Below, in pieces: positions 1 to 58,842 of a stretch of 58,842 nt of DNA. Numbering within the stretch: the stretch's first letter is position 1; each line of letters opens with the position of its first letter. The notes beneath the pieces were generated by a model. That model was given only the letters and a program-made list of their open reading frames with translations, ran no database searches and was not told the DNA's origin. Both the position numbers and the translations under genes were made by a program. Source of the DNA: Fonticula alba ATCC 38817 (lineage: Eukaryota; Protista; Nucleariida); NCBI GenBank assembly GCA_000388065.2, contig KB932206.1. One strand, given 5' to 3'.

Positions 1-426
1 CCCCCCCCCCCCCCCGCCCTCCCCTGCCCACCGCAGATCTCCCCTTTTACCCCCCCCCTGCGGGCCGAGGAATACGGCAGGGGCAGGGGGTCGAGGGCCG
101 TGCGCGCGCGCGCGCGCGCGCACTCGTCTGAGTCCACGCACCAGGCCAGGCCATCGGCGAAAATGCGAGTTCCCAGGCTTGACCTCCGCCCGGGTCCTGC
201 GGTCCAGCTGTTCGCCGGCATGCCCGACCCTGGGAGCCTCGACATGGCCGCGGGATTCAGCCAAGCAATCTTTTTCGGTTCCCAGTCACTTGGTCGCTTG
301 TCTTGCTCACAGTCACCTACCATCCTCTCCCCTCCCCCCTCCTCCTCCTCCCGCCCCCCTCTTCCTCTCGCCCCTCCCCCCCCCTTCTGGCGCCCCGTCC
401 CCCGACTCCTCCCCTCCTTTCGCCCC

Positions 427-2774
427 ATGTCGCCTGAGGCTGGTGCAGCGCACCACCAGCCGCCCGCAGCCCCACCACCCGAAGGTGCCGAGGCCAGTTT
501 CCCCAACAGCAGCAACACCAGCAGCAGCAGCAGCACTACCGCCATCACCGCAGCTTCTGTCGCGATCGCGGACCCCGCTGGCCTCCCGCTCCCGGACAGC
601 ACTCCTTGCAGCTCCATGCCCGACCTGACCAGCTCCACGATCACCTCGACGACGGCCACCACCACCACCACCACCACCACCACCGGGTCTGCCCCAGGGT
701 CATCTCCCCCGCAGAGCTTCTTCCACCCGGGACCCGGCAACTTGGAACTCACGGACAGCGACAGCGATGAGGACGGCGCCAACTGCCACGAGGTCCTGAG
801 TGACGACGAGTCGGACCCGGTTTCCAGCACCAGCTCCGGGCAGATGGCCCCCTCCATCCCCACCACCCCTAGTGCTGTGTCGATTCCCCTGCCGGATGGT
901 GATTCCTCCGATCACAGCTCGCCCGACCTGCCGCCCTTGTCACCGGTTACCTACCTCTCCGATGACACCCAGGTCGTTGGGGCCCCCGCCATGCCCGTCA
1001 CTTCCTGTCCGATCTCCATCCCCCGGTCGCCGAGCGACTCGCCCTTCCGCCTTCGCCGACACCTGTCCGATGATCACAGCCTCTTCTCCGACACCTCGGC
1101 CGAGGATATCCTTGTGCCTCTGGCCTCGGGGGATGATTGTGTAGGCCCCCTTCCCGGCGACTCCGGGGGTTTGATGGATGATCTTTTCCCCTCGCTGGAT
1201 GGCATGGTCTCTGGTGATGCCGAAGCCACCACGGCCATCACGTCCACCCCCGCGGCCAGTGTCTCTGTCACTGCCACCGCCACCGGCGATGTCGCTGGTG
1301 ATGCTGGCGTCGAAGCCGGGCCCAGCCCCGACTCGCGTTCTCCACATCCCCCAATGGAGGCTTCCTCCCCCGGTGGCGCCGGCGGTGCTCGTGCTCGGGC
1401 ATCTTCCGGCATTCTTTCCGGCTTCTCCCTGCGCCGCTCGGCCGGGCGTTTTGGCAGCTTGACGCGAGGCGCATCGACACGCACATCTGTCGCCACGACC
1501 ACCGACTCGGCCGAAGCAAGCCCCACCGCTCCGCGATCTCCCACGGCCCTGGACTTGCCTTCAGCCCCCGCCCCCGCCTCTGGTGAGGGTGATGCTCCCC
1601 TCAAGCGTGCCTCCTCCTCCCTGGGCATCATGTCCACATCTCTGCCTGTTGGCGGCGGCGGCGGCGGCGGCGCTGGTGGTTTGTCCAGCCCCCTGTCCTC
1701 GTCGCCCGTGGTTACCGCCTCCCCCACCCTCCGCAGCCCTGGCATGCATCCCCTGTCACCCGGCCTGGCCCATGGGGGGATCAGTCGCCATGCGGGCACC
1801 CGGACCAGCATCTCGCTCCTCTCGCCCTCCTCGCCGATCTCCCTGCTTGATTCGCCGGACTTTGAAGCCGCCGAGGCCGAGCAGCGTCTCCGTCGGCACT
1901 GGGCGATTGCCCGGAGCAAGTTTTCTGCCGATCCCCTTTCGGTACGCTCACGTTTTTTGCTCCCCCGTCGGGCCTCTTGCTGCCGTCTTGTCGCCGGTCT
2001 TCTCCTCCCCTTCCACCTGTTCACTTATCATTCTCTGTCTCTCGATCTAGGCGTTCGATTATTTGAAGGATGTCGGCCTGATCGATGGCTCGGCCCTGTC
2101 CATTGCCCAGTACCTGGCTGGACCGGAGAACAACTTCCTCAACAAGGAGGCCATTGGTGAATTCCTCGGTGGCGGGTGCGTCTTCCTCTCCTCCTCCAAG
2201 GCGACCCCTTTTCGTTGCTCGTCTCTTCCCTTGTTTTGTCCCCCCCCCCCCCCCTCCCCTCACCCACTAAGTGCTTTCTTGCTGGATCCGCTCACTTGCC
2301 CCTCGCGCACCATGCAGGGACGCCTTCAATGTCGAGGTTTTGAGCCTCTTTGCTGGCCTCCAAGAGTTCCACTCCCTCTCTTTTGACAACGCTCTTCGGT
2401 GCGCACCTGATAGGCCCAGGCCCCCGTGGCCAGCCATCGACTGGCAATTGCCCATGCGGTACCGCCATGCCTTCCTAACCTCGCGATTGTGACACCCCCT
2501 CCACTCCCATCCCCCCCCATTCGCCGTCATGTGGCTCCCCTCAAAGTCAATTCCTCAGCACCTTCCGACTCCCCGGCGAGGCTCAGAAAATTGACCGAAT
2601 GATGGAGCGCTTCGCCTCACGCTTCCACGAGAATAACCCCGGTGTCTTTGCCCGTTCAGGTTCGCATCCAGCACATCGCCCTCTCCCGTGCCGTTTCCTC
2701 CCTCCCCTTCATTTCTCACGCCTTCATGACTGACCTCCTCCCCGCCCTCTGTCTCCTTCCCTATTTCCATTTGC

Positions 2775-2813
<39 letters not shown>

Positions 2814-4506
2814 GCTCCCGCTCCCTTTTCTTCTCCCCAGACACTGCATACATTTTGGCCTTCTCCACCATCATGCTCAACACCGATCTTCACAACCCGG
2901 CCATCCGAAACAAGATCACCAAGGATGCCTTCATCCGCAACAACCGCGGCATCGACAACGGCGCCGACTTGCCGGAGTCCTTCCTGACTGTGCGCGCACC
3001 ATCCTGGCCCTTTGGATCTCTGCACGCCCCCTCCCCTCACCATTGGCGACTTACCTTTCAATCGACTCGCCCCCCCCCCCCCCCCCTCCTGCTGCTTCTC
3101 CTTCCTCCCCTTAGAACCTCTATGATACCATTCTCAAAGAGGAAATCAAGCTCAACGACGCGGCCTCAAGAGAGCGCCTGACCTTCTTCAACCCCGAACG
3201 CGAGGGGTATCTCTGGAAGCAGGGTGGCCGGGTCAAGACATGGAAGAAGCGCTTTTTCATCTTGACCGGCAATTGCGTGTACTATTTCAAGCGCCAGGGG
3301 GATCCTCGCCCGTGCGGCATCATCCCCTTGGAGAATCTGCGCGTTTGTGAGGCTGGCCAGTCACGCGACAAGAAGACTCGCTTCCGGTTTCAACTGTACC
3401 ATCCGGACAACCCGCCGGCTCACCTGCTGGCTCAGCAGCCGAAGCAGCAGGCCCAGCCCTCGACCCGGTCCGGGGCGGTCTCTCCTCTTCCCGGCGAGAG
3501 TCCCCTTTCTCCGGATGCTGCCCCCCCGGCGTCCCCCTCCTCCGGTGGCCCCTCTTCGGCCTCCTCCTTCCCCTCGTCCTTGTCCTCATTCACATCCAGC
3601 CTTTCCTCAAGCCTCGGCTTTGGTAGCAGCAGCGGGCCGCAATCCTCACCGGATCTGATCCTTCTGTCTCCGTCCCGTAGCAATGCCTCCACCCTCGGGC
3701 GCTATAATTCCCTGTTGAGCGTCCAGCCGCCGTCTGAGCAGGGCCCGGCTTCGCCATCAGCGGCGCCGACCCCCTCGCCGGTGGTATCTCCTTCGGGGGT
3801 GGCCTCCCCGATTGAGCATCTTCCTGATTGTCAGGTCGTGCGGCCGATCCCACCACCGGATGCCAGCGAGCAGGGCACCTCTCCCAGCGAGCAGGGCACC
3901 GCTCCCAGCGAGCAGGGCACCGCTCCCAGCGAGCAGGGCACCGCTCCCAGCGGCGAGCAGCCTGCCGCTTTGGTGGAATGTCCGGGTTGCATGGCCGAGG
4001 TGGCGGCAGGACCTGGGTGCGATGAAAGCCCCCTCAATGCATCCCCCTCGGCCGGGTCATCCCTAGACGCCAGTGGGGCGTCCTCTTCTCTGTCCTTGTC
4101 TCAAGTCGGTGGCATCGAACCACCGACCGATGTGGCTCCAGTAGCCTCCATCCCCATCTCCGGGCCAGTGCCTCAGACGCCTGGGGCCGGGCCGACCCAG
4201 GCCCCGATCGTGGCCTCCAGCACAGGGGCCTCAGCCACTGCCTCTCCCCTGGCATCCTCGACCAGCTCCCTCCTCTCGGTGGGCTTGTTGTCGCGCACGC
4301 GTTCCATGAGCATGACCATCAAGGCGGCCAAGCACGCCGGCGATGGCAAGATGGTCGAAGGGCACCACTCATACTATCTCCTCGGATGCGACTCGGAGGA
4401 TGCTCGCCATGACTGGATCTGTTCGCTGAATGCCCACATGCAGCAGATCCCCATCTATATCCTGATGCGCGAGCGTCGCGAGAAGGTCACTGGCCAGGTG
4501 TCCTGA
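427..4506 (+). CDS. Cytohesin/ARNO-like ARF guanine-nucleotide exchange factor (Sec7 + PH), multi-exon
   Basis: Spliced translation gives the Sec7 motifs [17 protein letters not shown] (~2563-2615, with the catalytic Glu) and [17 protein letters not shown]. It then gives the cytohesin PH start [36 protein letters not shown] and PH end [23 protein letters not shown]...WICSL...LMRERREKV. The start codon is uncertain (427 preferred; in-frame ATGs at 163, 220 and 244). Confidence 0.9.
3863..3951 (+). repeat. Coding 21-bp tandem repeat (SEQGTAP) x4
   Basis: CCAGCGAGCAGGGCACC(G/T)CTC repeated head to tail. Confidence 0.95.
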
Positions 4507-5395
4507 AAGGTTTTGGCGTCCACATTGGTGGAGCCGGGTCTCAGCGCACCAGCTCCCATCCACACCCCCGCATATACACGTTCAGTTTTCCCTCCCCCCC
4601 CCCCCCCCTCTCTCTCTCTCCCTCTCTCTGTATTCAGACATGAGGCAGGGGGCTTCCTATTCCCCCTCTCCCTCCCTGGTGCAGCACCTGTGACCCAGGA
4701 GACTTCATCCCTCATATGTGCCCCTTTCGGGCGTGTGCGGACTGGCCATATTTTCAGCTACAATACAGGCTTTCCCCCCCGGCTTTCTTGTTCTCGGTTC
4801 TCTGCTTGTCCGGTATGTGTGGCAGATAGATCCAACACTAGCCGAAATAGCCCCTGGTCAGCGACATGCGGAGCCTGGGCTGTGGTCAATGTGGCCCGGT
4901 GGTGGCGCCGACATCTGGGCAGCGTCTGGCCAAGTTCTCCAGGATGTGGGCGCTCTTCCTCCCCAGGGCGATTGGCGAGTGTGTGTCCCAAAATACGGAT
5001 CACATTCGCCCCGTTCTGTAAATACAGAATATCACATATGTGCGCCGATCAGCTCCCTTGCCATTCGGCAGGGCGCCAAAACCGCCCCCCTTCCCTGTTC
5101 CCCCCGAGTGCTGGAGGCTGGTCCGAGGAGCTCCCCGCCTCCCTCCTTGTTTTTTGCCCTCTCTCTCTCTCTCTCCCTCCACAATCCGCCCCCCCCCCCC
5201 CCGCCCCCCCGCTGCCGCCGTTGTCACAGCCACCGCCACTCCAGGGATGCATATTTGAGTGGGTCTGCCGCCATCCACAGCCAACGAGGCCCCTGGCAAT
5301 GTTCTCCTTCCCTCTCTCCCCCTTATGAACATTTGACTCTCCGCCCCTCGTGTGCCTTCCCCGCTCGGTCAAGACCATATGTCGATGCTGGCAAC

Positions 5396-6693
5396 ATGAG
5401 TCAATTGCTCCCCCGTCTGGTCACCCTAGACATCACTGGCACCGTCCTGCGCGTGAGCCAGGGCGGCCTCGGCTTTCATTATGTCCGTTCGCCTCTCGGA
5501 TTCCCCAATGTCCTTTTGTTCCCCCCCCCCCCCCCCCCCCCCCCCTGGACTAACCCCTTCTCGGGCTTTTGCCAACACAGGGCAAGATCGCTGCCCTCCA
5601 TAACGTAGCTGTGTCTCAGGACCTCGTCTCCGCCGCCTTCCTCGAAGGTTCGTCCAGACTCATCTGGTGTCAGGGCTGTGCGTCTTCGGGCGCCCGCATT
5701 CGTGTGATGGAAATGGCTGACCTTCCTCCCCTCTCATGTGGCCCTCTTCGTGTGTGAAAGAATTCCGCCGGGCCTCGGAGCCCGGGACCCCGCCTTACGG
5801 GGGAGTTACTCCGGAGGCCCACCGAGCCTGGTGGTCCAACGTGGCGGCAGCCTGCCTGATGAAGGGCCTGCCTGAGTCCGGGGCCCCTGACGAGACCCTG
5901 AAGGCCATCTCGCACCAGCTGTATGATCACTTTCGCACGGCAGACGCCTGGGAAACCACGTCTCCCGGGGTGAAGGACACGCTGGCGGAGATTCGCGCGG
6001 CCGGCGGCCCGGGTCCCCTTTGCTTGGGAGTGCTGTCGAATTTCGATGAACGTCTTGGTAAGATGGACCGGATTTGCCACTGTGCCCAATTGCGCCATCC
6101 AAGTTGCTGACCGGCTTTCTTTTCCACCCGTTGCTCTGCTTACGGCCCTGGCCTTGTCCATAGAGGATATCCTCAAGTCCTGCGGTCTTGAAAGCCAGTT
6201 CGACTTTGTTCTGACCAGCGGACTGACTGGCCTGAGCAAGCCGGCCGAGGAGATCTTCCGTGCGGCACTGGCCCAGGGCCAAGCCATCCTCGCGCGTCGG
6301 GATCCGGCCATGACCGAACCCCTGACCCCGGGCCAATGCACACATGTTGGGGACGATGCGACCAAGGATGTTGCCGGGTACCTCCTAGCTGCACATGCTC
6401 TGGCACTTTTGAAGGCCAGGGGGCCTTCTTTTCCGCCCCTCCCTCCGCTTCGCTGGTGTCATTGACAAATTGCCGTTCGTTTTTCCACGTGCAGCGCTCT
6501 CGGCGCTGGCTGGCGGGCTGTATTCATCGGTGAGCCTGAGGACAAGAAGCTCAAGAAGGCTCTTGCCCGCCTGTCTCCTACTCAAGCGGCCGACTTGCCG
6601 AGGCGACTGGCATTTGTTGATCCAGCCTTGGGACTGGCCGGGGTGCCGGCTGCCTTGCAGCGTCTCGACGCCGCGGCAGCCAGCCCGCACTGA
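5396..6693 (+). CDS. HAD-superfamily hydrolase, HDHD3/REG-2-like, multi-exon
   Basis: Motif I LVTLDITGTVL, motif II LGVLSNFDERL, motif III KPAEEIF and motif IV HVGDDATKDVAG-ALGAGWRAVF, spread over about 5 exons with GT..AG introns. Stop TGA at 6691-6693. Confidence 0.85.
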
Positions 6694-6754
6694 AGTCCTC
6701 GCCCCCGATCGCTTTACTGTCCAAGAGTCTCCTTCTGTTGCCCTGAGCAGGCGT

Positions 6755-6846
6755 GTGTATGTATGTATGTATGTGTGTGTGTGTGCGTGCGTGTGTGTAC
6801 GTGTGTGTGCGTGTGTGTGTGTGTGCGTGTGTGTGTGTGTGCGTGT
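6755..6846. repeat. (GTAT)n/(GT)n compound microsatellite
   Basis: Directly visible, interrupted by GC units. Confidence 0.95.
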
Positions 6847-8259
6847 GATGTGTGGTCTGAGGTGTGTGGTGTACGTGTTGAAGGATCCGGGTATGGAAGT
6901 AGCCGCCATGCGCGATCAGGCGGACCCCGGCAGGATTCGGGCGGTGGGGGGGGGGGGAGGCAAGCAGACACGATGGCGTGGCGAAAATGTGCCTTGTCCC
7001 GCCCTTCTTCCCCGGGGCTGCACGGGGGGGAGGGGCCGGGGCGGCTGGCGGTCCTCCATCGGGAAATTGGGCCAATTTTTGCGGCCAAGGCGGCCCGGCG
7101 GTGAATTTTGGCTGCGGCTCCCCCCGGGGCCTGGCTATTTGCCCCGGGGGACGCGCGCCTCCGGTGGTCAGCCCTCTCCGGCATGTGGACAGTACCTGTA
7201 GGGCCATTGCCCCGGAGCGTCTGCGCGGCCCAGACACGGCGACGAGCGCCCTGCAGGCGCGCGGGCCTGTTCGGCACCCGGCACAGGGTCCACGATTTGT
7301 GCCTTTCATGCCGCCCGAACTCGATCGGCTGCGTGTCGCTCGTTCCCCCTCCCCCGCCGTCCCCCCCCCCCTCGATCCTGTCCCCCCGCGCCAGGCAGCC
7401 GCGCTTCAGGGCAAGCGTGATGGGGGAGAAACCGCGGGGAATGCTGGTTAATTGATTTTTCCGTTCGCAGGTTTTCTAATCTGGAACGTCCGGGTGTGTC
7501 TTGGCCCGCCTTTCCACGCCCCTCGGGGCGGTGTGGTGGTCGATCGAGGCTGGGAGGGGGGGGGAAGCTCGATCCCGCCTACCCCCACCCCCCCGCCCGC
7601 GGACTCAGGAGCATGGCTACTTGCTCTATCAGGAATAGCTCGATGCCTCGGATGCAAGTGCATCAATAGACTTTTTTTTATAAAAATATATGTACACCCG
7701 TGTTGCGCGCGAGTGCTCCTCCGGCGCGATCGGGCATGGGGAGGGCCGAGCCCCGCCCCCAACAAATGGGGATCCCCCTGGGTGAAGGTGTGCCAAGGGC
7801 CCCTCCACACTCGGGCTCGTATCAAAACACTTCCAGCAAGACTGGTTGTTTTGGGTGCTTTTCGATGGTGGCACCCCTTGCAGGTTGTTGACCCGGATCG
7901 GGCGGGGGGGCGCCGGGGCAGACAGGTGGGAAATACCGCAATTCGCCGTGGCCGCCCTCCGCCAGGGAATGCCCCGAAAGGGATGTATGGTGTTGGCCAG
8001 ATCACCTTTCCTCCGGCATCCAACCTCACACATCTTCCCTTCTCCCCTTCACCTCTCCTCCTCCCCCTTCCCCCTCTATCTCTTTACTTGCTCCCGTCGG
8101 TCGTCCCTCCCACATCTGCCCATCTCTCTCTCTCTGCCCCCTTCCCCCTCGCTGCCCCTCCCCTCCCTTCCTTTCTCCCCCTCTTTTCTCGGCCAGGTGG
8201 AGCTGCCCCCTCCCGGCGCACTGGACCAAGCCGTCCCTGGGACCCCGAGGCCGCCTACC

Positions 8260-11200
8260 ATGGAGGGTGACGGCCCGGCAAGGCGCGATAGTCCCCGGAG
8301 TTCGCCCCTACCCCCCGACTTGGCCAATGGTCGGCCTCCCTCCTCGCCGCCAGGCCTGTGGCTGCCCTCAGGCATTCCGCTGGGATCCAATTCACCCACC
8401 AACAGCCAGGGTCCCCTGGTCGCCAACTCGACCGGGCAAGGTCCTTCCAACTCCGGTCGCTTGCACTCCCCGCACCCCAATGGGCACCACCACCACTATG
8501 CGACCCCTTTCCCGGTGAGCTCTCGTCCGCGATCGCAGTCACGCCCAAGTGACTTGGCCGATGCCTCACGCTCCCTGCCCGGGCTTCTGCACGATCACCA
8601 CGCGGGGCCTGCATTGGCGGGCAGCGACAGCAGCGCCAATGGCATGCATGATGGCACCGGCGCCGGGCAGCCACAAGCCGGCACCCAGCCCCCCGCTACG
8701 AATGCTACTGCTGCGACCTCCGGCAATGATCTCGGTGGCGTTGATGAGGACGACGAGGACGACCCGCCGCCGCCGTCCCTGACTCCGGCCGAGGTGGCCG
8801 CCTCACATGGGTCTGGCCGGGCAGCCACTCCGGTGCGCATGCACTCGGGCGGCGGGTCAACCACCGTTGGCGATGGCCACCTCCCTCCCCGGGGATTTGC
8901 GCCATCATCACCGCGTGCCACCCATGCCGGGGACAGCTTCTTCCCGGCATCCATGCTATCGGCCCTCCAACTGGGCGACCATGGTGCCGGGGACTTGCAC
9001 TCGGACATTCCCTATGAAATGTATCCCATGGCGCAGCGGGGGTCCGACTCGGGCACCCGGGGGGATTCCCTCTCCGAGGAGGACCGGCCACTGATTTCCT
9101 CCCGGCGACCGGGGCGTGGCGGCTCAAAGGGCCTGTCCTCGAGGCTATTCGGCACAGCGGCCCCATCCAAATCCCGGAATGGCACCAGGGGGGGTCCTGG
9201 GCTCATGCCCTCAGACATGCTGAATCCCTTCTCCGGGCGCTTCTCCACCTCCACCCGTCCCTACGCCGAGCCCGCTGATCGAGTCACCTCCCTGTCTCCG
9301 GCATCTACCACGGTGCAAGATGGCCTCGGGCATGAGCCTCCTCCCGTGTCGGGTGCCGGGACGGACAGCAACTTCCTTGTTGCCTTTCTGCGAGAATTCA
9401 CCCGACAATCGGCCGGTCTGTCGGCCCAGGAGGCTGAGGCCGTGGCCGCTTTCAAGGCCCAACAGGAGCGCGACCAAGCCGACCTTTGGCCCTCCGACGA
9501 TGACCTTGATGCCTTCCTCATCCAGGTTCGATTGCGCTGCCCGTTGTCGGCCCTTGATCGTTTGCCCTCTCCGCCTCCTCTCCGCCTCCTCTCCTCGCCT
9601 CTCCTCGCCTCTCCTCGCCTCTCCTCGCGCTCACCTGTGCCTCCACCCTATGTCCCTCTCCCCCTCCCCCCTCTCTCTCTCATCCTCCCTCGCCCTGGAC
9701 TGCGCACCTCTCCTGCTGCCCCGCAGGTGTATGATTATTACTGCGGTCATGGCATCCAGTCGATCACCTTCAACTTCCTCTATGTCGTCTTGTGCGTTGC
9801 CCCCTCTCGCTGGTGCAGTTCTGTATCGCACCCGCCGGATCCTGGCCTGCCTAACCTTCTTCACCTCGCGTTGTGGAAAACCTCAAACAGTCTCTTCATC
9901 TTCACAACCTGCTTCTCCACCTTCTTGCTCTACTGCGTGAACTATCGCGACCTGTTCAGTGGCAAGATCCAATACCTGTCAGAGGCCATTCAGTTTTCCA
10001 ACATTCGGAAGTGCGTGTCATCAGCCTATCCCTCCCTCGGTCATCGTCCCTGTGGGAGCCGTTCCATGGCTCCCTTTCATCTCTCTCTCTCCCCCCCCCC
10101 CCCCCCCCCCCCTTCTGACGCCCCTCCACCTGTCTGTCCCTCCACCTGTCCGTTCCTCCACCTATCCACCCATCCATCTACTTGTCCTCGTGCAGCATGC
10201 ACGTCCCTTATGCCCTGCTCTTGGCCGCGTGCTTCCTGCTGCTCTTGGCTGTGATTGCCTCATTTGTCCGGCAGTTTGGCGACCTCCGGCGTATGAGTCG
10301 CTACTATGATGTCATCCTTGGCTTGCGCGAGACCGACCTCCGCGCCGTCGAATGGGACGATGTGTTGGAGCGTCTCCTTGCGGCACAGCCGTCCCCGGCC
10401 GAGCGCGCCCGGCGATCTGGCGTACCCCAAGGAGCCGGGGACTGGCCGGTTCCCGAGGCCAGGGACAGTGGTGCCATTCCAATTGAGCCGCCATCCACTC
10501 GTGGGACCCCCCTGCTTCAGGCCTGCGACCAGACAGATCTGGAGGGCGGCCCTCAGACCGCGCGGCATTCGGTGTACGCGGCACCCGGCACCGATGCAGG
10601 CCATCCCCTGCCAGGGAACCCCTCTGGAGTTGGGGAGCCTGGCATCGAGGCCGGGCAGTCTCCCTGTTTCCGACCGCTCGACGCCTTCGTGGTGACCAAC
10701 CGCATCCTCCGGCGGGACAATTACCTCCTGGGGATCCTGGCGCACGGCGGTCTCGGCCGCCATGGGGGCCTGCTGGTCCCCAATCGCGGGGGCTTTGTCC
10801 TGCGCGCCACACGAGGCAGCCGGTACATGTATTTCATTTTGGAGTCCCTGCTGGCCTTCGTTCTCTTTGAGCCCCGATCGCGGCAGGTGCGCGGCGAGGT
10901 CTTTGAGCCGTTGTACCATGCGCGGGTGTCAAAACGGTGCGCCTCCTGGTCCCCATGTGCTCGGGCCTTTCTTTCTTCCAGCCTCGTGTCCTTTCCCACG
11001 CATAATCCCGATCAATGGAGTATAAATTGACCCTCCCCGGGTCTGGCTGCCCCCTCTGCGTGGCCCGTTCGTGCGGCAGTTTGGCCTTGTGGTTCCGGTC
11101 GGCCGGCGTCCTCCTCTTCCTCATCTCGCCGATTGCCCTGTTTTTCCTCCTTGCCACCTGGCTCTTCCTCTATGGCCAAGTACGTTGCCTCCTGCTTTTG

Positions 11201-12586
11201 GCGTTCCTCTTTCCTCCATCCCATCCCCCCCGCCCCCCCCCCTCTCGCCTTAGTCGCTCCTTTTCCCCAAATCTGATTCCATTCTCAATATCTCCTCCTG
11301 CTCCTCGTCCTCATCGCACGGTGGCCCTCTTCTCCGACATGTAGCACATCTACTCCAACCCCCACTTGTTTGGCTCGCGGGACTTCACCGCCCGCTCGCG
11401 CCTGGCTCTGCGGGAGTTCAACGAGTATGGGCATCTCTTCTCGCGGCGGCTGGACAGTGCCATCCCTCTGGCTGAAAGCTACTTGTCGCAGTTCCCCACC
11501 CCATATGGGAGCTTCATTCTCCGGTACGCTTATATGCCTGTGTGCATGCGCACAGTCACAGGGGCATACATGGGCAAACTGTGGGACATAGCCACATTCC
11601 ATTTCCGCCTGGGACCTCTCTCCCTCCCCCCCCCCCTCTCTCTCTCTCTCCCCCCAGTAATGCACCCCCGGCTAACCTGCCTTCTTCTCCCCTCCCCGCG
11701 CTCCTCGGGCAACTAGCTTTGTCACCCTCATTACCGGATCGGTGGCCATTACCTTGCTGGCTCTGTCGCTGCTTGGTGGTGATGCGGTTCTTAAGTTGGA
11801 AGTCAGCCCCGGCCGCACGGTCCTCTGGTACACTGGTATGGCCTCGGTCGCGTATGCCTGGGCCCGGCGGCAGTTGGCCACTCAAACACGGTCGTCCAGC
11901 CGCGGGGGCGACTCCTTCGAGGGGATCGGCTTCAGCGGCCTCGGCATCAGCACCCTGGCCGGGGAGGATGCCGGCCCACGGGCCACTGACCCTGCGCGGG
12001 CCATGGCCCTGGTCATCGAGCATACGCATTACTTTCCCCGGAGCTGGCGCGGGCGTCTGCACACAGTGGAGGTCCGTCGGCCACTGGTCTTCCTGGGCAC
12101 TTCTGCATTTCCTTGCCCGAAGCTTGGCTAATCCTCTCTTCGGCCGTCTCTCTCCCCCCCCCCCCCCCCCCCGTTCTTCCCTCTTTCCCCCCCTCTCGCG
12201 CCTCCAGGTTCGTGATGCCTTCTCGACTTGTATCAGCTTCGTGCTCTGGACATCGCCTGGGAGTTGATCGGTCTGCTCGTGGTACCGGTGGTCCTCTTTT
12301 TCGAACTCCCCCACTCGAGTGACCACATCATCAGCTACATGAAGCAGTACTCGGAGTATGATTCGCGCATGGGGTTCATCTTCGCTCCGGCCACTCTGGA
12401 CATTGTTCGTTTCGGCTCGGTTCCCCCAGAGCCCGGGACCGAGGAGAGCCGCGTGGCGGCCGAGTGGCGGCAAAAGATCGACCCTCCCATGTCCCTCCGA
12501 TCGAAGGTCGACCGATCATTGCTGACTTTTGTGGTATGTACAGGCTCGACACGACACGACACGACACGACACGACACGACACGACA

Positions 12587-12629
<43 letters not shown>

Positions 12630-14103
12630 CCCAGCATGCTTGCCGTCTCGCTCACTCACACATGTGTATACCTGTGTTCACATACGTGTCCCCCTTCTCT
12701 CTTCATCCATCCGTCCATGCATCTATCTCCACATCTATTTTCCCGCCTTTCCTCCCCACCACTCCCCCGGACTCGGAATCCGCTTTGACGGGCATCTGCA
12801 GAAAAATCACCCCGGATGGCGACCGCCACGAGGGACAGAGCGTTTCCTCCAGATTTTTGGGTCTGCCGGGGGAAGCAGCATTCCTCCAGCCAAAGCGGCC
12901 GGTATCTCGACAGGGCCGTCCCCCAACACCGGAGCTTCCTCGGCCATTGGCACCGATGCGCCGAGTGCCGGGGAGTCACGCTTCCCAACTACGCCAGCCG
13001 CCACAACAGGCGACCTTGGCGCCGGAAGTGACGGCGTCTCCCCGGCACGGGCCGATCCAATTGGCACGGAGTCGCCCCTGGCCCAGTGGCGAGCCCTGAG
13101 CGACCATTATCCGGCGCTGATGACGGCAGTTGGCTTCGACTCAGTTCGCCTGCCGGGCAAGCGCAATCACCACCATCACCAACACCACTATCTTCACAAC
13201 CCGCAGCAAGAGCAACAGCCGCCGCCGCCGCCGCCGCAGCAGCAGCACATGCATTCATCGCTTGATCCCTTCGGGGCGCATTCCCCAAACGATGATGGTC
13301 AGCTCGCGATGGGATTGCCGGCGGAGGTAGCCACCGGCACGGGATCGGCTCCCTTGTTGGCTGGAGTGTCCCCCTCCGGAGGCTCGGACTCGTCGGCCGC
13401 GCTGACCGGTGTCACGGCCCTCTCTCAGGAGGTTCCCTATCGCCAGTGGAATGCCGACACAGATGGCAGTGGCGGCTTTGTGTCGGATCCCTGGGGGGTG
13501 GATCGGAGTCAGCCCGGCCAGCCAGGCCAGCCAGGCCAGCCAGGCCAGCCCGGCCAGTCGCCAGCCGGTGGCTGGCGGCATGGCACGCAGCCTCCATCAA
13601 CAGCAGCCCCCCTGGCGACCACCCTGCCCGGAAGTCTGACGCGCGCCGATGCGGCTAGCCTGTTGTTGGATGAGCCACTTGAGCCCCTAATCCTCCCCGG
13701 TAGCCGACCACAGTCCATCCGTGCCCTTGGAGGCCGGGCATCCAGCGTCACCGGGCCGCTTTTCCAAAGCAGCCGCCCGTGTACCGGGCTTTCCTCGGCC
13801 CGAGAGCCTCTGCCAATTCCCCAGCAGGGGAGTCTCCACCCGGGACATGGCCAGCCTATTATGGCCCTCCTGGATCAGTATTACTTTGCCTGTAACGCCC
13901 TTCCCGGGGGCATAGGTGGCGGTGGTGGCAGCGGTTCCGATGGGCTTGACGATCTGGACTCCGGCGGCAGTCACATTCCAACAATGGCCGCAACGTCCCT
14001 CGGCATCGCGGGAAGCCGCGTGCATCCGACGACCCCGGGGCCAGCGACGGCGGCGGCTGGTGCCGAGTCCGACGATGAGGACGCCCCTCCATCGAGCTTC
14101 TAG
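8260..14103 (+). CDS. ATG9: Autophagy-related protein 9 (lipid scramblase), multi-exon
   Basis: LDAFLIQ-VYDYYCGHG, FTTCFSTFLLYCVNY, VTNRILRRDNYLLGIL, HIYSNPHLFGSRDFTARSRLALREFNEYGHLFSRRLDSAIPLAESYLSQFP, IEHTHYFP and KVDRSLLTF match the ATG9 core. Long disordered N- and C-termini. Start codon uncertain. Confidence 0.9.
12547..12630. repeat. Intronic (CGACA)n pentanucleotide running into a (CA)n microsatellite
   Basis: About 8 CGACA units followed by CA repeats, in an ATG9 intron. Confidence 0.95.
13510..13557 (+). repeat. Coding 9-bp tandem repeat (QPG)x5 in the ATG9 C-tail
   Basis: CAGCC(C/A)GGC repeated. Confidence 0.9.
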
Positions 14104-14912
14104 GCAGAGCCGTGCTTGTGACTCGAGCTGTTTTCCCCTCCGCCCATTCATATGTCTGTGCATGTATTTTTATTGTCCCCCCCGCCCTCATCCTCTCCCC
14201 TCCATTTCATCCCTCTCCTTCTCCCTCCCTTCCTCCCTCACGGGTGTCCTCTGTCCTTGTGAAATAGACCTCCTCCCTCTCCGCACAAATTAGCGTCTCG
14301 AGTCGGGGGCGTCTCCCGCGAGGGGCTACTTGTTGGGCCCCCGATGATGTGACCTCTGGGCGAAATGAGGAGAGCGGATGGTTACGAAGAACAGGAGCCG
14401 GCGTGGTGAGGGGGAGGAGGAAGGGACCGGCATGTGAATTAATGTTACAGTGGGTTGGGGAAAGAGGCGTAAGCGGCACAAATTAAACACTTCCGGTGTC
14501 ATGCGGATCGTCAGCAGATGTACTGGGGTCGCATGTAGCCTGTCGAGCTAACAGGGTTCGCACGGATAGCGGAAGCCAAGAGCCAATCACCTGAACGGAG
14601 CGTAACCCGTGATGGCCATGTTACAGTCCGCTCCGACTCACCCTCCGATCATTTTTCTGGCCCCGGGTGGGCGCCGGTTATCGGTGGTGCGTGAGTGTCT
14701 GACCCCCCCTCCTGGTCCCCCGCCGTACTGCCCTTTCGGCGGGACAGGAGGAATGATAGGACCAGATCGCCTCAACAGGGACCTGGTTGATGCCGCCATG
14801 TCGGGAGTGGCTTGCCCTCCCTCCCCCCCCCCCACCCGAAATCGGTTGCCTCTTTCTTCCTCCGCCCCTTTCTGCGACGCTCCCTCCTCTGTGGCCTGGA
14901 CCCCTCTCAACC

Positions 14913-15755
14913 ATGTCCCCTATTAATGTCCGGCCAATGCCGAAGTCCGGCACCTGGTATCCCGCTGATTTGGCCTCACTGACCCGGCTCTTCGCCGCGG
15001 CCATGGCCTCGGCCGAACGTGAGATCCGCGCCCCACGCGACCCGGCCACTGCCATGCCTGCCTCGCACGAGCCGCTGTTGCTGGATGCGCCAGAGGCCGC
15101 CGATCCGATCCCCTGCCCCCGGTGCTCCCTCCCATCAGGCAGCTGCCCCTGCTTCCAGGCCGTGCTTCTCCCGTGCGTCGTCGGCCCGCGCGGCCCCGCC
15201 AATGGCCGAGCTCTTGCCAATGACTGAATTCCGGTCACTTGGCCTTCCCCCTCTCCGCCCGCCGTCACTCCTTTCCTGTTTTCCTCTGCGCGCGTGCCCA
15301 CCCACATCCACACACCCACACACTCACACACTCTCTCACTCACACGCTCTCAACCCTGTACGCCTGCACACTTGTCACCAAAGTCACGCAGGGCTGATGC
15401 ATTGTCTCCCAACCGCTGCCTTTGCCCTTCGTCGAATCGATCCCTCGGCCGTGTGCGACTACCCCCCCCCCCCCCCCTCTCCCTCTTATTCTCTCTTCGC
15501 CTTTGTTGCCGCTCGGAGATGTATTCCATCGACTAGGGCTAACTCTATTCACTGTCTGCTTCTGTCCGTCTCTATCCCATCTCCCTCCGGCGACGGGGCC
15601 GCTGTCCATACAGTAAGCGGATCGTGGTGCTGGGGCCGAGCCACATGGCGCCGTTCGACGGCCTCGGCCGCTCGCCCTTCAGCCACTTCGCCACCCCCTT
15701 CGGTGCCTTTCCGATTGACTACTCCAGTACGTGGCGACCCCTGTCTCGTCCTGCT

Positions 15756-15801
<46 letters not shown>

Positions 15802-16972
15802 CCCTCCACGCACACACACACACATACACAAACATACACGCACACACGCACACAAACGTGCTCGCCACCTTTCTCCGCTGACCCTCTGGATTAAAGTGAT
15901 CCCCGAGGACTTGGCCCGGCGCATGGAGAACCTGCGCCCTGGCGAGTGTGCCGGAGAGCACAGCCTCGAGCTGCCAATGACCATGATCGGCTATATGCTT
16001 CGCGAGCGCATGAGCCCCTCGTCGGACCTTGACGGCCAGCCGGCAGCCGATATTCCCATTGTCCCGCTGATGGTCGGGTCGCGCATGCAGCCCGGCGACC
16101 GGCCGACTGTGGCGGCGCTTCTTCGCGACCCCGGTACCCTGTGTGTGGTGTCCTCGGACTTTTGCCACTACGGGCGGTCTTTCCGGTGCGCTCTGCCGCG
16201 TTGCCGCTGGGCCTTCCTCGCCCTTTTCGATTGCACCCGCGCACGGGCATCCACGCTGCATTTGCATTTGCATCTGCTGCATATTGGGCAATCTGTTTTT
16301 TTTCCCAGCCGCCACCTTGACACTCACCTGCCTCGCTTCCCCCCTCCGCTTGCGCGCGCGCACGCACGCCCTCTCTCTCTCTCCCTCCCTTCCCCTCTCG
16401 CTCACCCGCCCCCTCGCTTCTTTGGCGGCAGGTTCACGCCCTTTTCGGGGTCCCGCGCGAAGGAGCCCATCTGGACCCAGATCAAGGCCTTGGACTTCGA
16501 GTACATGGAGGTGCGACCATCGCACACCTTTTCCACGCTTCTCAAGGCCCCCGTTCCCCCCCATCCCTCCCCTCCCCCCTCTCCCAATCCAAAGCACTGC
16601 GCTCTGCAATCGACGCTTCTCGTCCAGTAGCCGGCCACTAACCTGCCGCCACGGCCTCGATACATGCCCGTGGCCACACACCACAAGGCCATTAGCCAGG
16701 CAGACACCGAGCGCCTGGAGCAACTGATGGAGTCGCGCGACAACACTGTCTGCGGAATCCAGCCTATCCGTCTCTTCCTGGAGGCCATGGGAGCGCTTCG
16801 CCCCGAGGCCGGATGCCACCAGCACGGGCCGGCAGATACCTGTTCCAAGAATCACTTCGACCGTGGCACATTGCAATTCCATGCGTACGCCCAATCGTCG
16901 GTGCTCGGCCGGCCGTCAGCCGATCCGCGCCAAGACCACAGCGTCAGCTACGCCTCTGCCAGCTTCCAGTGA
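14913..16972 (+). CDS. MEMO1: MEMO1-family protein (AmmeMemoRadiSam protein B-like), multi-exon
   Basis: GTWYP, spliced P-HAG, VVLGPSH, EHSLE, VVSSDFCHYG, NTVCG and terminal SVSYAS are the diagnostic MEMO1 motifs. Confidence 0.85.
15758..15797. repeat. Poly-C homopolymer (40 nt) in a MEMO1 intron
   Basis: Directly visible. Confidence 0.95.
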
Positions 16973-17226
16973 TGGAGACAGGCCCGCACCTGCAGGGGAG
17001 GCCAAAGTTGGGAGACAACGCACGCGCAGTCCCCCCCCCCCCCCCCCCCGCGACAGACGCATATCCCCCCGGTCCTGGTACATACGGCAGACCGTGCTGG
17101 GGTCACAAATACACCAGTGTGCCCATTTCCCCACAACATACTGGATCACATGACATGGCATCTTCTCTGGGAGTCCCTTTTCTGGCCCCATGTGCGGGGA
17201 AGATTGCCGCGCGGACGTGGCCAAGT

Positions 17227-17228
<2 letters not shown>

Positions 17229-17286
<58 letters not shown>
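17229..17286. repeat. (CT)n microsatellite upstream of RIT1
   Basis: Uninterrupted CT run of about 58 bp. Confidence 0.95.
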
Positions 17287-17289
<3 letters not shown>

Positions 17290-17497
17290 CCCCCCTCCCT
17301 GCATCACTTTCCCCACTTTCCCGCTCCCAACCAAGCCCCCTCCACCCTCTTTCTCCTCGACAGCACCTCCATTTTTGCCTTCTGCGGGTTCCCGCCGACG
17401 GCGTTGCCCAAGAACGAGAGAGGTATACCGAGCGCGAGAGGTCGACCGAAGGGAAGCGGCCGCCTGCCCGTGCATGTGTGAGGGCAAAGGTGGGACC

Positions 17498-19816
17498 ATG
17501 AGCGAACCGCGTGCGTTGGATTTCTGGAATCGGCTGTGCTCGATCGCGGCCGACGCCCTGTATGTTGAGTGCCAGCGGCGAGAGCTGGCACGGGTCCTTG
17601 GCAACGCCGCCGGATCGGGCTTTGTGACTTTGCCGAACATGCGATGTGGCGGGTGGTATGCCCGTCCTCGAGGGCCGGACTCCGGGGCGTCGGCACCCCT
17701 GCCAGTGGCTTACTTCCAGTCGAAGGACGGTCACCATGGCCAGTGGACGGTGTCCCCGCGCAGGGCAAACCTCGGTGTGCTGGACCTGGCCGCCGGGCCG
17801 CTGGGTGGGTGTTTGTTGGTGGACGCGACGGCGAGCGCGCGCAAGGTCACCAGCGATGCCCTGGCCAAGACGGTGCCCTTTTGGTGTGCGGTCATGAACC
17901 GCACCGCGATGCTGCTGGGTCTCGGTTGCCGGGGCGAGTGTCCGGCATCGGGCTGCCCCGACGGGCCACCGACCTGCGAGTGTCTGCCGGATCTGCCCGG
18001 TGGCCAGTCCCCCCAGCCGGGCCCATTGGCATGGGACTACGCCAGCCACCCGCTGGCCGAGCTGCACACGCATCCCTCCATCGAGCCCACCGAGCGGGAT
18101 CTCATGCGCCGGGCCGTGCCGGCGGTGTCCCGACGGCTGATTGGCAGCGCCCGGGCGCTGGTCGGGCTGGAGGACCCGCTTCAGCGCATCCTCCGGGCGC
18201 TGGCCAGACGCCCGTTGGTGTCGACCTGGCTCGATGCCCCGGGGCACTTTTCCGAGGCCCTGGCCGCCGGGGGCCCCCACCCCGCGGACGCTTACTGGAC
18301 CCTCTGGTGTCTCGGGGCGTCGGGGTCCGAGCGCCCGGCCACCGAGGCGCTGGCCCGGCACTTGGCCCCGGGGCCCGAGGCGCTGGATCCAGAGGACGCA
18401 GCTGTGGCTGCCCTGCTGCTAGACGGGCCAGGCCTGGCGTATGACCATGTCCGCGGGGCCGGAGACGACCACGAGCTTTGGTCGGACTTCTTCACCCCGG
18501 AGCTCTGGTGGGCGCACCGTCTCGAGCTGCTGGCCGCCGGGCCGGGCGGATGCCTTCGCCTGGCTCGGCAGTTGGAGCTGGCGCGCCGTGTGCCAGCCAC
18601 ATTGGCCGGCTTGGAGCCTGCCACGACGCTCGGGCCCGGGTCTGGTGATGGTGATGGTGATGCTGCGGCTGCCCCTGCGGATGTCTTGACCGAAGGCCGC
18701 TCCCGGTGTGCGGCTCCTTCGGGTCCCATCCTAACCCCCTTGGACACCCTGCTGGCCGGTGTGACCATCGGCCCAGCCGAGTATCTGACCGCCGGGGATC
18801 CGGCGGCCGGCACGTCCGACCGCCGGGTGCGCACCTGTCTGGCCGATCGCCAGGCCTCGCCCGGGATCGAACCCCCGCTGGGCGACATTCACTTTTCAGT
18901 AACCAGCCATGACCCGGCAGCTGTGCTGCTGTCTGCTCCGGCCCGAGGGGCGATTGGCTGCGCGGCCGCAACGGCGCTGGCCATCCTCACTCGGCTGGAG
19001 GTCCAGAGTGCTGGCCCGCTGCCGGCCCCCGGTGCCGGAGGCCTGCCCCTCACTGCCACCTGGCTGGCCCGGTGTGGCTTCTTCGACTCGGACATCTTGA
19101 CGGCTCTGCCGGGCAACACGATGGACTTGCGCTTTATTCCCGGCGCACAGGCCGAGTTACTTCGGCTTCTGGGCAATGGCTGCCCATGTGGATTTTGCCT
19201 TGGTGACCTGCAGGGCTCCGCTCCACCGGGGCAAGACTCCGGCCGGGATAGTGCGCCAGTGGGCCGGGCCCTGGCCGCGGCCCTGGCGCGAGTAGGTGCC
19301 ACGCCGCCGGCCGGCCGGGTGGTGGTCATCTGCTGTGATCGCCGCGGGGGGAAGATGCTTCGAGATCGGCTCTTGTTCGCCATTGACCAGTGCTTGCGGG
19401 TGGTTGGGCCAGCACTGGCCGTCGACGCTGGCACCAGCCCCGGCCTGCGGGCCGTCATTTCGTGTGATACCGGCACGGTGGTGGCCCCGCTGCTGGTGGC
19501 CGCGCTTCTGGCAGCCCCCGCCATGGTTGAAGCCACCCCGGGTCCCGAGATCTGCTGGCCGTCAAGCGGCCCGGCCCCGGTGTGCGTGCTATTCGGGCAC
19601 CGATGCCCGGTCCCGGACCCTGCTGGCGGGCCGGTCGTCACGCGCGAGGCCCTGCATGGAGCATTGCTCCATGTCACCGGGGCCTTCCCGGCGGCCGACA
19701 TCCCCCGGCCCCTGCTCACTCGGCTGGTTTTCTACTTCACCGGGCCGCGGCTTCACATGCACAAGGCCCTCGACGATGCGGCCCTCGCGCATCGGCCTCC
19801 CCCACCGCCCCCCTGA
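17498..19816 (+). CDS. RIT1: Initiator tRNA A64 2'-O-ribosylphosphate transferase (Rit1-like), intronless
   Basis: NMRCGGWY, AYFQSKDGHHGQWTVSPRRANL and GGCLLVDAT...DALAKTVPFWCAVMNR follow the Rit1 N-terminal motif order. YDHVRGAGDDHELWS is also Rit1-like. There is a C-terminal phosphatase-like region. Confidence 0.8.
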   Translation: MSEPRALDFWNRLCSIAADALYVECQRRELARVLGNAAGSGFVTLPNMRCGGWYARPRGPDSGASAPLPVAYFQSKDGHHGQWTVSPRRANLGVLDLAAGPLGGCLLVDATASARKVTSDALAKTVPFWCAVMNRTAMLLGLGCRGECPASGCPDGPPTCECLPDLPGGQSPQPGPLAWDYASHPLAELHTHPSIEPTERDLMRRAVPAVSRRLIGSARALVGLEDPLQRILRALARRPLVSTWLDAPGHFSEALAAGGPHPADAYWTLWCLGASGSERPATEALARHLAPGPEALDPEDAAVAALLLDGPGLAYDHVRGAGDDHELWSDFFTPELWWAHRLELLAAGPGGCLRLARQLELARRVPATLAGLEPATTLGPGSGDGDGDAAAAPADVLTEGRSRCAAPSGPILTPLDTLLAGVTIGPAEYLTAGDPAAGTSDRRVRTCLADRQASPGIEPPLGDIHFSVTSHDPAAVLLSAPARGAIGCAAATALAILTRLEVQSAGPLPAPGAGGLPLTATWLARCGFFDSDILTALPGNTMDLRFIPGAQAELLRLLGNGCPCGFCLGDLQGSAPPGQDSGRDSAPVGRALAAALARVGATPPAGRVVVICCDRRGGKMLRDRLLFAIDQCLRVVGPALAVDAGTSPGLRAVISCDTGTVVAPLLVAALLAAPAMVEATPGPEICWPSSGPAPVCVLFGHRCPVPDPAGGPVVTREALHGALLHVTGAFPAADIPRPLLTRLVFYFTGPRLHMHKALDDAALAHRPPPPPP

Positions 19817-20470
19817 GTGGGCTGCTCGCCACCACGCCTCCTGACCCACGACCATCGGCCGGGGGCCAGGGGGCCAGGGGGCCGGGGGGGGGGGGGGGGG
19901 GGACCTCCAACGACGGGGGAAGACGCGGGGGGGGGGGAGGGGGAGCCAAGGTACGGGAGGGGAGCATGNNNNNNNNNNNNNNNNNNNNNNNNNNNNNNNN
20001 NNNNNNNNNNNNNNNNNNNNNNNNNNNNNNNNNNNNNNNNNNNNNNNNNNNNNNNNNTGGTCATGTGAATACAATAGTGGTCATGCGCACGATCTCCCGA
20101 AGGCTGGGTTCATTGCCGCACCTTTTCTCTTCTCTCTGGCTGTGGTCTCCGGGGGCGGGGGGGGGGGGGATTTATCAGCAACCTGCAGCCCCGGCTCTCG
20201 ACTCCGGCGGGGGTGGTATCTAGCATCTTCCCTTCACCCCCCCCCCCCCCCCCCGCGCCTTTTTTCTTCTCCTCCCCCCGCCTCTTTTGTCGGTCCCATC
20301 ACCGATACTCCGTTCGCTCTCGCTTCGCAGCTCCTTCGCCTGGCTTTGCTGTCCGCATTCCCAGCCAGATCCCCTTTCCCTCCACCGACCGCCATCGCGG
20401 CGCTGCCTCCCCGGGGCCAGTGGCCACCACTTCCCACCCTTTCCACCTCCAGCAGACATCCGACGCAGCC

Positions 20471-23400
20471 ATGTCTACTGGTACGTTGCATGCGCGCCCT
20501 GTCTTGTGCCGCTGGTCTCTCGCCCCCCCCCCCCCTCAGTGTGCCGGTTATTGACCTCCTCGGCTTGGCCTCAACCACCATCGCCCTCCTCGCTACATGC
20601 AGCCGACATTCCCCCCTCCAAGCGGGTCCGCTTCGACGACACCTTCGTCAAGTCCGAGCAGGAACTCAACAAGGCGACCCTGGTGAAGCTGGCCGCCGCC
20701 GCCGCCACGGGCCCACCCCCCTCGGCGACCAAAGCCGCCCCAGTCCCGCAGAAGGCACAGTCCGACTCGTCGGCCCGTACGTCCGCCCATCTAGGGGGCC
20801 ATGTTTTGTCTGACCGCCGCTGCCTTTCCCTGCTCTTGATCTTGCGACTGACCACCTCCCTAGATTCGAATCTCATTTCGCCGGAGGATCGTCCGCTCTG
20901 GGTGACCTGCGACTCGGCGGACGAGAATGCGCCGCTGGTCTTCCTGGAAAGCTTCTCCCCTCTCTACCAGCAGGCATGCGATTTCCTGGTGGCTATTGCC
21001 GAGCCGCGAACCCGGTTCGTGCCAGCACTCTCGCCCCCCCCCCCCCCGCTCCTTTTCTCCCCCGTTCCCACATCCCTGCCCCCTCTGCTCTCTCTCTCCC
21101 TCTCTCTCTCTCCCCTCTGAGATGCCTGCTGACCCCCCCCCCCCCCCCCTCCTGCCCCCCCCCCCCCCGCTGCCACACCCCCCGCCCCTAGTGCACGAAT
21201 ACAAGCTGACCAAGATGTCGCNNNNNNNNNNCCTAGTGCACGAATACAAGCTGACCAAGATGTCGCTCTACTCCGCGGCATCGGTCGGCCTGGAGCCCAA
21301 CAACATTATTGACACGCTGCAGCGCTTCTCCAAGGTCCCGGTGCCGGAGCGTGCCATCGAGATCATCAAGCAGTACATGTCGACTTATGGCAAGGTGCGC
21401 CTGGTGATGCGCGGCTTCCCGATGGAGGCGACCAAGGCGCCGACCATCCGCTTGCAGACACATGACGGTCTGTCGACATCCGCGTCGGCTGGCGGGTCCT
21501 CGGTGACCACTTTCGCGCCGCTGGGACTGCTCGGCGGTCCGGCATCTGCCTTCGAGTCGAATGACGGCCCGCCGAAGCGGGAGTTCCGCTGGTACCTGGA
21601 GACCTACGACCAGAGCATCAGCCAGCGCATTTGCAGCGACCCGCACCTGCAGCAGCTTGTGCGCCAGGTGAATCCGAAAGACGTGGACGAGGCTTTGCGT
21701 CTGGCCCGCGAGGCGACCACGGCCCCGCCCGTGGCCGGGTTCCTGCTGCCAGTGCGCGGCCCCGGGGGTGACACCTTCGGTGACAATGCCGCCATCAAGC
21801 CGGAACCCATGGCCGTGGGTGCCAACTCCGAGGCGATCGTCAAGAAGGACGACCGGGCCGCCTCCTCCGGGCCTGGGGGCGACAACCCCGATGACGATGA
21901 GGATGGGTCTGATGGCGCCGGGTCCGATGGGGACGAGGATGATGACGAGGACGACGATGTCGCGCAGTCCGGCAAGTCCACGCTTCGGCGTAGCCGTCGC
22001 CGCCGCGGGCGCCTCTACATGTTCGAGATCTTGCATCCGATGCACCTGGAGCGGCCGAACATCTTCGACTCGGATTCCGTGTCGATGCCGATTCAGGGTG
22101 GCGGGTCGGCCGCCGCGGTGGCCGGCTCGCGCACGCGCATCCAAAAGATCAAGCAGCTGTGTGACTCGCTGAACTTCCCGGTCTTCGAGGAGTATGCCTT
22201 CCGCGCGGATACCGACTCCCCCACGCTGGATATCGACCTCAAGCAGACCACCATCGTCCGGGACTACCAGCAGCAGTGTCTGAGTAAGATGTTCTCTCGC
22301 GAGTGCGTTGTCCTTTGCCCACGCCCGGTTCCCTCTGTCTCGGTTGCTGTCTTCCTTCCTTTCTCTCGCTCCTTTGGTCCGCGGCCCGAACGCATGATGT
22401 CCTCTCGGCCCGATTGCTCACAATTGTCCACTGCGCTCTGGGGAATGGGAATGACGTAACTGCACTTGTCGCCGCCGCCGCCGCCGCCGCCGATCCCGCT
22501 GCCCCTCTCTGTAGGCGCGCTCGGTCTGGCATTATCGTTCTGCCTTGTGGTGCCGGCAAGACCCTCGTCGGTGTGGCGGCCGCCTCCACGATCAAGAAAA
22601 ACACCCTGGTCCTGGTTAACTCCACTCTCTCGGCCAACCAGTGGCATGGGGAGTTCTCCAAGTGGGCGCACATCAAGCCTCACATCATCGCCGGGGAGGA
22701 CGCCCCAGCGCCGATTATCACCTATCGCGGTGGCTCACGGGTGCGTCGCGCTTGCCCTCCCTCTTTCCCTCCCTCTCTTTCTATCCTTCTCTCTCTCTAC
22801 ATGCACACGCACTCTCACGCGCGCATGGCTTCCCCGACATTTCTCTGTGATTGGTCCATGCCCACTCACATCATCTTCTCGCCTTTTTTTCTCTCGCTGT
22901 CATCTCTGATGGGCTGCTCCCTCGAAGCTTGAGGACTTGAAGCACCCGAGCCTTATTTTCATCACCACCTATCAGACCATCACAAATGTCAAGTCACGCG
23001 TCATGTCCTGGATCGAGCGCGTTGAGTGGGGCCTCGTCATTTTGGATGAGGTGCACTCTGTTCCGGCCGACTGTGCGTTCCCGCCATCTGCCCCCCCCCC
23101 CCCCCCCCCCCCCTGCTGGCATTTCCCGTCGCCCAACACCACCCTCCCCGAAAGAGGGCACCGATACTCACCTCCCTCACACCCGCCCCCCTGCCCTTCT
23201 CCCACCTCCGCCCACCCCTCTGGCTCCTGTCGGCTCCAGCGTATGCTCCGGCTGTGGCTCGAATCCCCACGCACTGTAAGCTCGGCCTCACGGCCACCCT
23301 AGTGCGTGAGGATGGCAAGATCGACGAGATTCTGCAGCAGGTCGGCCCAAAACTTTACGAGGCCAACTGGATGGTTCTCTCGCGGCAGGGCCACATTGCG

Positions 23401-24078
23401 CGAGTCATTTGCGCGGAGGTCCGGTGTCCCCTGACGCCGGCCTTCTGGCGCGAGTACAGCCGCGAGGGCCAGCCCCTCAACATTCGCACCAACTTGCTGA
23501 TGTTGAACCCGGTCAAGTTGCTGGTTCTCCAGGCGCTGCTGCTGCGACACCACGACAAGAAGACCACCGTCTTCGTGGACCGCATTGAGCCGCTGGAGCG
23601 CTACGCCGAGCACTTCCAGGCGCTGGTCATCCAGGGCAAGACGCAGCTGGCCGAGCGCGAGCGCAATCTCCAGCTCTTCCGCGAGGATGAGAATCGTCGA
23701 GTGCTGTTCCTCAGTCAAATTGGTGACACATCGCTGGACATCCCGGAGGCCAGCTGCCTGATCGAGGTGTCGGCCCCGTCCGGCTCTCGTCGACAGGAGG
23801 CCCAGCGACTGGGACGCATCCTCCGGGCCAAGAACCGCAATGACGAGGGCTTCAATGCCTTCTTCTACACGCTGATTGCCGACGGCACTGATGATGTGAC
23901 GCATGCCTCCAAGCGCCAGCAGTACCTCCTGGATCAGGGATACGCGTACAAGGTGGTCCAGGCGGAAAAGATCTTCTCCACCATGAGCCCCGACGAGCGG
24001 TCCCGCTTCCGGAGCATGACTCCCGACGACCAGGACAAGCTCCTGGACATTGTCCGGAACATGGAGCCCCGCTCCTAG
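20471..24078 (+). CDS. ERCC3: TFIIH helicase/translocase XPB (ERCC3/Ssl2/Rad25), multi-exon
   Basis: RPLWV...[82 protein letters not shown] and [16 protein letters not shown]. Confidence 0.95.
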
Positions 24079-24781
24079 GTGCGCACACACGCTGTGCGTG
24101 CATACGTGCGAAAGCGTGCACGTGCTTGCGAGAGGTCAGATCACTGGCGTGTATGGACGTGCTCCCGCTGCGAAAGACAAAAAAGCTTCAAAGAAAAGAC
24201 GTGTTGTTTTCTTTTTCTTCCCCCCTTCCCCCCTTCCCCCCCCCCTTCCTGTATAATAAAAACAAACACCTAGTTATCAAGCGGAAACACCCTTCCACAC
24301 CCGCGCATTTCGCGCTCGGGAATGCTGTGTCCATGCGTTGGGCATGGGACCTGTGTCCCTTGCGGCTGGCCCCTCTTCCCTCGGTGGGGGCACCTCTCAC
24401 ATGCACAGGCAGATTTGTTTCCCCCAGGGCAACTGAGTCTGTCTATTGTTACGGAAGGGAGAGGAAAAGAATGGAAGGAGGAGGAGGAGAGCGGACGGTG
24501 GCGGCGTGCCGCCACAGCAAGGGCGTCATCCGTGTATGTATATACTCATTTGTGTGTGTGCGCGCGCGCACGAGCACCACCGGACACAAGGCATGCACAC
24601 TCGGAGGGCAGAGCAAGGCCGGCAGCAGTGGTGGCGGATGAGGAGAAGGAGAAATCACAGCGGGAATCACGCAAAGGAGGGAGGAAAAAAGCAAGACGGC
24701 GGGGGCGGCCATGGCAACGCTGGCCACGACGACCACGACAGCCACGACGGCGACGACGGCCACTGCAGCAGCGCAGACCAC

Positions 24782-26191
24782 TCACTTGGAGGAGGCCGGC
24801 GACTTGCGCAGGCGCTTATTGAAGAAGTCCGTGATGACCCCGGCAGCCGGGCTCGGGGCGTACCTCCGGTCGGCATGCAGGTCCGGGAAGTCGCGCTTCA
24901 TCAGCCCCGGGAAACGCTTGTTCAGCAGGACAATGGTGCTGGCTGGCATGAGGGAGTGCTCCAGGTAGCGCGACGCCCGCACCAAGGCCCACACCGCGGG
25001 CAGGGCCTCCGGCGACTCGTGCACCACCCCCTCAATCAGCCGGTGCAACATGATCGGGGTGATGTGCGTCCGGAAGGCATCCGGAACCGGGAGCTGCCGA
25101 GCTGCCTCCGGGTCCCCGGCACGAGCGGCCCGCATCAGGGCCGCCTCGGCCGACGGCGGACTAGCCAGCGCGGCATCCGGCAGGAGCAGCCGGGCAAATT
25201 CCCGCCCTGGGCCAGTCAGCCCGGCGGCCGCCAGCGGGATGTCCCCGCCAGCACCGGCGGAGGTGGCAGAATCGCCGGCTCCAGCGTGGCCGGCCGCGGC
25301 CCACCCCTGCACCAGGGCCAGGCTCACATCGAAGAGCGGGGTCTGCACCAGGCTATCGAAGAGAGCCTGCCGCGCTTGCGGCGAAGCATCCAACAGGCGA
25401 CGCATGCCCCCGGCACCGAGGCGCTCCAGCACGTGCAGCGTCTGCACCGCCAGCAGGTTTGAAGTCCGAGCCCCGGACATCTGGTACGGGTTGACGAGCA
25501 CCGGCCGGAAGAACCGCGCCAGCAGGTCATCCGGCAGCGGCAGGCGCGTGTCCAATGCCCAGCTCAGCAGATCCAGGGCCTCCTCACACCGGTGCCCATC
25601 AAGCAGGCCGTGCATCAGGTGCGTGTACAGGTCGCCCTGGGTTCCGGCTTGCGGGAGCAGCAGCTGCCCGGCCACCAGCAGCAGGTCCGTGTGCAGACGC
25701 CCGGGCAGCGGGGCCCGCCGATCCGGCAGGGAGTACACCTCGGACGTGGAAGACCCCGACGACGAGATCACCCCCCGGCGGGGAGACAGCGGTGGCCGGA
25801 AGGCGGTGGTCATTTCCCGCAGGATGACCGCCTCCGGTGGCACTGGCGAGTCGTGGCCCAGGTCGCGGAAGAGCACCGGGCGCCGAGTCGGCAAATTGGC
25901 CTCGGTCCCGGACACCAGCGCCTCGAAGGCGGGCGATTGAATCACCGCATCCAAGCTCCGGCGCGGGGCCGGCTCACTGGCACCGAGTGCCCCGTCCTCC
26001 CAGCCGAAGCTCGGAACCGGGGCAGGCTGCGCCTCTGGCAGGTCGGGCACCAGGTGGCGGAGGAAGATCGCCCGCCGGCGACCCTGGGCCGAAATCCGGG
26101 ATGGGCCGCCATCGGCGTGATTCACATCCGCCGTCCACATGGATCGATCGGCAAACGGCACCACCGATGCGTCCAACTGGTGCCGGGCACT

Positions 26192-26224
<33 letters not shown>

Positions 26225-29200
26225 GCCGCTGGACAGCAGCGAGGGAGAGCCGGCATCCTTCGGGGTGTTGGAGGCGGCGGTCAACTGGTCCGAGGACATG
26301 GCCACCAGGGACTCCAGCGCCTCGACCCCCGGCGACTCCAAGTTCCGGCTGGCGAAATTGTCCGCCTGACGGAGCTTCTCAAACAGCCGGTCACCAGCAG
26401 CCTGGTGCATGCGCTGGGAAAAGAGCAAGGCCCGCTGCTGGCGTCGAGTCATGTACAGGGGAAGGGGCACCCCCGGCAGGGAGATCCCCTGGCCGAGGCT
26501 GGTGGCCTGGGCCGCCAGCGCTCCCACCACCGGGTAGTCGTACTTGGCCAGCAGGCGAACCGCCCCGGCCAGGACCTCCGTCAGCAGAGCCCGATGATGG
26601 AGGCTACCGGCGGCGGCGGCCAACGGCCGCAGGGGCGGCGGCAGCGCCATGCCCGCGGCCATGTCCTCCGGCGACATGGGATCTGCATCATGGTGGCCGG
26701 CCGAGGCCATCTGTTGGCGCAAGCGCGCTTGATGCTCCATGATCCCGGCATACCGCCGGTCATAGCGTGCCCGAGCGACCAGGGTGTTGGTCAGCTGCCG
26801 GGCCGGGCCGGAGGCGTCCGATCCGGTGGCCGGGTCGACCATCGACCGAGCGAAGGAATGGGCCGCCAGCCGGCCCAAACCACTGGCATCCAAGTAGCCC
26901 CCGAGCAAATTGAGCGCCCGATTGGCCCCCACCGCCGACGAGTCATTGGTCCGACCATAGGCCCCGAGCAGGTCCCGGAAGGCCCCCAGCACCGGGCCCA
27001 AGGCCTCGACCGTCAGGAAGTCCGGGGTCAAGGCATGCATGCGCAGCAGGTGCATGGCACTCACCGGCGAGGCGGCCTGGCAGTAGGCACGCACGGCGGC
27101 GGCCACCACCGCCGGCGAGGGGGTCTGCCCGGCGGCCAGATGCTGCTTCATGATGCCGGCCACGGCCTGGTGCACGGCCCGACGCCCGGTGCGTGCCTCA
27201 TGCAAGGCCAGGGCCAGGGTGCGCGTCAGGGCCGGCGAATCGAAGTGCACCGGGTCCCGGGCCCCCGGCTCGAAGGGGGCCGGCGTCAGGGTGACATTCG
27301 GCACAAGGGTCGTCTGCCGCGGGGCAAAGGTCTCCAAGCAGGCCGAGGCATAGTCCACCAGCGGAGCCGGCAGGGTGGCCGACTCCAAGGCCAGGATGAC
27401 CAGCTCCTCCGAGGGAATGGCCCCGGTGGAGGCGGCCGTGCGCGTGAGCAGGTCCAGGGCGGCGGTGGCCTGGCTGGCAGCCTGCCCAGCACGCTCGGCC
27501 TGCACCTGGAGCTCATGCAGCGTCGGCCGATACCGGTCGAAGAGCTGGTCAATGCGCGCGGCCTCCAGCAAATCGCTGGCCGTCAGCGGCAGGCCACCCT
27601 GCTCCAGGGCCAGGGACTCCGGGGACTGCTGGTGCTGAGGGCCCCGATGCGCGACCGAAGCCTGCTCGGCCAGGAGATCCCGCAGATCCCCACTGGCCGG
27701 GGTGATGGTCAAGAGATCCGGCTGCATGACGTCCCCCCAATTGGGGGCAACATCTCCGGAGTGGCCATTGGCCGCGAGCGCCGCCAATGACAGCTCATAC
27801 CCACCGAAGGTGGTCACCGCGGCCGCCGGGGCCGTGTCCACCAGCAGCAACGACCGGGCCCGGGCCTCGGCCAGAACCGAGCGTGCCAGCGGCGACAGGT
27901 CGGCATTGCTGGAGGTCGAGGCCACGGCCGCCGGACGCCGGTTGTCCAGCGATTCGGCCAGCATCAGGGCGCGGACCTTGGCATCGGAATGGCCATCAGC
28001 CACCAGGGAACCGGTGGGGCCACTCGACCAGAGGGCCTCCAGGGAAATGGCCGCCAGGTCCTCGGTCGGCGAGGTGCCATCCAACAAAGCCAGGAAGGGA
28101 TCCACACTCTGGCCAGTGAGGGCCGCATGCGAGAAGGTCAGCAGGTCCTGCAGGAAACCGCGAGCCTGCTGTGCATGGGCCAATGTCCCGTGCAGGGAGC
28201 CGGAAAAGTTCCCCTCCACCAGCTGACCGCGGCTCTCCAGCGTCAAGGCCGGATCGGTCTCCGCACGGAGGCGATTCATGGACAGGGTGTACACCTGGCG
28301 CCAAAAGTGGGCCAGCTCACGGCCCAGCTCCGAGCGCTGGGGAATGTCCGTCAGGGCGGCCCGTAGCCAGGGCAAGTCCCGGCCACCGGCCGCCGGCCAA
28401 GGGGCCAGGCTCAGCGATCGGAGCTGGCCGTCGGCCCTCCGGCCGAAAGTCACCCCGGAACGCCGGCCCTCGGCCAGGAAGGCCTGTGTCAAGTTGACCA
28501 TCAGCTGGTACGTTGTCCCGGACATCAACTGATGGAGATCCGTCTCCGGGGTCTGTTCCGACGTGGCGGCCACCATTTGGGCCATATGGCCAAGGTCATG
28601 CCGGCAAATGCGCACCAGGCCCGGCAGGCAGTCGGCCGGCAGGGCCCGGAAAGTCTCGGCCAGGGCGTCCATGGTGCTGAACAGACGGTCGTGGACCTTC
28701 TGCAGGACGGCCGGCCGGGCACCGACAGACCGATCCATCGGCAGATTGGCCCCAATTTCCAGGGTATTCCGCACAATGTCCCCGAGGATGTCCATCATTT
28801 CCAAGCCGGTCAGACTGCTGGTGGCCTGCTTGCGAAGGTGGCCGCTGGAGCTGTGCTCGGCAAGTGGCTGGGCCAGGACCTCCTGCAGCACGGTGGACGC
28901 CGATCGGCGCTGGTGCTTGGGCTGGTCCGGGGCCAGGCCGCGGTCCAGCGGCCCGGCCAGCGACGAACGCAGGATCCCCGGCGCGCGCAACAAAAAGCGC
29001 GCACTGGCACTGGCATCGCCGGAGGCCATGGCCGCCTGGCCAAGAAGGGCCAACATCACCGGGTCGGACTTGAGCCAGGGCTCCCCCTCGCACTGGCGGC
29101 GGACCTGCTGCTGCAGGGACCGCTGTTGCGGCTCCACCACCAGCGACAGAACCAGGGCCGCCAGGGCCGGCTGCCCGGTCAGGGGAGCCACCGACAAGTC

Positions 29201-30244
29201 CAAATCCCCCAGCAGCCCGGCCACCAGGCTGCGCCGGAGCAGCGGATCACGGACCGCCATCAAGCTGGACGTGACGCCCGGCAGCAGACCAGCCAAGTCG
29301 GCCGGCAGCTGGCCCGGCGGCGCGGCCGCCGCCAGCTCCGACACCCGCCGAAGGAGTCGGCGCATATGGTCCAGCGCCGCCAGCCGGAGCTGCATGTGCG
29401 GCGAGGTGGCCAACCCCGCGTCAACATGCGCCTCCAGATAGGCGTCCATGGCCTGGCGCGAGGCGTCCGCCAGATGGCCATTCACAGGGTCGGCCTGGGC
29501 CGCCCGCATGGCCGACGAGGCGGCCGACCGCAGGGCTTGCAGGCCGGCCAGTCGGTCGGTCATCTCCGACTGGTGAGCCCGGTCATAGTGCCGGGCCGAG
29601 GTGCTGTCCCAAGCAAAGGACCAGGCCTGCTCCGGGTGGATGGTTGCCCGGTGCTGGCGAGACCCCAGCAGCTCGGTCACCTGGTCAAAGTGCGGCAGGC
29701 CGCCGGCAAGGGCCTCAAGCGCCGGGCGCATCATCGCCACCGGCACCTCCTCGTGGTACAGGTGAAAGTGCTCCAGCACGGAACAGGCCAAACTCGGGTC
29801 ATGCGCAGCCGCTGCATGCTGCAGCAGGCTCTCATAGGTGGCGCTCGGAGCCGGTCCATGCTGCAGCTCGGCCAGCATCTGGGCAAGCTCGCTGCCGGAA
29901 ATGTAGCCCCCCTGCGGGGTGGCCGGGGCCGGGGAGGCGGCCGCCAGTGCGCCGCCATCGGCATCGGGCGCGGGCGCGGGCGCGGGCGAGTCCTCCACCG
30001 AGAAGAGGGGATCAATGTTGGCCAGAGTGCGCAGGGCCAGCGACAGGGGGTCTGTCGGGGGAGGCGACGAGGAGGCGGTCTTGCGTCGGGAGGCCCGAGG
30101 CGCGGCCGAGACCGAGTCGGCGGTGTCGGCATGGCGCCCGGTGGCCGTGGCGAACGGTCGGCTCAGGCGGGCGACCACCGGGGCCGAGGGCAAACGCCCG
30201 TGGCGCACGAGCGTCCGACTCGACCGAGCGAGGTGGGCCAACAT
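24782..30244 (-). CDS. Large intronless Ala/Leu-rich protein with a mitochondrial presequence and degenerate PPR-like motifs
   Basis: Single 1820-aa ORF with consistent GC3-rich codon usage. The N-terminus MLAHLARSSRTLVRHGRLPSAPVVARLSRPFAT is Arg/Ser/Ala-rich and acid-free. The 35-aa segment DLYTHLMHGLLDGHRCEEALDLLSWALDTRLPLPD resembles a PPR motif. The family call is an inference. Confidence 0.7.
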
Positions 30245-31462
30245 GCCGAGGTCTGTGCGGTGGAGCTAGCGACGGAGACGTCCCAGCCCTGCTTCAACTG
30301 GGACGGGTGACGTGAGTGAGGAGGGAGGGGGGGGGGGGGCCGGAACAAAAGGAAGGGAAAGGATGCCTGTCGCTGGCTCGATGGCAAGACGCCAGGGGGG
30401 GGGGGGGGGGGACAAAAGAACGAACCGGGCGCTGTCAGCTGGTAGGAGGGGATCCAGTCGCCTCGGGAACGCAGCGGCGATGCACAACACCGGCCGGCGG
30501 GCGTGCTGAGCGAGAGGGAGGGAAGAGGGGAGAGGGAGGCGCCAGCGGGCCCGGCTTGTGGAAGGAGAAAGGAGAAAGGGCAAGGGAAGGCGAGGGGACA
30601 GGGAGAGGAAGGGGGAAGGCGAAGAGGGGAGCGCGGTGTGTCTGGCGGGGGAGGGCCTTCGTGGTTGGGCCGAGGCGAGCTGCCCTTCGTGGGCACTGAT
30701 CTCGGTCGGCGTCCTCTGCCAAAAGTCTCCCGCTCACCGCCCAGCGCCGGGCCCGCTCTCGGCAGCACACGCGACAGAGGCCCAGGGCAGATGGGTCTGG
30801 CTGTGTCGGAGAGTCTTCACACCGTGCGAGGGGCTTGGGCACCCAGCCAGAGACAAAGCACACTCCGTTGTCCCCCCGCCCCCCCCTGCCAAGCCCCCCT
30901 CCGCGACCTCCTCCTGCCACACACCCCTCAGACAGAGGTGGCCACGACTCGACTCGCACTCGCCGCGGGTGGGCAGAGGTCTCTAGGAGACACGCAAAGA
31001 GCCAGGCGGTGGCAGCAGACAGAGCCGCCCTGGCACATTCACGGCCGCGAGAGCACCACGCACACGGCCGTGTGCGTGCGTATGTGCGCGTGCACGACCA
31101 GACCAGCCCTCCGTAGAGAAAACCACCAGCACGCCTGGCGTGCTGACTGATCTGAAGTGCTCGCACCGGGCGCGGGTTGATGGCACACCTGGCTGCCGGT
31201 GTAGGGTCGGCCAGCCCCCCACTCTGGACGCCCTCCCGCCCCCCCCCGGCCCCGGCTGGGGGACCTGGGGGGGGGACGTCGAGGTGCCGACGCTTGGGAG
31301 TACAGACCCTGTGCTGGTCGGGCCCGCGCGCGAGGCGCTCAGAAAGGTGAAAGTTGGTATGTGGTGTATTCGTGGGCATCTGCCGCCTTTGGAGCGGCAA
31401 CAAGGAGGGCGGGGGGGGGGGAACATTTTCCGTGCGCGGATTCACCTCCCACACATTGTCCA

Positions 31463-33668
31463 TCAGCGCCGCTGGGTGACCGGCACCGCCTGAGGATTGT
31501 CGACGATGGTCGGGGTGGACAGGGTGGTGGCCTGGGCGGCGGTAGGGGCGGAGGTACGCTTGAAGCTGGCGGATCCGGGGAGACCGGCCGCCGGGAACAG
31601 GGCAGCGGGGGCGGGTGTCAGAGCGGCAGAGGCAGGAGCAAAGGGAAGAACGGGCAGGAGGCGTGTCGGGACGCACGCGTCGAGGTTCAGGAGAGTCGGC
31701 GGAAGGCGCGAGGTGAGGTACACGTCGCCCGGGCCGCGGATGGAATAGAAGTCCTGCCGACGCGGGGTCAAGGCCGGGGGCGGCGGGGGGGGGGGCGACA
31801 AAGGGTCAGGGAAGGCTGGAAAAATTAGCCCAACAAAGGAATGGGGCGCGGCCCGGCGGACAGAAGCACGGCAGCCGGGACAGACGCGCACCTTTTCGCC
31901 GAGAATGCGCTTGCGAATGTTCCGACGAACACGGTCGAAGTACTTGCCGCGGCCAATGCCCTTCTCCTTGAGAGCAGGGGCCGAGCGAATTGGCCCGGAA
32001 CCGGCGCCGATGGCCTCCTCCTCGGTGCCATCCTCCATGAGGTCGGCCAACACCGGCGTCAGGGTGAGGCTGGTGCTCCAGGCGACGACGTGCCTTTGCA
32101 GGAGCGGGAGGGCACAAAGGTGGTGCGTGGGGCAGTCCGTGAGGCACCATGTGGCGACACATCATCAGTAAGTCATATGTGACCCGCCGACGGGCACCGG
32201 GGAAAGGGCGGCACAAGGTCGTCCCATGCGTACTTGATGTTGGCATTGTACACCTCATCAGGGCCGAGCTGCACGCGGAAGATGCGCCCATGGCTGGCGA
32301 GTGCAAGGCTGCCATCTCCGGTGGACTTGAGACGGAAGTGGCCATTCTCGAAGCGCTAGAGCAGGAAGCANNNNNNNNNNGGGGGGGGGGGAAGCAGACA
32401 CATGCGTGTGCAGTTGTTAGAGGAAGCACACAGGCAAAGGCAAGGGGAAGAGCATGGCAGGGGTCGGGGGTGGCATCGGAGGAGGAGGAGGAGGAGGAGG
32501 AGGAGGAAGCCCCCTGGGGCATGCACGCACCCGCATGGTCATGCTGGCTGACAGATTGACCCCCGGGGTGGAGGCCACAAAGGAGTCGCGAGCGATGTAG
32601 TACTCATTGTGAGCACCATTGCTGGCCGGCTCGGTAGAAAGCTTCAGGATGGCCAGATCACCGGCGAACTTCGGCGCCAGGACCACATCACCACTCTCGG
32701 TGGCATCGGAAACCTCAATGTCATCGTCATCATCGGCAATGAGGGATCCGCGCTCCACCGGCGAGGCGGACTTGCCCACGGAGTAGTGCTGCATCAGGAA
32801 GTCGCCGCCACTGAGGGCGCGCACGCTGGCTGCCACGGGCGAGCCCTGGAAGGTGATGCGGGTGTGGACCTACGTGCAGAACAAGCCCCGTGGGAGGGGG
32901 GAACAAGGGGGAGGGGGATTGGGAGCAAAGTAACAGTGAGTGAGTGTCCATCGGCCGGGAAGGGGAGGGAGACACGGACGGGGGAGCAGAAGAAGGCAAG
33001 CAGGCGACGGGAGGGGGGAAGAGTGTGCGTGGCAATGGCAGGGGAGGGAAGCGCGAGCGGCAAAGAAGGAGATCGGGGGATGGGGATGGGGGGGGGGGAG
33101 GCGAATGCCCAAATACATGCACGCACATTTGGCGAGAAGCAGATGGCGCAGTTCGTCAGCGAAACGATATGCGACCCACGGGGGATGTGCGCATGCAGCA
33201 CGGCGCCTGAAGGGCGATCGAGGACCGGGGGAAGACGACAGGCGGGTGAGCCAAGGCAGCAAAGGACAGCAGGCAGACACAGTGGAGGGGTTGGCGCACC
33301 GGAACCCGGGTTGACAATCTGGAATTGGGGCTCAGGCACGGTGGCACGCTTCATCCAGCCGGACGTGCGAGACATGCCTAACAGGGCGGGAGGGTCAGCG
33401 GGCAATCGAACGCCAACGGCCAGGCGCAAAGAAGCCGGACAGCCGGCAACGCACCAGCCGACACGATTTCACTGGCCTTGGCCGTGGCCGAGGAGGCAAG
33501 AGACTGGCGCCCGGCGCCGGCGGCCGCGACCGGCGGCGGGCTGCCGGAGGTCGGGGGGGAAGACATGCAACGCAGGGCCACCTGCGCGCCGGCACTCGGG
33601 CGAAGGGATCCGAGCAGAGCCGAGTTGCGTAGGCCGAGGCCGACAGAACGAGTGCCAAGGAGCGACAT
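31463..33668 (-). CDS. AIM24: AIM24-family mitochondrial protein, multi-exon
   Basis: Presequence MSLLGTRSVGLGLRNSALLGSLRP...LRCMSS. Spliced exons give YYIARDSFVASTPGV, STGDGSLALASHGRIFRVQLGPDEVY, HVVAWS and FYSIRGPGDVYLTSR, which is the AIM24 motif series. Confidence 0.8.
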
Positions 33669-33740
33669 AGCAGCAGGGGAGATGGGGCGGGGGGATATCT
33701 GGAAGGTGGGCTGCAAAAGGGGCGGGGGAGGGGGGGAGAC

Positions 33741-33777
<37 letters not shown>

Positions 33778-34380
33778 GGCGAACAGGAAGGCGATGCGAG
33801 GGGGAAGGGGGAAGGAGTCTGCCCCGGAACTCGGCGGTGGGGCCGGTGATCGGCCCCAAATGTACCCCCCCCCCACCCCTGGGCTCCGGGAGGAGCGACA
33901 GACCCGGACAGGCGTGTGAAAAGGACACACAAAACTAGGCCCACGCACCCTGGCCACCGCAGGGCATACCACACATCGGCGAAGGATGGTGTCGATCAAC
34001 CACATGGGGGCAGGGGGGGGGGGGGGCGGGCGGCCCGGGAAAGCGGGGCAAGAAGATTCCATCCCTCCTCCACTCTCCCCGGCCCCCCTTTGGGGGACAA
34101 GTGCCCGAGGGCAGTGACAATGCACGGGTATGTGGGCACCCCCCAAAAGGAGGGCTGCGGAAGCAACGTGCCCCGGGGAAGGGAGGCCGCACAATCACCC
34201 GGCCATCAGAAGGGGGGCTCTTTTGCGGTCTGGGCAGCGCATCTGTTTTTTCGCCCCTCCTTCTTCGCCCCCCGGCCCCGGCCCCGCCCGCACCCCGGCG
34301 CCCCGAGCCCACCACTCCTGCCTAGACCCCAACTAGGGCATCATCATGTGGCTTGTTTATATTAATCGACGTGTGCGCTC

Positions 34381-35110
34381 TTAATTGGCTCCGGCGACCG
34401 CGCCTGCCCCGGCCGGGACCAACCCCCGGAGTAGGCGGACCAACTGGGCCACGAAGGTACGGTGGCCGAAGGCAGCCGCAACATGCTCGGCCCCGGCACA
34501 CCCGAGCATCAAACGCAACCCGAGCCCGACTTGGTGGAAGTCCCCCTTTCCAAGGGCATCGACCAGGTCCCGAGAAAGAGTCGCCTCGGTGCCAGGATCG
34601 ACAAGGTACACGAGCCCCAATTCGGGGACCTCGGTCGCCCAGAGGATCGAGTAGATGGCCAGTCCGAAGGCCAGTGTGTCAAAGGCTGCCGCCTCCCAGT
34701 CCAAGGCCGGGTGTAGGAGGTCTCGGGCCGGCGACTGGTGGCTGTCATCGACCAGCAGCTCGGCCGCACGCCGGAGGGCCATGTCCAGGGTGGCTGGCAG
34801 CCGGTGAGCAAGCTCCACCTCGTCGGTGAGGGCCCGGGGGAGGGGTCGCATCGCCTCCGGCGCAAGGTGGCTCTGGCACCAGGCGGCGGGCAGGGATTCC
34901 GCCTTGGGAGGGGCCCATTCGCCGGCGGCGCTTGTGCCACGGTGCATGAGGCGTCGGAGGATACTCTGTGTTGGAACCAGAAGTCCAGCCGAACCATGGG
35001 GCACCGACTCCAGTGGGCCGCCATTGGCACGTGCCAGCACGGGCAGCCCGCGCGCCATGGCCTCCAGGGGAACAATACCGAAGTGCTACCCGAGCAGGGG
35101 GGGTGGGGAG

Positions 35111-35150
<40 letters not shown>

Positions 35151-35207
35151 GGAGCGAGGAGGAAGTGGGACTGCGTGTGAGCGCGAGACGAAGAGAAAGG
35201 GAGAGAT

Positions 35208-35245
<38 letters not shown>

Positions 35246-36739
35246 TCAAGCTGAAAGGGGGCCGCCAGCGACGCACTTCGAACGCAGGGGTGTAGATGAG
35301 GGCCGAGGCCCGAGCCATCAAGTCCTCGCGGAGAGACTGATCGAAGTTGGTGACGAAGAGGACATCCACGCGGGCCAAATGCGGCCCGAGAGCCAGCGCT
35401 CGAGGCGAGCCGTGAACACAGTATGCCTCCACCGCCGCGTCGGTCGACCCAGCTGCCAAGAGGTCCTCGTGTTGCTGCTCCTGCTGCTGCTCCTGCTCCT
35501 GCTCCTGCTCCTGCTGTTGGCGATGGTGGCGGTGATGGTGATAGACAGACACGCGGAAGCCCAGGGGCCCGGTGGCGAAGGCAGCCAGCTCGCGCAAGTG
35601 CTGCACATTCTCACTGACCCGGGAGTCGTAACCCCCAGCCAGGATGAGGACCGGGCGTCGAGGATCGGCGCCGGCCCGATCGGCGTCCAGCCGGCCGGCC
35701 ACCTTGTGATAGCCGGCCAATGCCCGCAGAGCCAGGGCCAGGTCCTTCTTGCGTTCGAAGCGATTGATCGACAGGATGATGGGTCGTGATTGGCTGGCTT
35801 TGACTGATAGGTCGGCCGCCGCCCTGGGCGGGAGGATGGTCTCCGGCGGCAGCAGGGCGGCCAGCTGCCGCGATAATGGGCTGCCGGTGGCCGAACCGCA
35901 ATCCGACGCGCCAACCAGATCCCGAGTCGGGGGGTACAGTACATGCGGCCAGTCGGTGTCCCCGGGAGTCGCCGCCGACGACCGGGGGAAGCTCAGCCTG
36001 AAGACCGTTTGTGTGAAGCGGCTGTTGACTGCCACATCCGAGCAGAGCCCCGTGGCCAGGGTCTCCCATGCATCGAAGAAGCCGCGGTATGCGCCCTTGG
36101 CGGCGGCCAGCAGCGCCCGCCGGGGCGATGGCCCAGTGCCCGTTGCCTCGTCAGCCGGACGCGCCAGCCAGAAGTCCGGGAAGTGGCAGTAATAGAAGAC
36201 CGGCACTCGACCGAGGAAGCGAATGACCGGTGCCCAGGCGACCAACTGGTCAATCACCACAACATCGAAGGGCGTGTCGTTGCCCAGCCGGGCGGCCCAA
36301 ATGTCCCGCAATAGCGCCAAGGCCAGGATCAACCCGCGCACGATGGCGCACAGAAGGTGCCCAGCCCCGGGGCCGGCGCGCGGGCCCCGAGATCCCGGCA
36401 GCCGGAAGGACCGCGGGAAGGCGGATCCGTGGGTCCGGACATCGAAGGACCCGTCGAGGGTTTCCTCAAAGCACCGTTGCCGATCGTAGTGGCTGGTGTA
36501 GATGGTCACCCGGTGCCGGGCGCCGGTCGCGTCGTGTCCATTGGCCAGGCCGTGGGCCGCGTCGACAATGAGGCGCTCCGCACCGCCTGGCGGGGGTCAG
36601 TGATTATACGGTCTCGGGGCGGGCAAGTGAAAATGTATCCAGGAACAAGCCGGGCAAGTGGATGGGGGGGAGGCCTACCAAGACCGAGGTCCGGATGGAC
36701 GAAGGCCACACGCAGCGGCCGCTCGCCAGGAGGCGCCAT
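34381..36739 (-). CDS. ALG2: Alpha-1,3/1,6-mannosyltransferase ALG2 (GT4), multi-exon
   Basis: [29 protein letters not shown]...CFEET, FYYCHFPD, VNSRFT, SINRFERKKDL, AGGYDSRVSENV and YTPAFE-HFGIAPLEAM. Confidence 0.95.
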
Positions 36740-37040
36740 CGTGTGCTACAGGGCCGATGAGGAATCGGCCAGGACAGGGAGGGGTGGAGCAGAAGAGAGG
36801 GCGGAGAGCAGTAGAGAGGGGGGAAGAGAGAGAGAGAAAGAGAAAGAGGGAAAGACAGGCGAGGTGCGCAGCATGTCCTGGTGGGCGCATCATCCCAGTG
36901 CCTGCATGTTACAGCTCCTCGTCAACCATATAGGGCGATGCAAGACAGCCAGACATCCTCTTCAGAAAATCAGACACAGAACCCGATCATGATCGAGGGT
37001 TGGCCCATGTCTCCCAGACCAAGAAGTAGCTTGGGGAGGG

Positions 37041-37076
<36 letters not shown>

Positions 37077-37480
37077 ACAGGGGAAGGAAAAGGCCAGGAG
37101 ACAGGACGGCCTCCGCCTGGAGAAGATGTCCTAAGGAGGTGCCAACGAAGATTGTCGCGTGACCAGACCATGAGGATGACCCCCCGCGCTTGCTCGCTGG
37201 CCGCGCTGCCGCGTTTCCCTGCCCCGTCGCCCGTGGGCCAGATCTGCGCCCATCAGACATTGGAACGGATCTCCGGGGGGGGGGGGGAGGGGGGGACACA
37301 GGGGAAATGCTCTTGGGCCTGTGCCCCGCCGGCCCCAGTCGGGCAACGGCGCAAGCCTCATCCAGCCTCCACATCAGCCTCCCCCATCCTACCTTGCTTG
37401 GCTTCCTCCCCCCCCCCCCTCCTCCTCCCTTCCCCTACCCGCTCCTTCTCCTCCCTCTCCTCCTCTCCCCATCAATTGCC
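36740..37480. promoter_or_regulatory. Putative bidirectional promoter ALG2 / UTP11
   Basis: Head-to-head start codons ~740 bp apart, with a purine-rich to pyrimidine-rich switch in between. Confidence 0.55.
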
Positions 37481-37774
37481 ATGACGACCAACTCCGGTCG
37501 GAAGGTCATGAAGACCATCCGCCGCCCCTACCGGGAGCGGCCTCAGCTGCCGGGCCGTCGGAAGCTCGGTATGCTGGAGAAGAAGCGTGATTACACGGTC
37601 CGCGCTCGGGACCACCAGCAAAAGCGCGACCGCCTGAAGAAGCTGGAGCAGGCGGCCCGACTGAAGAATGTCGACGAGTTCACCTACGGCATGATCAATG
37701 CCCAGATGAAGGTGCGCGTCTGGCCGGCGACAAAGCCCATCCATGGGGCGCAACATTGCTGGAGCTGTTCAGCT

Positions 37775-37807
<33 letters not shown>

Positions 37808-38764
37808 AACTTCTCCTCCACCTTGCCCCCGGTCGTCCGGCCTTGTGTCGTGCATGGCGATGCTGTCTCTTCGGCGCGGGGCATCGGGATGGCCTTCGCA
37901 CTTGTAGGGCGGTGTGCACAAGTTTGCCGAGCGTGATGAAAACCTCACCGAGGAAGAGAAGAAGCTGATCGGCACTCAGGACGCCACTTACATGCAGCTT
38001 CGCGTGTCCCAAGAGCAGAAGGTACGTGCTCTGGCACGCGTCCACAATCCATGCAGCACTATAGCCCCCTCCCCCCCCCCCCCCCCCCCCTCCATGAGGA
38101 GTACCATTTGAGGGTGCTCTCCTTTCTCACCTCCCTTCCCTGCTCCACTCCGCCTGTTCACTACAGAAAATTGAGCGCCTCCGCGAGAACCTCCACTTCG
38201 TGGATGTGGTGACCAAGAAGCGCGCCGAGGACTCTGGCAAGGCTGTCTTCCTGTCCAAGGAGGAGGCCCGCCAGCTGGCCGCCGCGTCGAAGCTCGGCGA
38301 CACCGAGCTGAAGAAGACCCTGAAGGCCATGGTCAGCGCCACCGGCGCTGCCGACTCGTCTGACACCTCCGACGTCGAGGATGTTGTCCTCTCGGACGAT
38401 GAGCAGGAAACCCTCCCGACCTCCATCACCAATCTGGGTGACCTCAAGGTGCGCTGCCGGGCGTCTGCCCCTCTTCCCCGCCATGCATACACGCGCCATT
38501 GCCTCATTGTCTGTCTCACACGGAGACATTTCTCCCCCTCGAAAGAGCATTGTCCGTGCACGGGATCGTGCATACGCCGAGCTTCAGGCGCGTGTGAACC
38601 GTGTCGAGAAGATCAAGAGCATCAAGAATGAGGTTGATACGCGGCGCGGGCTGCAGGCCGCGCAGTCTCGCCTCCGTGGCCATGCCGGCGGCGGCATCAA
38701 GAAGATCGGCACCGATGCCCGGGGCAACAAGGTCTACAAGCTGGCCAAGGAGCGCCTGCGGTGA
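37481..38764 (+). CDS. UTP11: U3 snoRNA-associated protein 11 (SSU processome), multi-exon
   Basis: RPYRERPQLPGRRKLGMLEKKRDYTVRARD...NVDEFTYGM, LIGTQDATY, KIERLRENLHF and C-terminal VYKLAKERLR. Confidence 0.9.
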
Positions 38765-39350
38765 TTTCCTCCCCCGCAGAATGTGCTTCTTCTCTCCTTC
38801 GCTTTCTCCTTGCGGCGAGCCGGCATGAATGTGCTCGCACCCCTACCAGCTTCCGGGTGAGGGGAACGTGGGCGGATGAAAAGAAACACCAACAACAGCC
38901 CTGTCGCGCATGTGGTGGCAGGGACCTGCCTCAAATAGATCCCAAAATGTGTGTGTGGCGTGTGTGTGCGTGCGTGTGTGAAGCCCAACTTGGAGCCTGG
39001 GGATCGCATGTGCAGAACATCGCACAGCCACTGGCTGTCAAGAAAAAAGATGGCCCAATGCCCCACTCCATCTCTGTCTTTTATCTTCCTTCCATTTCCT
39101 GCCTTTTGCCTCCTGTGAGAGTGAGGGGAGGTTCCTTCCGGAGCGTATCTATTGATCTTGAAGGAAGAACAAGCGATGGGAAAAGTACGGGGAGAGGGGG
39201 GGGAGGAGGGCAATGCACAGGAAATCCATCATACAAGATGCGATACACCCACACCCACACACCCGCACACACCCACCAAGTCTGTTGGCTACCGGCGAAT
39301 GCCGGCGAATGCCCCGTCGCCCGCATGACCGAGGAGGGACCGGCGATCGC

Positions 39351-40018
39351 TCAGAGGAGGCGCTCCAGGACGGCCGCATCGTCCGGGGTAACACGACCCT
39401 TGTAGTAGCCAGACACGACGAGGCCTGCCTCGCCGGGGAAGGGCGCCGCACCCTCAGGAAGGGGCGCCGGGGTGAACCCCTGTGCGGCATAGAAGGCCCG
39501 GGCCCCGCTGTTGGAAGTCTGCACATGAAGGAAGACACGCGCCGAGGTGAAGGGGGAGTCATCGGAGGCGGCCTCGCGCGACAGGTGGCCCCGCGTCCAG
39601 GCAATCAGACTGGACACCAGCTCCGAGGCAACCCCGGAACGACGATAGGCCGGCAGCACGCAAAGGGTCAGGATCTCCACGGCGAAGGTGCTGGACCCGG
39701 CCGGGGTGACATCGCGACCGAAGATGCACCCGACAGCGGCATCATTATAGTAAGCTGGGAGTGGTTGTTGGGGGGAGAAGATGGGGGAATCCAGCATGTA
39801 CGTGGGCAAATGTGTGCTTTGGTCAGAGAGAGNNNNNNNNNNGGCAGACCATTGAGCAACGCACCGATACGAGAGAAGACCGACCCGGTGGTCTCGATGG
39901 CCTTCTGGAAGAAGGTGTCTGAGTAGACCACCGGCAGCGAAGAGCTGTGGATCTGGCGGAACTGCCCCAGGTTGTTGGGGTAAACCTTGTCGATGGACAC
40001 CGGGGAGCGAGAGGACAT
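39351..40018 (-). CDS. NAA50: N-alpha-acetyltransferase 50 (NatE/San-like GNAT), 2 exons
   Basis: PNNLGQFRQIHSSSLPVVYSDTFF, AYYNDAAVG, EILTLCVLPAYRRSGVAS, FLHVQTSNSGARAFY..GF and GYYKGRVTPDDAAVL. Confidence 0.85.
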
Positions 40019-40597
40019 GATGCGAACAGGCGGCCGGGCGGGCGAGCGGGCGGGTCTTTGTGTGCGTGCACACGCGCGATCGAAGCGAGGTGCAGGGGGT
40101 GGAGGAGGAGGAGGGAGGAGGGCAAGGGCAGTAGGCAAGGATGCACCGCCCCGCCGGGGGCTCGGGGCCAGCGCGGGAAGGCGCCTTTTCGGAAATATCA
40201 CCCAGCATCCGGTATATCATCATGTGATGGTCATCTGACGCATCACGGGCTCTTGGATGGAGGGTTGGCGTGTCGCGTGGCGGCAGGGTTTTCCGGTCGG
40301 CGCCCAGGACCGCGCGCGCCCTTTTTCCCTCGGCCACCGGGCGGGGTCCGATGTGCGGGTTGGCCGCGTGCCCCCCCCCCCCCCCCTCTGGGTGGTCTTT
40401 TTCGTTGTGCTTCTGCCCGAGAGTGTGTGTCCACGTAGGGGGGAGCGCGGTGTGCACACGAGTGTGCGCGCATTCACCCCGGAGGTCCTCCCGAGGCTGA
40501 AGGAAAAGCCGGCGGGGGAGACCGCCGGCCCACCGCCCCCCTCCCCCAGGGCGGGGTGAGGGGGGGGCTGGACGGGACACACGGCGAGCCCGTATGG

Positions 40598-40628
<31 letters not shown>

Positions 40629-41118
40629 CTGGTCCGGCACCTGGACCCGCGGCTTTTGCCCCCCTGGCTGGACACCCACATGTGCCGGACCGCGCGGGGG
40701 CTTTTTTCGGGGGCACCTGGCGCAGCCTCTCGTCCCGAGAGGGCCTCCCTCTCCGTCGCCTCCCCAATCTCCTTTTGTTCTGCACACAAGGCGCCTGTCG
40801 AAGCGATCGCACCACCTTGTACCTCCCTCCCTCCCGCCCCCTCTCTCGCCCCCTCTCTCGCCCCCTCTCTCGCCCCCTCTTGCCATCCTCTCTCCTCCTT
40901 TTCCGCACCCCTTCTATGCTCCCTCTTGCAACTTCCCCCGGACCCCCCCCCCCCCCCCCCCCCGCGCGCGCGCGCCTCTCCTTGTTGTCTGCCTTTTTCT
41001 TTCCTTTTTCCTCTCTCTGCTCCCGCCTCACTGCTGCGCCCTGCACACACGCACATACATCCGCATTTTTCCCTCCCCACCTAACCCTCTACTCACGCAC
41101 GCGCTTGCTCGCAGAACC
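40019..41118. promoter_or_regulatory. Putative bidirectional promoter NAA50 / NOP58
   Basis: Head-to-head start codons 1.1 kb apart. Contains a 12-bp CCCCCTCTCTCG repeat x3 (~40838-40880). Confidence 0.55.
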
Positions 41119-43326
41119 ATGCTCGTCCTCTTCGAGACCTCCGCTGGTTACGCCCTCTTCTCGGTGAAGAACGAGTCCAAGCTCGCTGACACCGACTCCA
41201 TCTGGAAGGAGTTCGAGACTGCCGATAAGGCCAACAAGCTGTACGCATCTCCCCCCCCCCCCCACACACACACACGCACACACACATCCTGTGCACATAT
41301 ACATGCATATATGTATTTGTATTTCGCCTGTCATTGACCATCACCGGCCTTCCACCTGCACAACCCCACAGCGTCAAGCTCCAGGCTTTCGGCAAGTTCC
41401 AGAACACCACCGAGGCTCTGTCCGCCGCCACCGCCCTCCTCGACAACAAGGTCCCCAAGGGTGCGCACACGTGGCTACGCCCTCCCGCTGGTCCCCTTTG
41501 CCAATCCCCCTCCGCCCCGCCGGCATCTACTTACCCCTCCTCCCCTCCCCCCCTCCTCACCCATGGCCGCCCGTCCACTTGCCACCCTCAGAGCTCAAGA
41601 ACTTCCTCAAGAGCGAGGTCCTCAAGAAGAACCTGACCGATGAGCTGGCCGTCGCTGACGCCAAGCTCGGCGGTGTCATCAAGGAGAAGCTCGGCATCGC
41701 CTGCAAGCACAACGATGCCATCAACGAGCTGATGCGCGGTATCCGCTCCCAGTTCTCCAGCCTCATGAGCGGCCTCCCCGAGGAGGAGCTCGTCGCCATG
41801 CAGCTCGGTCTGTCCCACTCTCTGTCCCGCTACAAGCTCAAGTTCAGCCCCGATAAGGTTGACACCATGATCGTCCAGGCCATCTGTGCGCACGCTCCCT
41901 CTTCCCTATGTCAGACCCCCCGGGGCGGGGGGGGATGTGATGGGGCGGAGTCCTCTCTGCCCCCCCCTCCGCCCTTTGCCGCCGCTGCCCCCCCCCCCCC
42001 ATGCCCCCATACCCGTGTACTCACCCCCGACCGTGTGCGCAGCCCTCCTCGACGACCTCGACAAGGAGCTCAACACCTATGCCATGCGCATCAAGGAGTG
42101 GTACGGCTGGCACTTCCCCGAGATGGGCAAGGTGATCATCGACAACCTGGCCTACGCCAAGACCGTCCGCACCATCACCACTCGTGACAAGGCCGCCACC
42201 ACCGACCTGTCTGCCATCCTCCCGGAGGAGCTGGAGAAGGAGGTCAAGGAGCTGGCCGAGATCTCCATGGGTACTGAGGTGCGTGCCTGCGAATGTTGTC
42301 GCCGATCTTCCCTCGCACGCATACACACACACACACACACACATGTGGGCGAGCGGATGGAAGCATGTCACACGCGCCCCTCCCCGGGACTGACACACCA
42401 ATAACCCACACGACCGCCGGTGGTGATCAATCCCCCCCTTCCCCCCCCCCTCCCCCCTCGCCCACAGATCAACGAGCAGGATATCACCAACATCATCTAC
42501 CTGTGCGACCAGGTGATCGCCCTGTCGGAGTACCGCGTCCAGCTGTTCAACTACCTGAAGAACCGCATGCAGGCCATCGCCCCCAACCTGACCGTCATGG
42601 TTGGTGAGCTGGTCGGCGCGCGCCTCATCGCCCACGCCGGCTCCCTCATGAACCTGGCCAAGCAGCCCGCCTCCACCGTGCAGATTCTCGGTGCCGAGAA
42701 GGCCCTCTTCCGTGCCCTGAAGACCAAGCACGACACCCCCAAGTACGGTCTCATCTACCATGCTTCCCTGATCGGCCAGGCGGCTCCCAAGTTCAAGGGC
42801 AAGATTTCTCGTGTCCTGGCTGCCAAGACCGCCCTGTCCATCCGTGTGGATGCCCTCGGCGATAAGGACTCCGTCGACATCGCCACCGAGGCCCGCGCCA
42901 AGGTCGAGGCCCGTCTGCGCCAGCTCGAGGGCAAGACCCGCCTTTCTCTCAACAAGCCCTCCGTGGCCGCCACCGAGGAGGCTGAGGCTGCCCCGTCCAA
43001 GAAGCGCTCCTCTTCGTCTGACGGTGCGTCCGTGTCTGCGCATATGCGCGTCTGTGTGTGTGTGTGTGCCCGTGCTTGTGGGACCCCGCAAGCACGGGCA
43101 TATATACCGCGCCCGCGCGTCGCATCCCCCCTGTGTCTGCATGCATGCCACTTTTAGTGCCCCTGTGCTCGCGCCGTCCCACTCACCAGCATATTCTCCC
43201 CGCGTGTCGTCCCGCACATGTTCTCACCCTGCCTCGCCGTGCGCCCCCCCCCCTTCCCCTTCGCAACAACAAAACACAGACGGTGAGAAGAAGAGCAAGA
43301 AGAGCAAGAAGAGCAAGAAGGACTAA
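41119..43326 (+). CDS. NOP58: Box C/D snoRNP core protein NOP58, multi-exon
   Basis: [114 protein letters not shown] and a basic KKSKK tail. Confidence 0.97.
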
Positions 43327-44380
43327 GGAGGTCAGGCAGCTCTCCCCGCTCCCATGGCCGGCTCCCTCCGCGCTGTGTGTCGGCGCTGTGTGCCCCCTCC
43401 CTCCTCTCTCTCTCTCTCCCTCTCCACATGCGTACACACGCACATCCCTGCCCCCATGCCCGCGTGTGCGCAGTGACCTGTAGAAAATTGACGGCCATCC
43501 GCGTGCTGATTTGCCCGTTTCTCCTTGTGCTGGGATGTTGGTGTTTGTGTTTTTCTTTTTTTTTGCGGGCGCGGCGCGCTCCGGTGGTTGGGCCACATCG
43601 AGAGGGGGACATTTTGCCAGGCGCACAGGTGAGGCTGGTGTATAGAAGCTTGCGGCACGCCACAAGCATCAGGGGGGAGTCACAAGAATGGAGACCGGAG
43701 GGGGGGGGGGGAGGTTCTGCACGCGGCCGTGCCCGAGAGGGGGCGAGACGGAGATGGAGATCACCACAGAAAAGCTCCTTTTTTATGTGCCCTATACTGG
43801 GCTTTTGGATGCTGTTTGACTGCCCGTTTGAGGGCGGGGGATCCTTGCCGCCGGGGGAGGGGTCTGGGCATTCTCCGACCGTGATCCCCGGCCACCGTGC
43901 AAGTACAGCACGTGATGGCCCCGGGGCTCGGAGTGGGCCCCATGCTTCCAGCGTATTCCTCGGATGCCCTGCCTCAGCCCACGGATTCTATTCCTCCAAC
44001 ACACGGCCAAGCGGCGCTTGTCTCGGTCTCGCTGATCGCTGGGGGTGATACCCCCGCCGCCCACTTTGTGGCATTTCCAGTTCACACCGAGGAGCCCGGG
44101 CTGGCGCGTGTAGATCACCGCATTTGGCGCGTTCTGCCCTGCTCTTCTCTGGGGCGCTGCTCCAGCCGCAGGAAGGGGGCGCTTGCACTTCCATTACATC
44201 TGGCATGCCCGCCATGCCCCGGGACAGGGGCCAGAAGCGGGGCGAGTGCTGTGTGCCACGCTGGGCATGTGTCGGGTATCACGCGGAATCTGAGGGCGCC
44301 ATTTTGAATTGCGACTTCGCGGACCTGGACCACCGTATAAGAAGGCCGCCGACGGGCCCAGTCCATCGGATATTTCTTTA

Positions 44381-44600
44381 GTCGACCGTACTCTAGGGAT
44401 CATTTCTATAGTATGTGTCCTCGTCAAGTTTACCCAAACTAGACATCAACAAACCCCAGGACGATGAGCAATAGCGATGCTTCCCGAGCGCGAAGCGTGC
44501 CCGTGGTTGTTGCCTCTTGGCATCTGACGGCGTTGGCAATTGATGACCGTGCCGCTGGCCCTTGCAGCCTTCGGCAGGGTTGCATCGCAATCTGACTGGC
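44381..44600 (+). ncRNA. U3: U3 snoRNA (box C/D, SSU processome)
   Basis: Begins GTCGACCGTACT (GAC/box A'), similar to yeast U3. Box A GGATCATTTCTATAG is at 44397-44411, box C' GATGA at 44463-44467, box B GAGCGCGAAG at 44486-44495, box C TGATGA at 44541-44546 and box D CTGA at 44592-44595. Terminal stem CCAG (44456-59) / CTGG (44596-99). Order and spacing are typical of U3. Confidence 0.95.
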
Positions 44601-45002
44601 ACCCCTTTTTTCCTTTTAATAATCGAAACCCTCACTACTCGCTGCGTTGGCATTCCGGCCATCATGTGCTCCCTCTCCGCGTGTCCCGCCCTCCTCCGGT
44701 TTCCGTGTCTTCCTGGCTCCCCGCTTTTTTCTTCGCCCTCACACGCCTTTGTGTGTGTGCGCGTGTGTGGGAGGGGGCGGGGGGGGAGCACGAGGGCGCA
44801 GCGGACGTGTCACCCCGCACCTGCCCCCGCCGATTGCGGGCCGTCCGCGAGCGCGCCTGTACACCCGCCGCTGCAAATCCCGGGCGCACCCCCAGCGACT
44901 GTCGGCGGTGGCCGAGCGGACAACCCCGCAGACAGAGGGTCGCCATGCGTGGTTCGCCGCGCCGAGAAGATCTCGCCTCCATGTTGCAGCAGTAGGTGAC
45001 CA

Positions 45003-45003
<1 letters not shown>

Positions 45004-45075
<72 letters not shown>
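45004..45075. repeat. Poly-G homopolymer (~72 nt) upstream of TSR3
   Basis: Directly visible. Confidence 0.9.
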
Positions 45076-45076
<1 letters not shown>

Positions 45077-45266
45077 TGGCGCGCCGCGATCTCACCGCCC
45101 CCGAGGCAGGAAACCTGTTGCCTGAAAAACAGGCGCCTATCGCACCGGGAGCGCCCGGGGGCCGATCGTCTCGCCACTCTTCCTCCCCCCCCCTCCCACA
45201 CACACACGCACGCACGCACGCACGCACGCGCATCCCACCTTCTCTCGTATATACCTCTTCCTCAGC

Positions 45267-46772
45267 ATGCCGCCCAAGAAGTCGTCCGGCACAGCCAAGC
45301 GGCCGCAGGGGCGCCCCTCAGCCGGTGCCTCCACCGCCATCAAGGGCCTCTCCGGGACTCGGCACTCCCATACCCGGTGCGTACTTTTNNNNNNNNNNNN
45401 NNNNNNNNNNNNNNNNNNCCCCCCATCCTCCAGCTCCACCCCCTTCGCCTTCTCCCGCGACCTGCCTTCTGTGATCCCCTGCCAGCGAACTGACCCTCCG
45501 CGGCCCACAGCAAGGCCATCCGGGAGGATACCGAGACCTTTGACAACTATGTGGCCGATGTGACGGCCCCGATGTCCAAGCTGCAGATCGGCGCCGAGCC
45601 GGTCACCGACGATTTGGTCGATGGTCTCCCGCGCGACCTGCATGACCGAATCTTCTCCGGGCTTGAGGTTACCTACGCCGATGAGCATGGCGCTGGTGCC
45701 GAGGCTCGCGTCGACCTGGCGATGTGGGTGCGTACCTCCCCTCCTCCGCCCCCTTGCCTTGGAGCTGCCGCATGCCCTTTCCTCTTGGCTGACTTGCTCC
45801 TCCCTTTGGGAAATTCCCCGGCCGCCTGCCTCCCTCCCCTCCGCCCTGCGAATGCAGAACTTCGAGCAGTGTGATCCGCGCCGGTGTAGTGGAGCCAAGC
45901 TCGCCCGCGATGGTGTTATCCGGGAGATCCGCGTCAACAAGCGTTTCCCTGGTGTGGTGCTCACGTTCGTTGCCTCTCCCTCCCTCCCTCCCCCCCCCCT
46001 CCCTCTCTCTCTCTCCCCTGCGCGCGCACATTTTTTGCGCACGCACACACACACACACATAGACACGCTTCCTGGCATTTCAGACTCTCATGCTGACCCA
46101 AATCCCTCTATTTCACACATGCGCAGCCCTAACGCCACGCGTGCGGTCTCGCCAGCTGACCGGGACATCGTCCTCGCCCATGGCGCCTGCGTGGTGGACT
46201 GCTCTTGGGCTCGTCTGCAAGAGGTCCCCCTGGTCAGCCTGAAGACCCCGCACCCCCGACTTCGTACGCCCGGCCTTGGCTGTCATCCCGCATGCTCCCT
46301 TCCCCTTCTCCTGCTTCGATACCCATCGAACTTACACCTCTCGTACCCCTCGCGACCACCCTTTCAAGTGCCGTTCCTCGTGGCCGCCAACCCGGTGAAC
46401 TATGGCCGTCCGCTCCGCCTGAACTGCGCTGAGGCTCTGGCCGCCACTCTCTATATCGTCGGCCTGGATCACCATGCTGAGCGTGTGTTGTCTCGCTTCA
46501 AGTGGGGCATGCAATTCTACCACCTCAATCAGTGCGTCCTCTCTGCCGGGCCTGTGTATCACCCGAGGCCGTGCGCGCCCCACGGCTTCGCGCACCTTCC
46601 AACGCACACTAATCCATGCACACGCACACACGCACGCAGGGAGATCCTCCGCCGCTATGCTGCTTGTAAGGATAGCGCCGAGATTGTCGAAGTCCAGCAG
46701 CACTATCTCGAGGCGATGGCTCGCGAAGGCGAGGAGCGCCGTCAGGCCCGTATGTCTCTCTCTCTCTCTCTC
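45267..46772 (+). CDS. TSR3: 18S rRNA aminocarboxypropyltransferase TSR3, multi-exon, 3' end lost in an N gap
   Basis: [72 protein letters not shown] and [10 protein letters not shown]. Confidence 0.93.
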
Positions 46773-47440
46773 NNNNNNNNNNNNNNNNNNNNNNNNNNNN
46801 NNNNNNNNNNNNNNNNNNNNNNNNNNNNNNNNNNNNNNNNNNNNNNNNNNNNNNNNNNNNNNNNNNNNNNNNNNNNNNNNNNNNNNNNNNNNNNNNNNNN
46901 NNNNNNNNNNNNNNNNNNNNNNNNNNNNNNNNNNNNNNNNNNNNNNNNNNNNNNNNNNNNNNNNNNNNNNNNNNNNNNNNNNNNNNNNNNNNNNNNNNNN
47001 NNNNNNNNNNNNNNNNNNNNNNNNNNNNNNNNNNNNNNNNNNNNNNNNNNNNNNNNNNNNNNNNNNNNNNNNNNNNNNNNNNNNNNNNNNNNNNNNNNNN
47101 NNNNNNNNNNNNNNNNNNNNNNNNNNNNNNNNNNNNNNNNNNNNNNNNNNNNNNNNNNNNNNNNNNNNNNNNNNNNNNNNNNNNNNNNNNNNNNNNNNNN
47201 NNNNNNNNNNNNNNNNNNNNNNNNNNNNNNNNNNNNNNNNNNNNNNNNNNNNNNNNNNNNNNNNNNNNNNNNNNNNNNNNNNNNNNNNNNNNNNNNNNNN
47301 NNNNNNNNNNNNNNNNNNNNNNNNNNNNNNNNNNNNNNNNNNNNNNNNNNNNNNNNNNNNNNNGGGGGAGAGGGGGGCAGACGAATGGTGCGCACCCCGT
47401 CCGCTCGGAGAGGCAAAGCAAGGCCAGGGACACGTGCTCC

Positions 47441-48911
47441 CTACTCCTCAACAACGATCACCTCGTTCAGGGCCTCCAGGCCGCCAAGGGCCTCACAGGC
47501 AAAGCCACGGATGAAGTCCGCCTCGATCGGGTGGAGCTTCGGGCCAACCAGCACCAGGCTGTGCAGGGGGCCACCGAAAACCTCGTCGCACTCGGCCTCG
47601 GCGAACTTCTCCAGAGGAGCAGCCACGATCACCTGGGTGGAGGCACCGACGCGAGACATGCCGATGGCCAGGGACTTGGGAGCGCAGACTGGTGTCACAG
47701 AGAGCAGGCGGTTGCGTGTCAGACACATGCGTGTGCGTAGGTGTGCCCCCATGGGGCCGACGCCAGCCCACCTTAAGAGAAAGAGAAAGAGAAAGAAAAG
47801 GGAGGAGGAGGAGGAGAGAGAGAGAGAGAGAGCCAGGGAGAGAGGGAAGAGAGAACGCACCACCCTCGTCGCGGCGCTCCTCAATCAGAAGGAGCTGCTC
47901 GGCGGCCTGGCGGACGGTCATGAAACGGGGAGGCTCATAAATCTTGCGGCCACTATGTTCACACGGAGAGCCGGGGGCAGGGGCAGAAGAGTGGGTAAGT
48001 TGAGGGCTTGCCGGCCAAGGGCGGCGGGTCCAAGGTTTGGGGTGCGGAAGAAAAAAAGAAGAAGAAAAAGGCAACGACGAACCGGGCCAGGTTGATCTCG
48101 GACTGCTCCTTGACCTTGATGTCCAGCAGGGCCAGGGTATGGAGGCCAGCATCACGGTTGGACTTGATCCGGGGGTAGAAGGAATCCGGCTGCCAGGTCT
48201 TGGTGAAGAAGGGGATGGAGATCGTCTGGCCGAAGGAGTACAGCTGGAGACCGCAGCAGGCGATGGCGTTCATGATCGAGGCATTGTGGATGACATGCAC
48301 GGGGATGTTACGCTCGCGCGCACGCAGGACCATGTCGGTGTGGGTGGTCGCGCTGGTGGCAAGGCCCAGGCCGACGGAGGGGGACGGGGTAGTTGATGAA
48401 GGGAGAGAGAGAGAGGGGGGGGGGGGACAGCAAAGGGAAGCAGGAAAGACGGGAGGGGGTAAGTGCCGGGCACACCACAACAGAGGCTGAAACATGGGGC
48501 CGGGACATACCCGAACGGATCGCCAACGACCAGGAAGGCAACCTCCTCACCGGCGGCCGCCGCGTCCAGGATCTCATCAGACCCCTGCTCGACGAGCTCG
48601 CGGTCGGCCAGCAGAACCGGCACGCCGTAGAACTCCTCCTACAACAGCGAGAGCCGGGAGGACGGCGGAGAGGAAGAGGACGCCCCGGATGTACGTGTGT
48701 GTTGTGTGGTGTCGGGTTTTCCCACAAGTCAGCAGGGGCGTGCAATGGGCGAAGGCGCAACAAGCATGCGTACCAGCTCCTCCTTGGGGCAGAGCAGGAT
48801 GCTGGTGTAAGCCTCGAGGAAAACCTTGGTGCACTTGCGCACGGTCTCCAGACCGCGAACAGTGATGTCCTTGGCGTCGGAGAGGCCAAGGCCGATGATG
48901 TGAAGGGACAT
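47441..48911 (-). CDS. DPH5: Diphthine methyl ester synthase DPH5, multi-exon
   Basis: [103 protein letters not shown] and FGGPLHSLV. Confidence 0.97.
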
Positions 48912-49813
48912 GGCGAGAGGGGCTATGGGAAGGACAGGCGGGCAGGTGTATGGAAGGGGAGGCGGGGTGCAGGAAGTTCGCGGCCGCCGCATTGGCTCGA
49001 ACAATGGCTTTTTTTTTTTTCCCGGCTCGTTGGGCGGGTATCGGGGGGGGGGGGATCTCTGTTCCCTCCACCCCGGAGGATCTCGTCTCCGGGCATGCTT
49101 GGCCCTCTTTCTCGGCTCGGAGAACGCCGACAAGGCGGGACACTCCCGCGCGGGAGTGGCCACGCGTCCCCATATCACGCGCCGTCACGTGTCACATTCC
49201 GATCGCGCCTGTCCTCGGCTGTCTCACCACCCCGGCGCGACCCTCGGAAATAGGCGGAGGAATCATCTTCGCCCACTGGCCTCCTCACCCCGGGGGGGGG
49301 GGGTGAGAACGAGCTGGCCCAACGGCGAGCGGCATGCTTCTCGGGCCCCGGGCCAGGGAACAATTCACGGGCAGATCTCGGCCTCGGGGCCCCCTGCGGT
49401 GTGCCGCTGAGGCGACCATCGCGGCCCAGCAACCGGGGCAGATCGTGGTCGCCGGGGGCCGGGGCCCCGGGGGAGCTCCGCCGGAGCAAATGCCTTGGCG
49501 TACTCGACGGGGCGGGGAGAGGGCGAGGGGATGCGAGCCGACACACCAGGCGTGGACGGGGCGCCGCAGGGAATTATGACCCCGACCCCGCGTCGTCATA
49601 TTGTGGGGTTTTATTTCGCCCACCGACCACATCCATCCTCCAGGCGGCGTGCCTCGCACCACGCTTGCACCCCCTCCCCCCCCCCCTCCTCCCTCCTTCC
49701 CCCTCCGCCCGTAACTGCGCCTCCGCTCAATTGCCAGGGCGCCGCGCCTCCTTCCCCCCCCCCTCCCCGCCTCCTTGTCTCTCTGACGGCTGGCCGCCGT
49801 CACCTGTGTGAGG
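48912..49813. promoter_or_regulatory. Putative bidirectional promoter DPH5 / PEX11
   Basis: Head-to-head start codons ~900 bp apart, with G-runs on the left and C-runs on the right. Confidence 0.5.
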
Positions 49814-50428
49814 ATGCAGCAGCTCTTCCATACGCTGAACGGCCGGGACCGACTCCTGCGCCTGGTCCAATACCTGGCCCGGTACCTGGCCCTACGGGGG
49901 CATTCAAAGGACGCCCCGCTGCTGGGCGTATCTCCCGCCCAGTGGTCCCAGGTGGCATCCAACATTTCCTTCTGTCGGAGAGGTGTGTGTGTGTGTGTGT
50001 GTGTGTGTGCCCTGTCGCCCCGCCGGCCGCTAGGCGTCCTGTCGGACCTCGACCGCCCTCGCTTCCCTCCTCTCCTCCTCCACATACACACACATGCGCG
50101 TGTGCTAACCACCCTCCTTGCCCAGTCTTTTTCTTGGGGAAGTTTGTCGACACGTGGCGCGCCTGCCTGGCCGAGGTGCTGCGCATTCTCCGCCTCTTCC
50201 GCGCCTTCCAAGCCAAGACCCGGCCCCTGACGCCCGATGAGCACACCCTCCAGCTGATTGATGTGGTCTCGCGGCTGCTGGAGGTGCTGAAACTGGTGCA
50301 GCTGGGGCTCTGGCTTTTTTGCGACACCATCCAAACGGTCCGTCGGTGCTGTCGCCGCTGCTGTTGGCGTCATTGGCACCTTTGCCGCAGTGCTGTGCCT
50401 TTGCCCCCTGCCGCGCCCCTCTCTCTCA

Positions 50429-50459
<31 letters not shown>

Positions 50460-50917
50460 GCGCGCGTGCCCGTCCCCGCCTCGTCTGCCAGGTTGTGGAC
50501 CTCGGGACCTTCCGCCTGGGCTTCCAGGCTCGACTGAGTCTCCTTTCCTCGAGGCTGTGGCTCAGCTACCTGGTGACCTCGCTGTCGCAGCAGCTCTTCT
50601 TGCGGATATTTGTCAACCACCAGTTTTTCATGCGCCTCAAGGACGCCGGCCAGGGTGCCTACACCGGGCACCAATTTTCGCCGGTCGACACGCTGCGAAA
50701 CGCCCTGGATTTCCCCCTCCCATCACAGGGGCTTGCTGGGCTGCTTGCGCGCGAGGGCTCCTCCAATGGATCCATACCTCTGGGCCCGGACTGGCGGTAC
50801 ATCCGGGGCTTGGACTCGGTGGCCCGGCTGATATCCGGTGCGGTTGGACCGCGTGGAGTCGCCGCCTGCGGCATAGCCTCCTCCTGCGTTGCCGTCTACC
50901 AGACGCTATGGCCATAG
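49814..50917 (+). CDS. PEX11: Peroxisomal biogenesis factor PEX11-like, multi-exon
   Basis: N-terminal NGRDRLLRLVQYLAR, S..RR-VFFLGKF, DTLRNALDFPLP and C-terminal GIASSCVAVYQTLWP. Confidence 0.75.
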
Positions 50918-51129
50918 GAAGTGGGGACGAGGGACCCGGGGTGGAGTGGGGCGTGCCTGTGCATGGTGCGCGTGCCTTGGCTCCGACAGATGGGGGGGCA
51001 CCCCCAGGCAAGTAAGAATAATAGAAATAAAAGGAATGCCCCCCAGTCAAGCCCCGGTTTGTGGGTGGGGTGGGGGTAGCGGTGGGCGGGGGGGGGGTGA
51101 GTGTCCGACCATGGAACCAAAACAAGTTT

Positions 51130-52130
51130 TCAGTAACACGCCGGGCCGATCTCCCAGGCTCGTCTGTCGATCCGCCCTTCTTTCCGCTTGAGGCGTCCGA
51201 TCGGGGTGGCCCCTGGAGAGGCCGAGCGGTGGCTGTCGGCAGCCCGTTGGCAGTGATGCTAACATTGGCACATGTAGCAGGGTTCTCACGGATCCAGTCT
51301 TACGTCAAAGGAGTGAAGCTTTGACGGAAGCTATACCGGAAATCTTACTACTGGTTAGGGACCGCTCGGGCATGAAGGAGGGCGTACCGAACCAGAAGGG
51401 NNNNNNNNNNNNNNNNNNNNNNNNNNNNNNNNNNNNNNNNNNNNNNNNNNNNNNNNNNNNNNNNNNNNNNNNNNNNNNNNNNNNNNNNNNNNNNNNNNNN
51501 NNNNNNNNNNNNNNNNNNNNNNNNNNNNNNNNNNNNNNNNNNNNNNNNNNNNNNNNNNNNNNNNNNNNNNNNNNNNNNNNNNNNNNNNNNNNNNNNNNNN
51601 NNNNNNNNNNNNNNNNNNNNNNNNNNNNNNNNNNNNNNNNNNNNNNNNNNNNNNNNNNNNNNNNNNNNNNNNNNNNNNNNNNNNNNNNNNNNNNNNNNNN
51701 NNNNNNNNNNNNNNNNNNNNNNNNNNNNNNNNNNNNNNNNNNNNNNNNNNNNNNNNNNNNNNNNNNNNNNNNNNNNNNNNNNNNNNNNNNNNNNNNNNNN
51801 NNNNNNNNNNNNNNNNNNNNNNNNNNNNNNNNNNNNNNNNNNNNNNNNNNNNNNNNNNNNNNNNNNNNNNNNNNNNNNNNNNNNNNNNNNNNNNNNNNNN
51901 NNNNNNNNNNNNNNNNNNNNNNNNNNNNNNNNNNNNNNNNNNNNNNNNNNTGGTCGTGGGGTGGATCTGAGAACCCCGCGCGCACGCGTGTCTCCCTCCT
52001 TTCCTGGGCCACCGAACTGGCCCGGTACTCGGCGGCCATCTGGCTGTCGATCTACCCCGCATTCCTCCTGAGGAGGAATGCCATTCAAGCATGCCATAAT
52101 CCCCCACGGGGCCGTTCACGTGGGGATCTT
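51130..52130. ncRNA. Candidate structured non-coding RNA of unknown family (interrupted by a ~550-N gap)
   Basis: Five local hairpins and two long-range complementary segments in about 450 resolved bases of lower-GC intergenic DNA. A minus-strand TATAAA lies just upstream of the outermost hairpin. No credible ORF. Confidence 0.4.
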
Positions 52131-52711
52131 GTAATTCAACCTGTGACTTGGTTTATAGAGATTGGGGGATACCACTACAGCACAAGCGCCAACATGTGAC
52201 GATTCGTAATGTGATTGGATGTCTGGAGGGGCCAACAAGCGGCTGCAATGCCTGTGCGCCCTGTCTTCGCTTGTCCAGGCCCCCCCCTCCTCCCTTGTCC
52301 TCAGACAGACCTGAGCCCACCTTTCGTGCAGAAAGAGAGTGGGAGAGAGAGAGGGGGGGGGGCGACACTTCGACATACGCCCCGAAAGAGAGGGCTGCCC
52401 TTGGGAAGGGCGTTCGTGTGCATACCTCCCTCCACTCGCGATTGGGACCTGTCTGTCCCGGACAACCGGGCTCCTTCCACACAGCTGCCCGGACCTCGCA
52501 AGCCTCGTCGAAGCCCCTCAAAAGTATATGGCTCGCCATGGCGTCCCCCGGGGGGGGGGCAGCGCAAGTGCCCCTAGACCCTTCGCCATCCTGCATCTCC
52601 CCCCCCCCCCTCTGCCCCGTCGTCCCCCTGCCCCGCCTCTCCGTGTTGCCTCTCCTGCCCTCCCCGTAGTCCCGTAGTCCCGCAACCCCGCAGCCCCCCG
52701 GCAACCCCGAG

Positions 52712-54509
52712 ATGTACTCGGTCTATCTCTGCCTCGGTCTGTTGGCCGTGGCGCCGATCGTGGCCGCCTCCTACATGGCTCCCCCGGTGATCGGCGGCAA
52801 GACGCCCAAGAAGTCCGCCGCGGTGCGCCCAACAGACATGCCTGCTTGATTGGCCCTACTTCACCTCCTGCGCCCCCATCTATCCCTCCCTCTCCCCCCT
52901 CCCCCTCCTCGCCCACTCCCGCTAACACACATACACACACACACACATACATACGTAGGCTGAGGTCCTCGGCGAGTTGGACGCCTACACCTTCCCGATC
53001 TACGGGTCGATTATGCTCTTCAGTCTCTTCCTCATTCTGAAGTATGTGCCGAAGGAGTGGTCGGTTCTGGCCATGAAGGGTGCGCCGTGGTGTTTGTCGT
53101 CCCACTTGGGCGGGGTGTCCTGCCGCCATGTCGCACTAGACACCACCCCCTGAAGAATGAGGCTAACCGCGCTGCCCATGCGCTCTGCCCATGTAGCCTA
53201 CTTCACCCTGATGGGTGTCTTCCTCACTGTGGACACCCTGCGCGACGTGATGATCGGCGGTCTGGCGCGCATTGGCATCAAGGTCCCCGACTACGAGGCC
53301 ATCTCCCAGCAGGCTGAGGGCGCGGCTCCCGCACTCGACGGCAGCCTCTTCGGCCGCCTGACCCGCCCCTACCACCTGCGCCTGTCGCGCTTCGGGTCTT
53401 CCGAGTGTGCGCACCGACGTCACGTCAGCCCTTCCCCCTCCTCTCCTCCTGACGCCTCTGGCCCTCTGACCAACCACTGTCCCCTGCCGCTCCTCCTCCT
53501 CTTGGGTCCCCTCTTTCTCCCCGAAGATCTCTTCGAGCTGGACTTCGACATCTTCCACCTGCTCAGCATGGCCATCACCCTGCCACTGAATGTGGCCTTC
53601 TTGATGACCGGCAACTGGATTGTCAACAACATCCTGGCGCTGCTCTTCTCCTACCGCGCCCTTTGCTCCATGCGCATCGACACCTTCCGCACCGGGTTCA
53701 TCCTCCTGGTGGGGCTCTTCTTCTACGACATCTTCTGGGTCTTCGCCACTCCGGTCATGGTGCATGTGGCCAAGAACATTGACGCCCCGGTCAAGCTGGT
53801 CTGGCCGTCAGTGGGCGCCGATGGGGCGGTTCGCTTCTCCATGCTCGGTCTTGGGGACATCATTATCCCAGGTGCGTGGCGCTGAACATGCGCGCAACGA
53901 GCGCACTGTCCAGTCTCCCTCCTCCCTCTCCCTCGAGCGCGCGCGCATACACACAGACACACACTTCCCCCTCGCCGCTCCTCCTCTGACGCACTCTCCC
54001 CCCTGGGGCAAAAAGGCATCTTCATCGTCCTCACGATGAGCTTCGATCTGTTCCTCAAGAAGAAGCGCATTCTGGCCGACCTCAAGCGCAAGTCGCCCGA
54101 CGTGCAGAACCCCTCGCTGCCAACCATCTCCGTCTGGACGCACGGGGCCAATGTGTACTTCCGCTCGGCCATGCTGGCCTACTGCCTTGGCCTGGTGGCC
54201 ACCGTTGTGGTGATGATCTTTTTCAAGTCGGCCCAGGTGCGTAGGCACACATGCGCACAAAGATACCCAATGACATTCATGGCCTCTGACACCCTGACAA
54301 CCACCACCACTACCACCACTACCATCACCCAGCCTGCCCTGCTGTATCTGTCCCCTGCGTGCATTGCCGCGGTGGCCATCCCGGCCTTCCTGCGTGGCGA
54401 GTTCAAGGACGTCCTTTCCTTCAACTCGAGCTCCTTGGAGGAGGACGAGCCAACCCCCGAGGCAACCGGTGCGGCGGCCGTCACTGCCGACGCCGACAAG
54501 ACCGACTAG
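52712..54509 (+). CDS. HM13: Signal peptide peptidase (presenilin-type aspartyl protease, A22B), multi-exon
   Basis: DAYTFPIYGSIMLFSLFLILKY, NWIVNNILA, catalytic YD (GLFFYDIFWVF), GLGD (SMLGLGDIIIPG) and QPALLYLSP motifs. Confidence 0.92.
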
Positions 54510-54813
54510 GCTACCGGCATACCCCTCCTCGACCTTTCTCTCTCTCTCTCTCTCTCCTGTGAATCACATATATATACATACGTGTTTGTTTCTTCTTTCT
54601 TCCTCTTTTTTCATCTGCATCAGAGACTGAGATTAGGCGGTCAACGACACACCCCTCCAAGGCGAGAAAGCGGGGATATGTATTCTATCAGCCACCTGCA
54701 AATGGCGCTCTGCCCATGGCACAATGATGGGAACTGGAGGAAAGACGCGAGTGTAGTGGGGCATCAAATGCACCCTTTCGGGAGGGAGCACGGACAACCC
54801 CGAAGGATGGACG

Positions 54814-57800
54814 CTAGTTCGCAGCCTCGACGGCCGACTTGTGCTTCTTGCTGGGAACATCGTCGATAGCCTCGGCGGGACGCTTCTCCCCCACGGAAAA
54901 GGTCACTTCCATAGGAGTCGCACTGCCCTCTGGAGCATGGACAAGCCCTTCGCCGGTAGTGGCGGTGGTGTCGGCGATAACTGTGGCCGTGGCAGTGGTG
55001 GCGGTGGCGGCGGTGGCGATGCTGTCCGCGGCGGTGGTGGCGACGCTGTCCGCGGCGGTGGTGGCGACGCTGTCCGCGGCGGTGGTGGCGACGCTGTCCG
55101 TGGCGGCGGTGGCGACACTGTCCGTGGCGGCGGTGGTGATGCTGTCCGTGGCGGCGGTGGTGATGCTGTCCGCGGCGGTGGTGGCGATGCTGTCCGCGGC
55201 GGCGGTGGCGTTGGCCGTAGCGATACTGGCCATGACGGCAGTGGCGACGCTGTCCGTGGCAGTGGTGGCGACGCTGTCCGCGGTGGCGTTGGCGTTGACG
55301 GCGGCTGCGGCCGCGGCGGCATCACGCAGGGCTGAGCGGACGGCTTTGGATCGCGGGGCTGGAGAATGAACCGACGGGGGAAAGGATCAACAAAAACATG
55401 TTGGGAGGTATAGGAGCGAGGTGGGGGTTGTAGAGATGGCCACCAATCGGGCCGAGGCGGGGCAGGTTTCTTTGAGGGTTTTGAAACGGATTGGGCGGAA
55501 GGTATCGATGGATGTGTGGTCGAGGAGACGGGTTTCCGACCACCAGTGCCGAGAGTGCGCGCGCGCGCGATTGTGATGAATGGATCATCGGCGAAATCAG
55601 TGTCAGAGACAATGGGGGAAGGGTCGTCAGTGACGGCGGCGGCGGGAGTCGATGCAGTCGCCAGCAGAGGCGAGCCCGCGAGAAACTTAGGGTTAGTGGC
55701 AAACTTTAACTCGATGGCTGAGGCAGGGGGAAGAAGGGGGGAGGGGGGATGGATCTAACATGTGCAAATTCGCACAAAGGCGCACGTGTAGTTTCGGGAT
55801 CCGCAAAGGGGAAAGAGGCGGTGGGAACAGTGTGAAAGCATGGGTGTAAGTGCCGATAGGGTATATCCGCGAGTGTGTGTGTGTGTGTGTGTGTGCTTGA
55901 AATTGTGTCATCGGGGTGTTATGATTGGATCGTACTCGAGTAGCCAGTGGGCAGGGGGGGTAACCATAAGGAGGTGAGCCAGAGAGAGAGAGATAGATAG
56001 ATGGGTGGAGAGACATGTGTAAGAGGAAAGCCAGGAGTAGATGCGGAGGGAGGTGAGAGAAGTGGGATCCCATCGAAGAAGGCAAAGAGAAGAAGAGAAT
56101 GGGGGGATGTGCGCACCGGACAACGAAGTCCGGTAATCCATGCGGCTGATCGGGTACTCGGGGAAAACACGAGCCAAGACCTTGGAGAAGTCGTCACCCG
56201 AGTACACATGAATGGGACTGACGACAGCCAACCCGGTGCCAGGCCGGATGTACATATGAGCGGTGGCATGCGGAGACAGGGTCTCCAAAAGGACCCTCGG
56301 GGGGATGTCCTTCGGGACGGAAGACAGGACATAGGCCCGGAGCGGGGGAGCCACCGCAGGCGCGGGCTCCCCAGTACCGGTGAGGGTCTCCGGGGTCCGG
56401 ACATCCTGGTCGACCTCCATGGCAGCGACAGCGGCATCATCGGCCTTCGAGGAGGGGGTGTCGGTGGTGCTGGCATCGGCAGCCATCTTCGGAGTAAGGA
56501 TGGGCTCGGCATTGACTAGGCTAAAGCAGGGGAAGGGGCCAGCCACGATATTCAGCTGGTTTTCCAGGGCCAGAAGATGCGGGCAGAGGAGAATCTCCTG
56601 GCCATAGGTGGCCGGCAGGACACCCGGCCCTGGAGCTGGGGCCGCATGAGACTGGGCGACGGCGACAGCGGCGGGCCCGGTGCCCTCGGTCGAGGTGACG
56701 GATGTCGACTCGATCGGGCTGGTGGCGGTGGTGGTAGCGGCAACGGCCGTAGGAACCGGCCGACCGAGGACCAGATGATGATTCAAAGCGGCCAGCTTGA
56801 GGAAGACCACAGCGGTGCAGTAGGCATCGAAGCCAGCCTCATGGAAGGCGGCACTGTCGTCGGTGTACTTTCCGAACGCAGGCGGGGTGTCTGGGAGATG
56901 GCACGCGGGGGGGGGGGAGGCAGTTGCCGGATTAGGTCTCGGAAGCGGGACAAGCAGGTGAGAACGGCGAAGACGCACGGATCTTGACAAGGTCGAAGGC
57001 CGGGAGCTTGGTACTGTCGAAGATAGACCCGAGGGACATTTTGTCGATGTGTGGCTGCATCGACAAGGGGGGGGGGGGGGGGGGAGGGGGGGACAAAGGC
57101 GTGGCGCGGGCAGAGGGGGGGGGAAGCAGCGAGTGCGCACCGGACGACAAATAGGGGGGAGGGGGTGGGGGGGGGGGGAGAGGCGCAGGGGAGGTTGGGG
57201 GGAGAGGTAAAAATCCGAATTATCAAAGGTGTGAATCCCGGGGGGAGGGGGGGGGGGGGGGGGGGGGGGGGAGAATAGCAAAGGACGGCGACATTGTGCG
57301 GAGGGAGACATGCCATGGGTGGGGTGGGGGGTAGGTGTCAGGAAGGGCGAGGAGAGAAAAATACAAGGGTTGGGGAGGGCGGAGGCGCACCGCGGGAAAG
57401 CCTCATGAATGCGCTTGGACACGTCGTAGAGAGACGGCGGGAAGTTGGGCTCCACAAACTTGGAGTACGTGTGCAGCAGATCCAGGAAAAGATTATGCCC
57501 GACCAGGGGAATGCGGGCCTTGATGAGCTCGTCGATGACACTGCGGAAGCCGATGAGGTCGGCCATGTCGGTAGCCAGGGTAGCATGCGCGGCCTCGAGA
57601 GCGGCCTTCTCTTCGTCGGTGCACCGAGCGATGGACAGGGCGCCATGGCGGAACTTGCCCTGCAGGGAGAAGCCGTACGCCTGCCGAATGTGCAAGTTCA
57701 GGAGCAGGTGCTCCTGGTAGGACATGGGGATGGACAGCGGCTCGGAAGGGCTCTGCAGCCAGGTGGCGATGTCCTTCCTGTGTGGGGGGGGGGGGGGGGG

Positions 57801-58519
57801 GGATGATGATCGTGGTGGCAGTGGAGGAACATGCGTCAGTGGCAGTGATGGCAATGGTGCCGCCGCATTTGTTGGCACACGGGCGAGAACCATCGAGGAG
57901 GGGCGAAAAAAGCGCCGTCAGATCGAAAGCCAAAGGGACAGGAGCCCGGGAGGGGTGTGGAGGAGGGCGGAGAGAGGGGCAGCCGAAGGGCGTACATGAA
58001 GGTGGCCATGGTGGTCGCTGTGCCCTCCGGCGCGCGGGCCATTTGCTTGGCGATCAGGTCGGGAATATGGCCGATGCCCTTCTGGAACTCGAGCTCGGCC
58101 TGTTGCTCGTGCGTCAAAAAGTTGATCCCCTCATAGATCCACTTGTTGAAGTCGAAATTGAACTTCCGCAGGAAGTCCATGCCAGAGTACTGGAAGGAAA
58201 AGCATCGGTTGGAGGGCCGCAGGTGCTCGGAGGACCGGGGGCACAGGTAGAAGTTGTAGGTCCGGGTCTCGAAGCACTTGTCGGTGGAGTTCCACCGGAC
58301 CAGGCACAAGCCATACTGCAGGATGGCAATGCCGTCCGGGTGCCGGCAGGATCGGGACACCTTCTGGTAGAAGTCATGCAGGCTGTCCCCCGGGCCAGGG
58401 ACCGAGTCATTGGCGAAGAGTCCGGACAACTCGGTGTCGATGGCGTAGAAGTCCGCTCGGTTGATCTCCTCCACGATCTGCGGCAGCATCTCGCGGAAGG
58501 TGGCGGAAGTGACGTCCAT
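54814..58519 (-). CDS. PARN: Poly(A)-specific ribonuclease PARN-like (CAF1/DEDDh), multi-exon
   Basis: MDVTSATFREMLP...FYAIDTELSGL, LQYGLC, YNFYL, FLRKFNFDFNKWIYEGI, GFRSVIDEL...LVGHNLFLDLLH and FHEAGFDAYCTA give the full DEDDh set. The C-terminal exon structure is tentative. Confidence 0.88.
55010..55285 (-). repeat. Coding 24-bp tandem repeat (TTAADSVA-like) in the PARN C-terminus
   Basis: GGCGGTGGTGGCGACGCTGTCCGC-like unit: about 8 contiguous copies plus 2 degenerate ones. Confidence 0.9.
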
Positions 58520-58842
58520 CCTTGAGATAGCAGCGAGGGGAGGGAGGGGGGAGGGGGAGGAGACGGGAGGAGAGGTACCACTGGGAGGGGATAGGACCGG
58601 TGCGCCAGCGGAGGGGGGGGGGGGGGCGGGGACTATATGACCAGGAAGAGTAAGTCGGGCGGTTTGTATCGCGCCTCTTCCGGCCCCCAGGGGATGGGAA
58701 GGCTCCCTGCTTTATGCTCTCGAGCGCTGCCCCCTCGCCCCTCCTTCCCTGCCCCGCCCCAAGGGCGAGTAGCCGCCCAGTCGGGCCGGACAGGGAACGT
58801 GGAGAGGAGGCATCCCTCTCGTTGAGAGCCCCCGCCCCCCCC

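Follow-up and report, generated by a model that had tools for sequence, protein, structure and literature searches.

The gene for the U3 snoRNA of Fonticula alba lies between the genes for NOP58 and TSR3, in a group of six loci spanning ~11.4 kb of scaffold KB932206.1 (GCA_000388065.2) in the order UTP11 (+), NAA50-like acetyltransferase (-), NOP58 (+), U3 (+), TSR3 (+) and DPH5 (-). Assembly of the small ribosomal subunit centres on the U3 RNA, whose particle has NOP58 among its core proteins; UTP11 is a component of the small-subunit processome, and TSR3 is the 18S rRNA aminocarboxypropyltransferase. The locus raises the question of whether these genes form an operon, a neighbourhood of separate genes or a chance gathering. 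The window (the whole stretch of DNA analysed, 58,842 nucleotides) matches KB932206.1 with 100% identity over 21,403 bases. A preliminary description of it had proposed the identities, order and strands of the six loci, with UTP11, NOP58, U3 and TSR3 all on the plus strand. The called genes, Pfam and Rfam bear this out in full (Table 1). The reading that we tentatively adopt, at a probability only just short of even, is that small-subunit ribosome biogenesis genes, each transcribed on its own, form a compact neighbourhood specific to this lineage, not an operon.

Table 1. Features of the U3-centred locus, in positions of the window.
Feature	Position	Strand	Details
UTP11	37481-38764	+	281 aa, introns; called gene with PF03998
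GNAT acetyltransferase, NAA50-like	39351-40018	-	185 aa; one intron, 39755-39864, GT..AG
10-N gap	39833-39842		Inside the single GNAT intron
NOP58 5'-UTR intron, probable	40819-41114	+	GT..AG; joint in one run's contig only, weak
NOP58 CDS	41119-43326	+	Six exons, 447 aa; NOP5NT and Nop domains
NOP58 exons	41119-41240, 41372-41459, 41591-41885, 42043-42276, 42466-43022, 43279-43326	+	RNA contigs, 4 runs
NOP58 3' UTR	43327-43515	+	Poly(A) addition site near 43506
TATAAG, candidate U3 core promoter element	44336-44341	+	~45 nt upstream of U3 5' end; function inferred
U3 snoRNA, full length	44382-44600	+	Rfam RF00012
U3 boxes GAC and A'/A	44384-44413	+	Read from sequence
U3 box C' GAUGA	44463-44467	+	Read from sequence
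U3 box C UGAUGA	44541-44546	+	Read from sequence
U3 box D CUGA	44592-44595	+	Read from sequence
T6 tract, candidate RNA polymerase III-type terminator	44606-44611	+	Begins 6 nt past U3 3' end; function inferred
TSR3	45267-46669	+	261 aa; Fer4_RLI then Ribo_biogen_C; public product named TSR3
TSR3 intron 1	45377-45510	+	GT..AG (public gene model)
30-N gap	45389-45418		Inside TSR3 intron 1
591-N gap	46773-47363		Between TSR3 and DPH5 stop codons, convergent 3' ends
DPH5 (diphthine synthase)	47441-48911	-	291 aa; TP_methylase PF00590; convergent with TSR3

The centre of the group is well defined. U3 matches model positions 1-219 of its covariance model with 111.1 bits, compared with a gathering score of 34 (E 6.7e-24). 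The public gene list contains no U3 between NOP58 and TSR3, as had been expected of protein-only annotation. The joined exons of the upstream neighbour give a stop-free translation ending in a lysine-rich tail of KKS repeats. In a PDB search this product scored 238 bits against human NOP58, 165 bits against NOP56 and 86 bits against PRP31, and on these sequence scores the gene is assigned as NOP58 rather than either of the other two. If its probable 5'-UTR intron is correct, NOP58 transcription would start near 40770-40818. Some NOP58 contigs run beyond the main poly(A) site, to ~43717.

The remaining protein genes vary in their relevance to the pathway. PF03998 matches three UTP11 exon ORFs, at profile positions 1-65, 75-106 and 176-242 (Pfam). 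NOP58 and TSR3 are consecutive called protein genes, and UTP11 is one gene apart from NOP58. The intervening gene encodes a GNAT acetyltransferase whose best solved-structure matches are NAA50, weakly (E 4e-6), and is outside ribosome biogenesis; an RNA contig stops exactly at its intron donor, 39865. DPH5 is translation-related, also outside ribosome biogenesis, and one of its exons matches diphthine synthase 3i4t (E 4e-6), a weak match obtained by searching the exons alone. The PARN homologue that had been placed beyond the cluster is present as a PARN-like, CAF1-domain gene on the minus strand, from 54814. DPH5, the acetyltransferase and this distant gene contribute little to the case for a cluster.

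Upstream of 36.7 kb in the window, the Pfam matches of ten long ORFs are PH-domain, ATG9-like (weak), RIT1 and XPB, and include no ribosome-biogenesis gene. The PARN-like ORF and a giant ORF were considered as public products and rejected: exact-product look-ups gave no match, so both differ from the public products. The GC3 signal of the F. alba genome proved too weak for exon finding.

Three runs of N interrupt the locus, which could indicate that scaffold joins have united genes that are not true chromosomal neighbours. The largest gap is bridged by scaffolding only and lies between two stop codons, so the adjacency of DPH5 depends solely on scaffolding. The rest of the arrangement argues against such an artefact. 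One unbroken stretch of sequence joins UTP11 to exon 1 of the acetyltransferase gene and another joins exon 2 of that gene, NOP58, U3 and TSR3 exon 1, and the two exons on either side of the 10-N gap make one NAA50-like protein. In the public TSR3 model the 30-N gap is enclosed by a GT..AG intron, and exon 1 holds the start of an RNA contig whose length fits; on both counts the TSR3 transcript is probably continuous across the gap. The three gaps are harmless in that no reading frame is broken, and a misassembled cluster is very improbable.

The preliminary description had called the locus operon-like and raised the possibility of read-through from NOP58 into U3. Under such an arrangement NOP58, U3 and TSR3, perhaps with UTP11, would derive from one read-through precursor, and U3 would be processed from a 3' extension of the NOP58 transcript. 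Four closely spaced loci on the plus strand are compatible with this, as are the NOP58 contigs that pass the main poly(A) site. However, the RNA data, which comprise contigs from 4 small runs of 2 samples, point the other way. NOP58 contigs end at 43490-43515, one of them (run X2) extended by a poly(A) tail of 28 A at 43506, which lies ~875 nt upstream of U3. TSR3 contigs begin at ~45240, ~640 nt downstream of U3, and no contig falls on 43728-45207 in any of the 4 runs, the libraries being probably poly(A)-selected and showing presence, not absence. Among these poly(A)-type contigs, no single transcript spans members of the cluster. A minus-strand gene also sits between UTP11 and NOP58. UTP11, NOP58 and TSR3 have the spliced structure of ordinary genes, and each gene of the cluster appears to be transcribed separately. 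A common precursor is scarcely credible, and neither the operon-like label nor the proposed read-through is supported.

U3 itself carries signals that further disfavour a shared precursor. It is not intronic: the NOP58 poly(A) site lies upstream of it, and no RNA-supported intron contains it. A TATA-like element precedes it and a T6 tract follows it. The TATAAG is one of two in the window on both strands and one of 14 TATAWR words on the plus strand, and the T6 is one of 16 plus-strand runs of at least six T in 57.5 kb. U3 is probably a small-RNA gene in its own right, served by this TATA-like element and T-tract. Searching 36700-49900 at high sensitivity with Rfam, to detect snoRNAs concealed in introns, gave U3 and no other.

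With the genes apparently transcribed separately, the question becomes whether their proximity has regulatory meaning. It may have none: the loci may simply be neighbours in a gene-dense region, noticed through a very large scan (765 windows in this genome, ~250,000 overall) that could have picked out many kinds of functional cluster. We evaluated this under random gene order, taking F. alba to have ~6,300 genes. Three of four consecutive protein genes belonging to a class of 75-250 occur somewhere in 3-66% of random genomes (7-66% for a class of 100-250). Moreover, ribosome biogenesis accounts for only four of the six loci, since the acetyltransferase and DPH5 lie outside it. In contrast, a single U3 flanked on both sides by members of the small-subunit class has a probability of 1.4e-4 to 1.6e-3, a nominal, post hoc value that depends on the assumed gene number, class size and single U3 copy. 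With another class member no more than two genes further on, this falls to 7e-6 to 2.4e-4, likewise nominal and post hoc. One of the two flanking genes here encodes a core protein of U3, and adjacency of ribosome-biogenesis genes has been documented as non-random in several eukaryotes (PMC3500266). Pure chance nevertheless retains a considerable probability, though somewhat below even.

Two further lines of evidence might have separated selection from chance, and both lend weight to chance. No shared promoter motif was found in the five intergenic regions, which were searched for PAC, RRPE, E-box, DRE and 8-mers present in at least three regions; the words that these regions have in common are low-complexity C-run and CT-run sequence only. 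Nor did linkage appear in other eukaryotes: none was seen at seven TSR3 or NOP58 loci from genomes or contigs of Spizellomyces, Allomyces, Blastocladiella, Kockovaella and three others, all of them distant and outside the nucleariids. Scanning metagenomes for the 5' motif of U3 collected 120 loci in 482 kb, and 12 of the 13 longest were U3 by Rfam. NOP58, TSR3 or UTP11 accompanied U3 at 0 of the 120 loci, a comparison of low power in which only 28 loci had at least 3 kb upstream. None of the 120 is closely related to the U3 of F. alba. A representative search with the Nop domain returned matches in plants, birds and other groups and helped little in locating relatives.

Taken together, the claim of non-random clustering holds in part: a U3 gene flanked by two small-subunit factors, with UTP11 close by, is nominally unlikely under random order, but no shared motif was found in the intergenic regions and no linkage at the distant and environmental loci checked. 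A neighbourhood of separately transcribed genes draws its strength from the identities and order of the genes, their separate transcripts and this two-sided flanking, which becomes less probable still with UTP11 two genes away. Against it stand the post hoc nature of that probability in a scan of very many windows, intergenic regions that share nothing beyond C-rich and CT-rich low complexity, the lack of conservation at the distant and environmental loci, and the unrelated acetyltransferase gene within the group. We consider selected co-regulation and chance about equally likely. Since the genes appear to be transcribed separately and the arrangement was not found in the other organisms checked, the locus is best regarded as a curiosity of modest weight, not as an operon.

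If the neighbourhood is functional, it would act as do adjacent rRNA and ribosome biogenesis (RRB) gene pairs of yeast and other eukaryotes, with growth-regulated promoters exposed to one local chromatin or regulatory environment. Such an environment would tighten the co-expression of U3, NOP58 and the two further 18S-maturation factors. The arrangement probably arose within the Fonticula lineage. A more specific proposal is that selection has brought a single U3 beside NOP58 and two 18S-maturation factors, so that one chromatin neighbourhood would jointly set how much of the RNA and of its partner proteins is supplied, with U3 made by RNA polymerase III, as its candidate T6 terminator would suggest. 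We regard this as unlikely. If true, a polymerase III-made U3 would be unusual for an opisthokont. Selected linkage would also extend RRB gene pairing to a non-coding RNA whose neighbour encodes its own core protein. The balancing of RNA and protein parts within one particle could then be studied in a small, testable model from a deep-branching relative of fungi. The present practical value of the analysis is a corrected local annotation, in which U3 is added, its neighbours are separate transcripts and the gaps leave the reading frames intact.

Known systems provide three points of comparison. Adjacent pairing of ribosome-biogenesis genes in eukaryotes was described for the RRB regulon by Arnone, McAlear and colleagues; these pairs are immediate neighbours in tandem, divergent or convergent orientation and form separate transcription units (PMC3500266). 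NOP58 and TSR3 of Fonticula resemble them as consecutive protein-coding genes. Unlike RRB pairs, the Fonticula genes have a non-coding U3 between them and involve three pathway proteins instead of two. Yeast RRB pairs are also backed by co-regulation and conservation, whereas the Fonticula linkage was not found in the distant eukaryotes checked.

The second comparison is with snoRNAs whose host gene encodes their own core protein, such as SNORD86 within a human NOP56 intron (PMC11028025). In Fonticula, too, an RNA of the box C/D class and the gene for a core box C/D protein are in physical linkage, and by this analogy the linkage of U3 to NOP58 could couple RNA and protein supply. In contrast to SNORD86, the Fonticula U3 is non-intronic, lies well past the NOP58 poly(A) site and has promoter-like and terminator-like elements of its own.

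The third comparison is with independently transcribed U3 genes, which are served by RNA polymerase II in yeast and animals and by RNA polymerase III in plants. The Fonticula U3 shares with these a stand-alone, intron-less organization and an upstream TATA-like element. Type-3 polymerase III promoters place the TATA ~30 nt upstream of the 5' end, compared with ~45 nt in Fonticula, whereas the T6 just past its 3' end resembles the plant polymerase III type.

The six loci of this neighbourhood were borne out in every particular of content, order and strand by the called genes, Pfam scans, scores against human NOP58 and NOP56, and an Rfam match to U3. The public locus derived from the TSR3 protein, on F. 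alba scaffold KB932206.1 (GCA_000388065.2), matches window 35267-56669 without a difference over 21,403 positions, and independent Pfam scans of exon ORFs match the called genes. The Nop-domain gene scores 238 bits against human NOP58 and 165 bits against human NOP56, identifying it as NOP58 rather than NOP56. The GNAT acetyltransferase and the CAF1-domain gene have NAA50 and PARN, respectively, as their closest matches, both weak.

Called genes and the U3 RNA gene in and around the locus (window positions)
Feature	Position	Strand	Type
GT4 glycosyltransferase	to 36739	-	called gene
UTP11	37481-38764	+	called gene
GNAT acetyltransferase	39351-40018	-	called gene
NOP58	41119-43326	+	called gene
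U3 snoRNA	44382-44600	+	Rfam RNA gene
TSR3	45267-46669	+	called gene
DPH5	47441-48911	-	called gene
PEX11	49814-50917	+	called gene
Signal peptide peptidase	52712-54509	+	called gene
CAF1-domain, PARN-like gene	from 54814	-	called gene

The minus-strand acetyltransferase frame stays open for ~870 nt upstream of its annotated start (40019-40886), giving a 511-aa ORF if the gap is read through; RNA contigs upstream of this start reach only ~40136, so the added stretch is probably no real coding sequence but a frame kept open by high GC. Upstream of 36.7 kb, Pfam matches among ten long ORFs were to PH-domain, ATG9-like (weak), RIT1 and XPB proteins; neither these nor the GT4 gene and a giant ORF belong to ribosome biogenesis. 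The RIT1-type tRNA A64 ribosylphosphate transferase (Rit1_C, E 1e-39) and XPB/ERCC3 helicase exons lie on the + strand at 16973-19813 and 23050-24075.

U3 is the sole RNA gene that Rfam finds in the whole window, full-length at 111 bits (gathering score 34), and a sensitive Rfam search of 36700-49900 found no further RNA gene. TATAAG stands ~45 nt upstream of its 5′ end; the window has two copies of this element on both strands together, and 14 TATAWR sites on the + strand, this one included. A T6 tract begins 6 nt past the U3 3′ end, where the + strand holds 16 runs of this kind over 57.5 kb in all. Since the chance of each at its place is ~0.003-0.006, we infer from these signals that U3 is an autonomous gene. 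T-tracts are the terminator type used by RNA polymerase III, as for plant U3, and the tract hints at such termination here; it is not known for U3 of fungi or animals. The stretch after the tract (44601-44625) is A/T-rich, against a genome G+C of ~64%. Between U3 and TSR3 runs an unbroken stretch of ~70 G (45007-45076), and sequence resembling CA, GT and ACGC microsatellites flanks it (44750-44770, 45198-45230).

Transcripts were assessed by comparing contigs from four small RNA runs (two samples, 2012) with 39843-45388. The NOP58 mRNA is the same in all four runs, with five GT..AG introns within the coding region, and its joined exons form a 447-aa open frame, the length of the public product. 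Its contigs end at 43490-43515, one with a 28-A tail at 43506, and faint signal continues to ~43717. No contig in the four runs falls on 43728-45207, and a distinct ~1.3 kb contig begins at ~45240, a short way before TSR3 translation starts. U3 is missing from the contigs of all four runs, as expected where libraries do not keep small non-polyadenylated RNA. The proposal of an operon-like unit with NOP58-to-U3 read-through is thus not upheld; the contigs give no positive sign of NOP58-U3-TSR3 read-through, and as they show presence rather than absence, rare read-through may escape them. Overall, we regard an operon-like unit as very improbable. One run contains a GT..AG joint (40818/41115) removing 40819-41114, which suggests an unannotated 5′-UTR exon and intron of NOP58. 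Ahead of the annotated NOP58 start, contig depth is high (~80-140, within 40768-41137); other odd joints near this start (e.g. 40388 to 40935) cross C-runs and resemble assembly noise.

None of the three assembly gaps is needed for any reading frame. The 10-N gap (39833-39842) lies within the sole acetyltransferase intron (39755-39864, GTGCGT...AG, minus strand), whose donor coincides exactly with an RNA contig end. The 30-N gap (45389-45418) lies within TSR3 intron 1 (45377-45510, GT..AG), where the split codon is consistent with the public protein. TSR3 and DPH5 converge, with the 591-N gap (46773-47363) between their stop codons, and the DPH5 adjacency is the only one that depends on scaffolding alone. 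Both intron donors read (39864-39859, minus strand; 45377-45382) are GTGCGT, with C at +4.

Coincidence was gauged by simulating random gene order for an assumed ~6,300 genes, of which 75-250 formed the class of small-subunit or ribosome-biogenesis factors. In 3-66% of the simulated genomes at least one stretch of four consecutive protein genes holds three class members, so the protein-only cluster is nothing out of the ordinary. For a single U3 locus to be flanked on each side by a class member, the probability is 1.4e-4 to 1.6e-3, and it falls to 7e-6 to 2.4e-4 if a third one must lie no more than two genes further away; these values are nominal, the pattern having been chosen afterwards from a very large scan, and scale with U3 copy number. 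Coincidence retains an appreciable chance, somewhat below even.

TSR3 loci (gene ± 10 kb) of Spizellomyces punctatus, Allomyces macrogynus, Blastocladiella britannica and one further NCBI assembly are without NOP58, UTP11, DPH5 or U3, and NOP58 loci of Kockovaella imperatae, a metagenome contig and 'Eukaryota sp. TZLM3-RCL' are without any partner gene. Scanning metagenomes for the conserved U3 5′ motif yielded 120 loci (Rfam U3 in 12 of the 13 longest), none with NOP58, TSR3 or UTP11 in its available flanks and none a close relative of F. alba U3, likeness being limited to about the first 40 bases. These genes are not known to be linked in yeast or human either. On this comparison, which covers distant organisms, the linkage is therefore not ancient; the closest relatives that have been assembled are Parvularia atlantis and Nuclearia thermophila. 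The best non-self TSR3 match is only 34% identical. Words common to five intergenic regions (GT4/UTP11, acetyltransferase/NOP58, U3 upstream, TSR3 upstream, DPH5/PEX11) are low-complexity C-runs and CT-runs only; yeast PAC, RRPE, E-box and DRE show no pattern there, with little power from three promoters.

The neighbourhood is real, its genes are independently transcribed and, as far as can be told, it is specific to the F. alba lineage. Weakly selected co-regulation of the adjacency type has slightly less than an even chance. Adjacency of genes in the rRNA and ribosome biogenesis (RRB) regulon, described in yeast and other eukaryotes, goes with tighter co-regulation (PMC3500266). NOP58 and TSR3 are adjacent as RRB pairs are, whereas for conservation they show no linkage at the compared loci of other organisms. 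Our literature search found no report of U3-NOP58 gene adjacency, and the one unusual feature is the pathway's RNA gene in the middle of the neighbourhood. Box C/D RNAs are physically linked to core-protein genes by intronic hosting, as with SNORD86 in NOP56 and its cis autoregulation (PMC11028025); in contrast, F. alba U3 is not intronic. We class the locus as one more case of an already known type of gene arrangement.
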